Below, piece by piece: positions 1 to 64,000 of a stretch of 64,000 nucleotides of DNA. A program made the translations under genes and the position numbers. The notes under the pieces are model-generated. The model did not search any database, was not told the DNA's origin, and saw nothing but the letters and a program-made list of their open reading frames with translations. Each line of letters starts with the position of its first letter. Positions within the stretch are counted from its first letter, which is position 1. Origin of the DNA: Chthonomonas sp. UBA2785 (GTDB taxonomy: Bacteria > Armatimonadota > Fimbriimonadia > Fimbriimonadales > Fimbriimonadaceae); assembly GCA_002352215.1 (NCBI GenBank), contig DEIB01000038.1:178506-242505 (forward strand), read 5' to 3'.

Positions 1-543
1 AGGAATCACGCACCCGTCTCCAAGTTGTCCCGTTTCGAATGGCTCGCCTGCGGCCAGGTCGGCGAAGGCATCCTCGGCGGTGTAGCCGGGGTGCTCCCCT
101 ACCTCGCGGTAGCTTCCCCTCCATAGGGTCTTGCCCAATTCGTCCACCAGGACCGCCGAGGGCGTGCTGGTGATGCCGTAGGCCGCAGCAATGTCTCCAT
201 CCTTGTCAAACAGTTGCTCACCTTCCACCGTAACCCCCACGAACGGATCGTTCGACGGTCCCGGCTGTGCGCCCACGTTGATCCCCACCCAATTGAGGTC
301 AGGATGTTGTCGCTTGAGGGCGGCCACGTGACCCGTCGCCGCCCGAGAACACGGACATTCCTGTCGATAGAAGTGCAACCAGGTAGTGCCCTCCTTCAAC
401 TTGGCTAATAAACTCGGCGGGGGTGTGACACGGGTCTCCGAATCGACAATTGCTAGAGGCTCATACGCCTTTGGCTTTGTCATTTCCACTTGCCCCGCCA
501 GCATCAAAATGCCAGCGTAAAGGGCCATGGCTCCGAATCCCAT
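1..543 (-). CDS. membrane-anchored thioredoxin-fold protein (C-terminus cut by window edge)
   Basis: Absent from the ORF track because it runs off the window. My minus-strand translation from the ATG at 543-541 reads MGFGAMALYAGILMLAGQVEM...TWLHFYRQECPCSRAATGH...AAAYGITSTPSAVLVDELGKTLWRGSY, with no stop down to position 1. It has an N-terminal hydrophobic anchor, a Cys-Pro-Cys where thioredoxin-fold proteins carry the redox motif, and a T-P loop followed by VLVD..G. Confidence 0.55.
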   Translation of the reverse strand, partial: MGFGAMALYAGILMLAGQVEMTKPKAYEPLAIVDSETRVTPPPSLLAKLKEGTTWLHFYRQECPCSRAATGHVAALKRQHPDLNWVGINVGAQPGPSNDPFVGVTVEGEQLFDKDGDIAAAYGITSTPSAVLVDELGKTLWRGSYREVGEHPGYTAEDAFADLAAGEPFETGQLGDGCVIP

Positions 544-604
544 GTACACTTTCCCCACCTTATAACTCTCCCACGTAAATTTTCGGGAGGTCGGTCAGGA
601 ACCT

Positions 605-985
605 TTAGTGACTTTTTAGGGCCGGGACTTGGCTTTTCTTGCCCCGGGCAGCCAGGATCACCCGGGCCAGGGCGCCCACAACCAGGAGAGCCGGGCCAAA
701 CCGCTGGACCGCCCCGATCGCACCACCGGCGGCGTCATCCACCAACCGCAAAATGCCGGTGGCGCGCACACCCACCTCTTGGGTCACGAGTTGGACTTCC
801 TTGGTGATGGTGTCCACGCGGTTGGTCAAGACCTCGACGCGGCGACTGAGACCCTGGAGCTCGGTGCGAACATCCAGAAGGAGCCGGATGGTAACGCCCG
901 CCACGACAATGCCCACCAGCATAAAGATGCTGCCGAGCAAGGCATAGATTCCAACCGATGTGGTCACCCAAGTTGGAACAGTCAT
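605..985 (-). CDS. small membrane-anchored coiled-coil protein (DUF948-like)
   Basis: 126-aa ORF with an N-terminal TM helix (VGIYALLGSIFMLVGIVVAGV) followed by a heptad-like helix (LLLDVRTELQGLSRRVEVLTNRVDTITKEVQLVTQEV). Its start overlaps the stop of the upstream 860-aa gene (982-985). Confidence 0.55.
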   Translation of the reverse strand: MTVPTWVTTSVGIYALLGSIFMLVGIVVAGVTIRLLLDVRTELQGLSRRVEVLTNRVDTITKEVQLVTQEVGVRATGILRLVDDAAGGAIGAVQRFGPALLVVGALARVILAARGKKSQVPALKSH

Positions 986-3564
986 GCCACTACATTACCT
1001 GTCACGTCGGTGATCGCTTGGGCGGGGCAAAGGAAGGTGTGGCGGGCCACGCCATCTTCGCATTTCACGGTTTGCTCCCCGATTCGAACCTGGGAACCCC
1101 AAAGACCATCGAGGGCAATCTCCACCATCACGTCCTTGTCGCACGGGTTCTCAATGCGGGCAATGAAGGTGCGCTTATCCCGCGCCAGGATGAATTCCCG
1201 GCAGATCCCGAACGAGATGGACATGCTTACGCCAATTTGGCGTAGCACGATTCGCCGGCCCACGCCATCCCACGGCTTCACCCGGTAACTCTCGTTGTCG
1301 GCTTCAAAATGGCACCCCACGGTGGCGGTGGCTTCCCCGCGCCCCGGCAACACAAGCGAGGTCATCCCACCCAAATAGTGTGCGTAGCCAAGCCCCGACG
1401 CCCCGGTAAAGGCGTTCGCCCCCGGCGACTTGCTCGCCAGGTCGGGCACAAAGCACATGCTCGCCTGTCCTTCCTCGCCCACCAGCGCCCACGGCCCTAG
1501 CAAGCCGCCGAACGCCATGCGCATGTAGGCATCTGGGATGGCCAGGTAATCCCTGTCCATCAGCCCAAAGAAAATCAAGGAGTTCGGAATGGTGGTTTGG
1601 CCAAGGCACGCTTCCGCACGGTCTAGCAGCGCCTTGAGCGGGGCCGAATCCGCGCCGTCCCAGTGGCGCTTGTCGCTGCCGTACCACCACCAACTCGGAG
1701 CGAGGGACCGAGCGGCAAACGCACACTTCACCGTGCGCTCCAGGTGCGCATCGTCGGCCAAGAACTTCGCGGCCGCGAAGACCTCCTCGAGCCCACTAGT
1801 GTCCATCACCGACTCACCCGCGTAGGGTGCGCGCATCTCGGTCAATTCTTCGGCTTTGGCCTGCACATGCAGTTCCAGCGCCGCCGCTTCTTCCAGCAAT
1901 CCCGCCGCGCGGAGTTCATCCAGCAGTTCGTAAATGCGCGGATAGCCCAGCAGCCCGACGGTGCGGACATAGTGCCGCCACCCAAACCGGAACAGGGCCA
2001 TCGCCGTGAGGTAGGCGCGCTTGAGATAGACCAGCGGGCTGTGCAGCGTCTCTCCGTACGACCCGGCGATGCGGTACATCGCCCGGTACAGGTTCATCAC
2101 GTGGGGGTAGCCCAGCGGGCGCCCAAACTGCTCGCCCATCGCCGCGATTTCGTCCAAGGCGCTGGCCACCGCCCCGGTGGCCGGGTTCTGCACCCTCACC
2201 AGCAAGAACTTCTCGATGTAATCATCCAGCAGGGCAATCTGCTTGCGGTCCGGGTAGATCGAGTTCTTTTCGGCCAGGAATAAGGCGTCCGCAATGCTCC
2301 CTTCCAGGCCGCTGGATTCGAAATACTCCTCCGGCTCGGCCACGGGCTTAATGTCCATTACGTTGGCCATCACGATGGCGTGGTCAAGCGGAGATTCGGG
2401 TGCCCGGATGATCTGGTTCTTGACGATGTAGTCCGCCCGGACGTTGATGAGCTTTTCCATCGGCGGGGTGAAGAATAAATGGCAGTAACTCGTGCCGGCC
2501 GAGGTGTCAATGCTCAGGCGCACCGGACCCGGTTGGTCGCTCCGCACCAGCAGGAACCCCGTTTCCTCATCAATGTCCGTATCTACCTGCACCGGTCGGT
2601 CCGCCACGATGCGCGTCGGCGTGCGGTTGATCTCCACGCCAATGCCCACGCCCGTCGGTACCACCGCCCCGGGCAGCAAACGTTGCACGGGCCGGCCCAC
2701 GCTGGCGAGGGTCTGGCTGATGCCATCCACTCGGTCACTCTCGATGCTGGTGAGCCGCATTTGGAAGGTGCGCTTATCCCCCGGTTCCAGGATCAACGAG
2801 GTGTGCCCGTTCATCCACTCGGGCCACTGCTCCCGCTCGATGGTGGCGCGGCTGTGGGCGTATACCACGGGGATTCCTTCCCATTGAAACGGCGTCGTGA
2901 GCGAACCCGGCACACTGGCGAAGAACTCCCACGAAGTGTCGTCCCCTGGGTACACGAGCAGGCCCGGCGGTTGCGCCGTCATGCGCTGGGCGAACAACCA
3001 ACTGCTCGCCCCACCAATGAACTTGTGTACGTAAACCCGGCTCGCCCACAGCTTTTCGAGCTGCTCGTCGCTCCACCCAAAGCCGTCGTACAGCGTATTG
3101 AACGCCAGCGGGAAGCCCACTTCCCCGATCTCCAGAGTTTGCCGGCCCGTGTTGCGGATCTCAACATCCCAGATGATCTGGGGATAGGGTTGAAGCTCCT
3201 CGTAAAACGTGCCGCTCGCCTCGATATCATCGAGGAACGGGAAGGAGTAATCAAACCGGATGCGCTGGTCTTCGCCCGTTACCGCATCTTCGAGGTTGAA
3301 GGTGTTCTGCGCCTCGGAGTTGCGGCTGACGATCCACGGCTGGTCCGGCCCTGTGCGCGCGCCAATCAAGATGGTGCCCGGCAGGTAGCTATCCGAAGTC
3401 TCTTCGCCAAAGGTGACCGTCGGCAAGCAGAACTGGAAGTCTTCCCCTTCGTCGGGGAGCGCCGGATCGTACGCCCAAAGTTTGCTGATCCGCCCAGCCT
3501 GCGTGAATTCGAGCGAGAGAAGCCCACCTTCTAGCGAGGCGGCGCCTTCTTCAAAAATGTCCAT
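982..3564 (-). CDS. large uncharacterised protein (about 860 aa)
   Basis: The track ORF is 982..4221, but its first 219 codons are Arg/Gly/His-rich and overlap the divergent + strand gene. The first plausible start is MDIFEEGAASLEGG at 3564. I recognise no catalytic motif by eye. Size and sequence flavour remind me of DUF5695-type proteins, but this is unverified recollection. Confidence 0.6.
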   Translation of the reverse strand: MDIFEEGAASLEGGLLSLEFTQAGRISKLWAYDPALPDEGEDFQFCLPTVTFGEETSDSYLPGTILIGARTGPDQPWIVSRNSEAQNTFNLEDAVTGEDQRIRFDYSFPFLDDIEASGTFYEELQPYPQIIWDVEIRNTGRQTLEIGEVGFPLAFNTLYDGFGWSDEQLEKLWASRVYVHKFIGGASSWLFAQRMTAQPPGLLVYPGDDTSWEFFASVPGSLTTPFQWEGIPVVYAHSRATIEREQWPEWMNGHTSLILEPGDKRTFQMRLTSIESDRVDGISQTLASVGRPVQRLLPGAVVPTGVGIGVEINRTPTRIVADRPVQVDTDIDEETGFLLVRSDQPGPVRLSIDTSAGTSYCHLFFTPPMEKLINVRADYIVKNQIIRAPESPLDHAIVMANVMDIKPVAEPEEYFESSGLEGSIADALFLAEKNSIYPDRKQIALLDDYIEKFLLVRVQNPATGAVASALDEIAAMGEQFGRPLGYPHVMNLYRAMYRIAGSYGETLHSPLVYLKRAYLTAMALFRFGWRHYVRTVGLLGYPRIYELLDELRAAGLLEEAAALELHVQAKAEELTEMRAPYAGESVMDTSGLEEVFAAAKFLADDAHLERTVKCAFAARSLAPSWWWYGSDKRHWDGADSAPLKALLDRAEACLGQTTIPNSLIFFGLMDRDYLAIPDAYMRMAFGGLLGPWALVGEEGQASMCFVPDLASKSPGANAFTGASGLGYAHYLGGMTSLVLPGRGEATATVGCHFEADNESYRVKPWDGVGRRIVLRQIGVSMSISFGICREFILARDKRTFIARIENPCDKDVMVEIALDGLWGSQVRIGEQTVKCEDGVARHTFLCPAQAITDVTGNVVA

Positions 3565-3624
3565 GGGCGAGTCCTTCTGAGGATACCAGTCACAAGAGCG
3601 GCTTGCCTTGCGTAGACTAGGGGC

Positions 3625-4326
3625 GTGGCAAGAACGGTGGTGAGCCTGCTGGGCGCGGGGAACGTGTTGGTGAGTGCGCCAGCCTTGGCCACCCTCATCA
3701 CATTCGAAGACCAGGAATGGGAACTGCGGCTCTACGACGCTCACGAAGAGCGTCTCGACCTCGCCGACCTCCTGGCTCGCACACTGAACGATGGCGCGGC
3801 GGGCAGTCGACACCGGATTCGTTCGTCGAATGATCCCGCCGAGATGCTGGAAGATGCGGAAATCGGCCTGCTGATGGTGGATGAAGGCACAGCCCGCCGG
3901 ATGAAGGGCACCCGCCCCCTGGAACTTGACCTGGAAGCGGAAACTCCGCGTTCCGTATTCGAACTCCGGCGCGGAGACCCCAACCAACCCACGCCGCCGG
4001 ACCAACTGAGCCCGCGCACGCGAACTCTGCTCGAAGTCCCCATTGACCAAGAAACCCCCGGCCCCCAACTGATTGCCGAGGCCACCGTTCGACTCCGTAG
4101 CCTCAACACCAACGAAATGCAGTGGTTGTGGCTGGGAACTGAGGTGCCCGACTTGAGTCTGGCCTCGCTCCCTTGGCCCGCGGCCCTCTCGCCCATCCAA
4201 GAACAAGGAATGCCCCACCAAGTGATGCGCTGGGCCATGAAGACTGAACCCATGGATGACCTGCTAAGGCAAGCCCACGACAATCCCCTGCAAGCCTGGC
4301 TGAAGGAGCACATTGGCCGACGGTGA
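3625..4326 (+). CDS. hypothetical protein with GH4-like Rossmann N-terminus
   Basis: 233-aa ORF with a GTG start and balanced acidic/Leu composition. VSLLGAGNVLVSAPALATL...ELRLYDAHEERLD resembles the NAD-binding start of family-4 glycosidases, but the protein is too short and lacks the catalytic half. Confidence 0.45.
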   Translation: MARTVVSLLGAGNVLVSAPALATLITFEDQEWELRLYDAHEERLDLADLLARTLNDGAAGSRHRIRSSNDPAEMLEDAEIGLLMVDEGTARRMKGTRPLELDLEAETPRSVFELRRGDPNQPTPPDQLSPRTRTLLEVPIDQETPGPQLIAEATVRLRSLNTNEMQWLWLGTEVPDLSLASLPWPAALSPIQEQGMPHQVMRWAMKTEPMDDLLRQAHDNPLQAWLKEHIGRR

Positions 4327-4861
4327 ACTGAGAACCCTGCGGGGCAAGATGGAAGTGCGCAAGCTGATGCGCGAAGCCGAAGCTGCTCACCAGCCGCAGG
4401 TCGAACTCGCCTTCCTCCTGCAGGATTGGGATGACCCCTACAACGTGGGGGGCATGTTCCGGGTGGCGGATGCCTGCGGGGCCGTGCGCATGGTGCTCAC
4501 CGGCAAAACCCCCGCCCCGCCACACCCGCAGATCCACGTGACGAGCATGGGCAACCACCGCCGGGTGGCCTGGGAACAGCAAGAACGACACGACGAGGCC
4601 ATCGCCCAACTCAAGGCCGAAGGCTGGACCCTAGTGGCGGTAGAGATTGCCGAGGGGGCCGTCCCCTACACGCAGTACGACTTCCCCGCCCGGACCTGCC
4701 TGGTGCTGGGCAACGAAGAAAAGGGGATGTACGACCGGGTGCTGCGCCAGTGCGACGCGGCGGTTTACATCCCCATGGGGGGCAAAGGCCGGAGCCTCAA
4801 TGTCCATGTCAGCGGGGCCGTGGTGGCGTTCCACGCCCTTTACGGCCCGCGCTCAACTTAA
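4313..4861 (+). CDS. SpoU/TrmH-family RNA 2'-O-methyltransferase
   Basis: Contains SpoU motifs: YNVGGMFRVADACGA, LVLGNEEKGM and IPMGGKGRSLNVHVSGAVVAF. The track start is TTG at 4313; the ATG at 4349 (MEVRKLM) is a likelier start. Confidence 0.85.
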   Translation: MADGELRTLRGKMEVRKLMREAEAAHQPQVELAFLLQDWDDPYNVGGMFRVADACGAVRMVLTGKTPAPPHPQIHVTSMGNHRRVAWEQQERHDEAIAQLKAEGWTLVAVEIAEGAVPYTQYDFPARTCLVLGNEEKGMYDRVLRQCDAAVYIPMGGKGRSLNVHVSGAVVAFHALYGPRST

Positions 4862-6138
4862 GCGATGATCCCAATCGGCTGGAGCCGGTGGTTCGGGAAC
4901 ACCTGCGCCGTTTGCTGGTTGCCCAGGCGGCGCTCCAGCACTTCGGCCAGCACGTTGCGGTAGTCGGTGGTTACCGGCAGGTCCCCCGGACCTTCCAAGA
5001 TCTCCTTGCTCAGCCCCGGCCATTCGCCGAAGACCTTGCCGCCTTGCACGCCCGCACCGAGCGCAAACAGCGCCCCGCCCCGGCCGTGGTCTGTGCCAAA
5101 CCCGCTGTTCTCATCCACCCGGCGGCCGAATTCGGTTTGCACCACCACCGTCACGCGCTTGGTTTCCGGCCCGAGGTCCTTCATAAAGGCGTCGAGGCCA
5201 TTGCCAAGGTCACGGAGCAGCGTGGGCAGCCAACCTTCGTTGGTGCCCTGGGCCACGTGCGTATCCCATCCGTAGCTGCTCACGCAAGCGATCTCCAGCC
5301 CGATGTCCTGCTTGATGAGGAATGAGACTTGCCGCAGGGCCTGGGCGAACCCGTTCTCGGCGTAGGTCACGCCGGTCCGGGTCTCCGGAGTGCTCGCTCC
5401 TTTCTCGCGAAGTACATCCAGCAAGCGGAGGGTTTCCCGCCCGGACTTTGCAAATGGGTCACCGCCTTCGGCATACAGGGCCGCCAACGCCTTGCGATAG
5501 GCTTGGTCCTCGTCGTTCTGCAGCCGGAACGAGTCGATGTTCTCAATCGCCATCGCCGAGGAGGCCCCCGTCAATGACTCCGGCAACATCGCGTCAAACG
5601 CCACCGCGCGGAAGGGCGACGAAGCACCGGGCGTGACCGCCAGGTGCCGGGCCAACCAGCCCCCACCCTCGCCGTCAGTGGCCCGGGCGCGACCCCGCTC
5701 CATCGCCGACATCGCCTCGAAGTGCGACCGCGACTCATCCAACGACCCCGTGGCGTGCACGATGGCCATGGACTTGTCCTCGTAGTACGGCATCAGCGCA
5801 CTAAGCGCCGGGTTGAGCCCAAAGAAGCCATTAAGATCGAGCAGCGTGTTGGCCTCCCGCCCCGGCTTACGAACCGCCAGCGTGGGGCGGGCGCGATAGT
5901 AGTTGTCTTCCGCATAGGGCGCCACCAGGCTCAGCCCATCAGCACCGCCGCGCAAGAAAACCACCACCAGCACATCGTTGCGGCTCCGGTTCGGATCCAC
6001 CACGATCTCGCCCAGCGCCGAGCTGAGACCCAGTGCGCCGATCGCCCCGGCCAAAAAGCCGCGCCGAGAGACGGTGGGGGCCTTGCGATCTAAGCCGCCC
6101 CGACCATCGCAATAGCAAAGGTCTTGATTCATTTCCAC
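4858..6138 (-). CDS. DUF1501 domain protein (sulfatase/phosphatase-like fold, Tat signal)
   Basis: Twin-arginine signal SRRGFLAGAIGALGLS. Conserved DUF1501-type stretches include VVVFLRGGADGLS, WDTHV, TEFGRR and GTDHGRGG. It lies directly downstream of, and overlaps, a DUF1800 gene, which is the classic pairing. Confidence 0.85.
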   Translation of the reverse strand: MEMNQDLCYCDGRGGLDRKAPTVSRRGFLAGAIGALGLSSALGEIVVDPNRSRNDVLVVVFLRGGADGLSLVAPYAEDNYYRARPTLAVRKPGREANTLLDLNGFFGLNPALSALMPYYEDKSMAIVHATGSLDESRSHFEAMSAMERGRARATDGEGGGWLARHLAVTPGASSPFRAVAFDAMLPESLTGASSAMAIENIDSFRLQNDEDQAYRKALAALYAEGGDPFAKSGRETLRLLDVLREKGASTPETRTGVTYAENGFAQALRQVSFLIKQDIGLEIACVSSYGWDTHVAQGTNEGWLPTLLRDLGNGLDAFMKDLGPETKRVTVVVQTEFGRRVDENSGFGTDHGRGGALFALGAGVQGGKVFGEWPGLSKEILEGPGDLPVTTDYRNVLAEVLERRLGNQQTAQVFPNHRLQPIGIIA

Positions 6139-7586
6139 TGGTACTCCGGTGAGGCCAGCGTGAGCGCAAGCGCCCGACGCGGGTCGAGGTCAGGGATGCC
6201 CCGCAGGACACTCATCAAGTCATCGGCGCCCAGCGACTGGCTGGTGCGGTGGAACACGGCTTGTACGGCTTGCTCCGCCACATCGCCGTCCCATCGCTTC
6301 AGCTGATCCACGGGCTTGCCCGCGCCCTTCATGCCGCCGGCAAGCTCGTAGGCAAAGTTCCAGCGCGCTAACAGCGAGCCCTGCCACGCCTCGGTCTCCG
6401 TCGGGTAGCCATCCGGCATCGGCCATTCCCAGGTGGGTTGGCCCATGCGCCGAAGGGCATTCCGCAGGGGGGCGCCACCATCGCAATCCACATCCAGAGC
6501 GCGGAGCGAGGAGACCACGTAATCGAACGGTCGCTTGCCGACGGCCGAGGCTTCCCGCCAACTCCCTTCGTCATAGACGGTCTTCACCATCGCAGGCAGG
6601 TCCCCCTTGGTGGCTTTGTATTGGCTCTCCAGCTTGGCCACAAGGCTATCCTTCTCCTCGCCGGTGAACAAGTAAGCCAGCTTGCCCGCGATGTGCCGCG
6701 CCGTGGCCGGGTGTTCCAGAACGATGTCGAGCACTCGCTCACCATCCTTCTGCTTGCCCCCTGCCGGGATCGTGACGCCCAGTACGCGCTTTTCGCCGTC
6801 GTCGTGCAGACTCTCCACGAACTTGACCTTGCCCTTGGGGCGAAGCATGTCGCGTTCTTCCACCCAACCGGTAAAGCAGCGCGCCACCTCCATCACGTCC
6901 GTTTGCGTGTAGCCTCCGTAGACCCCCAACGTGTGGAGTTCCATCAGCTCCCGAGCGTAGTTCTCGTTCGGCTGAGCGGCCGTGCTGTTCTGCTGGTCCA
7001 GATACACCAGCATCGCGCTGTGGTGGGCACTGGCCCGGATGAGGTCGTGGAAGCTCCCCATCGCGTGCGCCCGGATGACATCTCGCTCATAGTGCGGCAG
7101 CCGGTAGGCCGCGATGCCCTTGCGGGCGTACACGTTGAGGTGGTCCATCCAGAACCCCACCATGCGCTCGCGGAGCGTCCACGGCGAGTTCACGGCGCGG
7201 ATGATGACCGCATCTTGCAGCATGTCCACTACGCGGTTTTCCGGCCAATCCCGCAGATCATAAGGCGAAAGGCGATAGATCGCCATCGTCTCGATCCGGG
7301 TGCGGGTGGCCAGGTCTTCTTCGCCCGGTTGAAGTTGCTCTTGAATCCAAGCCTCTTCACCGTCTTTGGCAACACGCTCGAGGTCTCCGGGACGAGGTCC
7401 GTATCCGAATCGGTTTAGCAACCGAGCCCCAGGTTCATCTTTGACGGTGCGAGCGGAGACCGCAGCTTCGCCCGCAATCCACTGCCCGACACCCTGGCAA
7501 CCCGTGGCCAAGAGGGCCGCTCCCCCCAGGGTCAAGGACCCCAGGGTGAGCGCTTCGCGTCGGGTTACACCTGTGCGGTCGGCCAC
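6129..7586 (-). CDS. DUF1800 domain protein
   Basis: 485 aa. Tat/lipoprotein-like N-terminus (TRREALTLGSLTLGGAALLATGC) and DUF1800-type core (MVGFWMDHLNV, NENYARELMELHTLGV, GYTQTDVMEVARCFTGW). Overlaps the DUF1501 start. Confidence 0.85.
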   Translation of the reverse strand: MADRTGVTRREALTLGSLTLGGAALLATGCQGVGQWIAGEAAVSARTVKDEPGARLLNRFGYGPRPGDLERVAKDGEEAWIQEQLQPGEEDLATRTRIETMAIYRLSPYDLRDWPENRVVDMLQDAVIIRAVNSPWTLRERMVGFWMDHLNVYARKGIAAYRLPHYERDVIRAHAMGSFHDLIRASAHHSAMLVYLDQQNSTAAQPNENYARELMELHTLGVYGGYTQTDVMEVARCFTGWVEERDMLRPKGKVKFVESLHDDGEKRVLGVTIPAGGKQKDGERVLDIVLEHPATARHIAGKLAYLFTGEEKDSLVAKLESQYKATKGDLPAMVKTVYDEGSWREASAVGKRPFDYVVSSLRALDVDCDGGAPLRNALRRMGQPTWEWPMPDGYPTETEAWQGSLLARWNFAYELAGGMKGAGKPVDQLKRWDGDVAEQAVQAVFHRTSQSLGADDLMSVLRGIPDLDPRRALALTLASPEYQWK

Positions 7587-8080
7587 GTGGCCTCCTCACG
7601 ATCCGCACGGCTCAGGGCACGCGTGGCGGCCCCCAGGGAGAGGATCAGCATGATGGGCGCGGTAAAGAACCACCCCACCACCGGGGCCATGCCGACGATG
7701 GTCACCACCGCCAGGCCCTTGCTTCGCGCTTGCAGCCAACCGAGTTCCGGAGCCGCCGAGTGCATGCGGTCGCCCACCAGCCACCCCAGGCCCCCCAGGC
7801 CCAGAGTCGCGAAAACCAAACCGCCGCACGCCACCACCGCCGCCAAAGCGCGCGTGATCGGAGACGGGATCGCCGCCAGCACAATGATGAGCACCAGCAA
7901 CGGCACCAGGGCCATCACACCCCAAAGGAACGACTTTCCGGGGCGACGCTCAATGTGTTGGGCCGCCCGCCGCGCTGTTTCCGGGAACAGCAGGGTCATA
8001 GTAAGCCCGAGAGCCCAGATGACAAGACCAGAGCCAAAAGCAATGGCAACAGTGGCAAGGATATCGCCGATGGTAAACAC
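7565..8080 (-). CDS. polytopic membrane protein, unknown function
   Basis: 171 aa with four to five hydrophobic helices. Its 3' end overlaps the DUF1800 start by 22 nt, suggesting co-translation. Confidence 0.6.
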   Translation of the reverse strand: MFTIGDILATVAIAFGSGLVIWALGLTMTLLFPETARRAAQHIERRPGKSFLWGVMALVPLLVLIIVLAAIPSPITRALAAVVACGGLVFATLGLGGLGWLVGDRMHSAAPELGWLQARSKGLAVVTIVGMAPVVGWFFTAPIMLILSLGAATRALSRADREEATWPTAQV

Positions 8081-8204
8081 GATTTGTTTCCTCCTCGTGT
8101 TGCAATAAATCGAACGATTTGCGAAATCCCAAATGGGGGCCCAGCGAAGGCCCGTTTTGCCTCCCCCAAGGTCCCAAATCAGGGCCTAAACCGCCCCCTG
8201 GGGC

Positions 8205-8600
8205 CTACTTCTTGGCCGGGGCGGGCTCCGGCGGGCGGACCCAAAAGGTGGGGGCGTTCAGCTTAGGCTCTTCCTGCCGGTAGCGGTCCTTCTCCCACAC
8301 CAGCTTGTAGGTGGGCGCGCGCTTCTCGGTGGGCTTGAGGGTGAGTATGCCGTTGCTGTCGGTATAGGTGCCTTCCAGGGGCGGGAAGCCGGTCATCTTG
8401 AAGCGGCCGTTGTTCAGCAGTTCCAGTTCCATGCCGGAGATGATTTCGGGCGGGGCATCGGCCGCGCTCCCGATGGCCTGGTTCGCCATCACCCACTTGC
8501 CCTTGGTGGAAGCGGAGTTGCAACCGGCAACGAAGACCGCGACGAGCACGGCCATGCCGAAAACTCCTGCCGATTTGAACTTAGACTTCACTTTTCTCAT
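8205..8600 (-). CDS. small lipoprotein
   Basis: Within track ORF 8205..8693, the internal start MRKVKSKFKSAGVFGMAVLVAVFVAGC gives a textbook signal peptide and lipobox. The upstream extension overlaps the YdbT-like gene. Confidence 0.65.
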   Translation of the reverse strand: MRKVKSKFKSAGVFGMAVLVAVFVAGCNSASTKGKWVMANQAIGSAADAPPEIISGMELELLNNGRFKMTGFPPLEGTYTDSNGILTLKPTEKRAPTYKLVWEKDRYRQEEPKLNAPTFWVRPPEPAPAKK

Positions 8601-10053
8601 CCCGGGCCTGCTCTTGACTAAGACGAAATACGCGATCCGCCAGTTCCTCGGCTTCCGCCGCCTCCATATCTTGCAACACGACGGTGCGCCCACTGGGCGA
8701 AACTGCCGCCGAGATCAGAGTGACCGTGGCCAGCCGCAAACGACGCTGGAATGGCGAAGTATCGATGTTCACCGCCTGGATACGCGCCAGCGGCAGATAC
8801 TCAACCTGGTGCAAAAGCCAACCCTTGCGGCCTGCCACCAGTTCATCGTTGACGGCAAAGGCCGAGCGGCGCACAGCCATCGCCTGCCCCCAGGCGGAGA
8901 GCAGCAGATAGACCGCCGCCACCCCTGCGCCCCAGAGCCACTCCCACCGGTAACCCACGCCCGCGCCGATGGCCAAGCCCACCAGGGCCGACCAGCGCCA
9001 GTGCACCCAAAAGGCGCGGCGGGGGATGGCGCGCCAATCTAGGTGCCGAATGTCTCGGCCAGACAGCGCCAATTGCTTGAGATCAGCTTGGTCCTTGCCC
9101 AGCACGAGCGGCGCGAGCAGAGTCTTGCCGCCTTGCTCATTCAGCACAAACGAACCCGCCGTCTCTGCATGGAGCTTGGAATAGCCAAACCAACTTTGGA
9201 CAAAGCTCTGCGTGGAGCGGACAATCTGAATCCGGCCCCGGGGCACCACGTTCTCAAACGTGTTGATGAGCCCGTACTGGCGGCGCAGTTTGCCGTCGTG
9301 CTCGCTGAGTTCGAACCCCCAGAACTGGACGAGCGTGAAGATGATGGACAAAATCCAGCCGAGCAGGAAGAAGGCCAGCAAGCCCAGGGCGTACACCCAC
9401 CACGGCATAGCGTCGTAGCCGTGGCCCTTTACCCAATCCACGAGGGCATCGATGATGGCGTCATCGCCGCCGGGCGTAAACGCGATCAAACCAAACGCGG
9501 ACGCCACGATGACGAACGCGCGGTTCTCGGTCATCCCGGCAAAGATCAAATCGCGGACACTGGCCCGGTAGTGCACGGCTTGGACTGGAGCCGCAAAGAC
9601 CTCACTCGGGGCCGAGATGCCGGTCAATTGCTCCTTCAGGCGGTGGGCATCCGGCTCTTGCAGCGCCCCAATCTTAACCTCGGCGCCGGCACCGCTGGCC
9701 GTTTCGATCTGCAGTTCAACCAGCCCCAGAATCCGGTGCACCCAGGTACGAGTGATGTTCACGTTCTGGATGCGCGCCAACGGCACGATGCGCACATGCC
9801 GGCCCAGAATGCCGGACCGCGTTTCGAGGTGGTCGCCCACCACGCGGTAGCCAAACGAGAAGTACTGAACGGCGGCAAAGATCACCGCGATGAATCCCAG
9901 CGCGCCGAACAGAATCTCGTTGGGGTCACCCTCCCGCGCCGTGAAGGTTGAGATGACCAAGATGATGATGACCCCCAGCATCCGCCGGATCTGTTCCACC
10001 AGCGCAATGAGCACCGTGCTGGGGTGCACTCTCAGAAATTCGCCTTCGATCAT
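8581..10053 (-). CDS. YdbT-like membrane protein with repeated bacterial PH (bPH_2) domains
   Basis: 490 aa. It shows alternating TM hairpins and repeated units of the type G.L.R....IPL.RIQ.V....P..R..GL..V, seen three times. Size and layout match Bacillus YdbT. Confidence 0.75.
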   Translation of the reverse strand: MIEGEFLRVHPSTVLIALVEQIRRMLGVIIILVISTFTAREGDPNEILFGALGFIAVIFAAVQYFSFGYRVVGDHLETRSGILGRHVRIVPLARIQNVNITRTWVHRILGLVELQIETASGAGAEVKIGALQEPDAHRLKEQLTGISAPSEVFAAPVQAVHYRASVRDLIFAGMTENRAFVIVASAFGLIAFTPGGDDAIIDALVDWVKGHGYDAMPWWVYALGLLAFFLLGWILSIIFTLVQFWGFELSEHDGKLRRQYGLINTFENVVPRGRIQIVRSTQSFVQSWFGYSKLHAETAGSFVLNEQGGKTLLAPLVLGKDQADLKQLALSGRDIRHLDWRAIPRRAFWVHWRWSALVGLAIGAGVGYRWEWLWGAGVAAVYLLLSAWGQAMAVRRSAFAVNDELVAGRKGWLLHQVEYLPLARIQAVNIDTSPFQRRLRLATVTLISAAVSPSGRTVVLQDMEAAEAEELADRVFRLSQEQARDEKSEV

Positions 10054-10583
10054 AGACCTTGCGGCGGGAGCGGCGGGGCCGGGGCCACGGGCGGCACCTT
10101 ATCTTGCCGGAGGAGCGTTTGGCGGATGCGCTCGGCTTCGTGCTCGGTCAGGCCGGGGATGCTGGCGGCTTCCCCGCCCGCCACGTAAACCTTGATCTCC
10201 GCGAGGCCAAGAGCGCGCTGGATGGGGCCGGCCGTTACGTCCACGTGTTGCACCCGGTGACGCCCGACGTAGCGCTTGTTCCGCCAAAAGATGCCGCTGC
10301 GGGTGGCAATGTCTTCTTCCGTGATGCGGTAGCGCCACGCTTCAAATTTGCGCTCGACAAAGAAGAAGCTTATGAGAGAGATGAGCACATACGCGCCCAC
10401 CACCAGGAACGTGAGCGGCACCGGGAGATCGCGCTTGCGCTCAATGGCGATGCCGATGGCGAGCCCAGGAATCAGCAGCGTGAGCGGCCCTAAGAATGCG
10501 CCCCAGCGCCAAACTCGCTTGACCTTGTCGTCCAGTTTGGTCCAGGGCGCATTGCCCGGCATCGGTTGCGGCGTTTCTAGCAT
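10050..10583 (-). CDS. YdbS-like PH-domain membrane protein
   Basis: The real start is MLETPQPMPG at 10583 (alternative ATG at 10598). The upstream part of track ORF 10050..11363 is antisense to the isomerase gene. It has a TM hairpin plus one bPH_2-like unit (RSGIFWRNKRYVGRHRVQHVDVTAGPIQRALGLAEIKVY). There is a 4-nt overlap with the YdbT-like gene. Confidence 0.75.
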   Translation of the reverse strand: MLETPQPMPGNAPWTKLDDKVKRVWRWGAFLGPLTLLIPGLAIGIAIERKRDLPVPLTFLVVGAYVLISLISFFFVERKFEAWRYRITEEDIATRSGIFWRNKRYVGRHRVQHVDVTAGPIQRALGLAEIKVYVAGGEAASIPGLTEHEAERIRQTLLRQDKVPPVAPAPPLPPQGL

Positions 10584-10685
10584 GGAATGTGCCCTCATGG
10601 TATTCGGAATCCGGGCCTCGAATGTTGCAAGTCCCGAGAATTTCAATGAGATATTCAGGACCCGAGGCGGGTAAACACTCCCCGC

Positions 10686-11432
10686 ATGTCCACCGCCTTT
10701 TCTCTTCAGCTCTATTCCCTTCGCGACGATGCCAAAGCCGACCTCATGGATACGCTGGCGCGGGTGGCCGATATGGGCTATGCGGCGGTGGAATTTGCCG
10801 GCCTGCACGGGCACGACCCTGAGGCGGTGCGCCAACGCATGGACGAAGTGGGGCTGACCTGCAGCGGCACCCACACCATGATGGACGCCTTTGCTGAGGA
10901 GAATCTGGCCGCCACCGTGGACCTGCACCGCACGCTGGGCACCGACCTCGCCCTCATCCCCTGGGTGCCGGAGGACGCGCGCAACTCCGCGGAGGCAGCC
11001 CTGGCCACGGCCGCTGAGTTCACCCGGATCCAGTCCGCTCTGCATGCGCATGGCCTCCGCACGGGTTTCCATGTGCACGACGCCGATGTGAAGCCCTTGG
11101 CCGGCGGCCAGAGTGCCTGGGACATCTTTACGGCCAACACCCCCGAAGCCTTTGTGATGCAGTGGGACACCGCCAACGCCTGCCACGCGGGCGCCGACCC
11201 GGTGGAGGGCATCCGCAAACTGGGCGCGCGGTGCCGGGCGTTGCACCTTAAGGAGTATCCCTTCGATGGGCGCGTGATCGGCGAGGGCCAGGTGCCGTGG
11301 ATGGAAGTGCGAGAGGCGGCCACCGCCGCCGGAGTGGAAACCTACGTGGTGGAACAAGAGCAATACGGCGACCGCACCCCGCTGGAATGTTGCCGCCTGT
11401 GCCTGGTGCAGCTCCGCGAGTGGGGGTGGTAA
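10686..11432 (+). CDS. sugar phosphate isomerase/epimerase (xylose isomerase-like TIM barrel)
   Basis: 248 aa. MGYAAVEFAGLHG, GFHVHD and LHLKEY fit the AP-endonuclease-2/xylose-isomerase-like TIM barrel pattern. Confidence 0.75.
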   Translation: MSTAFSLQLYSLRDDAKADLMDTLARVADMGYAAVEFAGLHGHDPEAVRQRMDEVGLTCSGTHTMMDAFAEENLAATVDLHRTLGTDLALIPWVPEDARNSAEAALATAAEFTRIQSALHAHGLRTGFHVHDADVKPLAGGQSAWDIFTANTPEAFVMQWDTANACHAGADPVEGIRKLGARCRALHLKEYPFDGRVIGEGQVPWMEVREAATAAGVETYVVEQEQYGDRTPLECCRLCLVQLREWGW

Positions 11433-11436
11433 GTCT

Positions 11437-11877
11437 ATGCAACCGAATCCGTACTCCGTGAGTTCACGCGCGTCGTGGCTGAACCTCTACATCATTGTCG
11501 GGGCGCACTATGGCCTGATTGTCTTGCTCTATATCTTTGTTGCACAACAAGTCTTGAAGATGGAACCGCAAGGACTGAACATTCTTCAGCTTGCGATCCT
11601 AGCGGTTTCGTCCATTGCTGTGCCGGGATTGGCTTACTTCGTGACGAAGCCGAAACTGAATCAAGACGGGCAGAGGGTCTTGCCGCGATTCCCCGACTTT
11701 CAGTCAAAAGTGCTTATCATGTGCTCCTTCGCTGAGATTAACACTCTGATCGGCATTTTCGTCGGCCGCGGGTATCAAGTCTACATTGGCATTGGTGCCA
11801 CCGTATTCCTGCTGACGCTGGTCGTGGTGCCGGTCCTCATTAAGATGCGCCCGGTTTACAAGCTCACCGAAGCCTGA
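11437..11877 (+). CDS. membrane protein, unknown function
   Basis: 146 aa with four hydrophobic helices. Starts 4 nt after the preceding gene. Confidence 0.55.
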   Translation: MQPNPYSVSSRASWLNLYIIVGAHYGLIVLLYIFVAQQVLKMEPQGLNILQLAILAVSSIAVPGLAYFVTKPKLNQDGQRVLPRFPDFQSKVLIMCSFAEINTLIGIFVGRGYQVYIGIGATVFLLTLVVVPVLIKMRPVYKLTEA

Positions 11878-11880
11878 CCC

Positions 11881-12720
11881 CTACTTCTGTAAGTCCGGAA
11901 CCCAGGCCGTGGTGCGCCCGCCCACCGTATCCCGGCGCAGTTCATGCCCTTGCCAAAGGTCAGCGCCCTTGCCGCCGCCCCACCGCACGTGGAACAGCCA
12001 CTCCGGCGGGAACTTCTCGTAATCCGCGTCCACCGCCACGGCGTGCCCCACCACGTCACGGATGGCCACCCGCAGGGCTTCGGCTTCCGCCGCATTTAGG
12101 CTCGCCGCCGCCCGATCCGGGCGCACCCGTGCCACCAGCAGCACCTCATCGGCCAGGTAGTTGCCAATGCCGGCCAAGAATTTCTGGTCCAGCAACAGCG
12201 CCTTAATCGGAGCCTTGCGCCGCCCCAGCATCGCCGCCCAGGTCGCGGCTTCGGGCAAATCCAAGTGCGCATCCGGGCCAAGGGCAGAAAAGCGAGAGCA
12301 TGCTTCGGGCGTTTCCGCGCTCCATATCCGGCCCAAGCGCCGCCCATCCACAAAGGCAATGCGCCGGTCATTCGCGCGCAGCTCTAGCTTCAAAAAGCGG
12401 GGTTCTTCGCCCGGCACGGCCTCGGCGCGCACCCGGTAGTAGTTCACGTTGCGCTCTTGCCCGGGGGTCAAGTCCAAAATCGCCCCGGTCATCCCCAGGT
12501 GCAAGAACAGCACGCCCTCGTCTAGCTCCAGCCACATGAACTTGCCTCGGCGACCGGTACCGCGCACAGTTTGCCCGGTCAGCCGCGCGACCGTGGCCTC
12601 AGGCGGCACGCCTTCAAAGACGATGTCATCCGGCCGGGCCACCACTTCGGTCAGCACCTGCCCGGTGAGGGCACTGTCAATCATCCGGCGGGCGGCTTCG
12701 ACCTCGGGGAGTTCGGGCAT
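11881..12720 (-). CDS. Fpg/Nei-family DNA glycosylase/AP lyase, zincless-finger type
   Basis: Catalytic N-terminus MPELPEVE and H2TH motif LLDQKFLAGIGNYLADEVLLVARVRP. The C-terminal 40 aa contain no Cys, so there is no CxxC zinc finger. Confidence 0.85.
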   Translation of the reverse strand: MPELPEVEAARRMIDSALTGQVLTEVVARPDDIVFEGVPPEATVARLTGQTVRGTGRRGKFMWLELDEGVLFLHLGMTGAILDLTPGQERNVNYYRVRAEAVPGEEPRFLKLELRANDRRIAFVDGRRLGRIWSAETPEACSRFSALGPDAHLDLPEAATWAAMLGRRKAPIKALLLDQKFLAGIGNYLADEVLLVARVRPDRAAASLNAAEAEALRVAIRDVVGHAVAVDADYEKFPPEWLFHVRWGGGKGADLWQGHELRRDTVGGRTTAWVPDLQK

Positions 12721-12780
12721 ATGCTCAGCCTACGTGATGAACGACCATGACTCCCTCCGGTCTCAGGACTCCGACCTCCC

Positions 12781-12827
12781 AAAACTAAGAACCCCCCAGG
12801 CAACTGCCCAGGGGTTCTCTTCGTTTT
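12781..12827 (-). terminator. rho-independent terminator after groEL-1
   Basis: On the minus strand it reads AGAACCCC-loop-GGGGTTCT followed by TAGTTTT, about 25 nt downstream of the groEL-1 stop. Confidence 0.65.
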
Positions 12828-12850
12828 GCTTAACCTAAGAAGACCGGACT

Positions 12851-14775
<1,925 letters not shown>

Positions 14776-14816
14776 ATCTTTCTCGATCTCCCCCGTGCGA
14801 GCTCCCGAAAACGGGG

Positions 14817-14843
14817 TTAGCACTCGCGCGGGCTGTCTGCTAA
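14817..14843 (-). promoter_or_regulatory. CIRCE-like HrcA operator (proximal)
   Basis: TTAGCACTC-N9-GTCTGCTAA compared with the consensus TTAGCACTC-N9-GAGTGCTAA. One arm is perfect and the other has 2 mismatches. It lies 42 nt upstream of the groES-1 start. Confidence 0.75.
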
Positions 14844-14878
14844 TTCTAACGCCCCGGGCGGCCGCTTTGCGCCCCGGA

Positions 14879-14905
14879 TTAGCAAAGATAGGACTAGAGT
14901 GCTAA
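14879..14905 (-). promoter_or_regulatory. CIRCE-like HrcA operator (distal)
   Basis: TTAGCAAAG-N9-GAGTGCTAA. One arm is perfect and the other has 3 mismatches. It lies 35 nt beyond the proximal element. Confidence 0.65.
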
Positions 14906-15002
14906 GACCCTCACAGAACCAGACACACCGGCTCCCCGGTCCGCAAATTTGCGGGATTGCATTCAGTCAAGCGCTTGCCCAAAGCAACCCCTGGCCCAAC
15001 GT

Positions 15003-15779
15003 ATGAAACCCCTTCGCCGCAAGTCCGTCAAAATAGTCAATATGAAATCCGCCGTGATGGGGCGAACTGTGATGGTCTCCGTGCTCTTGGCCGGGGTGGC
15101 GTTGATGGGGGCTTCGGGCTGCAATGCCCTCCGTGATGACCGTTACGGAGCCTTGATGGTGAACATTGACTGGCCGGAGGAAACGCGCGGCATCCCCAGC
15201 TACGCTCGCAGCGCGCGCATCATCCTGCAAGATCCGGGCGGAGGCTTCGGCTACGGAGGCAACGGCTACGGCGACCGCGTGCAGATCGTCAACCGCAACC
15301 GCAGCAGCGCCTACAAGGATGAAATCCGCTTCGACAACCTCATCCGCCGCTACGACGAGGACTATCCGTTCTTCGATCACTACATCGAAGTGATTTTCTA
15401 TACCGGCACTGGTGGCAGTGGCACCGTGGTGGCCACCGCGCCCTATACGTTCCGCTACCGCGAGTTCAACTGGAACCACACGCTCAACGTGAGTTCCTAT
15501 ACCGCCGCCGAGATCGTGTCGCTCCGCGTGGACGGGCCGTTCACGGTCACGCTGGCGGGCGGTGCCCGCTCGCTTATCGGTACGGGCCTGGACCGCTTCA
15601 ACCGCAATCTCGCTCTGCCTCCTCGCGCCCTGCGCTGGGAACTGGTGGGCGGTGACGCTGGCACCATCACCTCGGACGGGGTGTTTACGCCGGTGCGCCA
15701 AGGCAGCGTACAAGTTCGGCTTTACGAAGCCGACGGCTCGGTGGAGCCCGCCGTGGCCACCATCAACGTCGTCCCGTAA
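15003..15779 (+). CDS. lipoprotein with C-terminal Ig-like (Big_2-type) domain
   Basis: Signal peptide and lipobox MKSAVMGRTVMVSVLLAGVALMGASGC (ATG at 15042; alternative ATG at 15003). The C-terminal segment LRWELVGGDAGTITSDGVFTPVRQGSVQVRL resembles a Big_2 domain. Confidence 0.65.
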   Translation: MKPLRRKSVKIVNMKSAVMGRTVMVSVLLAGVALMGASGCNALRDDRYGALMVNIDWPEETRGIPSYARSARIILQDPGGGFGYGGNGYGDRVQIVNRNRSSAYKDEIRFDNLIRRYDEDYPFFDHYIEVIFYTGTGGSGTVVATAPYTFRYREFNWNHTLNVSSYTAAEIVSLRVDGPFTVTLAGGARSLIGTGLDRFNRNLALPPRALRWELVGGDAGTITSDGVFTPVRQGSVQVRLYEADGSVEPAVATINVVP

Positions 15780-15796
15780 GTTCACACGGGCGCAAG

Positions 15797-15841
15797 AAAA
15801 AAGAGACGATCTCCGAACGTGGAGGTCGTCTCTTCTCTTTT
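15797..15841. terminator. bidirectional rho-independent terminator
   Basis: AAAAAAGAGACGATCTCC-loop-GGAGGTCGTCTCTTCTCTTTT, located between convergent genes. There are A-runs and T-runs on both sides. Confidence 0.7.
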
Positions 15842-15857
15842 CAATCTCTCGCAGGTA

Positions 15858-16166
15858 TCAGCGAACGTAGTGGATCTCGGGCTCTTCCATGTCGTCCAGC
15901 AGCATCATCGCCACAATCGGTAACGGACGCCCCTTGGCGATTTCGCGGGCTTCGTCAAAGCTCACTTGGTCGATGGTCATGCCGACGAGGTCAATCCACT
16001 CGGCAAAGCGCACCGCGCCCACTTCTTCGGTGAAGACGGCCAGGCCGTTCACGCCGCGATGGCAATAGCAACCGTATTTCCCGCTCGGCTGGTGGTGCAG
16101 CACGTAGAGGACGTCGGGGATGGTGCTTTCCAAACCCATGATCGGACAGGAAATCGTGTTGTTCAT
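15858..16166 (-). CDS. small hypothetical protein (102 aa)
   Basis: Clean ORF with an ATG start and normal composition, bracketed by a terminator. I recognise no family. Confidence 0.5.
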   Translation of the reverse strand: MNNTISCPIMGLESTIPDVLYVLHHQPSGKYGCYCHRGVNGLAVFTEEVGAVRFAEWIDLVGMTIDQVSFDEAREIAKGRPLPIVAMMLLDDMEEPEIHYVR

Positions 16167-16365
16167 CGCTACGATTTCCTATTGGCAATCTGGCCCCGTA
16201 CTTTTAGGGGGAGATGGAAGAATTCTCCCTTCGGTGCCAACGGTACAGTCGCCAGTTCCCCGTGCGTTGCTCTCCGCTTGCGAGGATGGCGCGATCCGCT
16301 CGCGCATGGTCGCCGGTCGGCGCCGGCCGCGCATCGCTCCTCCTTTCACCCGTGTATGCTAAGGC

Positions 16366-16908
16366 ATGGCATGCGGATTGGAAGGCGATTTGGTGCGGCT
16401 TGTGCCCTTGGATCATGCCAAACACTTTGAGAACTACCTGATCTGGCTCAACGACGAGGCCGTCACCCGTCACTTGCTCGTTGAGTACCCGATGAACCGG
16501 TTGATGGAGCAGGAGTTTTTCGACAAGCAACGGAACAACCGTGACGAGATCGTTTGGGCGATTGAGACCCTCGACGGGCGCCATATCGGATCGAGCGGAG
16601 TCCACAAGATCGACTTCCGCCACCGACACTGCATCACCGGAAGCTTCATTGGCGACCCTGAGTTTCAGGGTAAAGGGCTCGGCACCGACGCCGCTCGAGT
16701 CCGCGCCAAGTACCTTTTTGAGAGCTTGAATATGCACCGCGTGTACTCGGCGTACCTTGGCGACAACGAGCGAAGTCGACGAATGCAGGAGCGGATTGGA
16801 GCCGTCGAAACGGGCCGATTTCCAGAACGCTACTTCCGGAACGGAAAGTACCTCGACGAGGTGATCATGACCTTGACGCGCGAGGCTTGGTTAGCCAACC
16901 TAAAGTAG
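16366..16908 (+). CDS. GNAT-family N-acetyltransferase (RimJ/RimL-like)
   Basis: LVRLVPLDHAKHFENYLIWLNDEAV..., a core with GDPEFQGKGLGTDA (the Q/RxxGxG/A acetyl-CoA loop), and NERSRRMQERIG. Confidence 0.8.
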   Translation: MACGLEGDLVRLVPLDHAKHFENYLIWLNDEAVTRHLLVEYPMNRLMEQEFFDKQRNNRDEIVWAIETLDGRHIGSSGVHKIDFRHRHCITGSFIGDPEFQGKGLGTDAARVRAKYLFESLNMHRVYSAYLGDNERSRRMQERIGAVETGRFPERYFRNGKYLDEVIMTLTREAWLANLK

Positions 16909-16958
16909 CGTTTCCCTAGCCATGTGGGCGCAGAAATTCCGCGCCCACTTCATAGCCA

Positions 16959-18041
16959 TTAGGCGCGCTTGAAGAAGCGCTTGTTCACCACTTGGCCCGG
17001 CACTTCTTGCCCGCGAATCTCCACGGTACAAGCCGTTTCCGCCTTGATGTGCGGCTGCAAGAACGCAAAAGCCACACCCGCCTCCAGCAACGGACTGTAG
17101 GCGCCACTGCTCACAAAGCCCACGGCTTCCCCATCCACCCGCACGATGGCATCAATCGGCGCCACGCGCTTGGAATCGAGCCGGATGCCATGCAGCTTGA
17201 GCGGCAACCCGGCCGCCTTGCCCGCCTCGATCTTGTCGCGGCCCAGGAAAGGCACGTCCGTCTTGCGCATCACCCAGCCCAGGCCCGCGCACAGCGGCGA
17301 GAGGTCGTCCTTGAGTTCGTGGCCATAGAGCGGCAGGCCCGCTTCTACGCGCAGGGTGTCGCGGCTCCCCAGACCGCAAGGGGTCACGCCGGCGGCGTGC
17401 AGGGCGTTCCACAGCGTGGTGGATTGCGCGGCCGAGCAGATTAGTTCCAGGCCATCCTCGCCGGTGTAGCCGCTGCGTGCGGCAAAGACCGGCACCCCGG
17501 CCATCGTCACATCGGCGGTGCCGAACATCGGCAGCGCCCGCAGCTTGTCGCCATCGGGCGTCATCCCGGCCATGATGTCCATCGCGGTCGGCCCTTGCAC
17601 GGCAATCATCGCGGTGGCTTCGGTGTTGTCCTCAATGGCCACGCCGAAGGTGTTCTGGGCCGCCATGTGAGCGAGGTCCTTCTGGTGATTGGCCGCGTTG
17701 ACGACCATGCGGAAAAGGCCATCCCGCACCTTATAAACGATAATGTCGTCCACCAGGCCGCCGTCGGCATTGGGCAACAATGAATAGTGGCCCCGGCCAT
17801 CGGTCAGAGCGGCGATGTCGCCCACCGTGATGTGCTCCAGATAGGCCTGCACGTTTTCGCCGCTCAGGGTCAGGCGCGCCATGTGGCTCACATCGAACAT
17901 GCCGGCCCCGTTGCGGACGGCCAGCGACTCGGCGATCACCCCGGTGTATTGCACCGGCAAGTCATAGCCAGCAAAGGTGACGATGCGGCCCCCCATGGCC
18001 ACGTGGGCGTCATACAAGGGAGTTCGGGCGGCTTCGGACAC
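16959..18041 (-). CDS. gcvT: glycine cleavage system aminomethyltransferase (T protein)
   Basis: 360 aa. RTPLYDAHVAMGGRIVTFAGYDLPVQY, FDVSHMARL and the rest align by eye to GcvT. GTG start at 18041-18039. Confidence 0.93.
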   Translation of the reverse strand: MSEAARTPLYDAHVAMGGRIVTFAGYDLPVQYTGVIAESLAVRNGAGMFDVSHMARLTLSGENVQAYLEHITVGDIAALTDGRGHYSLLPNADGGLVDDIIVYKVRDGLFRMVVNAANHQKDLAHMAAQNTFGVAIEDNTEATAMIAVQGPTAMDIMAGMTPDGDKLRALPMFGTADVTMAGVPVFAARSGYTGEDGLELICSAAQSTTLWNALHAAGVTPCGLGSRDTLRVEAGLPLYGHELKDDLSPLCAGLGWVMRKTDVPFLGRDKIEAGKAAGLPLKLHGIRLDSKRVAPIDAIVRVDGEAVGFVSSGAYSPLLEAGVAFAFLQPHIKAETACTVEIRGQEVPGQVVNKRFFKRA

Positions 18042-18047
18042 GCAGAA

Positions 18048-18056
18048 ATTATATCA
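18048..18056 (-). promoter_or_regulatory. extended -10 promoter element (TGATATAAT) abutting the gcvT start
   Basis: The minus strand reads TGATATAAT-TTCTGC-GTG. This is a perfect TGnTATAAT element placed 6 nt before the start codon, with no Shine-Dalgarno between. Confidence 0.5.
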
Positions 18057-18164
18057 ATGTGGGTCGCCGAACGGGCCTTTTCCCGTAATTCGTACGGGGA
18101 TGTGAACGGTTATGCCCCTTTTCCTCGTCTTTGCCCATAGATTCGCGCGGTAACATAGGGTCGG

Positions 18165-19349
18165 GTGCGTATGCGGCTGGCCCCCAGGGACAGGCGCAAA
18201 CAGGATCAAGGCACGAAAATGTTGGGACCCATGGACGAAGCGGCGCGGATGAAGGCGCTCAACGACGGTCGGCGATTGATGGCCGAGCGTCGGCTGGATG
18301 ACGCCCAAATGGTCGCCGCCGAACTGGTGGCAAGCCTGCCGGACGATGCGGAAGTCCACGCCTTCCATGGCGACGTGATGGACGAGCTGGGCCGCACCGA
18401 AGAAGCGGTGGCCTCCTACGAGCGGGCCGTCACCATCAACCCGGAAAGCCAACTCGACCGCATTCGCCTCGTTCAGCTTCGCCGTAAGCTGGAAAACACC
18501 GATTTTGATGTGGCCGAGCCCGTGCGCCGCCGCCGCATGAATGTGCCCGCCCTGGCCGCCGGGAGCGTGCTGATGGCCTGTGTGATCTCCGCGATCGTGC
18601 TGGCCCGTGGCCCCGAGAGCACCGCCGTTGCGATGGCCCCCGCCGGCGAGCAAGTGCTGGAAAGCCGACCCTTTAACCCGCCTCCGCCGGTCTCGAATTC
18701 CGAGCCCATGCAGGTGCCGAACAACGCCACCCCCACGAACCAGCCGGACAACGTGGTGGCGACCAACCCCACTAGCCCGCTGAGCCGTCCGGTGCAAATC
18801 CCCGGTAGCACCAACCAACAACCCGGCCTGGGCCAAATCCAGCCCGACAACGGCTTTAGCCCGCTGTCGCCCAACGTCACGATTTCTCCCAACCAGCCGG
18901 CCGGCGCGACGAACATCGCCGAAGCCCAGCCGCTGGGTGACCCGGACCCGATCCCGGAAAAGAAGGATCCCCCGAAGAATGATCCGGGCGTGGTGGAAAT
19001 CACCAGCAGCAACGGCTCCGGCGGGGTGGGCAACTCCGAAGGCGTCAGCCAAGAGGACCGCATGCGCGGCGAGGCCCTTTACCAGGCCGCCCGCGAGAGC
19101 TACACCCTGGGTGACAACGCCCGCGCCGCCGACCTGTTCAACCAGGCCATCCGCGCCGGGTACGTCAATGGCGGCACCTACCACCGGTTGGCCAAGTGCT
19201 ACCAAAATCTTGGTCGCCGCGCGGATGCCATCAAGGCATACGAGCGCGCGGTCGCTCTTTATGAGCAATCGCAGACGTCGAATGCCGAACTCAGACGTCG
19301 AAACATTGAAGAATGCCGACAGGCCATCCGAATCTTGCAGGGCTCGTAG
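18165..19349 (+). CDS. TPR-repeat membrane protein with Pro/Asn-rich linker
   Basis: TPR-like helices lie on both sides of one TM segment (VPALAAGSVLMACVISAIVLA), followed by a long low-complexity P/N/Q linker. The start is ambiguous: GTG at 18165, ATG at 18171 or ATG at 18219. Confidence 0.65.
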   Translation: MRMRLAPRDRRKQDQGTKMLGPMDEAARMKALNDGRRLMAERRLDDAQMVAAELVASLPDDAEVHAFHGDVMDELGRTEEAVASYERAVTINPESQLDRIRLVQLRRKLENTDFDVAEPVRRRRMNVPALAAGSVLMACVISAIVLARGPESTAVAMAPAGEQVLESRPFNPPPPVSNSEPMQVPNNATPTNQPDNVVATNPTSPLSRPVQIPGSTNQQPGLGQIQPDNGFSPLSPNVTISPNQPAGATNIAEAQPLGDPDPIPEKKDPPKNDPGVVEITSSNGSGGVGNSEGVSQEDRMRGEALYQAARESYTLGDNARAADLFNQAIRAGYVNGGTYHRLAKCYQNLGRRADAIKAYERAVALYEQSQTSNAELRRRNIEECRQAIRILQGS

Positions 19350-20911
19350 CACTCCTCGCCCTGGCGGGGGGAGCAACAGAGGCGCGGGGGGCAGAAACTC
19401 CGCGCCTCCTTGTCATTCAAAACCTCGCCCAAAGCAACGGCGGATTTGAAAACAACCTGATGGTGGCCGCCGGCATTGCGGAAACCCTGGACCAAGAAGG
19501 GCGGGTCCTTCCCATCGCCTGGACCCAAACCGACCCCTTGCTGAAAGACGCCCTGGAGGCCCTGCGGCAAAGCTACGTCCCGGTTCCCACGGCAGACCTC
19601 CGCGAGGCGGTGCGGCGTCAGCTCAACGCCCCCTATGTACTGGAAGTGGAAGCCGTGCGATCCGACGGGCAGGTTTCAGTGGGTGCGCGCCTCTCCCGCA
19701 ATGGGCGGGAAATCTGGCAGTTCCTTTCCGCTCCGGAGTTCGACGGCCCGGGGATCAAGGTCATCCGCAATGGTCGGCTGGACCGCGAGGCCACCCGCGA
19801 ATTGCAACAGAAGTACGCCAACCAGCCCGGGGCGCAATCGTTCTTTGTCGCCCTGGTCAACGGCTTGCCGGATTGGCAGTCCACCGCCGCTTCGATTGAA
19901 CGCACCCTCGCCCTTATCATCGGCTCGGACCCGCTGCGCGACCTCCCCGCTCGCCCCCGGATTGACTCGACGCTCGACCCGGTTTTCCTTCAGCCGCAAT
20001 ACAAGCTGGTGCCGGATGCCACCGGAGACTGGCAAGAGAACGTCAAGGACGCCTTGGCCGCCAACGAAACGGAAAAGGCGATCACCATTCTGCGGGACGC
20101 GGTAGACCGAGAACCCAGTGACATCGCCACTCGCCTCTGGCTGGCCAAGGTGCTGGCGGAGCACGGGCAAATGGCCCTGGGGGCGACGGAAGCTGCCCGC
20201 GCCGCCCGGATGAGTGGCCGCGATCCCTCTCTGTGGGCGCTGGCCTGCCGCATGGCGCTCGATGCGCAGCAAATCCCTGCCGCCCGCGAATACCTGCACC
20301 AAGCCACCGCCCGAGGCTTGGAGGGAGCCGATTTGCACCGCCTCCGCGCGGATATGGCCCTGTACGATGGCGACCTTGATGCCGCTATTTCGGCCATGAA
20401 TGACATCAGCGACGAAGGCAGCATCCTTACGCGTGGGCTGGTGCTGGCCCTGCGCGGGGCCCCCGCCGAACTCGTCGCACCTTCCCTCCAGAATTACAAA
20501 GGCGACGAACTCACCACCCTGGAGCGGTACACCTTTGCTATCCACGTGATCGAGCGGCAGATGCCCGTTTGGGTGATGCGCCTGCGCGAGGCTCCGGTTC
20601 GAGTCCGACAGGGCCTAACCGCAAACGAGCGCCGTGACCTCATTCGCACCGGGCAAGAGCTTGATGGCATCGTGGCTTACCTCCGGGCGGCTCCCATCCC
20701 GGCGAAGCACCGGATTTCTCACGAAGGCCGCCTTTTGGCCATGATCTTGCTCGCGAAAAGCGCCCAGGAATCGCTGGCATTTGCCGATACTTCAGATAGA
20801 AGTCTCGGCGATGACGCCGCGATGAGTTTGGGAGAAGGCCTGCGCCTCATGAACTCCGTCCGCGAAAACTTTGCGGTGGAGCGCGGCGAGCGTTGGCAAC
20901 CGGCTCCCTAA
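19313..20911 (+). CDS. secreted TPR-like protein, unknown function
   Basis: 532 aa. Signal-like N-terminus (LAGLVALLALAGGATEARGA) and TPR-like helical repeats in the central part. Overlaps the previous gene by 37 nt. Confidence 0.6.
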   Translation: MPTGHPNLAGLVALLALAGGATEARGAETPRLLVIQNLAQSNGGFENNLMVAAGIAETLDQEGRVLPIAWTQTDPLLKDALEALRQSYVPVPTADLREAVRRQLNAPYVLEVEAVRSDGQVSVGARLSRNGREIWQFLSAPEFDGPGIKVIRNGRLDREATRELQQKYANQPGAQSFFVALVNGLPDWQSTAASIERTLALIIGSDPLRDLPARPRIDSTLDPVFLQPQYKLVPDATGDWQENVKDALAANETEKAITILRDAVDREPSDIATRLWLAKVLAEHGQMALGATEAARAARMSGRDPSLWALACRMALDAQQIPAAREYLHQATARGLEGADLHRLRADMALYDGDLDAAISAMNDISDEGSILTRGLVLALRGAPAELVAPSLQNYKGDELTTLERYTFAIHVIERQMPVWVMRLREAPVRVRQGLTANERRDLIRTGQELDGIVAYLRAAPIPAKHRISHEGRLLAMILLAKSAQESLAFADTSDRSLGDDAAMSLGEGLRLMNSVRENFAVERGERWQPAP

Positions 20912-20923
20912 AGAGTCGTTCGC

Positions 20924-21565
20924 ATGCAAGTGGTGGCAACAATCCTGTGGATGGGAGGCGTCTTCGTGGCGTCGGTCGTCCTCACTGCCCTTGTCATGCG
21001 CACTGTGCGGCGCCCCCGAAAACGAGCACGCGTGCAGTTAGGCGTCGGGGCCAAGATCCGCCTGATTTCACCGAGCGGGGTCTTTATTAGCCTGGTGGTC
21101 TCGGAGAATGACGACGAAATCCACCTTTCGCCGCCCGTGGGTTTGCAGCCAGGCCGCCCCTTTGAACCGGGCGATGTGGTGTTTGCCCAGGTGCCGGATG
21201 GCGGCTTGCTGCTCAGCTTCCGCTCCACTATTTTGCGACGCGAGATCGAAACCGGCGATCTCGTGCTCTCCATGCCGACCCACGTGCGGCAGGCCAACCG
21301 CCGGATTGAAGAGCGCATGACCCACGTGAAGGGGCACGGCGTGACTGTGGACGACGCGACAGGATTGTTCCTCGATATCAGTGCCAGTGGAGCGCAAGTG
21401 ATTCTGCCCACCCAGATCAAGGCCGGCCAGCCTGTGCAAGTGCGCTGGGATGACCTGGTGGAACCCGTGCCCGCCTGGGTGCTGGATTGCCGCCCCGTGT
21501 TCCAAGAGAACCCGATTCGCTACCGTGTACGGCTGCGTTTCCGCGAGCCTTTGAGCGGCCTCTAA
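20924..21565 (+). CDS. PilZ-domain protein with N-terminal TM anchor
   Basis: Contains the PilZ motifs RQANRRIEER (RxxxR) and DISASGAQV (D/NxSxxG), plus an N-terminal hydrophobic helix. Confidence 0.75.
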   Translation: MQVVATILWMGGVFVASVVLTALVMRTVRRPRKRARVQLGVGAKIRLISPSGVFISLVVSENDDEIHLSPPVGLQPGRPFEPGDVVFAQVPDGGLLLSFRSTILRREIETGDLVLSMPTHVRQANRRIEERMTHVKGHGVTVDDATGLFLDISASGAQVILPTQIKAGQPVQVRWDDLVEPVPAWVLDCRPVFQENPIRYRVRLRFREPLSGL

Positions 21566-21569
21566 GGCA

Positions 21570-23081
21570 CTAGCCCGGGTGCTGCCAAGTCACGCGCCCG
21601 CCCATCACGGTCACGCGCTTAGTGGCACTGCTCGGCTCGCCCTCGTAGGCCACAAAGTCTGCCCACTTCCCTTCGGCCAGCACGCCTTCGCCCGGGTCGT
21701 TGTTCGCGTCGGCTCCGCCGGTGGTGGCCATCGCAAAGGCAGTGTCCCGGTCAATGTTCTCGGCCGGGTTGAAGCCTTCTGGCCGATTCGCCGCCGTTTC
21801 GATGCCAATCCAAAGGTCGCCGGGCACGATCGGCCGGTCGGTGTTCAGGCTCAGGCGCGCCCCCGCCCGCACCCAGCGGGCCAGCGGCTTGAGTTCGGGG
21901 AAGATGTCATCCGCCAGTTGCGCCTTGTAAGAACGCCCAAAACGGTGCAAGAACTCCGGCTGCACCGTTACGTGCACGCCCATACCCACCGTCCGCTCAA
22001 TCTGGGCGTCGCTCACGATCATCGCATGCTCCAGCCGGTGCTTAGCGGGGTCGGGCGTGGCCGCAAAGGCATCCAGAACCAGGTCCGTGGCGTAGTCGCC
22101 AATGGCGTGCACGGCCACCGACCAGCCCGCTTCGGCCGCCACGGTCACCATCTCGTGCAGGCGTTCGGGGTTGTAGATCAGTTGCCCGGTGCCGCCCGTG
22201 GTCTTGTAGGGCCGGTACACCGCCGCCGTGGCGCTGCCAATCGCGCCATCAGCAAAGATCTTGGCCCCCTTGACGGCGCACAGGTCGGGGTCCATCGCCG
22301 CGATGAGTTCATCCCGGCGGCCCGCAACCAGCGCCCGACGACTAAACAGGGTGGCCCACTGGATGTAGAGCCGGGTGCGCGTGGCCATGCCCCGTTGAGC
22401 GGCGAGATTGTAGGCTTGGAGTTCCTTTTCTAAATCCCAGCGTCCGGTCATCATGTCCGAGGCGCACGTGATGCCCAGCGAAGCCATGCGCTCTCCCGCC
22501 CGCAAGATGGCCGCGACCATTTCTTCCAGGTCCGGGGCCGGGGCAGCTGAAGTCACATTTTCGTGCGCCCGCTCGAAAAGCACCCCGGTCAGGGCACCCG
22601 TGGCATCGCGTTGGAACTCGCCCCCCGCCGGGTCTGGTTCATCCTCGCGCACGCCGGCCGCCTGCAGCGCCGCCGAATTCGCCACGCTGGCGTGGCCGTT
22701 GCTGTGCCGCAGCAGCACCGGCCGGTCGGGGGCCACCGCATCCAGGTCGTGCCGGGTGAGGTGGGCGCCGTACTTGTTTTGGTCGTACTGCACCGCGTGG
22801 AGCCAGCCTTCTCCGCCCTGCGCAAGGGCTGTCGCGACCGCGTCCAGCACATCCTGGCGGCTTTGGCAATCGGTCAGGTTGAGCTTCAGCAAATCCAGGC
22901 CCGTGGGCAAGATGTGGCAGTGGGCGTCAATGAATCCCGGGAGAACCGTGAGGCCCTGCAAATCGTGGGAGGGCGTGCCACGTCCGGCTAGGCTTCCCGC
23001 CGGGAGGATCGAGGCGAAGCGGCCATTCGCGACCTCGAAATCGCACTTTTGTCCGTTGAGTAAACCGTTGAGAAAGATCAT
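21570..23081 (-). CDS. metal-dependent amidohydrolase (YtcJ-like, Amidohydro_3)
   Basis: Starts MIFLNGLLNG at 23081 within track ORF 21570..23270. GFIDAHCHI is the HxH metal motif. Also present are AVHAIGD, LEHA and SLNTDRP. Confidence 0.85.
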   Translation of the reverse strand: MIFLNGLLNGQKCDFEVANGRFASILPAGSLAGRGTPSHDLQGLTVLPGFIDAHCHILPTGLDLLKLNLTDCQSRQDVLDAVATALAQGGEGWLHAVQYDQNKYGAHLTRHDLDAVAPDRPVLLRHSNGHASVANSAALQAAGVREDEPDPAGGEFQRDATGALTGVLFERAHENVTSAAPAPDLEEMVAAILRAGERMASLGITCASDMMTGRWDLEKELQAYNLAAQRGMATRTRLYIQWATLFSRRALVAGRRDELIAAMDPDLCAVKGAKIFADGAIGSATAAVYRPYKTTGGTGQLIYNPERLHEMVTVAAEAGWSVAVHAIGDYATDLVLDAFAATPDPAKHRLEHAMIVSDAQIERTVGMGVHVTVQPEFLHRFGRSYKAQLADDIFPELKPLARWVRAGARLSLNTDRPIVPGDLWIGIETAANRPEGFNPAENIDRDTAFAMATTGGADANNDPGEGVLAEGKWADFVAYEGEPSSATKRVTVMGGRVTWQHPG

Positions 23082-24364
23082 GTTGTGAGTTCCTTGGCGA
23101 CGCGCTCGGCACTTTCCAGCGCGCCCTCGATAAATCCGAACCAGGCGGCGGTGGCCTCTCCGGCAAAGTGAATGCGGCCCATGGGGCGAGCTAGATACGG
23201 CAAGGCCCGGGTGGCAAACCCCGGCGCGGAGTAGGTGAAGCCCCCCTGGCTCCACGGGTCGCTCACCCAATCATGGAATTGCCCCCGCACAAAGTGGCGC
23301 TTGGCGCCAGGGTGGGTTTCGTCGAGCGCCCTGAGCGTGCGCGCCACCACTTGGTCCGGCGGCAGCCCAGAGATGAACTCCGCTTCCGCCCCGCAGATGT
23401 AGCACAGCAGCACCGATCGAGGCCCCCGGGCCCCGCTCCACACCTGCTGGATCGGGAGGTCGCAAAGCAGGGCGCCGCCCCAGTCTTCCGTCTCCCAAAA
23501 CGGCTCGTCGAACTCCAGCGCCACCTTGTTGGTGGGAGCCCGCGGGGCCGCGCGCCAGGCGTTCGGCAGAGTGCCCCCCGGGGCCGGATCGAACACAAAG
23601 TCCTTTAGGAGCTGCGGCGGCAGGGTCATCACGACGTGGTCGTAGCGCTCTTCCCCGTCGCCAGTGTGGACCGTGACACTGTGTTCATCGTGCGTGAGCT
23701 TGCGCACCGGTGTGAGCAGGTGAGCATCCCCCTTGAGGGTGCCTCGCATGCGTTCGCAGAGACGCTGGGCGCCTTCCGGGAAGCGGTATGAACTCATGCC
23801 ATCCTGGTTGGCCCCGCGCTGCATGTAATTGCGATAAGCATCCAGCCAACCCAGTAGCCCGACTGACTCGATATCCTGGCCTTCGTCGCTGCGGAGCATC
23901 GCCCGCGCCAACCACTTGCCGTGTGGGGAGATGGCAAAGTCCGCCACAAAGTCGGCCACCGTGCGCTCGTCCCAGCCGCGCCATTCCGCCGAATCCCAGA
24001 CCCGCTCTGGCAGTTGGCCGGCAATCCGTTTGGCCTCCTCGTGAACGTGGGAGAGGTCGGCCATGGCGTCCTCCCAGATGTCGTCATCGTCCCGGAACTC
24101 CCCGCCCGAGAGCAACCGCGAGGGCCGCTCATCCGCCGGCGAGGCCGGCGTGCCGAAGGACTCCAGCAGTGCCAAGCAGCGGTGGTGTTCGGCATCAATC
24201 CACTCACCCCCGGCTTCATAAAAATCGTCTTCCAGGGCCACGGTATGCAGGTTGCCGCCCACCCGTTCGCGGGCCTCATAGATTGTGACGTCCACGCCCG
24301 CCCGTTCCAGGTGCATGGCCGTAGCGAGGCCCGAGATCCCGGCTCCAATCACCGCGACTTTCAT
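23078..24364 (-). CDS. FAD-dependent amine oxidase family protein
   Basis: MKVAVIGAGISGLATAMHLERAGVDVTIYEARERVGGN is the dinucleotide-binding motif. The C-terminal IHFAGEATA is typical of flavin amine oxidases. There are 4-nt overlaps with both neighbouring genes. Confidence 0.85.
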   Translation of the reverse strand: MKVAVIGAGISGLATAMHLERAGVDVTIYEARERVGGNLHTVALEDDFYEAGGEWIDAEHHRCLALLESFGTPASPADERPSRLLSGGEFRDDDDIWEDAMADLSHVHEEAKRIAGQLPERVWDSAEWRGWDERTVADFVADFAISPHGKWLARAMLRSDEGQDIESVGLLGWLDAYRNYMQRGANQDGMSSYRFPEGAQRLCERMRGTLKGDAHLLTPVRKLTHDEHSVTVHTGDGEERYDHVVMTLPPQLLKDFVFDPAPGGTLPNAWRAAPRAPTNKVALEFDEPFWETEDWGGALLCDLPIQQVWSGARGPRSVLLCYICGAEAEFISGLPPDQVVARTLRALDETHPGAKRHFVRGQFHDWVSDPWSQGGFTYSAPGFATRALPYLARPMGRIHFAGEATAAWFGFIEGALESAERVAKELTT

Positions 24365-25020
24365 CCGCCCTCCGTGTACCGCGCTACGTCCGCCGCCGAC
24401 CGCACCGTCACCAGCGTTGCCTGGTTAGCAAGCGGTTCCCCACCATCCCACACCACGCCCACTCTTCGATCCTGCGCCAGCGGCACCAGGGTCTCGGCCA
24501 TCACGGCATCGGACGAAGGCACCAGCACGATGTCAAAGGCATCATGAAACTGCCACAGGCTCATCGCCGCCAACGAAGACCCCTGCGGCGCAAAGCCCAC
24601 CATGCGCACCAGCCCATCTTGGCGGGCGGTTTCCAGCGCTTCCAGTGCCCCGTCCAGCTGGAACTCCTCTACCGCCCGGCGAATGCGCAGGCAATAGAAA
24701 TCCAGCATCGGCCGCGTGAGCGACGAGAGAGTCATGATGAGGTGCGCGCTCACGAGGTCAAACGCATGGTTCCGGTCTTGCGCGTGCTCAATCTCAAAAG
24801 TGCTGCGCGCCAGCAACACAGGCTGGTGCGCCACCAGGTGCGGCCCCCAAATCGAGGTCCCCGCGCTCACATCCAGCGGGCACCCACTGGCCACCGCCGC
24901 CCCCACCATCTCCGCCACTGCGTCCTGTTCTGGCAAAGCGGGCATCTCCAGCCTCAGCCACACGGGCGGGTAGGTCTCGTTCGTCCGCCCCAGGGGCTGC
25001 GGCATGCGGCGCATGGGCAT
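24361..25020 (-). CDS. truncated, catalytically degenerate aldo/keto-reductase-like protein
   Basis: 219 aa. AKR-like landmarks are present (LGRT..., MLDFYCLRIRR.., ALEALETARQDGLVRMVGFA), but the catalytic Tyr (DTAxxYG is replaced by DVSAGTSIWG) and Lys positions are not conserved. Confidence 0.5.
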   Translation of the reverse strand: MPMRRMPQPLGRTNETYPPVWLRLEMPALPEQDAVAEMVGAAVASGCPLDVSAGTSIWGPHLVAHQPVLLARSTFEIEHAQDRNHAFDLVSAHLIMTLSSLTRPMLDFYCLRIRRAVEEFQLDGALEALETARQDGLVRMVGFAPQGSSLAAMSLWQFHDAFDIVLVPSSDAVMAETLVPLAQDRRVGVVWDGGEPLANQATLVTVRSAADVARYTEGG

Positions 25021-25071
25021 ACGCTCAGTCTACGCCCGCCCGGGCGAGAGGGGTAGGATTCCGGCTCGGCC

Positions 25072-26151
25072 ATGGCGCCCTTTTTCTTCCATCCGCGGAT
25101 GCTGACGTACACCTTCGGGCCGCAGCATCCTCTCAAGCCCGAGCGTCTGCGACGGACGATGGCTTTGTTGGAACTGTGCGCCCCCGATCTCCCCATCCGC
25201 GACCCTGGCCTAGCCACCACCGATGAAGTCGCCCAAGTGCATAGCCGCGACTATATCGAGGTCGTCGAGGCTCTCTCCGGAGGGGACAACATCGACGATC
25301 ACAAGCGCCATCAAGCGGGTTTCTCCAGCAGCGACAATCCTCCGTTCACTGGCATGGCCGAGGCCAGCTTCGCCTATTGCGGCGGGGCCGTGCAAGCCGC
25401 CCGGGCGGTGCTGGACCACCAACCCCTCGCATTCAACATCGCCGGGGGGTTGCATCACGCCATGCGCGGCAAGGCGGCCGGGTTCTGCATTTTCAACGAC
25501 GTGGCGCTCGTTGCCCAGATGCTGAAGGCCCGTTTCGAGCGCGTCCTCTACGTGGACATCGACGTGCACCACGGTGATGGCGTGCAGGCCCTGTTTTGGA
25601 ACGACCCCCGCGTGCTGACCTTCTCGATCCACGAGAACCCCCGAACTCTCTGGCCAGGCACCGGCGAGTGGTCCGAAACCGACGACTTCGGCACCGCCCT
25701 CAACCTGCCGATGCCCGCCGGCACCACCGGGGACGTATGGCTAGAGGGCTTTCACCGGGTTCTGGACGCCGCCACCACGGCTTATCGCCCGGAGGCCGTA
25801 GTGCTGCAGATGGGCACCGACGCCCACGGACTCGACCCCCTGGCCCACCTCAATGTCAGCGCCCAGCACTGGCGTGGCGCGGTGCAAGCGGTGAAGAATC
25901 TTGGCCTGCCCATTGTGGCCAGCGGGGGCGGCGGCTACAGCCTGCAAACCGTGCCCCGGATTTGGGTGGCAGCCATCATGACGCTGCTGGGGAGGCCGCT
26001 GGAAGACGACATGATGCTCGGCCTCCCGCCGGAGTGGCAACTGGACCGCTTTGACGACCTCGATCCGCCCCTCGGGCAAAACGCGAGCGAGGTGCAAGAG
26101 ACCGTGATCCACCTCATCCAGCGGATCCAGACTCAGGGGATCGGGGCCTAG
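25072..26151 (+). CDS. histone deacetylase-family amidohydrolase (AcuC/acetylpolyamine-type)
   Basis: Contains GGLHHA, DIDVHHGDG, GTDAHGLDPL and GGGGY, which are the canonical HDAC-fold zinc and active-site motifs. Confidence 0.9.
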   Translation: MAPFFFHPRMLTYTFGPQHPLKPERLRRTMALLELCAPDLPIRDPGLATTDEVAQVHSRDYIEVVEALSGGDNIDDHKRHQAGFSSSDNPPFTGMAEASFAYCGGAVQAARAVLDHQPLAFNIAGGLHHAMRGKAAGFCIFNDVALVAQMLKARFERVLYVDIDVHHGDGVQALFWNDPRVLTFSIHENPRTLWPGTGEWSETDDFGTALNLPMPAGTTGDVWLEGFHRVLDAATTAYRPEAVVLQMGTDAHGLDPLAHLNVSAQHWRGAVQAVKNLGLPIVASGGGGYSLQTVPRIWVAAIMTLLGRPLEDDMMLGLPPEWQLDRFDDLDPPLGQNASEVQETVIHLIQRIQTQGIGA

Positions 26152-26870
26152 CTGCCTTCCACCGGGCCAAACGTGCCCCGGCTGGTGTACCAACGGTACA
26201 GCCCGAGTTTGAGTCGCCCTTGCTTAAACATCGCATCCCGCATGACGGCCGCCTCAATTTCCGCCCGTTCTCGGTCGGCAAAGATGTAAATCCCGCGCCA
26301 ATTGCCCGCATCCTCGCCCATGGGGCCAGCGGCGAGCAGAATCTCCTCCTTCGCCATGAGGTTGATGTTGGCCATATGCGCCTCACCCAATGCTTGGGAG
26401 GTCGCGGCATCAAGGGCAGGCAGGCCCTCCGGGCGATCCAGCTTGGCGAACCAGAGCGCTTCCAAATCCAGGAACTCACCCCCCGGGCGGAAGGTTTTGT
26501 CGCTGGCGTACCACGTCACAAATCGCGGCTTCAGCAAGCCTCGCTTGATCATCGGTTCGCTCGCCATCCATTCCTTGGGCTTGTCCACTTTCTCCGCGTC
26601 GAAGAACACCAGGCCGCGCATGGTCCCCGCTTCCTCCAGCGGCCCAATGGCGAGGGCTCGCTTTTGCTTTCGCAACCCTTCTAAGAACTCCAGGTGGTCC
26701 GCTTGGAGTTCGTTGAGCACCACCGATTCCACCAACGGCGCATTGGGGGCCGTTTCCAGGACGCACAGGATGTAGTTGCGCATCTTGAACTCAGGTTCTT
26801 GTGCGGACACCTTGTTCGGCACGGTCATGGCCAGCGCGGAGATTCCCGCCAGGATCAAAGACGCGATCAT
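26148..26870 (-). CDS. secreted protein with two tandem YciI-like domains
   Basis: Signal peptide MIASLILAGISALAMTVPNKVSA, followed by two about-100-aa repeats. Each repeat has the YciI-like pattern (H..fl..l......A.GP......G...f......ea......DP....G.l......W). Confidence 0.55.
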   Translation of the reverse strand: MIASLILAGISALAMTVPNKVSAQEPEFKMRNYILCVLETAPNAPLVESVVLNELQADHLEFLEGLRKQKRALAIGPLEEAGTMRGLVFFDAEKVDKPKEWMASEPMIKRGLLKPRFVTWYASDKTFRPGGEFLDLEALWFAKLDRPEGLPALDAATSQALGEAHMANINLMAKEEILLAAGPMGEDAGNWRGIYIFADRERAEIEAAVMRDAMFKQGRLKLGLYRWYTSRGTFGPVEGS

Positions 26871-26905
26871 ATAGTGATTATAACAGCCCGTCCGAATCGC
26901 CGAGG

Positions 26906-27238
26906 CTAAGACGAGCCCTTGTCGAGGTCAACGACCTTCTTCTTCTCGTCCTTCACGTCGTCCGGATTGCCCTGGATCACGTCCACCCCCGGACCAGCCA
27001 CTTTTTCCCAAGTTCCGGATTGCGCGCGCCGGAAGGTGCTGAGCCCGTGCTTGGCGGCCTTGTCGGCGCTGGCGTCCTTGGCCATCTTGATCTGCACCTG
27101 GCTCACCACCCGCTTGCACGGCTTGTGGCAAAAGGGGCATTCGGTGAGTGCCTCTTCGTTTACACTTTGAAGCACGCCAAAGGGCGACGGGCACATCGGG
27201 CACTCGTCGTCAATCAGTTCGTACTCGTAAATCGGCAT
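26906..27238 (-). CDS. FmdB-family zinc-ribbon protein
   Basis: [20 protein letters not shown]...[11 protein letters not shown] is the canonical FmdB CxxC...CxxC N-terminus. A GGAGG Shine-Dalgarno lies 7 nt upstream. Confidence 0.85.
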
Positions 27239-27911
27239 GAAGGACCTCCACTCATTTGACGCATTGAACGCTGATATTGTGGCGTGTCGGGCCTGCCCAC
27301 GCTTGGTGGAGTGGCGAGAAACCGTGGCCCAGGTGAAGCGGCGGGCCTACAAGGACGAAACCTATTGGGGGCGGCCGGTGCCCAACTTCGGTGACCCCGA
27401 GGCCACCGGACTCATCGTCGGCCTGGCTCCGGCGGCCCACGGCGCGAACCGCACGGGGCGGATGTTTACCGGCGACCGCAGCGGCGATTGGCTTTACCGG
27501 GCGATGCACCGGGCCGGTTTGGCCTCGCAACCTCATTCAACGCACGCCAACGATGGGCTGCAACTTCACGGCGTGATGATTACGGCCATGAACCACTGTG
27601 CCCCGCCCGCGAACAAACCCACGCCCGAGGAGATGCGCACCTGCCACCCCTTTATGCTTCAAACGCTGGCCTTGCGGCCGTGGCACGCTATCCTGTGCCT
27701 GGGTTCCCTGGCCTGGGAGAGCACCTGGCGCACCCTGGGCGCGCGTCCGCCGGTCAAATTTGGGCATGGCGCGCACGCCCCGCACGGCGAGCTCACCGTG
27801 CTGGCCAGCTACCACCCCAGCCAGCAGAACACGCAAACCGGCACCCTCACCGAGCCGATGCTCGATGAGGTGATGAAGGAATTTGCCCGCCTGGTGAGCC
27901 GAGCTGACTAG
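27237..27911 (+). CDS. uracil-DNA glycosylase superfamily protein, family-5-like (4Fe-4S type)
   Basis: [26 protein letters not shown] and SYHPSQQN, plus four Cys positioned for an Fe-S cluster. The start is uncertain: ATG at 27237, or TTG at 27264, or GTG at 27279. Confidence 0.85.
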
Positions 27912-29101
27912 AGCGTCTGGTTGACCAGCAGTTCGCGCTTGAAGGTCAAACGCTGGAGCGAACCGCCCCGGGAGAGGTCCACCAAGACCTCGCTTCCCGG
28001 TTCCCCTCGGAGCAGGTCGTTGATCTGTCGCCAGCCCAGGGTGGAGACATCGCGGCCGTTGATGCCGATGACTTGATCGCCCCGCTTCACGCCCATACGC
28101 TCGGCCGGCGAGTTCGGGATCACGTTCCAAATCACGATCCGCTTGGCGTTGCGGTCGTAGTACGACATCATCCCCACGTCACCTTCCTGCTCATCCGCCG
28201 TCTTGCCGCTGAAGTTCTCCAACCACACGTGGCGGCGCGGGATGTCCACAATCACGTTGAAGTTCTTGAGGAACCCGTAGCCCACGGTGCCGTCGCTTTC
28301 GGCGGAGCTGCTGGGCAGGTCGATGATGTTCCACACGCTCTGCTCCACCGGCACGCCGAAGATCGTGAGGTCCTTCATCATGATGTCCCAGCTGGCCACG
28401 GGGCCACTGGCCACGAAGCTAAACCGCTGGAACGAGGGCGTGGTGCCGGGTTGCCAGAGCTTGATGCGCTCCAGAACGTCCTTGTGCGTGGTGGCATAGA
28501 ACCCGTTGCCGGTGTCGAGGGCCAGGTTCATACGCTCGCCGTTGCCCGTCTCCACTCGCAGTTCAATCGAATCATTGCCCGCAGGCAACATCTTCACCAA
28601 AAAGGTCTTCTTGTTGTCCGGCGTCTTAGTGCGGATGTCGAACGACTTGGGATAGAACACAAACTCCTTGCGCTCAAAGTTGATCTCCATCGGCCCCTGG
28701 GTGAACGGCGCCAAGCCCAGGATGCCGTCGCAGCGCATGCCGTACGACTCGGTGTAGTCCCCGCCCATCTGCACGATCTCCCCGTCCGGCGGGCTGAGCT
28801 TCTCCGCGCCCAGTTCCAGCAGGTTCAGCTTCACCGTTTTGGCCTGGAACTGCCCCACAAAGTCGCGGAGCGTCATGGTGCCGCTCGCCGGGCCGACGTT
28901 CACGTGCTCGCCGAGCTTGATATGCCCAGAGAAGCCGGAGTCAAACATGAGAGCGACCGGGCGGCCGTTGACTTTGGCGTCCACGATAATGGCGCTGTCG
29001 GCAGTACGGAAAGGAACCCGGATGGGAGCGGTCTGCGCGTTGATGCCCGAGGGGCTGGACGCAGATCCGGCCGAGGCGAGAAGAATTCCGAGGGAGAGCA
29101 T
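27908..29101 (-). CDS. secreted bilobed retropepsin-like aspartic protease with C-terminal PDZ domain
   Basis: Two D-S/T-G motifs ([10 protein letters not shown] and [10 protein letters not shown]) lie about 150 aa apart. The C-terminal PDZ-like segment is [26 protein letters not shown]. Confidence 0.75.
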
Positions 29102-29132
29102 GGTGGTTTAGACGAGCGGGGTCCCCTTACGG

Positions 29133-29161
29133 TTGCCAGGGACGCTTGGTTTCTGTATACT
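29133..29161 (+). promoter_or_regulatory. sigma70-like promoter for the liv-type operon
   Basis: TTGCCA, a 17-nt spacer, then TATACT. It ends 54 nt upstream of the substrate-binding protein start. Confidence 0.5.
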
Positions 29162-29215
29162 CCATCGGCACAGCTGAGGGTTTCCTTAGCTCGCAACGTA
29201 AGGTTGGGCATTGTC

Positions 29216-30541
29216 ATGACGCATACAACGCAAAAATGGTCCCTCGGGTTTGTGGCGGCTTTCGCCGCTGTAGCCCTGTCTGCTTGCAACTCGAGCACTC
29301 CGGCCCCCACCGATGGCGGCACGACTCCCTCCGGTGGCGGCACCACCGAAGGCGGCACGACGACTTCGGCCCGACCGGCCCCCTCCAAGGCTCCGTTCAC
29401 CGTGAAGGAAGGCGAAGTCATCCGCATCGGCCTCGTTGCCAGCCGCCAAGGCGAACTTCGACCCTGGGGTGAAGACAGCAGCAACGGCGCGGCCCTGGCC
29501 ATGGCCGAACTGGCCGCCGACACCGCCGACGGTGACCCCAACAAGCTGATCATCGAAGGTCACGAGATTCAACTCGTGGTGCAAGACAGCAACAGCGACC
29601 CGGTGCAAGGCAAGAACGCGGCCGAGCAACTCGTGAACCAGGGCGTCATCGGCCTGATCGGTGAAGTCGCCAGCGGCATCACCGCCACCATTTCGGACGT
29701 CGCCTTCAGCAACAGCCTTCCGCTGGTTGCCGTGGGTGCCACCCGCACCGACCTGAGCGCCAAGGGCAGCCACTTCTTCCGCGTGTGCTACACGGACGCC
29801 CTGCAAGGCCCCGTGATGGCGAAGTTCGCCTACGAAGACCTCGGCCTGCGCAAGATGGCCATGTTCACCGACAAGGCGCAGCCGTACTCCACGGGTCTCA
29901 GCGAAAGCTTCTCCGCGAAGTTCAAGGAACTGGGCGGCGAAATCGTGGACGAGCAGTTCTACCAAACCAAGGACACGCAATTTGCCGGTCCGATTGCCAA
30001 CACCAAGGCCAAGAACCCGGACGGCATCTTCCTGAGCGGCTACTTCAACGAAGTCGGCCCCTTGGCCCGCCAAATCCGCGAAGCCGGCATGACCACGCAG
30101 CCCCTGCTGGGTGGCGACGGCTGGGATAGCGACCAACTGCTGACGAGCGGCGGCGACGCCATCGTGGGTGGTTACTTCTGCAACCACTACAACAGCCTGG
30201 AAGACCGACCGGAAGTCAAGACGTTCCTCGACGCTTGGAAGAAGAAGTACAACGCCAACCCGGGTACCACCATGGGCGCCCTTGGCTACGACTCGACCAA
30301 GCTGATGGTGGACGCGGTGAAGCGCGCGATCATGGAAGCCAAGGCGGCCAACAAGCCGGTGGATTCGATGATGGTCATCAACGCTCTGGAGAACACGGAG
30401 AACTTCCCCGGCGTCAGTGGCGCGATCACGCTCAAGGGCCGCAATGGCGACCCCGCCAAGCGCGCGCTGGTGGTTGAAGTCACGAAGGAAGGCCAAAAGT
30501 TCGCCAAGGCGTTCGAAGCCGACGCCGTGATGGCCAAGTAA
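29216..30541 (+). CDS. ABC transporter substrate-binding lipoprotein (LivJ/branched-chain amino acid type)
   Basis: Starts MTHTTQKWSLGFVAAFAAVALSAC (lipobox) within track ORF 28073..30541. The type-I periplasmic binding fold sequence (IGLIGEVASG, FRVCYTD, GDGWDS) is followed by the permease genes. Confidence 0.85.
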   Translation: MTHTTQKWSLGFVAAFAAVALSACNSSTPAPTDGGTTPSGGGTTEGGTTTSARPAPSKAPFTVKEGEVIRIGLVASRQGELRPWGEDSSNGAALAMAELAADTADGDPNKLIIEGHEIQLVVQDSNSDPVQGKNAAEQLVNQGVIGLIGEVASGITATISDVAFSNSLPLVAVGATRTDLSAKGSHFFRVCYTDALQGPVMAKFAYEDLGLRKMAMFTDKAQPYSTGLSESFSAKFKELGGEIVDEQFYQTKDTQFAGPIANTKAKNPDGIFLSGYFNEVGPLARQIREAGMTTQPLLGGDGWDSDQLLTSGGDAIVGGYFCNHYNSLEDRPEVKTFLDAWKKKYNANPGTTMGALGYDSTKLMVDAVKRAIMEAKAANKPVDSMMVINALENTENFPGVSGAITLKGRNGDPAKRALVVEVTKEGQKFAKAFEADAVMAK

Positions 30542-30548
30542 CCGCCGA

Positions 30549-31730
30549 ATGATGAGCGGCCTCCCGCTGTGGGCAGATCTGAGTTTCTCAGTTCTGCCCC
30601 AGCAGCTAGTGAACGGACTCTTGCTCGGGGCAATTTACGCCCTGATCGCGCTGGGCTACACCATGGTGTACGGGGTACTCCGGCTGATCAACTTCGCCCA
30701 CGGTGAAGTGTATATGCTGGGTGGCTACGTCGCCCTGTTCATCTCGTGGCAGTTCGGCTTCACGCAAGATGCGTTGATGCAGAACTCCACCCGAGAAGGG
30801 TCATTGCTTCTCCTCGGTCTCATGCTGATTGCCAGCATGTTGATCTGCGGCTTTATTGGGCTGCTCATCGAATTCTTAGCCTATCGCCCGATGCGGAACC
30901 AACCCCGCATCGCGGCCCTCATTACGGCCATCGGGGTTTCTTTGCTCTTGCAATACGCTGGGGCGCTTTTCCTCCCGAATTCTCCGCCGCCCTCGATCTC
31001 CGAAAAGGTGAATCCCTACCGTGGCGAGTGGCGCATCACTCTGAGCCAGCCCAGCGGCGAATCCGTGGCCGCGCTTGCGGCCGCCAAAGCCACGCTTGAC
31101 CAGCGCACCCGCGAGTTCGATGAACAGATTAAGCAGGAGCGGAGCAAGTTCGACCTCAGTCCGGCCGGCGTGGCCATCCGCGACCAGAAGAACCAGGCCG
31201 ACCAAGAGTTCAACCGAGCGCAGACTATCGTCAACGGTCAGAAGAGCGAAATCGTATTGCCGCGCGGCCAGGTGGTGATGTTCATCACTTCCATCCTGCT
31301 GATGCTTGGCCTCAACTTGCTGGTCAACTTCACCAAAATGGGGCGCGCCATGCGGGCGGCCAGCCACGACTTTGACACCGCCTCTCTCATGGGGATAAAC
31401 GTCAACAAGGTCGTTACCCTCACCTTCTTCATCGGCTCTGCGCTGGCTGGCGCGGGCGCGATGATGAACACCACGTTCCTCGGTACCCCAATGACCACTT
31501 TCTCCGGTGTGCAACCGGGCGTCAAGGCGTTCGTCGCCGCCGTTCTTGGCGGCATTGGCAGCATTCCCGGCGCGGTGCTGGGTGGCCTGCTGATGGGTAT
31601 GGCCGAAACCCTCGTGGTGTGGCTGGGTTATGGCTCGTACCGCGATGCGGTGGCCTTCGTCATCCTCATTCTCGTTTTGCTGTTCCGCCCCGGCGGAATC
31701 ATGGGTTCAGCCGCGGTGGAGAAGGTCTAA
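30549..31730 (+). CDS. livH: branched-chain amino acid ABC permease (LivH-type) with large internal insertion
   Basis: N-terminal QQLVNGLLLGAIYALIALGYTMVYGVLRLINFAHGE and C-terminal AAVLGGIGSIPGAVLGG are typical of LivH. At 393 aa it is larger than usual because of an insertion of roughly 90 aa rich in charged and helical residues. Confidence 0.85.
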   Translation: MMSGLPLWADLSFSVLPQQLVNGLLLGAIYALIALGYTMVYGVLRLINFAHGEVYMLGGYVALFISWQFGFTQDALMQNSTREGSLLLLGLMLIASMLICGFIGLLIEFLAYRPMRNQPRIAALITAIGVSLLLQYAGALFLPNSPPPSISEKVNPYRGEWRITLSQPSGESVAALAAAKATLDQRTREFDEQIKQERSKFDLSPAGVAIRDQKNQADQEFNRAQTIVNGQKSEIVLPRGQVVMFITSILLMLGLNLLVNFTKMGRAMRAASHDFDTASLMGINVNKVVTLTFFIGSALAGAGAMMNTTFLGTPMTTFSGVQPGVKAFVAAVLGGIGSIPGAVLGGLLMGMAETLVVWLGYGSYRDAVAFVILILVLLFRPGGIMGSAAVEKV

Positions 31731-32945
31731 ATGACGGGCATTTCCAATTCGTTCTGGCCGGTGCGCCTTGCCTCCGTCGTGGGGGTGGTGGCCCTTTGCT
31801 TTGCCCTGGACCGCGTGGTGCTGGCCGCAGCCCCCGCGCAGTACCGGCTGCTCATCCTGGCTTCCCTCTTCGTGATCCTCGCGGTCAGCCTCAACCTCAT
31901 CAACGGGATTACCGGGCAGTTCTCCATCGGCCACGCGGCCTTTGCGATGATCGGCGCTTACACGGCGGGCACCCTTAGCAAGAATCCCACTTTCGCCAAT
32001 ATGCCGCCGGCCCAGCTCTTGGCGGTAATGACTTTGATCGGGGCGCTAACGGCGGCGACGTTTGGGTTCATCGTTGGCTTGCCTTCCCTGCGCTTGCGGG
32101 GTGACTATCTGGCCATTGTCACGCTTGGTTTCGGCGAAATCATCCGCATCGTCACCAATGCCACCGAATCTCTCGGCGGCTCGTACGGCATGCCGGTAGC
32201 CCCTAAGGTTCAACTTTTGTGGTGGTCACTCCTGATGATGGCCGTCTGCATTGCACTTTGCCGCAATCTGCTAAAGACCACCCACGGTCTCACCTTCCTC
32301 GCCGTGCGCGAAGATGAAGTGGCGGGCCTGGCCATGGGCGTCAACGTGACCATGACCAAGGTAGTGGCATTCGTCATCGGCGCGGCCTTTGCGGGGGCGG
32401 CAGGGGCGATTCTTGCCCACACCGAGGCCTTCATCAGCCCGCGCACGTTCCCCATGGAAATGAGCTTCATCATTCTCACCATGGTGGTGCTCGGTGGCAC
32501 TGGTTCCATCACGGGATCGGCATTGGCGGCCGTGGTATTGTTCGCGATTCCCGAATACCTGCGCACCCTCACCGACGCGCAAGGCAAGGCGTACGAAATG
32601 AACGCGGGCCTCTTCATGGGAGTCCTCATTGGCATCATGATCGCCGTGGCGGCCAGCAAGTGGATCCAAACCAACGTCCACGAAAAGGGCAAGAAGCTGG
32701 GCTTCTATGCCGGTGCGTGGTTGGCAGTGATCCCGCTGGGCTTCCTGTTCCAGACCATTCTGCACCTCTCGCCCACGCTCAAGCAGTTGTCGTTTGGGAT
32801 CGATATCCTGCGCTACGCCGTCTTTGCGGTCGTGCTCATCGCGCTCATGTTGCTGCGGCCCCAGGGCATCTTTGGCCACCACGAGATTGGTTGGCATTGG
32901 TTCCGCAAGCGGCCCGCAGGCGCCACGGAAGGAGGGGCTGCGTGA
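31731..32945 (+). CDS. livM: branched-chain amino acid ABC permease (LivM-type)
   Basis: Contains LNLINGITGQFSIGHAAF and LRGDYLAIVTLGFGEIIR. Its start abuts the livH stop. Confidence 0.88.
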   Translation: MTGISNSFWPVRLASVVGVVALCFALDRVVLAAAPAQYRLLILASLFVILAVSLNLINGITGQFSIGHAAFAMIGAYTAGTLSKNPTFANMPPAQLLAVMTLIGALTAATFGFIVGLPSLRLRGDYLAIVTLGFGEIIRIVTNATESLGGSYGMPVAPKVQLLWWSLLMMAVCIALCRNLLKTTHGLTFLAVREDEVAGLAMGVNVTMTKVVAFVIGAAFAGAAGAILAHTEAFISPRTFPMEMSFIILTMVVLGGTGSITGSALAAVVLFAIPEYLRTLTDAQGKAYEMNAGLFMGVLIGIMIAVAASKWIQTNVHEKGKKLGFYAGAWLAVIPLGFLFQTILHLSPTLKQLSFGIDILRYAVFAVVLIALMLLRPQGIFGHHEIGWHWFRKRPAGATEGGAA

Positions 32946-33718
32946 GCGAAGCGCAACCGATCCTGCGGCTGGACGAAGCGACGATCAAGTTCGGCGGCCT
33001 CACGGCTGTGAACAAGGTCTCCTTTGAACTCAATCGCGGCGACATCTTCGGCCTCATCGGCCCCAACGGCGCCGGAAAGACCACGTGCTTTAACCTCATT
33101 ACCGGGGTCTACAAGCCGACCAGCGGGGAGATCTACTTCCAAGGTCAGCCCATTGGCGGCCTCGCTCCCAACAAGATCGCCACACGTGGGATCTGCCGCA
33201 CCTTCCAGAACATTCGTCTCTTTAGCGCGCTCAGCAGCGTAGAGAACGTGATGATTGGGGCGCACTTGCGCCACAAGGTGCCCCTGGTGGGGGCCTTGAT
33301 GCTCTCCGCCAAGTCGGTGGCCGAAACCAGCGCCCTGCGCGAGCACGCCATGCATTTGCTGGAACTGGTGAACCTGGCGGACTACGCCAACCACCGCAGT
33401 GCCGATATGAGCTACGGCAAGCAGCGCCGGCTAGAAATTGCCCGCGCCCTCGCCACCGACCCGGAACTCATCCTGCTGGACGAGCCCGCGGCCGGGATGA
33501 ACCCTCAAGAAAAGGAAGAGCTGCTCTACACGGTGCGCCGGATCCGGGATGAACTGAACAAGACGGTCTTGGTTATCGAGCACGATATGCGCTTCGTGAT
33601 GGGCCTGTGCGAGCGGATTGTGGTGCTGGACCACGGCGAAGAAATCGCGCAAGGACCGCCCGACGCCATTCGAAACAACCCGAAAGTCATTGAGGCTTAT
33701 CTGGGTGAGCCCGCTTAA
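32942..33718 (+). CDS. livG: ABC transporter ATP-binding protein (LivG-type)
   Basis: The GTG at 32942 overlaps the livM stop. Walker A GPNGAGKTT, signature MSYGKQRRLE, Walker B LILLDEPAAG, and a LivG-type C-terminus NPKVIEAYLG. Confidence 0.9.
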   Translation: MSEAQPILRLDEATIKFGGLTAVNKVSFELNRGDIFGLIGPNGAGKTTCFNLITGVYKPTSGEIYFQGQPIGGLAPNKIATRGICRTFQNIRLFSALSSVENVMIGAHLRHKVPLVGALMLSAKSVAETSALREHAMHLLELVNLADYANHRSADMSYGKQRRLEIARALATDPELILLDEPAAGMNPQEKEELLYTVRRIRDELNKTVLVIEHDMRFVMGLCERIVVLDHGEEIAQGPPDAIRNNPKVIEAYLGEPA

Positions 33719-34721
33719 GCTGACTCCTCTCGCATTGTGCGCGGTGGTCTTGGCCACCGCCTGCACAACGCCGGTAAAGACTTCGCCGCGCCTCAAAGAG
33801 TCCGGGTTTTCCGCCGCCGAGATCGAAGTCGCACCGGATTTGGAGAAGAAGTTCGTTCAAGCCCAGAACCGCATGGCCATCCAGACCTTGGCCGCGTTGG
33901 TGAAGGCGCAAAGCGAACCTGCCCCCCTGATGGTAGCGCACGATTCCGCCCTGCGGGTGCTGGGAGCCCTGCTGCGCGCCTCCGACGGGCCAACCTACAC
34001 CAAGCTCTCACAATGCCTCCTCATCCCGGAGAAGGACGACCTGACGTACCATGTGGTTTTGCGCCGCCGTCTGGCCGCCCTGAATCATCTCGACAACTAC
34101 CAACACGGGGCGGGTATCTGGATGGTGTGGCCCGTTTCGCCGAATAGCGGGTACGTCAACGAGATGAACAAGTATCTCGAGGTGGATGTTTACCGGCTCG
34201 GCAGCGCTCGGATCGGTGCGCGAAAGGAACTGGATCGCTGGGCCAAAGTGAGGGATGAAGCCTTCCCGAGCCCCTTTGCCAGCTTGGGGGCGCAAGATGC
34301 CATCATCGCGGCGTCTCTGGCGCGGGTTCAGGTGGGAGAAGCCAAGTCAACATCGAATCCAGAAATCGGGGTGGCCGAAGGCGGGCCGGACCTGCAATGG
34401 GTGTTCTCGCGCATGCCGCTCGATGACCCCACCGCATTGCCCACCGGTACGGAGACAAGCTACGCCGTCCCTTGGCCTGAAGACACGGCCATCCTAACTG
34501 ACCTCGAACAGAACTACAAGGCACTGGGATGGGATTTCCTTTTGGGCGCGAACGATTTCCGGGGTATCAACCAAGAGTTGAACCGCAACAGTTCGCTTGA
34601 TGGTTTCAAAAGCGTGGTGGTTGGGGATTGGCAGTTAAGCACCGGACCCCGTACATTTGCTTACTTGATTCACAAGCCAACCCGGGCCATCATCGTTACG
34701 GCTTATCTTCCCGCTCGGTAG
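33705..34721 (+). CDS. serpin-fold-like lipoprotein, probably non-inhibitory
   Basis: The GTG at 33705 gives VSPLKLTPLALCAVVLATAC (lipobox). It shows serpin-like landmarks (NRMAIQTLAAL...LMVAHDSALRVLGALLRASDGPTYTKL; ELDRWAKVRD; C-terminal RTFAYLIHKPTRAIIVTAYLP). It is shorter than a serpin and has no recognisable EEGTEAAA hinge. Confidence 0.45.
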   Translation: MSPLKLTPLALCAVVLATACTTPVKTSPRLKESGFSAAEIEVAPDLEKKFVQAQNRMAIQTLAALVKAQSEPAPLMVAHDSALRVLGALLRASDGPTYTKLSQCLLIPEKDDLTYHVVLRRRLAALNHLDNYQHGAGIWMVWPVSPNSGYVNEMNKYLEVDVYRLGSARIGARKELDRWAKVRDEAFPSPFASLGAQDAIIAASLARVQVGEAKSTSNPEIGVAEGGPDLQWVFSRMPLDDPTALPTGTETSYAVPWPEDTAILTDLEQNYKALGWDFLLGANDFRGINQELNRNSSLDGFKSVVVGDWQLSTGPRTFAYLIHKPTRAIIVTAYLPAR

Positions 34722-34866
34722 CCATTGATCGCACCCAAGCGAACATACTAGACTTACTCCGTATTGTTACGGGTTTCCTCCACCGTAAGTTCAAGATCAC
34801 TCCCCTAGCGCCCTTTCCATTGGCATAATTTGTGCGTCTCAGTTGTTGCAACCGGGAGTCACTATC

Positions 34867-35502
34867 ATGAAACTCAATCGAGTCTTTGGCGCGGGCATTC
34901 TCGTGGCGGTCGCCGCGTTTGCACAAGCCGACACTTTAAAGTTCAAGGGCCTTGATGCCAACAAGAGCCAAAACGTCACCATCAAGTACGATGGCGCCAG
35001 CCTTACGGTGGGTGCGGGCCTCGCTCGTCTCTCGCTCAACGGCGGCCCGGACCACTTCGGTCTGTGTGTCGACCTCGACCACTGGAACACCAATGGTCTG
35101 ACCTACGACGTCAACGTCAAGCCGATCGCCCAGCAAGGCCCCAATGCCACGCGCGCTGCCTACCTGCTCAACACGTTCTCTTCGACCGTGACCAGCAAGG
35201 CCCAGGGTGCCGCCCTGCAGCTCGCCGTGTGGGACGTGATCTACGACAACGGTGACGGCTTCTCCAAGGGTCGCTTCCGCACCAGCAGCGTCTCCACCGA
35301 CGCCCTGCTGACGGCCAACACCTACCTCCAGCAGTCCGTGAGCCAAACGAGCGCGGCCGCTGTGTGGTACGAAGCCAAGAATCACGGCAAGTACAACAAG
35401 AGCAACCAGGACTTCATGGCCGCCGCCGTTCCGGAACCGGCCAGCATGATTGCCCTCGGGGCGGGCCTCCTCGCCCTCGCTCGACGACGCCGCCGCGCCT
35501 AA
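34867..35502 (+). CDS. PEP-CTERM-anchored surface protein
   Basis: Signal peptide MKLNRVFGAGILVAVAAFAQA. The C-terminal VPEPASMIALGAGLLALARRRRRA is a canonical PEP-CTERM sorting signal. Confidence 0.85.
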   Translation: MKLNRVFGAGILVAVAAFAQADTLKFKGLDANKSQNVTIKYDGASLTVGAGLARLSLNGGPDHFGLCVDLDHWNTNGLTYDVNVKPIAQQGPNATRAAYLLNTFSSTVTSKAQGAALQLAVWDVIYDNGDGFSKGRFRTSSVSTDALLTANTYLQQSVSQTSAAAVWYEAKNHGKYNKSNQDFMAAAVPEPASMIALGAGLLALARRRRRA

Positions 35503-35523
35503 GCCTGGCTTGTCCCCGACTCG

Positions 35524-35565
35524 ACGCCCGAAGGTTCCGTAACGAACCCTCGGGCGTTTTCTTTC
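35524..35565 (+). terminator. rho-independent terminator
   Basis: CGCCCGAAGG-loop-CCCTCGGGCG followed by TTTTCTTT, 22 nt after the PEP-CTERM gene stop. Confidence 0.75.
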
Positions 35566-35606
35566 GTCAAAGCCTCCAAGCCAAGGTGAACATCCAACCT
35601 TTTGGC

Positions 35607-35629
35607 GTGATATATCAGTAAAATATCAC
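35607..35629. promoter_or_regulatory. AT-rich inverted repeat, candidate operator/-10 region of the ArsR-B12 gene
   Basis: GTGATAT-N9-ATATCAC, with a nested TGATATATCA palindrome. It ends 13 nt upstream of the 35643 start and is conspicuously AT-rich in a GC-rich genome. Confidence 0.45.
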
Positions 35630-35642
35630 TGGAGCATATCGA

Positions 35643-36605
35643 ATGGACATTGTGATGTTGCTGTTGCGCGAGATAAGCGAGGTCTCAAAGCGCACCATCT
35701 TGGCCGAACTCAAGAGCGGCCCACGCAACGTCACCGAGCTTGTGCTCGCCAGTGGCCTGAAGCAGCCAAACGTCAGCAACCACCTCGCCAAGATGCGTGC
35801 CAAGGGAATCATTCGCTCCCACAAGGTGGGCCGGCAAGTGTATTACAGCCTGGCCGGACCGGACGTTGAGACGGCGTTGACCAATCTCCTGAGCCCCCAA
35901 GACGCTGCCGACGAACCGGAGATCATTCTCGACCGGACACTGGTCAAGAAGTTTGCCCGCGCCGCCTGCGCTGCGAATGAAGCCGAATGCACGCAGATTG
36001 TGGACGCCCTTCTCCGCGCCCAAGAGGAGCCCGAGACGATCTACGAGCAACTCTTCGCCGAATCCATGGCGCTGATTGGCGAATGGTGGATGGTCGAAGC
36101 GATTGACGAAGGCCAAGAGCACCTGGCGAGCGCCATTGTCGAGCGCCTCATGGCGCGCGTGTCGCATTTCTCAACGGTGGCCGGGCTGACCAGCAACAAT
36201 ACGGCCCTGGTAGGCTGCTGCGCCGGCAATTGGCACTCCATCGGTGCCCGCATGGTCGCCGATGTGATGCGGATGGCAGGCTGGCGGGTGATGTACTTGG
36301 GCGCGAACGTGCCCACCGAAGCCTTTATCAAGGCCGCCAAGGAGCACGCCCCCGAAATGGTGATGGTGAGCTGCGCCACGGGTGAAACCATGACCGAGTG
36401 CTTGGAACTCATCGAACGCCTGGACGACTGCCGGGGGGCCGAGAAGCAGTTCTCCATCGGCGTCGGCGGCCGGGCCGTGACCGAAAGCCCCCAGCCCTGC
36501 CTGGATGCCGGCGCAGACTTCGTGGCCACCCACCTGCGTGCCATTCGGCACATGGTATTGCCGGAATACGAGCGCGGCGGTGCCTTCCCGAGCGGCGTCT
36601 TCTAA
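35643..36605 (+). CDS. ArsR-family wHTH fused to CarH-like cobalamin-binding module
   Basis: The N-terminal RTILAELKSGPRNVTELVLASGLKQPNVSNHLAKMRAKGIIRSHKVGRQVYYSL is an ArsR/SmtB HTH. The helical bundle carries W-x9-EH (WMVEAIDEGQEH). The Rossmann-like domain carries NWHSIG (DxHxxG type), VSCA (SxL type) and GVGG. Confidence 0.8.
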   Translation: MDIVMLLLREISEVSKRTILAELKSGPRNVTELVLASGLKQPNVSNHLAKMRAKGIIRSHKVGRQVYYSLAGPDVETALTNLLSPQDAADEPEIILDRTLVKKFARAACAANEAECTQIVDALLRAQEEPETIYEQLFAESMALIGEWWMVEAIDEGQEHLASAIVERLMARVSHFSTVAGLTSNNTALVGCCAGNWHSIGARMVADVMRMAGWRVMYLGANVPTEAFIKAAKEHAPEMVMVSCATGETMTECLELIERLDDCRGAEKQFSIGVGGRAVTESPQPCLDAGADFVATHLRAIRHMVLPEYERGGAFPSGVF

Positions 36606-36621
36606 GTCACCGTAAGCACAA

Positions 36622-36676
36622 ACAAAAACGCCCCTCGCGGCCCGGATTCGGGCTCAAGGGGCGTTTTGCCTTTTTG
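36622..36676. terminator. bidirectional rho-independent terminator
   Basis: AAAAACGCCCCT-loop-AGGGGCGTTTTGCCTTTTT, located between the convergent ArsR-B12 gene and rplT. Confidence 0.75.
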
Positions 36677-36692
36677 GAATGGAAGGAAAAAG

Positions 36693-37040
36693 TTAGGCCA
36701 AGGCTTCCTTCACGAGCGCGCGGAACGCGTCCATGTCGGCAATGGCGAGCTCGGACAGCATCTTGCGGTTCACTTGCATGCCCTTTTCGGACATCGCGTG
36801 GATCAAGTCGCTGTACTTGGTGTCGCATTCGTGGCAAGCGGCGCTGATACGCACAATCCACTGCCGCCGAAAATCGCGCTTCTTAGCGCGGCGGTCGCGG
36901 AAGGCGTACTGCCCCGACTTCATTACCTGCTCGTGGGCATTCTTAAAGGCGCCACTCTTGCGCCCGAAGTACCCCGAGGCCTTCTTCAATATCTTGCGGT
37001 GGCGCTTTTGGCGCATGATCCCGCGTTTGACTCGTGCCAT
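36693..37040 (-). CDS. rplT: 50S ribosomal protein L20
   Basis: MARVKRGIMRQKRHRKILKKASGYFG... is canonical L20. Confidence 0.97.
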   Translation of the reverse strand: MARVKRGIMRQKRHRKILKKASGYFGRKSGAFKNAHEQVMKSGQYAFRDRRAKKRDFRRQWIVRISAACHECDTKYSDLIHAMSEKGMQVNRKMLSELAIADMDAFRALVKEALA

Positions 37041-37126
37041 GTTTTGTTGTCTCCTTTAGGTTCCTGCCTTCGCAGGGGTCGAACCAGTTCCCAGCCCTCT
37101 CAGGCGGTAGTGGTAGAGGCTCGGGC

Positions 37127-37327
37127 TCAGAGCCCGAGCAGTCGGCGAACGCGGCGGCGTTCGGTCTTGCTCAGTTCGGCATCTTGGTCCAGTCGTCGCT
37201 TTTGCGCACCGCTCTTGTTAAAGAACATGTGGTTGTTGTACGACTTACGCCGAATGATCTTGCCCGTCCCCGAGATCTTGAACCGCTTCGCTGCTGTCTT
37301 GCTTGTCTTCAGTTTTGCCTTGGGCAT
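37127..37327 (-). CDS. rpmI: 50S ribosomal protein L35
   Basis: MPKAKLKTSKTAAKRFKISGTGKIIRRK... is canonical L35. An AGGAAG Shine-Dalgarno lies 8 nt upstream. Confidence 0.95.
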   Translation of the reverse strand: MPKAKLKTSKTAAKRFKISGTGKIIRRKSYNNHMFFNKSGAQKRRLDQDAELSKTERRRVRRLLGL

Positions 37328-37868
37328 TCTTTTTGCTTCCTATGGCCTTGGGGTTTATCACCACGACCATTTCCATTCCGCTCATCACGGGATCCCGGTC
37401 AGGTTTCCCAATCTCCTCTACGCGCTCAATGAGCTTCATTAAGCGTGCTCGGCCCACTTCGGGGTGAGTTAGCTGCTTCTTGCGGAAGCGGCAAACCACA
37501 CGCACCTTGTGGCCTTCTTCAAGGAACTTGATCGTCGAGCGCACCGCCACCATCAGGTCGTGGTCCGCAATCACCGGGCTTATTTTTATACCCTTGACTT
37601 CTTGCTTCTTAGGCTTGTTGTCCTTTGTCCGCTTGGCGAGCTCGTACTTGTACTTGCCGTAATCCACGATGCGGCACACCGGCGGATCGGCCTGAGCGGC
37701 CACCAAAACGAGGTCAAGCCCTTCGGCCTGTGCTCGATTCACAGCCTCCCGGGTATCCAGGACCCCTAGCTGCGCGCCATCGGACCCGATGACCCGCACC
37801 TCCTTCAAACGAAACAGCCGTTCGTTGATGTCCGGGAGCGGCTCACGCCGGACCGGACGTCGGCCCAT
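37245..37868 (-). CDS. infC: translation initiation factor IF-3 (with C-terminal extension)
   Basis: INERLFRLKEVRVIGSDGAQLGV, DLVLVAAQADPPVCRIVDYGKYKYE and EGHKVRVVCRFRKKQLTHPEVG. The ORF continues about 35 codons past the usual ...NPK end and overlaps rpmI. Confidence 0.92.
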   Translation of the reverse strand: MGRRPVRREPLPDINERLFRLKEVRVIGSDGAQLGVLDTREAVNRAQAEGLDLVLVAAQADPPVCRIVDYGKYKYELAKRTKDNKPKKQEVKGIKISPVIADHDLMVAVRSTIKFLEEGHKVRVVCRFRKKQLTHPEVGRARLMKLIERVEEIGKPDRDPVMSGMEMVVVINPKAIGSKKNAQGKTEDKQDSSEAVQDLGDGQDHSA

Positions 37869-37976
37869 GCGGCCTATGGACGTACCTCACTGCAAGAAAT
37901 GGTATGCGTCATTCGGTTCCATTCTACTATCGGCAACACCAAGAAAGGAAAGGAGGGCGGTAACCTCCCTAGTCAC

Positions 37977-40142
37977 ATGTGGAATCGACGCGCTCATGTC
38001 TGTGTCATCGGAGCGGGAACCATGGGCAGCGGCATCGCCGCCCACATGGCCAATCTCGGGTTTCAGGTCACTGTTCTGGACGCCACCGAAGAGACGGCCC
38101 GCGCCGCTTGGGAACGCGCCACTAAGGCCCGCCCGCCCCACTTTATGGTGCCGGAAACCGCCGAGAACGTGCGCCTGGGCGGCATCTACACCCACCTGCA
38201 CTGGGCGCAGGAAGCCGACTGGGTGTGCGAAGCCGTAGTGGAGAAGCTGGACGTCAAGCGCGCCCTCTTTGAACAGCTGGACCAAGCGCTTGGCGAAACC
38301 ACCATCATCACCACCAACACCAGCGGCCTTGAGATCGAACTTCTGCGAGAAGGGCGCAGCGAGCGCTTCCGCCGCTCGTTCCTCGGCACCCACTTCTTCA
38401 ACCCCCCGCGCTACCTCAAACTGCTGGAACTCATCCCGACCTCCGACACCGACCCCACCGTGGTCGAGCGCATCACTGAGTTTTTGGAGGATCACGCCGC
38501 CCGGCGTGTGGTGCGCGCCAAGGACACCCCCGGATTCATCGCCAACCGTTACGGCATGTGGAGCATGTTCTCCACCATTCAGGTCACGGAACGCCTGGGG
38601 ATGACGATTGAAGAGGCCGACGCCATTTGCGGCCCGTTCCTGGGTCGCCCGCGCAGCGCGGCGTTCCGATTGAACGACCTGGTCGGCCTCGACATCATGA
38701 TGGACATCGCCAACAACCTGCGCGAGCGATGCCCCCACGATGCGATGGCCCAGAGCATGACCGCCCCGCAGTCGCTGGCCGTACTCATGGAAAAGGGCTG
38801 GATCGGCAACAAGGCCGGCCAAGGCTACTACCGCAAAGAAGGCCAAGAATTCCTGAGCTTTGACCTGCAAACCCACGCCTATCGCATGCGCCGCGAGCCC
38901 GAGTTTGGGGCGCTGGATGCCCTCGCCCGCCAGCCGCTGGGTGAGCGCATCGCGGCGGGTCTGGAACTGAAGGATCCCGCCGGCGAGTTCCTGCGCGAAT
39001 ACCTGGTGCCCGCCCTGCGTTATGCAGTCCAGTTGGCCCCGGAAATCAGCTACAGCTATCTCGATTTCGACCGAGTCATGCAATGGGGCTTCGGGTGGGA
39101 GCAAGGCCCGTTCGCGATGATCGACGCCATCGGCCCCGAGCGCCTCGGCATCCCCGAAGGTCCGTTCTACAAAGAGAATACGGTCAAGACATTTGCGGGC
39201 ACCTGGGTGCCGCAGCCGGCCGAACCCAACTACCGAAACATCAGCGACTTCCCCATCCTGCAGACGTTCGACACGCTTTATGTCCGCGACCTGGGCGACG
39301 GCGTGCGCGCGGTCAGCACGCGCACCAAGATGGGCACGGTCAATCCGCAGTTGCTGGACGACCTGAACGCCTACCTGGACGGCCACCCGGACCAGCGGTT
39401 TGTGCTGACCAGCGAAGCCAAAGTGTTTTCCTTCGGGTTTGACCTGGGATTCTTCCGAGATCGAATTGACGCCGAGGACTGGTCGGGTGTTGATGGGGCA
39501 CTGGCGAAGTTCCAGGCCACCTGTCAGCGTCTCAGTCAGCATTCGTGCGTGGGGGCCATTCACGGCTACGGCATTGGGGGCGGGTTAGAACTCGCCCTGG
39601 GTTGTCCGGTCGTCGTGGCTTCTGCCGAAGCGCAGCTCGGCTACCCCGAGTCTAAAGTTGGCCTGATTCCTGGCGGCGCCGGCACGGTGCGAATGCGATT
39701 GCTCAACCAGGAGAATGCCAAGTCACTCGTCGAGGCCGTCAAAGTTGTGGCGAAGGGCGAACTGGCGGCCAATGCGGTGCTGGCCCAGCGCCAAGGCATT
39801 CTGCGGCGTACCGACGTGATTTCGTTCCACCCAGATCGATTGCTTGAAGATGCCAAGCAGGCCGCCCTTACCGTGTCCCCTCGACCCTGGCCCGAATGGG
39901 GCGCCGTAGTTGGCCCGCTCACGGGGATGATGGATCGCGCGTTTGACGAATGGGAGAAGGCCGGAGCCACGCGCCACGATCGTAAGATCGCCGACGCCGC
40001 TGGCCACGTGTTCTCCAAGCCAAATAGCCTTGACGAAGCGCTCGCGCGCGAACGACAGGAGTTCGTCGCCCTGATTCAAGAGGGATTGACCCAAGCCCGT
40101 ATTCGTCACATGCTGGATACCGGCAAGCCCCTCCGAAACTAG
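37977..40142 (+). CDS. bifunctional 3-hydroxyacyl-CoA dehydrogenase / enoyl-CoA hydratase (FadN-like order)
   Basis: Starts MWNRRAHVCVIGAGTMGSGIA (NAD Rossmann) within track ORF 37899..40142. It has HFFNPP and a C-terminal crotonase fold (AIHGYGIGGGLELALGC). Confidence 0.88.
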   Translation: MWNRRAHVCVIGAGTMGSGIAAHMANLGFQVTVLDATEETARAAWERATKARPPHFMVPETAENVRLGGIYTHLHWAQEADWVCEAVVEKLDVKRALFEQLDQALGETTIITTNTSGLEIELLREGRSERFRRSFLGTHFFNPPRYLKLLELIPTSDTDPTVVERITEFLEDHAARRVVRAKDTPGFIANRYGMWSMFSTIQVTERLGMTIEEADAICGPFLGRPRSAAFRLNDLVGLDIMMDIANNLRERCPHDAMAQSMTAPQSLAVLMEKGWIGNKAGQGYYRKEGQEFLSFDLQTHAYRMRREPEFGALDALARQPLGERIAAGLELKDPAGEFLREYLVPALRYAVQLAPEISYSYLDFDRVMQWGFGWEQGPFAMIDAIGPERLGIPEGPFYKENTVKTFAGTWVPQPAEPNYRNISDFPILQTFDTLYVRDLGDGVRAVSTRTKMGTVNPQLLDDLNAYLDGHPDQRFVLTSEAKVFSFGFDLGFFRDRIDAEDWSGVDGALAKFQATCQRLSQHSCVGAIHGYGIGGGLELALGCPVVVASAEAQLGYPESKVGLIPGGAGTVRMRLLNQENAKSLVEAVKVVAKGELAANAVLAQRQGILRRTDVISFHPDRLLEDAKQAALTVSPRPWPEWGAVVGPLTGMMDRAFDEWEKAGATRHDRKIADAAGHVFSKPNSLDEALARERQEFVALIQEGLTQARIRHMLDTGKPLRN

Positions 40143-40144
40143 TC

Positions 40145-40924
40145 ATGGCCATGTTCTCCGAAGTCAAAGCGATCTACTTCGATCTGGACGACACGCTGTG
40201 CGGCTATTGGGATGCCGCCAAGCGCGCATTGGCCGAGACGTGGGAAGTGGTGCCCGTGCCGGGCTTTACGCCGGAACAACTGCACGAAGCCTGGGTGGAA
40301 GAATTCCGGATCTTTGCCGATGCCCTCAAAACCAGCCACTGGTACGAGATCTATCTTTCACAAGGCAGCATCACCCGCACCCAGCTGATGCGCGAAGCCT
40401 TGCTGAGGCTCGAGATTGATGATGCGCACCTTGCGTGGAGGCTTTCGGACGAATACGGGCGCCGTCGCGCCCAGTACCTCAGCCTCTTTGATGACGCCCG
40501 CGCCTTGCTGGATGACCTCAAGCCCCGTTACGTTTTGGGCGTGATTACCAACGGCCCCGCGGATATTCAGCGCGAAGAGCTTCGCGATTTGGGAATCGAG
40601 GGCGTCTTTGACCACTTCTTTATCGAAGGGGAAATGGGAGAAGGCAAACCCGAGCCGCGCGTGATGGCGCGCGCCACCCAGGCCGCGGGATGTGCCCCGC
40701 ACGAGATCCTTATGGTGGGCAATAGCTACCGTCACGACATCATCCCGGCGATGGATGCGGGCTGGCGGACTTGCTGGATTCGCCGCGACAGTGACGTGCC
40801 TCCCACCAGCCGCACGGGCAAAGTGGAATCCTTGCCGGAAGGCGGGCCCGCCCCCGACGCCACGATTGGGCAATTGGACGAGTTGCGCGAATTGTTGGGA
40901 ATCCGTACACAATTGGCCCCGTAA
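40145..40924 (+). CDS. HAD-superfamily hydrolase (subfamily IA-like)
   Basis: AIYFDLDDTL (DxD motif I), GVITNG (motif II) and MVGNSYRHDI (motif IV region). Confidence 0.8.
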   Translation: MAMFSEVKAIYFDLDDTLCGYWDAAKRALAETWEVVPVPGFTPEQLHEAWVEEFRIFADALKTSHWYEIYLSQGSITRTQLMREALLRLEIDDAHLAWRLSDEYGRRRAQYLSLFDDARALLDDLKPRYVLGVITNGPADIQREELRDLGIEGVFDHFFIEGEMGEGKPEPRVMARATQAAGCAPHEILMVGNSYRHDIIPAMDAGWRTCWIRRDSDVPPTSRTGKVESLPEGGPAPDATIGQLDELRELLGIRTQLAP

Positions 40925-41009
40925 TTGCTAGAATAAAGCGATGAAGCCAATTGGCTTCGGACTCATAAAGTGGCTCCGAACTTCCTTCGGAGTGAAATAT
41001 TCCCCCATT

Positions 41010-41040
41010 CCCCGCTTGTATCCGGCGGGGATTTCTTTTT
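41010..41040 (+). terminator. rho-independent terminator after the HAD gene
   Basis: CCCCGC-loop-GCGGGG followed by ATTTCTTTTT. Two further short hairpins precede it in the same convergent spacer: GAAGCC-AATT-GGCTTC at 40943-40958 and CTCCGAA-CTTCC-TTCGGAG at 40974-40992. Confidence 0.6.
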
Positions 41041-41053
41041 GAGACTTGTCGCT

Positions 41054-41569
41054 TTAGCGGCCGTGGTGTTCGAGAATGCCTTCGGCCACAAACACGGGGG
41101 CGCCAGTGCGCACGGCCAAGGCAATCGCGTCACTCGGGCGAGCGTCGAACATCACATCTTCACGCTGGTGGCGCACAAAAACCTTGGCGTAGAACGTGCC
41201 GCTCCACATGTCGTCAATCAGCACCTGGGTGACTTCCCCGCCCAGCCGCTCCACCATGTTGCGCAGCAAATCGTGCGTGAGCGGGCGATCGGGTTGCTCA
41301 TCGTTGAGAGCGAAGCTAATCGCGGCGGCTTCGAACGGGCCAATGAGGATGGGCAGCTTGCGTACGCCGTCGCTGAGCATCACAAAGCGTTGAACGTTTT
41401 CGCTGGTTTTGGCGGCAAAGACGTTCTCCACCTGCACGGCTACAGGTTCGCGGTTGAAGTCCTCGCCGAGCGCTTCTTCCTGACCAGAGAGGTACGGAAA
41501 GAATGCGGACGGAACCTCTTCTTGACCTTCGTTTTGATCATCGGGCTCGTCGAACCGCTCATCCGCCAT
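41054..41569 (-). CDS. bifunctional nuclease family protein (DUF151/BFN)
   Basis: Starts MADERFDEPDD at 41569 within track ORF 41054..41617. LPILIGPFEAAAISFALN...RPLTHDLL and DARPSDAIALAVRTGAPVFV are hallmark BFN motifs. Lies 6 nt downstream of the carB C-half. Confidence 0.8.
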   Translation of the reverse strand: MADERFDEPDDQNEGQEEVPSAFFPYLSGQEEALGEDFNREPVAVQVENVFAAKTSENVQRFVMLSDGVRKLPILIGPFEAAAISFALNDEQPDRPLTHDLLRNMVERLGGEVTQVLIDDMWSGTFYAKVFVRHQREDVMFDARPSDAIALAVRTGAPVFVAEGILEHHGR

Positions 41570-41574
41570 AGGTT

Positions 41575-43236
41575 CTAATTTACCTTCCCTTGAACGTACT
41601 CGGCGATGGACCGGCACTCCGCCGCCATCGGGTCGGCAAAGTGGCCCAACGCCTTCACCAGCGCGCCGGCGGTGTCAATGCTGGTGAGGCACGCGACGCC
41701 CGTTTCGATGCATGCCCGGCGAATGCGGAGCGAGTCGGCGGAATTGGCACCGGGGGTGGGGGTATTGACCATCAGGCTGACTTCACCCGTGTAGATGCGT
41801 TGCAGCAAGTTGGGTTCGCCGTGGGAGACTTTCTCCAGCTTCTCACACGGCACACCAGCGGCGGTGAGGGCATTGAAGGTGCCTTCGGTCGCTCCCAGCG
41901 AGTACCCGCGATCCACCAGTTGCCGCCCTATCGCCACGGCTTCGGGCTTGTCCTCGTCCCGCACGGTGAGAATGACCTGCCCGGCGGCGCGGAACGTCAC
42001 CCCGCTAGCGACCAAAGCCTTGTAGAGCGCCGCTTCGTAAGTTACGTCCAGCCCGAGCACTTCCCCGGTGGATTTCATCTCCGGACCGAGCGCGGGGTCG
42101 ACCAGGCGCAACTTTTGGAAGCTGAAAACCGGGGCCTTGACCGCCCACAGGGGACGTCGGTTGGCCGGGGGGTCTTGGGTTTCGGGGGCGATGAATCCGC
42201 CCGTCTGCGGGGCAAGGTTGCCCGTGTGCGGCCAGGCCGGGGCGTCGGGGTCCAGCACCCACAGGCCGCTGGTGTAGCCCCAATCGGCCAGCTTGCCGCC
42301 CAGCAGGCAGTGGGTGGCCAGTGCCACCATCGGGATGCCGGTCACCTTGCTGATATAGGGCACCGTGCGGCTGGCGCGCGGGTTCACTTCAAGGATATAG
42401 GGCTCGCCATCCACCACCACGAATTGGATGTTCATGAGGCCCTTGATTTCGAGCTTGCGGGCCAGCGCACAGGCGGCGCGGACCATCTTGCCCTGCGTTT
42501 CGGGGCTGAGCCTCGGCGGCGGGTAAGCGGCCATCGAATCGCCACTGTGGACGCCTGCGCGCTCCACGTGCTCCATGATGCCGGGCACCACCGTGTCCAC
42601 GCCGTCACTGATCACGTCCACTTCGGCTTCGGTACCCGTGAAATACTTGTCCACCAGCACCGGCTGGCCGGGGTTGGCGGCTTCGGCTTCGCCGTAAAAC
42701 TGTTCCAGGGCCTCGGGCTCGCTGACGATCTCCATCGCGCGGCCACCGAGTACAAAACTCGGGCGCACCAGCACCGGGTAACCAATCTCTTCGATGACTT
42801 TGCGGGCTTCGGCCAGGGAGCGCACTGCCCGCCCCGGCGGCTTGGGCAAATCGAGCTCCAAGAGGAGACGTTCGAACTGGTCGCGGTCTTCGGCCAGGGC
42901 GATGGCCTTGGCGCTGGTGCCGTAGATCGGGAAGCCCTCCGCTTCCAGGCGCTCGGCCAGGTTGATGGCGGTCTGGCCGCCGAACTGCACCACGATGCCG
43001 TCGACCTTCTCGTGCCGCACGATGCGAGCCACGTCGTCGAAAGTGACCGGCTCAAAGTACAGGCCGTCGCCGGTGTCGAAGTCAGTGCTGACGGTTTCCG
43101 GGTTGTTGTTGATGATCAGGGCGCGGTGGCCCGCTTCGCGCAGCGCCCAAACGCAGTGAACACACGAGTAATCGAACTCAATCCCTTGCCCGATGCGGAT
43201 GGGGCCGGACCCCAAGACCAAAACCGTCTTCGCCAT
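41575..43236 (-). CDS. carB: carbamoyl-phosphate synthase large subunit, C-terminal half (second ATP-grasp + MGS-like allosteric domain)
   Basis: 553 aa. It begins MAKTVLVLGSGPIRIGQGIEFDYSCVH, the start of the second homologous half of CarB. It continues through the ATP-grasp fold (MNIQFVV, ILEVNPRASRT) and the MGS-like tail. Confidence 0.92.
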   Translation of the reverse strand: MAKTVLVLGSGPIRIGQGIEFDYSCVHCVWALREAGHRALIINNNPETVSTDFDTGDGLYFEPVTFDDVARIVRHEKVDGIVVQFGGQTAINLAERLEAEGFPIYGTSAKAIALAEDRDQFERLLLELDLPKPPGRAVRSLAEARKVIEEIGYPVLVRPSFVLGGRAMEIVSEPEALEQFYGEAEAANPGQPVLVDKYFTGTEAEVDVISDGVDTVVPGIMEHVERAGVHSGDSMAAYPPPRLSPETQGKMVRAACALARKLEIKGLMNIQFVVVDGEPYILEVNPRASRTVPYISKVTGIPMVALATHCLLGGKLADWGYTSGLWVLDPDAPAWPHTGNLAPQTGGFIAPETQDPPANRRPLWAVKAPVFSFQKLRLVDPALGPEMKSTGEVLGLDVTYEAALYKALVASGVTFRAAGQVILTVRDEDKPEAVAIGRQLVDRGYSLGATEGTFNALTAAGVPCEKLEKVSHGEPNLLQRIYTGEVSLMVNTPTPGANSADSLRIRRACIETGVACLTSIDTAGALVKALGHFADPMAAECRSIAEYVQGKVN

Positions 43237-43309
43237 GGTTCGCGAACCAGTCTAACGGAAACCATAAGGGGAGACCAACCTTTTGGCAGTCTCCCCTGGT
43301 TGGGTTGAC

Positions 43310-44803
43310 CTACGCCCAGTGGGCGGGCTCGATGGAGAGCGACGCCCGGGCATGAGCCGCTTGCGCCGTTTCGAAGTCCATCTGCTTGTTGCGGTAGGTG
43401 ATGTCGCGGTGGGCCAAGATCTCGCCAAACCACGCCTTGTTGTGCGTCAGCCCTCGGAAGGCTTCTGCCCCCGGCCCGAACGCCGAAACGATGGTGTAGT
43501 CGTTGGTGTGCTGCCGCCCACTCCAAGCCACATGGGTGTGGTTGCTGATGGCCAAGCTGAGGTGGCAGGCCGCAATTTGGTACTGGTAGACCTTGCTGAG
43601 GCTGCCTTCGCCCTTCAAGCCGGCTTGGAAGAGGGCAAGTTCATCGTCATCCATCGCGATGCCCAAGGCCGCTTCCACCGTCTCCTTGATCTTGGCCGGA
43701 TTGTCCTTGGCCAGCACGAGGCCCGGCAGCGTGCGTTCGTAGCTCTTGGTCATGCCGGTCAGGGTCTCCAGGCCGGCGGTGGAGTCGAAGTACTCCGGTC
43801 CGGCGCCAATGATGCCCGGGTTGCTGTTGCCGTGGTCGCTGGTGACGATCACGAGCGTCTCGCCATCGTTCTCGGCGAACTCCAGCGCGGCCTCCAGGGC
43901 CTCTTCGAACGCCATCTGGTCGTAAAGGGCCCCCGCGAGGTCATTTCCGTGCGCCGCATGGTCAATGCGGGCGCCTTCAATCTGGAGGATAAATCCGCCG
44001 GAAGAACCCTTCAGGGCATTGATCGCCACCTCTGTCATTTCCCGCAGACTCGGCAAGTCCTTGAACTCAGCATCGTTCAGGCGGTCCACCTCGTACGGCA
44101 CATGCGATTCGCTGAACAGGCCCAGAATCCGCTCTCCCTTTTGCGCCTTGAGGCTCGCCCGGTCACTCGCGTAGCCATAGCCCGCGGCCTTGAACTCCGC
44201 GATCAGGTCGCGCTTGTCGGTGCGCGCCTCACCCGTAAAGAACCGGCGTCCGCCGCCCATCAGGACATCCACCTTGGCGTCCAGATACTTGGCGGCAATG
44301 CCCTGCTCGTTGTCGCGCTTCATCTCGCTGATTGAGAAGCCCGCCGGGGTCGCGTGAGTGATCGTCGCCGTGCTGACGAGGCCCGTGCGCATGCCGGCTT
44401 CCTTCAGCAGGCTGTAGAGCGGTCGCAGCTCGGTGCCGTCCGGGTAGGTGTTGAGTTGGCCGTTCCACACCAGGCATCCACTGCCCCATGCACTGCTCGC
44501 GGCGGCGCTGTCCGTCACCACACTGCTGAGCGACTTGGTGACCAGAGCCCCGTGCTCCACATCAGCCCGCTCCTGAAGCTTGCCCCAGGTCGAACGCTTG
44601 CCGTGCACGCGGTGCAGGTACTGGTCCAGCATCGCGGGCACCCCGTGGCTCATTCCATCCGAGATGCAAACGATGATGTTCTTGGCGGTGTGGCCCGGGT
44701 GACGACCCGAAGCCCCGAGGCCGAGATTCGGCAACCCAGAGAGAAGCGGAAGGGCGGCACCAAACCGCAAGACATCGCGACGAGAAACGCCGGAACGAGC
44801 CAT
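43310..44803 (-). CDS. alkaline phosphatase (PhoA family), Tat-exported
   Basis: Tat signal SRRDVLRFGAALP, active-site region VVTDSAAASSAWGSG, and metal ligands (IEGARIDHAAHGND, VTSDHGN). Confidence 0.88.
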   Translation of the reverse strand: MARSGVSRRDVLRFGAALPLLSGLPNLGLGASGRHPGHTAKNIIVCISDGMSHGVPAMLDQYLHRVHGKRSTWGKLQERADVEHGALVTKSLSSVVTDSAAASSAWGSGCLVWNGQLNTYPDGTELRPLYSLLKEAGMRTGLVSTATITHATPAGFSISEMKRDNEQGIAAKYLDAKVDVLMGGGRRFFTGEARTDKRDLIAEFKAAGYGYASDRASLKAQKGERILGLFSESHVPYEVDRLNDAEFKDLPSLREMTEVAINALKGSSGGFILQIEGARIDHAAHGNDLAGALYDQMAFEEALEAALEFAENDGETLVIVTSDHGNSNPGIIGAGPEYFDSTAGLETLTGMTKSYERTLPGLVLAKDNPAKIKETVEAALGIAMDDDELALFQAGLKGEGSLSKVYQYQIAACHLSLAISNHTHVAWSGRQHTNDYTIVSAFGPGAEAFRGLTHNKAWFGEILAHRDITYRNKQMDFETAQAAHARASLSIEPAHWA

Positions 44804-44875
44804 GTCTCCATTTTGCTCATTCCGGCGCTCAATTGACAGTCCCTTAAAGGACCGACGTTGTCGCTTCGCTTTTCC

Positions 44876-47425
44876 TTACTCGAGTCCGACTTGGTGGTTG
44901 AGGGTATCGGTCAGGTCAATCACCTTCACGCTGCCTTGCGCTTTCTCTTCGCCCACCGTGACGACCACGCTGTAGTCGCCCGCCGGCACTTGCGCCGCAT
45001 TCGGTCGCCACGGCACGGCTTGCAGGCCCTTGGTGCCCGGACCGGCTAGTTGCGCCACTCGGGTGCCGTCGGCGCGCAGGATCTCGATGTTCGCGCGCTC
45101 GGCACCTTCGCCGTTCACGTGGTAAGTGATCAGCGTGCCCGGCTGGCTGTTGGGCGCGGCCCAACCCCGGTCACCACCGAACCATCCGCGCGGCGTGCGG
45201 CCCAGGTAGAGCACATCTGAAGCCGGTGCCACATAGAGCGGCTTGGCCAGGTTGCCTTCGGTGAGGAACTCAAAGACTCGGAACGGCAGTTGCCACACGC
45301 TACGGCCGTGGGTGGCCACCAGGGCGTCGTTGTCGCGCGGGTGCAGGAACACATCGTTCATGCGCACCGTCGGCCAGTTGCCCGTCTTGTACTTGCCCCA
45401 GGTCGCGCCTCGGTCGAGCGAAACGTACAGGAAGTATTCCGTCCCCAGAATCAGGTAGTCCGGGTTTAGGACCCCTTCCCGAATCACATAAGCCGCCCCG
45501 GCATCCTTCAGGTCGCCACCCACTCGCTTCCACGTCTTGCCGAAGTCGTCCGTCATGAACGCCCAGGTTTCGTAGTCGTTGTTGCGGTGGCCATCCAGCG
45601 TGACAAAGCATCGTCCGGCCTCAAATCGGCTCGGGGAAACGCTGCTCACGTAGGTAAACGGCGGGGCTTCCGGGATGTTCGGGGTGGTGTTGGTCCACGT
45701 CTTCCCGCCGTCCTGCGTCACCTGCACGTTGCCGTCGTCGGTGCCCACCCAGATCACGCCGGGCGTGCGCGGCGATTCGGCGATCGAAACGATCGTCGTG
45801 TGGTTCTCAGCCGTGCTTTGGATGTCGCCCTGCGGCACCACTTGCTTCTTGGGGTCGTTCGTGGTCAGGTCAGGGCTAATGGTTTCCCAGTTGTCGCCGC
45901 GGTCCATACTTCGGTGCAAGAACTGCGAGCCCACATACACCGTGCGCGAGTTGAACGGGCTGAGCGCAATGGGCGTATGCCAGTTCCAGCGGAAACCCGT
46001 GCCACGCGGCCGGATCGAACGTCCGCCGCCTCGCAGTTGGTCCACGCGCTGCACGGCCCCGCCTTGGCTTTCGGTGTACACCGTGGTCCAGTCGTTCGGG
46101 TCGGCGAGCACGGTGAAGCCGTCGCCGCCGCTCAGCGAAATCCAGTTCTCAGGACCGACAAAGCCGCGCCGGGTTTGCGTCGGGCCCGCCCAGCCACCGT
46201 TGTCCTGCAAGCCTCCGTAAACCCAATAGGGGCGTCGCATGTCCGCGTGGACCGCATAGAAGTGGCCCATGGCAATCTGCGTAAACAGCTCCCAGGTTTG
46301 GGCCCGGTCGCGAGTTTGGTAGGGTCCACCGTCCGTCCCCACGATGATGTGGTTCGAGTCGCTCGGGTCAATCCACATGGAGTGCCAGTCGGAGTGAACG
46401 TTATCGTTCCCTTCTCGGAACGTGCGGCCGCCATCCGTGCTGATGTGCAGGCTGACGCCCAACACATAGACTCGGTTGCGGTCGCTCGGGTCTTGCTTGA
46501 TTTCAGAGAAATAGAACGGGCGCGGGTTGAGGTTCGCGGTGCGCTGCCACGATTCCCCGGCGTCGTCGGATTGATAGACACCGCCCTGCACGGCATCCAC
46601 GATCGCCACCAAGTGCTTCGGATCGCTGTGGTTCACGTCCACACCGATGCGGCCCAAATCACCGCCCGGCAGGCCACGCGTCACCTTCTTCCAGGTCTTG
46701 CCGCCGTCGGTGCTCTTGTACATGCCGCTTCCGGCCCCGCGGGTCATCACATCCCACGGCCAGCGTCGACGCTCCCACATGCTGGCGTACAGCACGTTCG
46801 GGTTCTTGGGGTCAATGTCCAGGTCCACGGCCCCGGTGTTGTCGTTCACAAAGAGCGTGCGCGTCCAGGTCTTGCCGCCGTCGGTCGTCTTATAGATGCC
46901 GCGCTCGTCGTTGGGGCCCCACAGGTTGCCCAGGGCGGCCACCCACACCGTGTTCTCATCGGTCGGGTGCAGAATCACGCGGCCGATCTGGCGCGAATTC
47001 TTGAGGCCGACATGCTCCCACGTCTTGCCTCCATCCAAACTCTTATAGACGCCGTCGCCCACCAACGTGGAGTTGCGGCTGGCCGGTTCCCCGCTGCCAA
47101 TCCAGATCACATCCGGGTTCTTTTGGCTGATGGCAATCGAGCCCACCGAGCCCGAACCTTCTTGGTGCCACACCGGACGGAAGGTCATCCCACCGTTATC
47201 GGTGCGCCAAGCACCGCCCGAGGAGCCCCCGACGTAGAAAATGCGCGGTTCCTTCTCGTAAACCGCGATATCCATAATGCGGCCGCCCATGGTGCCGGGG
47301 CCCAATTCTCGGGGCGGCAACACCGAAAGCATCTGCTCAACCGACTGGTTTTGCGCAAATGCGGGCGCGACTAAGGCAAGGGCGAACAGAACACCAACAC
47401 AACGTCCGCGTAACATCGTCCCCAT
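44876..47425 (-). CDS. secreted BNR/Asp-box repeat protein (sortilin/VPS10-like beta-propeller)
   Basis: 849 aa with a signal peptide. S-x-D-x-G-x-T-W type Asp-boxes recur many times (SLDGGKTW, TTDGGKTW, STDGGKTW, SDDAGESW, STDGGRTF, TQDGGKTW, SLDRGATW). Confidence 0.85.
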   Translation of the reverse strand: MGTMLRGRCVGVLFALALVAPAFAQNQSVEQMLSVLPPRELGPGTMGGRIMDIAVYEKEPRIFYVGGSSGGAWRTDNGGMTFRPVWHQEGSGSVGSIAISQKNPDVIWIGSGEPASRNSTLVGDGVYKSLDGGKTWEHVGLKNSRQIGRVILHPTDENTVWVAALGNLWGPNDERGIYKTTDGGKTWTRTLFVNDNTGAVDLDIDPKNPNVLYASMWERRRWPWDVMTRGAGSGMYKSTDGGKTWKKVTRGLPGGDLGRIGVDVNHSDPKHLVAIVDAVQGGVYQSDDAGESWQRTANLNPRPFYFSEIKQDPSDRNRVYVLGVSLHISTDGGRTFREGNDNVHSDWHSMWIDPSDSNHIIVGTDGGPYQTRDRAQTWELFTQIAMGHFYAVHADMRRPYWVYGGLQDNGGWAGPTQTRRGFVGPENWISLSGGDGFTVLADPNDWTTVYTESQGGAVQRVDQLRGGGRSIRPRGTGFRWNWHTPIALSPFNSRTVYVGSQFLHRSMDRGDNWETISPDLTTNDPKKQVVPQGDIQSTAENHTTIVSIAESPRTPGVIWVGTDDGNVQVTQDGGKTWTNTTPNIPEAPPFTYVSSVSPSRFEAGRCFVTLDGHRNNDYETWAFMTDDFGKTWKRVGGDLKDAGAAYVIREGVLNPDYLILGTEYFLYVSLDRGATWGKYKTGNWPTVRMNDVFLHPRDNDALVATHGRSVWQLPFRVFEFLTEGNLAKPLYVAPASDVLYLGRTPRGWFGGDRGWAAPNSQPGTLITYHVNGEGAERANIEILRADGTRVAQLAGPGTKGLQAVPWRPNAAQVPAGDYSVVVTVGEEKAQGSVKVIDLTDTLNHQVGLE

Positions 47426-47484
47426 TACGGCATAATCCCCGCCCGAAGTTCCACCCCTAGCCCCGGTCGGTTAGAATCTTTTTC

Positions 47485-48675
47485 ATGGAATTTGCGCTCA
47501 CCGCCGAGCATGAACAGATCCGTGAAGCTGCCTACAAGTTCGGACAGAACGTGATTGTCCCCTCTGTGGGCGAGCTGGACCGCCAGCACACCAGCGATCC
47601 CGAGACCCTGAAGAAGCTGGGCGAAGCCGGCTTGCTCGGACTGGGGATCCCCGCCAAGTGGGGCGGCACGGACACGGACTACATCTCGGTCGGCATTGCC
47701 TGCGAAGAGCTGGAGCGCGCGGATTCCACAGCGCGCGTCGTGATGAGCGTCCATGTGGGCCTGCACTGCATGACCATGATGCAGTGGGGCACCGAAGAAC
47801 AGTGCGCGAAGTGGCTCCCTGACCTCGCCACGGGTAAGAAAATTGGCGCCTTTGGCCTGACCGAGCCCAATGCCGGTAGCGACGCCGCTAGCATGAAGAC
47901 CACGGCCCGTCGCGAAGGTGACGAATACGTGCTGAACGGGGAGAAGACCTGGATTAGCCTGGCCGACTACGCCGACCAGTTCCTGGTGATCGCCCGCCTG
48001 GCCGAAACCGACGCCAAGGCCCCCTACGCCGCCTTCATTGTGGAGCGCGACCGCCCGGGCTTCAGTAGCCGTGCCATTAAGGGCAAGCTCGGCGTGCGCG
48101 CCGGCAACACGGGTCAAATTTTCTTTGACAACGTGCGCATCCCGGCCAGCAATATGATCGGCCAGGAAGGCGACGGCTTTAAGGTGGCGATGAGCGCGCT
48201 GGATCATGGTCGCTACACGGTTGCCGCTGGTGCTGTGGGCATCATCACTGCGTGCATGGACGCCTGCTGCAAGTACGTCAACGAACGCAGCGTGCAGGGT
48301 GAGGTCATCGGCAAGAAGCAACTGGTGCAACAGATGATTGCCAAGATGGCGCGGGGCCGCGACATTGGCCGCCTGCTCTACTACCAAGTGGGGTGGATGA
48401 AGAACACCGGCAAGCGCCACACCCGCGAGGTGAGCATGGCCAAGTGGGTGAACTGCGAGGCTGCCTTCGAAGCCGCCAACAACGCGGTGGAAATCCACGG
48501 GGCGTACGGCTACTGTGATGAATTCCCGGTGGAGCGCTACTTCCGCAACTCGCGCGGGGCGATGATCTACGAAGGCACGCACGAGATCCACACGATCATG
48601 CAGGCCGAATATGCGCTGGGCTACCGAGAGGACAAGCCGATCGCGCGCACCCTGCCGACCTTCCCTTTCGCCTGA
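47485..48675 (+). CDS. acyl-CoA dehydrogenase
   Basis: GAFGLTEPNAGSDA, GEKTWIS and the catalytic-base region IYEGTHEIH. 396 aa. Confidence 0.9.
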   Translation: MEFALTAEHEQIREAAYKFGQNVIVPSVGELDRQHTSDPETLKKLGEAGLLGLGIPAKWGGTDTDYISVGIACEELERADSTARVVMSVHVGLHCMTMMQWGTEEQCAKWLPDLATGKKIGAFGLTEPNAGSDAASMKTTARREGDEYVLNGEKTWISLADYADQFLVIARLAETDAKAPYAAFIVERDRPGFSSRAIKGKLGVRAGNTGQIFFDNVRIPASNMIGQEGDGFKVAMSALDHGRYTVAAGAVGIITACMDACCKYVNERSVQGEVIGKKQLVQQMIAKMARGRDIGRLLYYQVGWMKNTGKRHTREVSMAKWVNCEAAFEAANNAVEIHGAYGYCDEFPVERYFRNSRGAMIYEGTHEIHTIMQAEYALGYREDKPIARTLPTFPFA

Positions 48676-48691
48676 GCTGGATTTAGGCAAG

Positions 48692-48736
48692 GAGAAGCCC
48701 CCTTTTCCCATTTGGGATGAGGGGGCTTTTCTCTTT
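48692..48736. terminator. bidirectional rho-independent terminator
   Basis: GAAGCCCCC-loop-GGGGGCTTTTCTCTTT, located between convergent genes. Confidence 0.7.
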
Positions 48737-48747
48737 GCGAACCGGGC

Positions 48748-49596
48748 TTAGTTCACTTCGAGATAGTTGAGGTTCTCGCCGGTGATGGCCTCAAGCACGG
48801 CTTGGCCGGAACCATCCTCGTTCATGTCCCAAACCTGGCGCTCGGGCGTATCACGAACGTAGACGATCGAGTTGTCCGACCGATAAACCGGCACCCGCTC
48901 AGTATCGGTGGTATTCGTCAATTGGGTCTTGCCCGTGCCGTCGGCGTTCATCGACCACACGTTTCGAGCACCCCCGAAGTTACGGATATACACCAGCGAT
49001 TGGCCATCGGGGCTCCAGCGGGCATCATCGTTCCCTTCCCCGGTATTCGGGGTGAGGCCCGCGCTAACGCCGCTTCCATCCATGTTCATGGTTCTGATCA
49101 TGGGCCAACCTGCCGGACTAGACGAGAAGACGACCTTCGTACCCGCCGGGTTCACGTCGAGGTCAATCATGCCGCCACCAGCGGAGCCATCAAAGATGTT
49201 GACCACGCCCGTACCGTCCGGGTTCATGCTCGCAACTTGGTTGGTCAGGCTAATGGCAATGATCTTGGTGCCATCCGCGTTCCAATCGCCGAGGTAATGG
49301 CCGGTGATGTTCACGGGATTCGTGCCATCGGCGTTGATGACCACCATTGCTGTACCCGTGCCCATCAGGATCTTGGTGCCATCGGGGCTGACGCGCGGAG
49401 AAAACAGGCTGTCGGCCCCGGCATCATAAATCGTGCGCAGGGCCCCCGTGAGTTCGTTGCGAGCCACCAAGCGGCTGTCCGAGCGGATGAACAGAACTTC
49501 GCGCGTCGCACCTGAGCCCGTACTGCCGCCGCCTCCACAACCCGTCAATGTAAGCGCAAGTCCAACGATGGTTGCCGAAATCAGCAAGTTTCGCAT
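48748..49596 (-). CDS. TolB-like beta-propeller lipoprotein (PD40-type repeats)
   Basis: Lipobox LTLTGC followed by repeated S/W-SPDG..I.f units (SPRVSPDGTKIL, WNADGTKII, MNPDGTGV, ARWSPDGQSLVY, MNADGTG). Confidence 0.75.
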   Translation of the reverse strand: MRNLLISATIVGLALTLTGCGGGGSTGSGATREVLFIRSDSRLVARNELTGALRTIYDAGADSLFSPRVSPDGTKILMGTGTAMVVINADGTNPVNITGHYLGDWNADGTKIIAISLTNQVASMNPDGTGVVNIFDGSAGGGMIDLDVNPAGTKVVFSSSPAGWPMIRTMNMDGSGVSAGLTPNTGEGNDDARWSPDGQSLVYIRNFGGARNVWSMNADGTGKTQLTNTTDTERVPVYRSDNSIVYVRDTPERQVWDMNEDGSGQAVLEAITGENLNYLEVN

Positions 49597-49732
49597 ACCG
49601 AAACGTTACCCCCCTCTGTAACGATTGGTGACATGAATTTGTAAGGAATTTGCCTAGCCCTGCATCCCCCGACCGTCTGGGTCAAACCCGGTTGCCCCCA
49701 CGCAGAGGGCGGTAAAACAAGGCCCGAACCCC

Positions 49733-51382
49733 ATGCGCAAAATCCTCGTGATCGGGAGCGGACCTATCATCATTGGACAGGCCGCCGAGTTCGACTACGC
49801 GGGCACGCAAGCCTGCAAGAGCCTCCGCGAAGAAGGCTACGAAGTCGTTCTCATCAATTCCAACCCCGCCACGATCATGACGGACCTGGAAACGGCGGAC
49901 CGCGTCTACATCGAGCCGCTGACGCCCGAATTCTGCGAGCGCGTGATTGCCCGGGAGCGCCCCGACGGCCTTCTGCCCACTTTGGGCGGCCAAACTGGCC
50001 TCAACCTCGCCAGCCAACTTGCGCAGTTGGGCATCCTGGAAAAGTACAACGTCAAGCTCCTCGGCACCCCACTGGAGGCGATCCAGAAGGCCGAAGACCG
50101 CGAGCTTTTTCGCTCACTCATGCGCGAACTCCGCGAGCCCGTACCCGAGAGCTGGATTGTGGAAAGCGAAGCCGACCTGCAGGCCATCCTCGATGTCGTG
50201 CCCTATCCCTGCATCGTGCGGCCCGCTTACACCCTGGGCGGCACCGGCGGCGGCGTGGCCACGACCCGAGACGAACTCTGGGAAATCGGCCGCAAGGGCC
50301 TCAAGCTCTCCATGCGCAGCCAATTGATGATCGAGCGCAGTCTGCTGGGCTGGAAGGAGGTCGAGTACGAGGTCATGCGAGACCGCCTTGGGAACGTCAT
50401 CACCATCTGCAACATGGAGAACCTGGACCCGATGGGCGTCCACACCGGCGACAGCATCGTGGTGGCCCCCAGCCAGACCCTGAGCGACGTGGAATATCAC
50501 CTGCTGCGCACGGCTTCCCTTCGCATTATTGATGCGCTCGGCATCCAGGGGGGCTGCAACGTGCAACTGGCGGTAAACCCGGATTCGTTCGACTACTACG
50601 TTATTGAAGTCAACCCTCGGGTGTCGCGCTCCTCGGCGCTGGCGAGCAAGGCCACCGGGTACCCCATTGCGCGGGTCTCGGCGAAAATTGCCATCGGCCA
50701 CACGCTGGATGAGATTGAGAACAGCGTGACCAAGACCACCAAGGCGTGCTTTGAACCGGCGCTGGACTACTGCGTGGTCAAGATTCCGCGCTGGCCGTTT
50801 GACAAGTTCGCCTCCGGCGACCGAGGCCTGAGCACCCAAATGAAGGCCACCGGCGAAGTCATGGCCATCGACCGCACTTTTGAAGCGGCTTTGCTCAAGG
50901 CGATTCGCGGGCTGGAAGTGAAGCAACGCGACCTCCGCCACGATGGCATGTCCGCGCTGGCGGATGATGATCTCAAGACGGCGGTGCGCCAACCAACAGA
51001 CGAGCGCCTGTGGGCGCTGGCCGAAGCCCTGCGCCGAGGCTGGACGGTTGCCGAAGTGCGCCGCCTGAGCCGCGTAGACCTGTGGTTCCTAGAGAAGATC
51101 GAGGCGATGGTCCGCATGGAGCAGGCCCTGGTGCAAGCGGGGGCCGGAGCCACCGAAAATCTCTTAGAGGAGGCTTTGCGCATGGGATACAGCCCCACCG
51201 CGATTCTTGACTTGACCCAAGGCGGCGAGGCTGTCTCCGGGAAATTGGCCACTTTTGAGGGTATGTTTGCCTACAAGATGGTGGATACGTGCGCGGCCGA
51301 GTTTGAATCCGCCACTCCCTACTTTTACGCGACGGTGGCGGGGTCGAGCGACTTCGTGCAGCCCAAAACCCCCGCGAACTAA
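49733..51382 (+). CDS. carB: carbamoyl-phosphate synthase large subunit, N-terminal half (first ATP-grasp + oligomerisation domain)
   Basis: 549 aa. [75 protein letters not shown] and the oligomerisation domain are present. The protein stops where full-length CarB would continue into the second half. Confidence 0.93.
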
Positions 51383-51388
51383 CCCCGC

Positions 51389-52321
51389 ATGATCAACTCG
51401 CTCCTTCTCTTTAGTGCTGCCCTCGTTCCCGGAACTCCGGTCGAGGATTTTGTGCAGGCGTTCGAGCAACGCCGCGCGGATGCCCCCGTGGAAAGCCCGG
51501 ACCCGGCGATTGCCCGGGCGATGGAAATCGCCATCCGCAGCATTGAGAACAGCCAAGCCACGACCAGCGAGCAAGCCAACCAGGTTCTCATGCCCTTCCG
51601 GCAAGCGCTGGGCGGCGGGCAGATCCCGGCGGATTACTACCAAAACATCTCGGCCACGGTGCGCACCCGGGGAAGCGAGCGACTAGTGGCCATTCAAATG
51701 GGGGCGGCCTCGCGTCTTGCTCTCATCCATGCCGATGGCCGGCGCGGCAATTTACCGAGCGAATTCAACTGGATTTTCCAGGCCGAGCCCCTCGGCTACG
51801 CCCTCCCGGATAACTCCTGGCTGATCGCCGCTCCGCTCACCTCGCGGGACACCATGCGGATGCCCTATCGCCTCATTTGGGTGCGCCCGCAAGGCGAAAC
51901 CTATGCCGTGACGGCCCGCTACGAGGGGGTGTGGGTGCGCGGCCACGTGCGCAACTTTGTGCAAGTGGACGATGGCGTGATGGTGGCCAACACGGTGGAG
52001 CCGCTTCGCTCCTTCCGCACTTCGCCGCAACTCGGAGCCCCGAGTTTGCAAGTGCGATGGCGGGTGCGCAATGGTACGCCCACCGAGCGCTCCGAAACTC
52101 GTGGTGACCTCGATCTACGACAGATCGACCAGTGGTGCCAGCAGGCATTCTCGGCCGCGACTCCCACGCTGGAGCAGGCCCGATTCTTGGCGGATGTGCC
52201 GGTGGGTGAAACCCTGCGATCCGTGCAACGCACCCAGGGAGAAGTGGTGCTGAACTTCGGACCGACTTTGCGGTTCCGAGTCGCCAATGGCAACGTGAGC
52301 TACGCCGGTCGCGCGGGCTAG
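51389..52321 (+). CDS. hypothetical protein
   Basis: 310-aa ORF starting 6 nt after the carB N-half stop, with a weakly hydrophobic N-terminus. I recognise no family. Confidence 0.5.
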   Translation: MINSLLLFSAALVPGTPVEDFVQAFEQRRADAPVESPDPAIARAMEIAIRSIENSQATTSEQANQVLMPFRQALGGGQIPADYYQNISATVRTRGSERLVAIQMGAASRLALIHADGRRGNLPSEFNWIFQAEPLGYALPDNSWLIAAPLTSRDTMRMPYRLIWVRPQGETYAVTARYEGVWVRGHVRNFVQVDDGVMVANTVEPLRSFRTSPQLGAPSLQVRWRVRNGTPTERSETRGDLDLRQIDQWCQQAFSAATPTLEQARFLADVPVGETLRSVQRTQGEVVLNFGPTLRFRVANGNVSYAGRAG

Positions 52322-52324
52322 CGT

Positions 52325-53425
52325 TTACGAGCGTAAAGACTCGACAAACTTGGCGAAGTAAGGGCGGGCATCCCAAGGGCCGGGCGCGGCTTCCGGGTGG
52401 TACTGGATGCTGAAGGCACGGGCTTCCTTCACCTCAATCCCTTCCACCGTACCGTCGTTCAGGTTCAGTTGCGTCACGCGGGCACCGGTGCCTTCCAGGG
52501 TCGCCGGGTCAATCGCGTAGCCGTGGTTCTGGCTGGTGATAGTGACGGTGCCTAAGTCGAGGTCCTTCACGGGGTGGTTAGCGCCTCGGTGTCCAAACGG
52601 CATCTTGTACGTGGTGCCGCCCACCGCCTGGCACAACAACTGGTTGCCCAGGCAGATGCCGAGGATGGGGATGTTCCCCAGCAAGTCGCGCACACACGCC
52701 ACCGGGCCGGGCAAACGCGCCGGGTCACCCGGGCCGGGGCTCAGTAGCACTCCGTCCGGGTTCCACGCTAAGACCTCCGCTGCGGTAGCACTGTGCGGGA
52801 GCACCACAGTGCGGACCCCCACCGCCGCAAAGCGACGCAGGATGTTCCACTTTACGCCGCAGTCCAGCACGGCCACGGTGGCGCGGTAATCGCCTTCGGG
52901 GTTGAAGAGGTGCTCCTTCCCCGAGTAGCCCCACGCGTAGGGCGCCTTAGTGCTGACCAGCGGCACAAAATCCGTTTCGTCGTAGCTGGGGCGAGCCTGC
53001 AGAGCAGCGAAGGCTTCGTCCGGGTCGCCGTGGGTAATTACGGCGTTGGTCACGCCCTCGCCTCGAATGCGCTGGGTCACCGCCCGGGTGTCCACACCTT
53101 GGATGCTGGTGACGCCTCGATCCTTCAGGAACTGATCCAAGCTCTTGCGCGATCGCCAGTTGCTGGGGTGTTCGCACGCCTGGCGCACCACCACGGCACT
53201 CGGTTGCACGCGATCCGACTCAAAATCGTCGTCGTTGATGCCGTAGTTGCCGATCAGCGGATAGGTGAAGAGGACGATCTGGCCGGCGTAGGAGGGGTCG
53301 CTCAGAACTTCTTGGTAACCGGTCATGCCGGTGTTGAAAACCAGCTCACCAAAGGCCATTCCGGGGGCGCCGAGCGCCTGCCCCGGCCACCGGGAACCAT
53401 CCTGAAGAACGAGCCACGCTTCCAC
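52325..53425 (-). CDS. carA: carbamoyl-phosphate synthase small (glutaminase) subunit
   Basis: VFNTGMTGYQEVLSDPSYAGQIV, the catalytic GICLGNQLL, and HRGANHPV. Confidence 0.95.
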   Translation of the reverse strand: MEAWLVLQDGSRWPGQALGAPGMAFGELVFNTGMTGYQEVLSDPSYAGQIVLFTYPLIGNYGINDDDFESDRVQPSAVVVRQACEHPSNWRSRKSLDQFLKDRGVTSIQGVDTRAVTQRIRGEGVTNAVITHGDPDEAFAALQARPSYDETDFVPLVSTKAPYAWGYSGKEHLFNPEGDYRATVAVLDCGVKWNILRRFAAVGVRTVVLPHSATAAEVLAWNPDGVLLSPGPGDPARLPGPVACVRDLLGNIPILGICLGNQLLCQAVGGTTYKMPFGHRGANHPVKDLDLGTVTITSQNHGYAIDPATLEGTGARVTQLNLNDGTVEGIEVKEARAFSIQYHPEAAPGPWDARPYFAKFVESLRS

Positions 53426-53466
53426 TTCAGAACCGGACCATACCCCTTCGCCGGGGCCAGGTGTGG

Positions 53467-54333
53467 TCAGTTGGCCGGACGAATTGTGACCTTTGCGTCC
53501 GTTTCGGTTTTGAGTTCCAAAGTCGTGCCGGGGAGCGCCTCAATATTGCGCCCCTTCACCATGCCGCGAATGGTGCGATCCACCCCATTAGCAAGGCCTT
53601 CGAGCTCGCCAATCGCGCCCAGCGCCAGGGCCAGATCTACATTGCCCAGCGCCGCCACGTTGCCTTGCTGAATCGCGCGGAAAGTCTCTTCCAGCCCCGC
53701 TTGGCCTTGTTGCGCGCCGTTGATGGCGGCCTTGGTGTCTTCCAGGCCCAGCAGGTCGGCCAATTGGTCAAGTTCCTTGCCTTCGGGCAGTTTCCCAGCC
53801 TTCAGGGTCTCGCTCAGCTTCTTCAACGCCTCTTGCTTTTCCGGGTCACGCCACAGGGCTTCTAGGTTGGCCGCGGCATTCTTGATGTCCGTATTGGAGA
53901 GCGTGAACTCAAACTCCTGCGGCTTCAGACCCTCCAGGTTGATGAGGGTGCCGTCGAGGGCGGGGAGCGGTTCCAGGCTCACCACCAGGCGCGCTGGGCG
54001 GTTGGTCAGCGTGCCCATCACACTTCCGGCGCGGCTTTCTTTCACCGTGCCTTCCACTAGCGTGCCCTGCTTCGCCACCACATCGCCGGCGGCCGTTTTA
54101 AGGTCCTCAATCAGCAGAAACTTCACTTCGTCGCCCGGCTTGCTGCCACCCGACTCCAGAGGTGTCGCCAAAACGAGCTTAACGTCGGTGCCCGCAGGTA
54201 CTTCCACCGTCTTCTTGGGCTTCAGCTGCTGCGAAACCGAGTTGATTCCCCCCGGTTGGCTAATAAGCCAGTAAGCGCCCGCCCCGACGGCGGCAGCGAT
54301 GATAAACATCCCCAGTTGTTTGAGGGCCTTCAC
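53467..54333 (-). CDS. membrane-anchored hypothetical protein
   Basis: 288 aa. An N-terminal TM helix, then VPAGTDVKLVLATPLESGGSKPGDEVKF (a beta-rich motif), a helical Ala/Leu/Glu-rich middle, and a C-terminal ALPGTTLELKTE motif. Confidence 0.55.
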   Translation of the reverse strand: MKALKQLGMFIIAAAVGAGAYWLISQPGGINSVSQQLKPKKTVEVPAGTDVKLVLATPLESGGSKPGDEVKFLLIEDLKTAAGDVVAKQGTLVEGTVKESRAGSVMGTLTNRPARLVVSLEPLPALDGTLINLEGLKPQEFEFTLSNTDIKNAAANLEALWRDPEKQEALKKLSETLKAGKLPEGKELDQLADLLGLEDTKAAINGAQQGQAGLEETFRAIQQGNVAALGNVDLALALGAIGELEGLANGVDRTIRGMVKGRNIEALPGTTLELKTETDAKVTIRPAN

Positions 54334-54386
54334 GTTAAGTTAAGACGTAGCGGCCCGCCCTTCGGGTTGCAAGCCCCGGGCTATGC

Positions 54387-55862
54387 TTAGTCGTCCGCGA
54401 AGTTCTGACGTCGCTTGCTGCGCCAGTAGTCTTCCTTGTCCTCGTTCGCCAAGCTCCAGAAGCGCGTGAGCGAGGGCTGGAAGCCCAGCAGCACCGTACC
54501 AGTAGCCCCGTTACGGTGCTTACCGACGATAATCTCGGAGACCTCGGTGTGCTCGGGATTCTCTTGGAAGTCCTCGCCCCCGCCTTCTTCCTTCTGCCGG
54601 TAGTACTCGTCGCGGTAGATAAAGGCCACGAGGTCGGCGTCGGCTTCAATGGAGCCCGATTCGCGTAAGTCGCTGAGTTGCGGGCGCTTGTTCGGCCTCT
54701 TCTCCACTTCGCGGCTGAGCTGAGAAAGGGCGATGACGGGCACTCGTAGTTCACGCGCCATCAGCTTAAGCCCCCGAGCGATTTCCGATACCTCTTGCAC
54801 GCGGTTATCGCTGCCCCGCTGAGCCCGCATGAGCTGGAGGTAGTCCACGATTACGAGAGCCAGCCGCCCGCCTTGGGGGTCCAGTTCGTCGCGGCGCACC
54901 CGGTCATCCAGGTCCATCTGCAAGCGGCGGCACCGCGCAATCATGTCGAGAGCGCTGAGCTGAGAGGTGTCGTCAATAAAGATCGGCAGGCTCACCAACT
55001 GCTCGGCGGCTACGATGATCTTGTCGTAGCTCTCGGTGGAGAGTCCCGTGCGGCGCATGTCCTCAATCGGCACGGTGGAGAGCATCGAAATCAGGCGCTG
55101 CACCAGTTGCTCGCCCGGCATTTCCAAGTTAAACACGGCCACCGCGCCGTTGCCTGTGCGCGCAATGTTCATGGCGAAATTCATCACCAAAGAGGTCTTC
55201 CCCATCGCCGGGCGAGCGGCCAGAATCACCAAGTCGCCGGGACTAAAACCGGTGGTGAGACGGTCCATGTCTGGGTAGCCCGTCGTCAGGCCGGCCACCG
55301 CCCCGGTGCTCGACATCAGCGCCTCAATGCCATCAAAGAACCGATTGGCGAACATGCTGAGCGGCTGGAAGTAATCCGCCCGGTCGCCGGCTTTGAGGTC
55401 GTAAACCAGCTTCTCCGCGGTTTCCACCTTCTTGTCGATGCTGGAGTTGGGGTCGAAAACCACTTTATGGATCTCGGCGCTGGCCTCCAGCAAGCGCCGC
55501 AGCTTCGAGCGGTCGCGGACGATGCGGGCATAGTCCACTGCGCTGGCCGCGCTCGGCACGTCGTCCACCAGGCGCACCAGATACGACACCCCGCCGATGT
55601 CCTCCAGGCGACCATTGGACATCAGCGTGTCACGCATCGTCACCAGGTCCACCGTCATGCGACGGCGCACCAGTTCGATCATCGTCGAATAAATCTCTTG
55701 GTGGACCGGCAAGTAGAAGTGGTGCGGTTCCAGCACCTGCGAGACTTCTTGCACCGCCGTGGCGCTCAGCATCATGGCGCCCAAGACGGCCATCTCGGCT
55801 TCTTCGTTATGAGGAGGCACGCGATCTTGCAAATCCGCCATGGGGATTTCACTATGCCCCAA
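54387..55862 (-). CDS. dnaB: replicative DNA helicase DnaB
   Basis: PPHNEEAEMAVLGAMM, Walker A ARPAMGKTS, and IVDYLQLM. 491 aa, so there is no room for an intein-sized insertion. Confidence 0.95.
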   Translation of the reverse strand: MGHSEIPMADLQDRVPPHNEEAEMAVLGAMMLSATAVQEVSQVLEPHHFYLPVHQEIYSTMIELVRRRMTVDLVTMRDTLMSNGRLEDIGGVSYLVRLVDDVPSAASAVDYARIVRDRSKLRRLLEASAEIHKVVFDPNSSIDKKVETAEKLVYDLKAGDRADYFQPLSMFANRFFDGIEALMSSTGAVAGLTTGYPDMDRLTTGFSPGDLVILAARPAMGKTSLVMNFAMNIARTGNGAVAVFNLEMPGEQLVQRLISMLSTVPIEDMRRTGLSTESYDKIIVAAEQLVSLPIFIDDTSQLSALDMIARCRRLQMDLDDRVRRDELDPQGGRLALVIVDYLQLMRAQRGSDNRVQEVSEIARGLKLMARELRVPVIALSQLSREVEKRPNKRPQLSDLRESGSIEADADLVAFIYRDEYYRQKEEGGGEDFQENPEHTEVSEIIVGKHRNGATGTVLLGFQPSLTRFWSLANEDKEDYWRSKRRQNFADD

Positions 55863-55950
55863 ATCTCGGCTCGCCTCAGCGCTCCGTAGGGCAAGGACTT
55901 CTAGATTTTCGGGGAAACCCCGGGGAAAGGTGGCGCGTCATTGAACTCGT

Positions 55951-56880
55951 ATGGCTTTGACGACCACTCTTCTTGCTCTTGCGCTCCAAGGTGCTGCGGC
56001 GCACCCCGGCGGACTTACCTCCCTGGCCGAGCGCCCGGACAGCCGGGTGATTGCCTCCGCGGGCTGGGACAACGCCATCCGCGTGTGGAAGATGCCCGAG
56101 GGCACCCTGCTGCGCACCCACCGAGGGCACACGGATCACATCACCGGCCTGGCCTATAGCGGCGACGGCAAGATCCTGGTGAGCAGCAGTGGCGACGGCA
56201 CCATCCGCGTGTGGGATGGCGAGAGCAACCGGGCCCTGGGCAGCATCCGGGGTGGTACGAGCTTCTTGAGTGGCGTGGGCATCTCCCCCGATGGCCGGAC
56301 GATTTTTGCCTCGGGCTACGATAACCGCGTGAAGAGCTGGCGCTGGCCGAACCCGGGCAGCCCGGTGGTGCACATCCAGATGCCGAGCGACGCCTACGAT
56401 ATGGCGCTGAGCAGCGATGGCCTTTACGTGGCCGCCGTGGGGCCGGATGCGGGCATTCGGGGGACCGCTACGCGCACCCGCAACGCCGTGCCGCCCAACG
56501 ATTTTGAAGGCCAGGCCACGCGGGTCAAGTTCCAGCGCGGCGGCCACTGGGTGGTGGCGTCGACGATGGGCGAACAGGTCTTGGGCTGGAATCTGCTGGA
56601 TGGGAAGACTTTCAACGTCAGCGTGCCGGGGCGCGGGCAGGACGCCGACTTTGTGGGCAACACCCACCTGGCCGTTGTGACCTACGACCGCCAACTCATC
56701 CTGATTGAACGCGAGGAGTATCGCATTGAGTCTCGCCTCACGATCCCGGGCACCGACGGCCTCGACACCGTATTGATCTCGCGGGACCAGAAGCACGCCT
56801 TCATCGGGGACTACCAGGGCCGTTTGTTCCGGGCTGCACTGGGCGATGCCTGGGGCCAAATCGTCGAGATCAAGCCGTAA
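55951..56880 (+). CDS. secreted WD40-repeat protein
   Basis: Signal-like N-terminus and WD repeats (SAGWDNAIRVW, SSSGDGTIRVWD, ASGYDNRVKSW). Confidence 0.75.
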   Translation: MALTTTLLALALQGAAAHPGGLTSLAERPDSRVIASAGWDNAIRVWKMPEGTLLRTHRGHTDHITGLAYSGDGKILVSSSGDGTIRVWDGESNRALGSIRGGTSFLSGVGISPDGRTIFASGYDNRVKSWRWPNPGSPVVHIQMPSDAYDMALSSDGLYVAAVGPDAGIRGTATRTRNAVPPNDFEGQATRVKFQRGGHWVVASTMGEQVLGWNLLDGKTFNVSVPGRGQDADFVGNTHLAVVTYDRQLILIEREEYRIESRLTIPGTDGLDTVLISRDQKHAFIGDYQGRLFRAALGDAWGQIVEIKP

Positions 56881-56898
56881 CCGATAAACTCCGGGGAC

Positions 56899-58797
56899 AT
56901 GCTTTTGCGGGTCTCCGGGGTTGCCAAATCCTACGGGGCGGACGTCATTCTGGACGACGCCTCGTTCTTTTTGGGTCCCCGCGAGAAGGTGGCTCTGGTG
57001 GGCCGCAACGGCACCGGCAAGACCACCCTGCTCAAAATCCTGACCGGCCAGGAAACGGCCGACCAGGGCACCATCACCGCCAGCCCCGGCATGCGGATTG
57101 CCTATTTGCGGCAGAACGAGGCCGTGACCCCCGGCTCCACTGTGCGGGCCGAGGCCGAGCGCGGTCTGGGAGAGCGCCTGCACCTGCGCGACCGCTACGA
57201 AGAAATTGCAGCCTCATTAGAGCGCGGCACGGCTGAGGAGGGGGCGCTGGAAGAGTTCCATGAACTCGGCGAGCGCTTGGCCGACTTGGAAGCCTTCGGC
57301 ACCGAAAACGACCTGCGCTCGGTGCTAGACCGGCTGGGTTTCACGCCCGAAGACGACGACAAGAGCACCGACACCCTGAGCGGTGGCCAACGCACGCGCT
57401 TGGCCCTGGCCCGAATGTTGTTGGAAGAGCCCGATCTGCTCATCCTGGACGAGCCGACCAACCACTTGGACCTCAGTGCCACCGAATGGCTGGAAGCCTG
57501 GGTGGCGCGCTACCCCGGGGCGGTGCTGCTGGTCAGCCACGACCGCACGTTCCTTGAGCGCACCGCCGAGCGGTATCTCGAAATTCGAGATCGGCGGGTT
57601 TTTGCCTACGACGGCCCCTACGCGCAGTACCGACGCCTTCGGCAAGAAGATCTCGACCGGCAAGCCCAAACCGCCGCCCGGCAAGCCGCCGAAATTGCCC
57701 AGTTAGATGAGTTCGTGCGCCGGTTCATCAACAGCCAGCGCACCGCCGAAGCGCGCGGCCGCCGCAAGAAGATGGAACGGCTGATGGCCGAGCAGGTGCA
57801 AGCCCCCACCCAAGAGGCGGGCCTGCATTTCGACTTCAGCAAGGTCGCGCGCAGCGGCGACCAGGTTTACGTCTGCGAGAAGCTGCAGGTGGGTCACGAC
57901 GGCTTGCCTCTGGCCCCTGCCCTGGATTGGACGGTGCGGTACGGCGAGCGCTGGGGCATCATCGGCGAGAACGGGGCCGGCAAATCCACCCTACTTAAGA
58001 CAATGGTGGGCGCGCTGGACCCGGTGACCGGAGCCGTGCGCACCGGCAGTGGGGTGAGCCTGGGCTACTTCACCCAGGATGCCGTGCAGTTCGACGGTGA
58101 GGACACGCCGCTGGATTACATGGTGTGGGAATGCGGCCTGGATGTGGGGCCGGCGCGGGATGTGCTGGCCAAGTTCTTGTTCACGGGTGATGACGTGTTC
58201 AAGCCGATTTCCGCCTTGAGCGGCGGTGAGCGGAACAAGCTACAGTTAGCCGCCCTTACCATCGCACAACCGAACTGCTTGGCCCTGGACGAGCCTACGA
58301 ACCACCTCGACATGGACAGCCGCGAGGCCTTGGCCAACGTGCTGAAGCAGTTCCCCGGCACCTTGCTTTTGGTGAGCCACGACCGGTGGCTGCTGGGCCA
58401 GCTTGCGGATTCGGTGTTGGATGTGCGCCGGAGCGGTACTCGACAGTTCTCCGGCGGTTTCGCCGACTACATGAGCCGCCGGGATGACCTACCCGCCCCG
58501 GCCCCCAAGAACGCCAAAGCCGCCCCCACCGAAGCCCCGGCTCCCGCGCTCAGCCCCCGCGAACTCAGCAAGGAGATCGGACGGCAGGAGAAAGCGGTGC
58601 AAGAGGCGGAACGCGCCGTGGAGCACTGGGAAGGCGTGGTCGCCCAGATCAACCGCGACCTCGAGAACCCCAACCCGGACGAAGTGGCGGCGCTTTGCGA
58701 GCGCCACGAAGCGGCCCAAAACGCCCTTGCCCGGGCGATGGACGACTGGGCGGAATCGGCCGTGCGATTGGCCGAACTCGAAGCGATGCGCGCCTAA
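56899..58797 (+). CDS. ABC-F family ATPase
   Basis: Two ABC cassettes (GRNGTGKTT / LSGGQRTRLALA; GENGAGKST / LSGGERNKLQLA) with a linker and a C-terminal coiled coil. There is no TM domain. Confidence 0.9.
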   Translation: MLLRVSGVAKSYGADVILDDASFFLGPREKVALVGRNGTGKTTLLKILTGQETADQGTITASPGMRIAYLRQNEAVTPGSTVRAEAERGLGERLHLRDRYEEIAASLERGTAEEGALEEFHELGERLADLEAFGTENDLRSVLDRLGFTPEDDDKSTDTLSGGQRTRLALARMLLEEPDLLILDEPTNHLDLSATEWLEAWVARYPGAVLLVSHDRTFLERTAERYLEIRDRRVFAYDGPYAQYRRLRQEDLDRQAQTAARQAAEIAQLDEFVRRFINSQRTAEARGRRKKMERLMAEQVQAPTQEAGLHFDFSKVARSGDQVYVCEKLQVGHDGLPLAPALDWTVRYGERWGIIGENGAGKSTLLKTMVGALDPVTGAVRTGSGVSLGYFTQDAVQFDGEDTPLDYMVWECGLDVGPARDVLAKFLFTGDDVFKPISALSGGERNKLQLAALTIAQPNCLALDEPTNHLDMDSREALANVLKQFPGTLLLVSHDRWLLGQLADSVLDVRRSGTRQFSGGFADYMSRRDDLPAPAPKNAKAAPTEAPAPALSPRELSKEIGRQEKAVQEAERAVEHWEGVVAQINRDLENPNPDEVAALCERHEAAQNALARAMDDWAESAVRLAELEAMRA

Positions 58798-60275
58798 ACC
58801 ACGTGGAAGGCGGGTGCCGACCGCAGAGCCTCGAACAATCGGTTCAAACACCCCGCCTGCCACTGCACGTTGGTGGTGCCAAAGGCCGCCACGGCGTTGA
58901 TCTCCTTGCTCAAGCCACTCAACGCCAATAGCGTTTCGTCGGGCAATTCGAGGTCAAAGTAGGCTTCCACGCTCCGCACAATGTCGTCGTCGGTGGCGCG
59001 GGGTCGCCCAGCAACAAACTGCACAAAGCGCCGCATGGTGCCGCCGGGGTGCCACTGGCCGCTCCCCTTCGGTTCCTCGTTGAACGAGAATGCGAGCCCA
59101 TAGCGCGAGCGGTGGACCATGCTGCTGGTGCTCACCCAGCCCGGCCCCCAATCCCAGCCCGCCACACTGGGCGGACGGTAGAGCTCCATCCCCTGCTGCA
59201 CGCAGTGGTAGTGAATGGCCCCCACCACTTGCCACCAGGGTTCCTGGATGCCATCGGTCGGCCCGCCCGGGTTGAGGGTTTGTCGGGCGTCTTCGTCTTG
59301 TCCAAAGGCTCGGCCAATGGAGATTGTCCACTCGATGGGCGAGAGAACGCGCGCCCGCCCCGGCGCCCAGAACGAATCGAGGGTGGTCATGGCCCGCAAC
59401 ACCGCCCGCACGTCCCCGCCGGTCTTGGTGTAGGTGGACACCAGGTGGTCAAGGTCGCGGCTGGGCGGCGTGCCGCCCACAAAGAAGTCCCACAGCTTGC
59501 CGCACATGTGTTTCGCGGTGAGCGGGTGATTGGCCAGGTGCCGCGCCAGCTCTTGCCAGCCGAACTTCCCTTTCAGCCCGACCACGTTCTTCTCGCCGTC
59601 GTCGTGGAACACGGGCACAAACCCCACGCCAATCAGCGGGCGTTGCTCCTTGATCATCCGGCCCAGGCGCTCCTTGTACGTGGTGCCGCTGCCCCAGGTG
59701 TCATCAGTGATGATGAGACCGGTCAAGGCACGCGCCGCGTCTCGCACTTCCTCTTCCGAATAGGTGCCGATGCCGACCGAATAAAGCTCCAGTAGTTCGC
59801 GCCCCAGGTTTTCGTTGGGGTTGCCGCGTCGGTTCTGCTCGGCGTTCAGTTGAAGCACCAGCGCCGGACTCAAGATCATGAGTTCCAGCACCTGCGGGAA
59901 CTTCATCCCGGCCACCATGCGGAGCATTTCGAGGTGGTGGTACCAGGCCAGCCCGTGCTCCACGTCGTTGGCCGTCACCGCAAAGTGGTCGAGATAGAAC
60001 AGCGCCAGCTTTTCGCGCACCGGGTCGGGCGAGGTGAGCAGGTGGTGGATATGGTGGCCGATGAAGCGATAAAAGCCCGGCTCGGCGTCTTCTTCCGGCT
60101 CCATCTTGTAGGCGCACCGGATCATCGGAAAGTCTTGGCTGGGCACGGGGCCAAAGCCTAGGAGCGCGTCCAGCGCCTTCTCGTAGCCCATCGAGGCGTA
60201 GCGGTCCACCTCGCGGGCACCGCCGCCCAGCCCAAAACGTCGCACCAAAACGCCGACCCGATCTCGCGCCTGCAT
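58794..60275 (-). CDS. DUF1800 domain protein (orphan copy)
   Basis: Starts MQARDRVGVLVRRFG at 60275 within track ORF 58794..60353. The DUF1800-type core is LFYLDHFAV, NENLGRELLELYSVGIG and YSEEEVRDAARALTG. No adjacent DUF1501 gene. Confidence 0.8.
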   Translation of the reverse strand: MQARDRVGVLVRRFGLGGGAREVDRYASMGYEKALDALLGFGPVPSQDFPMIRCAYKMEPEEDAEPGFYRFIGHHIHHLLTSPDPVREKLALFYLDHFAVTANDVEHGLAWYHHLEMLRMVAGMKFPQVLELMILSPALVLQLNAEQNRRGNPNENLGRELLELYSVGIGTYSEEEVRDAARALTGLIITDDTWGSGTTYKERLGRMIKEQRPLIGVGFVPVFHDDGEKNVVGLKGKFGWQELARHLANHPLTAKHMCGKLWDFFVGGTPPSRDLDHLVSTYTKTGGDVRAVLRAMTTLDSFWAPGRARVLSPIEWTISIGRAFGQDEDARQTLNPGGPTDGIQEPWWQVVGAIHYHCVQQGMELYRPPSVAGWDWGPGWVSTSSMVHRSRYGLAFSFNEEPKGSGQWHPGGTMRRFVQFVAGRPRATDDDIVRSVEAYFDLELPDETLLALSGLSKEINAVAAFGTTNVQWQAGCLNRLFEALRSAPAFHVV

Positions 60276-60355
60276 GCTTGCATTGTACGACGAAAAGTCG
60301 CGGATTGGGCCCTGATTCTTACGGTCCCAGCTGGCGGGACTCTCGCCCCTCAAAT

Positions 60356-60382
60356 TAGCACTCTCGCCGCTATACTGCTAAT
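60356..60382 (+). promoter_or_regulatory. CIRCE-like HrcA operator upstream of groES-2
   Basis: TTAGCACTC-N9-TACTGCTAA, with a perfect left arm and 2 mismatches in the right arm. It ends 29 nt before the groES-2 start. A TATACT hexamer lies inside the element (60372-60377). Confidence 0.75.
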
Positions 60383-60411
60383 CAATCGGGGACTTCCCCG
60401 AAGGACAAAAA

Positions 60412-62335
<1,924 letters not shown>

Positions 62336-62359
62336 GCCTCCTTCGGCTTGGTAAGCATT

Positions 62360-62396
62360 CACCCCCGGACTCGTGAGAGACCCGGGGGTGTTTTTC
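62360..62396 (+). terminator. rho-independent terminator after groEL-2
   Basis: CACCCCCGG-loop-CCCGGGGGTG followed by TTTTT. Confidence 0.8.
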
Positions 62397-62397
62397 G

Positions 62398-62985
62398 TTA
62401 GTCTTCGGTGAGGACGCGCTGCGCGATCACAGTGGAGCGCGATGGCGCCACCAGGCTGTTGTCGGGCACATCGCGAAGCACCGTCGAACCGGCGCCAATC
62501 ACGCAGTTTTCGCCCACGGTCACGCCCGCCCCGATCATCGTGCGGGTGGCGACCCAGGTGCCGCGTTTTATCAAGATCGGCTTATTGGCATACGCCATCG
62601 TGCGGCTGCGGATGCTGTGGCTGGCGGCCGCGATGTACACGTCGTGACCGAGTGAAACATGGTCCTCGAAGGTCACGGGTTCTAGGTTGAGGATTTCACA
62701 CCGCTCGCCGATCCAGCAGTGGTCGCCGATGGTGAGCTTCCAGGGCATGTGGATGTTCACCCGGTTGCGCATCACCAGCCCCTTGCCGACTTTTGCGCCG
62801 AACAGACGCAACAGCGAAGCCTTGATACGGCTAGGCCACGGCCAGGGGGAAAGGAAAAACCAGATCTTGATAAACTGCCATGCCACCTCCTTGAGGAACG
62901 AGGCCCCGCGATCAAAATCACCGGGGGTGAAGAGGTCGTTCCTTACGCCTTGATATTCGCCTTCTTGCGGGGTGCGGGGCTCCAT
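62398..62985 (-). CDS. WcaF-like hexapeptide-repeat acetyltransferase
   Basis: RIKASLLRLFGAKVGKGLVMRNRVNIHMPWKLTIGDHCWIGE..., GTWVATRTMIGAGVTVGENCVIGAGSTV. This is the left-handed beta-helix acetyltransferase of the colanic-acid WcaF type. Confidence 0.82.
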   Translation of the reverse strand: MEPRTPQEGEYQGVRNDLFTPGDFDRGASFLKEVAWQFIKIWFFLSPWPWPSRIKASLLRLFGAKVGKGLVMRNRVNIHMPWKLTIGDHCWIGERCEILNLEPVTFEDHVSLGHDVYIAAASHSIRSRTMAYANKPILIKRGTWVATRTMIGAGVTVGENCVIGAGSTVLRDVPDNSLVAPSRSTVIAQRVLTED

Positions 62986-63173
62986 GCGTCTTGCTTTCCT
63001 TGCGCAATCATTATGCCAGCCTGGGGCTTACCCCGTATTTCCACCAGGAGTTTGAAGAGAAATTGCGGGGATTTCACAAAAATCCTCTCACTTAACCCAA
63101 ATTCGTTGTAACGCGAACTAAAATATCCGTTAGTCAAGGTGCGGGTTCATTGGGCCCGCCCGGGATGGAATGC

Positions 63174-64000
63174 AATGAAGCGGTTTTTACTTGCCTCCGG
63201 TGCACTCGCGGTGGTCGCGGCGTCGCCTGCCCTCTCGTTCAACTTCAATTTTGCCAGTGGCACTCCCGCCCAGGCGCAAGCGGCTTTTATCACCGCTGGG
63301 AACCAGTGGTCGGCGCTGTTCAACGATCCGATCACGATCAACTACAACGTGGGTACGGTCAACTCGCCGGGTGGCTTCCTTGCCGCTGCCGGTAGCAACA
63401 GCCAGGTGATCAGTTACACCAACGTGCGCAATGCCATGATCGCCGACGCCACCAGCGCCGCCGACATCCAGGCCAACAGCACCCTCGCGGCGGGCTCTAC
63501 GTTCAGCGCGCAGAGCAACTACTTCAGCGACATTGGCGGCTCGGCCACGCTCGGCACGGTGAACCTCCAGTTTATGGACATCAACCGCGCCACCGCGAAG
63601 GCCCTTGGCCTCCGCCCGGCCAACGATCCGGGCCTGGACGCGACGCTCACCATGAACATCGCCTACTCGTTTGACTACAACCCGAACGACGGCATCGCGG
63701 CAGGCTCCTACGACTTCGTTGGCATTGCCGCCCACGAAATTGGTCACGCTCTTGGCTTTGTCAGTGGTGTGGACTATGTGGATGGCCTGGCCGCCGGTTC
63801 GAACACGAGTACCCAATTCGCATGGGCCAGCAACCTGGACCTGTTCCGCTACTCGGGTGCGGGCGTTCGCAACCTGGCGGCCGGCAACGCGGCCAAGTAC
63901 TTTTCCATTGACGGCGGCCTGACCACGAACACGATTCTGTTTTCGAACGGGGTGAGCCGAGGCGATGGGCGCCAAGCGAGCCACTGGAAGGATGGTCTTG
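63174..64000 (+). CDS. secreted zinc metalloprotease (HEIGHALGF type), 3' end cut by window edge
   Basis: Absent from the ORF track (no stop in the window). My translation from the ATG at 63174 reads MKRFLLASGALAVVAASPALSFNF...FVGIAAHEIGHALGFVSGVDY...RQASHWKDGL. It has a signal peptide and an HExxH motif. It resembles the metalloprotease family I recall as NF038122 (metallo_LGF), which is often PEP-CTERM-tailed; this is unverified. Confidence 0.7.

Follow-up and report, generated by a model that had tools for sequence, protein, structure and literature searches.

An ArsR-type DNA-binding head joined to a CarH-like cobalamin-binding module in a conserved protein family of Armatimonadota

The 64-kb stretch of DNA analyzed here (the window) encodes a 320-residue protein in which an ArsR/SmtB winged-helix head is joined to a cobalamin-binding module resembling that of the light-sensing repressor CarH. 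Judged by its sequence, it is part of a conserved Armatimonadota family of considerable size: the same ArsR-B12 architecture recurs in about 95 full-length clusters (50% identity), and every named example belongs to Armatimonadota, a poorly studied phylum that is widespread among environmental-sample genome assemblies. The fusion is thus not singular. An earlier sequence-only reading of this DNA knew of no characterized ArsR-headed version, and indeed no experimentally studied ArsR-B12 fusion was found in the searchable literature. To our knowledge, the characterized B12-dependent light-sensing transcription factors all have a MerR head. With slightly better than even confidence, we regard the protein as a one-component transcription factor, whose head, devoid of a metal site, would read DNA and whose CarH-type cobalamin module would act as the sensor. 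It is probably a B12-dependent autorepressor that is released by light.

The domain organization is supported by HMM searches and by the AF2 model. Pfam places HTH_5 at residues 16–58 (E 7e-8), B12-binding_2 at residues 102–172 (E 3e-9), and B12-binding at residues 188–294 (E 6e-23), confirming the ArsR head and CarH-like module that had been proposed from the sequence. Every peptide motif quoted in that proposal is present in the ORF, which starts at 35643; position 35607, where the interval given in the earlier reading begins, is the first base of an upstream palindrome. The AF2 model has a mean pLDDT of 93.9, a 10-residue block in the linker (residues 84–97) has a pLDDT of 66, and about 10 residues remain C-terminal to the Rossmann fold. 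Neither a MerR model nor a bilin-binding, globin or phycobilisome-like domain was found in the protein with Pfam. The features of the gene and its flanks are listed in Table 1.

Table 1. Features of the ArsR-B12 gene and its flanking regions (window positions).
Position	Strand	Feature	Basis
35523..35566	+	Hairpin and U-tract, terminator of the upstream PEP-CTERM gene	Folding
35595..35630	.	Phylogenetic footprint: CAACCTTTTG, 3 variable nt, TGATATATCAGTAAAATATCACT	Alignment with L001-L004
35607..35629	.	Palindrome GTGATAT-N9-ATATCAC, exact; ends 13 nt 5' of ATG	
35618..35624	+	Candidate -10, GTAAAAT, within the palindrome (spacer and right arm)	Lineage consensus (A)GTAnAAT
35631..35634	+	Shine-Dalgarno-like GGAG, 8 nt 5' of ATG	By eye from sequence
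35643..36605	+	Complete ORF, 320 aa, ATG start; ArsR-type wHTH and CarH-like cobalamin-binding module	
35643..35891	+	ArsR/SmtB winged-helix domain, residues 1-83 (α1-α5 and β wing)	NCBIfam HTH_metalloreg, AF2
35763..35801	+	Recognition helix, residues 41-53, QPNVSNHLAKMRA	Family alignment
35892..35933	+	Inter-domain linker, residues 84-97	Lower model confidence, poor conservation
35934..36170	+	Four-helix bundle (B12-binding_2), residues 98-176, with G146-x-W148-W149-x9-E159-H160	
36087..36122	+	W149-x9-E159-H160, counterpart of the CarH Ado-capping motif	TtCarH alignment
36201..36572	+	Rossmann-type B12-binding domain, residues 187-310	Pfam, alignment, AF2
36625..36677	.	Bidirectional terminator hairpin between the ArsR-B12 gene and rplT	Folding

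The head has the α1–α5 winged-helix fold of the ArsR/SmtB family. It matches the NCBIfam model HTH_metalloreg (NF033788) over residues 7–78 with 63.8 bits (cut-off 55), and ArsR structures are among the PDB sequence matches (e.g. 6o8k, E 4e-8). The AF2 model contains helices at residues 3–11, 14–24, 30–37, 41–53 and 73–83, and strands at 57–62 and 65–70. The segment quoted in the earlier reading, QPNVSNHLAKMRAKGIIRSHKVGRQVYYSL, corresponds to residues 41–70. In an alignment of 118 family members, on which all residue-conservation counts given here are based, Q41, P42, N43, S45, N46, H47 and L48 of the recognition helix are invariant (118/118). The winged helix and the KQPNVSNHL-type recognition helix are shared with ArsR/SmtB metalloregulators, such as CmtR and the small ArsR L080. 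However, the window protein lacks their α3N and α5 ligands, and a 230-residue cobalamin module follows α5. Neither an α3N CxC nor an α5 Asp/His/Glu metal site is present in the head, and its α3 (VTELVLAS) and α5 (PDVETALTNLL) contain no Cys or His ligands. A role as a metal sensor was therefore rejected.

The cobalamin module contains all four elements of the signature described for light-responsive cobalamin-binding domains (GxxW, EH, GxxH and GxxxP; PMC11796333), as G146xxW149, E159H160, G195xxH198 and G220xxxP224. Residues W149, E159 and H160 align with W131, E141 and H142 of TtCarH (PDB-verified sequence), giving the Wx9EH motif of CarH and class I LitR. CarH homologues are recognized by this motif in combination with a B12 motif, and MetH lacks it (PMC8156234). 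The W-x9-EH hallmark claimed from the sequence is therefore present in this protein, but it does not describe the family as a whole. E159 and H160 are found in 118 of 118 members, while position 149 is mostly Tyr (Y 76, W 37, F 4 of 118 aligned members; Tyr in 64%) and W148, one residue before the CarH Trp position, is invariant, which gives W[YW]x9EH as the motif of the family. In the Rossmann domain, N196-W-H198-S-I-G201, S243-C-A and G273-V-G-G276 are all present and together form N-x-H198-x2-G201-x41-S243-x-A-x29-G275-G276. Compared to the CarH motif, ExHx2Gx41SxV/Tx22-27GG (PMC8156234), the His, Gly, Ser, GG and 41-residue spacing are retained, whereas Asn replaces Glu, Ala245 replaces Val/Thr, and the final spacer has a length of 29 residues. 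The family differs from CarH in its W[YW]x9EH motif, in having Asn or Ser at the acidic position of ExHxxG, and in the absence of an equivalent of His132, which forms the light-state bis-His adduct in CarH (K, E, Q or M occupies position 150). These departures speak against the light-released reading. The lower-ligand histidine, H198, is kept in 117 of 118 members. This conservation makes it highly improbable that the module is a ligand-independent oligomerization domain, as in the M. xanthus paralogue CarA, which provides a precedent for such degeneration (PMC8156234); CarA lacks Wx9EH, whereas among the 118 members there is little or no variation in the EH, lower-ligand His, GxxxP and GG.

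Structural comparison points to the same group of photoreceptors. The top Foldseek matches in the PDB are photocobilins (8j2x, 8j2w, 8j2y), CtMerR (8jbs, 8jbt) and CarH (5c8d, 5c8e), all with a probability of 1.00, and the top PDB sequence matches are the same B12 photoreceptors (photocobilin, E 3e-20). The photocobilins SasPcob (8J2W/8J2X) and AbDPcob (8J2Y), together with CtMerR (8JBS/8JBT), have the closest B12 modules in both sequence and structure, and share the light-responsive signature with the window protein; the nearest non-ArsR B12 modules are photoglobin-B12 fusions. However, photocobilins have a biliverdin-binding globin and no DNA-binding head, and CtMerR has a MerR head; the lack of a globin domain rules out a photocobilin. 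The CarH equivalog model NF052513 (TransRegCarH) is matched at 55.8 bits (cut-off 400), with only the B12 module aligned.

AerR/PpaA antirepressors also combine a B12-binding_2 with a B12-binding domain in light-dependent regulation, but AerR has no DNA-binding domain and works via CrtJ, whereas the window protein has its own head and so is not a stand-alone protein of this type. A related possibility is that the protein senses oxidative or cofactor state, either like AerR/PpaA through photolysed or non-alkyl cobalamin, or as a redox/thiol sensor through Cys116 and Cys192. Both cysteines are kept in 115 of 118 members, Cys116 is family-specific, the His132 equivalent is missing, and AerR (7te2) is a significant Foldseek match. 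We nevertheless consider such a sensor quite improbable: the invariant EH cap is a defining feature of AdoCbl-type photoreceptors, the sequence match to AerR is weak (E 9e-4, compared to 3e-20 for photocobilin), and Cys192 is not family-specific, since a photocobilin has it too (PDB sequence alignment).

The CarH and class I LitR proteins of T. thermophilus, M. xanthus and B. megaterium are AdoCbl-dependent light-sensing repressors with the same one-component layout, consisting of an N-terminal DNA-binding domain, a flexible linker, a bundle of four helices and a Rossmann B12 domain. The window protein has in common with them the Wx9EH cap, lower-ligand His, GxxxP and GG, as well as a candidate site that overlaps the promoter; in contrast, its head is of the ArsR/SmtB (HTH_5) rather than the MerR type. 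In the proposed mechanism, the module would bind a cobalamin, most likely adenosylcobalamin, with His198 as the lower axial ligand; the upper ligand would lie under the W148/W149...E159-H160 cap. In the dark, the holo-protein would occupy ATCA/TGAT half-sites overlapping its own -10 and repress transcription; in the light, cleavage of the Co-C bond would alter the conformation or oligomeric state of the sensor and release the DNA. The oligomerization logic may differ from that of CarH because ArsR domains self-dimerize.

The palindrome upstream of the gene is exact and located as previously described (Table 1). Taken alone it is only weakly significant, as perfect 7+7 inverted repeats separated by 0–12 nt occur 66 times in the window (∼0.06 per 60 nt); among these, GTGATAT/ATATCAC alone has AT-rich arms. 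A search of the window for additional copies (GTGATAT-N9-ATATCAC with ≤3 mismatches; TGATATATCA with ≤1 mismatch) found just this single site. Positions 35608..35617 within it form a 10-bp palindrome, TGATATATCA, and the region can also be read as a direct repeat of 11 bp in two copies, GTGATATATCA and GTAAAATATCA. Alignment with four relatives (L001-L004) reveals a footprint that is invariant in all five genomes while the flanks diverge. The conserved block of 23 nt is far longer than a -10 hexamer, and the outermost G/C of the palindrome arms varies even in relatives 87–89% identical.

No perfect palindrome is common to the upstream regions of the orthologues at a fixed position, and k-mer and Gibbs analyses were therefore performed. 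The family dyad at the gene's promoter is AYATCA-N8-TGATRT, often overlapping the -10. The core ATCA-N8-T[AG][AT]T, with a fixed spacing of 8 nt, occurs in 18 of 87 non-redundant upstream regions (0.6 expected), a partly circular count, since some of these regions had also served to define the dyad. AYATCA-N8-TGATRT has 15 matches in 1.70 Mb at ≤1 mismatch, 13 of which lie ≤155 nt upstream of a gene encoding a KQPNVSNHL-type recognition helix. These genes comprise 12 ArsR-B12 regulators, including distant Chthonomonadales-type members, and L080, an unrelated small ArsR whose recognition helix is identical and whose upstream dyad is the same as in the ArsR-B12 family. The predicted operator consensus is ATACATCA-N8-TGATGTAT, a 6-8-6 inverted repeat, in contrast to the 11-bp direct repeats of CarH.

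An ArsR/SmtB-type inverted repeat at the regulator's own promoter is thus strongly linked to the family, while the window has a 3-mismatch dyad and everted words. No canonical dyad is present in the window at ≤2 mismatches; the footprint takes in a degenerate version with 3 mismatches, the best match (CCAACC-N8-TGATAT, 35594..35613). The hexamers TGATAT and ATATCA are exact arms of the family dyad, but they face the opposite way in the palindrome, and the dyad spacer is 8 nt; this everted, non-canonical layout is kept in close relatives. Putative binding at the window site would therefore depend on half-site words that are unusually arranged, which speaks against the autorepressor reading. The element overlaps a likely -10 that fits the (A)GTAnAAT consensus, which was obtained from 8-mers enriched in orthologous intergenic regions and from a Gibbs motif in the same regions. 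A sigma-70 consensus scan of 35400..36800 found no promoter, so we infer the assignment of GTAAAAT as the -10. The proposal of an autoregulatory operator is partly supported; the palindrome as drawn is probably not the operator unit.

It is also conceivable, though rather unlikely, that the AT-rich palindrome is conserved as a promoter only and that the true operator, if any, lies elsewhere. GTAAAAT fits the lineage -10 consensus, the window has no dyad at ≤2 mismatches, and the palindrome varies at its outer base. Generic -10-like AT-rich hexamers are enriched 5–6 fold in these upstream regions, so part of the dyad signal could be the promoter itself; for the same reason, enrichment of the TGATA 5-mer relative to other intergenic DNA was discarded as a weak control, and replaced by promoters of acyl-CoA dehydrogenase (ACAD) genes without a regulator and by the spacing-specific dyad test. 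Against a promoter-only role, the ACAD promoters of the same organisms contain a AGTAGAAT -10 but no TGATA/ATCA boxes, the conserved block is much longer than a -10 hexamer, and TGATAT/ATATCA are identical to the dyad arms.

In most relatives the regulator is divergent from a conserved ACAD operon. A divergent ACAD (62–82% identity) and a secreted protein of unknown family are found at ∼40 genome and 33 metagenome loci, beyond which the neighbors vary; the pairing is absent from the window's copy and was lost in its lineage. The regulon elsewhere that the sequence-only reading suggested is a conjecture. Against NCBIfam, the ACAD matches acryloyl-CoA reductase/propionyl-CoA dehydrogenase best, though far below the cut-off (260–288 bits against 640). 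No carotenoid, photolyase, or cobalamin-synthesis/transport genes were found among the main ORFs of the window (Pfam), no cobalamin riboswitch was found in it (Rfam), and no light-related genes were seen in four annotated orthologous flanks; the absence of light-related genes counts against the light-released reading.

These neighborhoods raise the alternative that the signal is the availability of B12 and not light, with holo- and apo-forms differing in DNA binding, a metabolic output of which the divergent short-chain ACAD operon would be one candidate target, and light sensitivity being incidental. The B12-repressed propionate-shunt genes of C. elegans offer an analogy, and DNA binding by any CarH-type regulator inherently requires B12. 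We consider this unlikely given that the light-responsive signature is complete in the B12 module, whose closest relatives are photoreceptors. In addition, the conserved dyad falls on the -10 of the regulator itself instead of the ACAD promoter, the boxes are lacking at ACAD loci without an adjacent regulator (2 in 3.6 kb; L089, L090 and L153, whose assignment to the window's lineage is unproven), and the ACAD pairing is missing from the window's lineage.

A broader proposal, doubtful as a whole, would make the ArsR-B12 proteins a mechanistic class of their own among B12 photoreceptors. The ArsR head would be a constitutive dimer, coupled to head-to-tail B12 contacts like those of CarH. Arrays of ATCA/TGAT half-sites would carry higher-order assemblies of the dark holo-protein; these half-sites would be arranged as canonical 6-8-6 dyads in most lineages, but in the window's lineage as everted or direct 11-bp repeats. 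Light and/or B12 status would be tied to fatty-acid/short-chain acyl-CoA oxidation, through the divergent ACAD operon and not carotenogenesis. The conserved ArsR-headed family as such would mean that a cobalamin photosensor can drive a structurally different, self-dimerizing DNA-binding scaffold. It would also offer a green-light optogenetic switch with a new compact operator unrelated to that of CarH, and a first handle on light/B12 signaling in Armatimonadota. The operator consensus and the conserved ACAD neighbor make the system directly testable.

The gene is monocistronic and flanked by terminators, in agreement with the sequence-only reading, with hairpins and U-tracts predicted by folding on both sides. 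A strict terminator consensus scan of 35400..36800 reported none, though folding shows both hairpins. The downstream hairpin (36625..36667) is bidirectional, with z-scores of -3.3/-3.6. The upstream hairpin (35523..35558) has a folding energy of -24.1 kcal/mol (z -4.5), and its stem shows base changes in L001-L004 with pairing retained.

The regulator is an ArsR/SmtB winged helix joined through a linker to a CarH-like B12 module. This architecture, first read from the sequence alone, is now practically certain. Pfam returned HTH_5, B12-binding_2 and B12-binding, and every peptide motif quoted in the sequence-only reading was found where it had been placed. The 320-residue protein scores 63.8 bits against an NCBIfam ArsR/SmtB subfamily model (curated cut-off 55) and 55.8 bits against the CarH equivalog model (cut-off 400), the latter alignment being confined to the B12 part. 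From 93 family sequences, AlphaFold2 gave a confident model (mean pLDDT 93.9, pTM 0.76). Its top PDB structural matches are cobalamin photoreceptor modules, namely photocobilins (8J2X/8J2W/8J2Y), the B12 domain of a Chloracidobacterium MerR-family protein (8JBS/8JBT) and T. thermophilus CarH (5C8D/5C8E), with methyltransferase corrinoid proteins and MetH as additional matches. A PDB sequence search gave the same ranking (photocobilin, E 3e-20; CarH, ~5e-7; AerR, 9e-4), and an AerR-like or thiol-based sensor seems improbable. By its head the protein belongs to ArsR/SmtB, but the metal-sensing sites of that family are absent. A metal-sensor reading of the head was rejected, as the α3N and α5 sites lack any Cys or His ligands.

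Features of the ArsR-B12 gene, its product and its promoter region
Feature	Position	Strand	Basis or remark
ArsR-B12 regulator ORF	35643..36605	+	320 aa, ATG start
GGAG element	8 nt upstream of ATG	+	Sequence
Palindrome GTGATAT-N9-ATATCAC	35607..35629		Exact match; ends 13 nt before ATG
Likely -10, GTAAAAT	35618..35624		Within array of hexamer words
HTH_5 (ArsR)	residues 16-58		Pfam
B12-binding_2	residues 102-172		Pfam
B12-binding	residues 188-294		Pfam
Complete ArsR fold, α1 to α5 and β wing	residues 3-83		AlphaFold2 model
Low-confidence linker	residues 84-97		AlphaFold2 model
Four-helix bundle	residues 98-176		AlphaFold2 model
Rossmann domain	residues 187-310		AlphaFold2 model
W149	TtCarH W131		Alignment
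E159-H160	TtCarH E141-H142		Alignment
H198	TtCarH H177 (lower axial ligand)		Alignment
ACAD pairing example, locus L085	5723..7845		

The sequence of TtCarH, verified against the PDB, was aligned with 118 family members. The signature of light-responsive cobalamin-binding domains consists of GxxW, EH, GxxH and GxxxP (PMC11796333), and all four elements are found in the window protein. CarH homologues are defined by Wx9EH together with the B12 motif, a combination that MetH lacks (PMC8156234). At position 149, where CarH has Trp, 64% of the family carry Tyr, next to an invariant W148, which makes the family motif W[YW]x9EH. Further differences from CarH are the acidic residue of ExHxxG, replaced by Asn in the window protein and Ser in some relatives, the lack of a counterpart to His132 (the upper ligand in the light state), and a last spacer of 29 residues in the B12 motif, compared to 22–27 in CarH. 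On these comparisons the protein very probably binds cobalamin, and a response to light is reasonably likely. A ligand-independent, CarA-like module, set against the complete signature, is highly improbable. The protein would resemble the CarH/LitR photoreceptor-repressors in its working, yet it stands outside that family since the MerR head is absent and the equivalog score too low.

Cys116 (35988..35990) and Cys192 (36216..36218) are each kept in 115 of the 118 family members, and Cys244 (36372..36374) in 83. Cys116 is family-specific, since TtCarH and a photocobilin both have Ala there; it could serve as a ligand in the light state or as a redox site.

Judged by sequence, the gene is no one-off and belongs to a family widespread in Armatimonadota. 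A word-indexed search returned 235 relatives, including more than 100 full-length proteins (42–55% identity) that share all three Pfam domains; where the source names them, they are Fimbriimonadaceae, Armatimonadetes or Chthonomonas. An identical protein is carried by NCBI assembly GCA_002455365.1, and the closest complete genome is that of Armatimonadetes bacterium Uphvl-Ar2 (88% identity). A profile search run exhaustively over 1.84 billion representatives yielded ~95 clusters (50% identity) matching over the whole length, below which the B12 module alone matches. The next-best B12 modules sampled (P0243, P0237, P0219/P0225) include XRE (HTH_3)-B12, B12-response-regulator receiver and photoglobin-B12 fusions, indicating that several non-MerR output domains have been joined to a photoreceptor-type B12 module. 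NCBI labels the family simply 'metalloregulator ArsR/SmtB family transcription factor', and JGI 'MtbC1' or 'MerR light-induced regulator'. The sequence-only reading knew of no characterised ArsR-headed version, and we likewise found no paper describing the fusion in the searchable literature; a SignatureFinder survey mentions 'HTH' fusions in generic terms only (PMC11796333). Relative to known B12-dependent one-component light regulators, what is new is best filed as the ArsR scaffold and a different predicted operator. It would matter more should the oligomerisation logic or regulon prove unlike that of CarH.

A conserved half-site was expected, since the recognition helix (Q41, P42, N43, S45, N46, H47, L48) is invariant in 118 of 118 members. 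Two groups of words are enriched in the orthologous upstream regions: a -10-like AGTAGAAT/GTAnAAT, and ATCA/TGAT boxes, which are most frequent 21–40 nt before the start codon. TGATA/TATCA occurs 55 times against 23 expected (z 6.6). Of 87 non-redundant regions, 18 contain ATCA-N8-T[AG][AT]T, where dinucleotide shuffles predict 0.6. The spacing is rigid, as ATCA-N8-TAWTAT is found in nine regions at N8 and in none at N7 or N9. The resulting family-wide dyad, AYATCA-N8-TGATRT, is best exemplified by perfect 8-bp arms, ATACATCA-N8-TGATGTAT, in loci L108 and L142. A scan of 1.70 Mb at ≤1 mismatch gave 15 matches, 13 of them ≤155 nt upstream of a gene encoding a KQPNVSNHL-type helix, including distant Chthonomonadales-type copies (30–37% identity) left out when the pattern was derived. 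At ≤2 mismatches the dyad occurs in 26 of 87 regulator upstream regions and 16 of 870 random 150-nt segments. All these counts are partly circular, since some of the regions counted had also served to define the pattern.

One of the 13 matches precedes a small Anaerolineales ArsR (152 aa; L080, 454..843) that has no B12 domain and lies upstream of a heavy-metal P-type ATPase. The recognition helix of this ArsR is likewise KQPNVSNHL, with GTATCA-N8-TGATGT ~45 nt upstream of the gene, tying helix and dyad together outside the ArsR-B12 family.

Within the window, the palindrome proposed as an autoregulated operator is exact, and its distance from the ATG is as described. Perfect 7+7 inverted repeats (spacers 0–12 nt) are not rare, numbering 66 in the window (~0.06 per 60 nt); AT-rich arms are found in this one alone. 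An invariant block, CAACCTTTTG, three variable bases and TGATATATCAGTAAAATATCACT, is common to the window and the four relatives nearest to it (87–89% protein identity); around it the 5' UTR and upstream DNA diverge, with an indel. Each of the four has C in place of the left arm's outermost G, so the conserved arms are TGATAT and ATATCA. The canonical dyad is absent from the window, its best match being CCAACC-N8-TGATAT (35594..35613) with three mismatches (two in L001 and L004, two of these relatives). The hexamer words stand instead in another layout, as an everted palindrome, TGAT-N13-ATCA, an abutting palindrome, TGATATATCA, and two 11-bp direct repeats, GTGATATATCA and GTAAAATATCA. Because these hexamers and the likely -10 share one array, the proposed operator is well placed and has the right words, but the family consensus has another polarity and spacing. 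The protein likely binds somewhere in 35594..35629; that the palindrome as first drawn is the exact bound unit is rather less likely than not.

The right arm of the dyad doubles as a TATTAT or TAATAT -10 in many lineages. That the palindrome is promoter only we find doubtful: promoters of the acyl-CoA dehydrogenase (ACAD) gene that lack an adjacent regulator have the AGTAGAAT -10 and essentially no boxes, and the dyad thus follows the regulator gene and is no general promoter feature. In several Armatimonadota loci (L089/L090/L153, ~3970..4003, and other ACAD loci), AGTAGAAT lies ~6–15 nt before the ACAD start codon, which suggests leaderless or near-leaderless mRNAs.

By analogy with CarH, photocobilins and ArsR proteins, cobalamin would be held through H198 with an EH-type cap, the dark-state protein would sit on ATCA/TGAT sites over its own -10 and repress its gene, and photolysis would release it from DNA. 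We favour this chain as a whole, with modest confidence.

Most other family members are encoded divergently from a highly conserved short-chain ACAD (62–82% identity between loci), followed 3' by a gene for a secreted (signal-peptide) protein of 320–360 aa without a Pfam or NCBIfam family. The pairing occurs in ~40 genome loci and 33 metagenome loci (L005-L046, L053/54, L059, L073-75, L078, L085-L088 and 33 of L089-L164), and the remaining neighbours vary. ACAD is a candidate target, weakened because the dyad overlaps the regulator's -10, not the ACAD promoter, and because the pairing is lost in the window's lineage. That the protein reports B12 status with a metabolic output is unlikely. Rfam, at gathering threshold over 1..64000, gave no match, and thus no tRNA, riboswitch or cobalamin riboswitch.

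As the sequence-only reading held, the gene is monocistronic, since on either side of it the DNA folds into a strong hairpin with a U-tract behind it, although a strict consensus scan reported no terminators there. Directly upstream is a PEP-CTERM (exosortase-sorting) protein gene (34843..35502, +), ended by a terminator whose stem is retained in the four closest relatives with base changes between copies. Within ~10 kb lie a Liv-type ABC transporter, an unknown protein and the PEP-CTERM protein upstream, and rplT, rpmI, infC, a FadB-like enzyme, a HAD hydrolase and carB downstream. Elsewhere in the 64 kb, the main ORFs match housekeeping-type or uncharacterised Pfam families, or none. infC (37245..37868, -) and rpmI (37127..37327, -) share 83 nt, the 3' end of the first running into the start of the second, and a public assembly of this species (L084) has the same calls for both. 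Two separate genes on opposite strands (41575..43236, -; 49733..51382, +) apparently encode the halves of a split carbamoyl-phosphate synthase large subunit, and the window contains two groEL (Cpn60) copies (12851..14473, -; 60725..62335, +).
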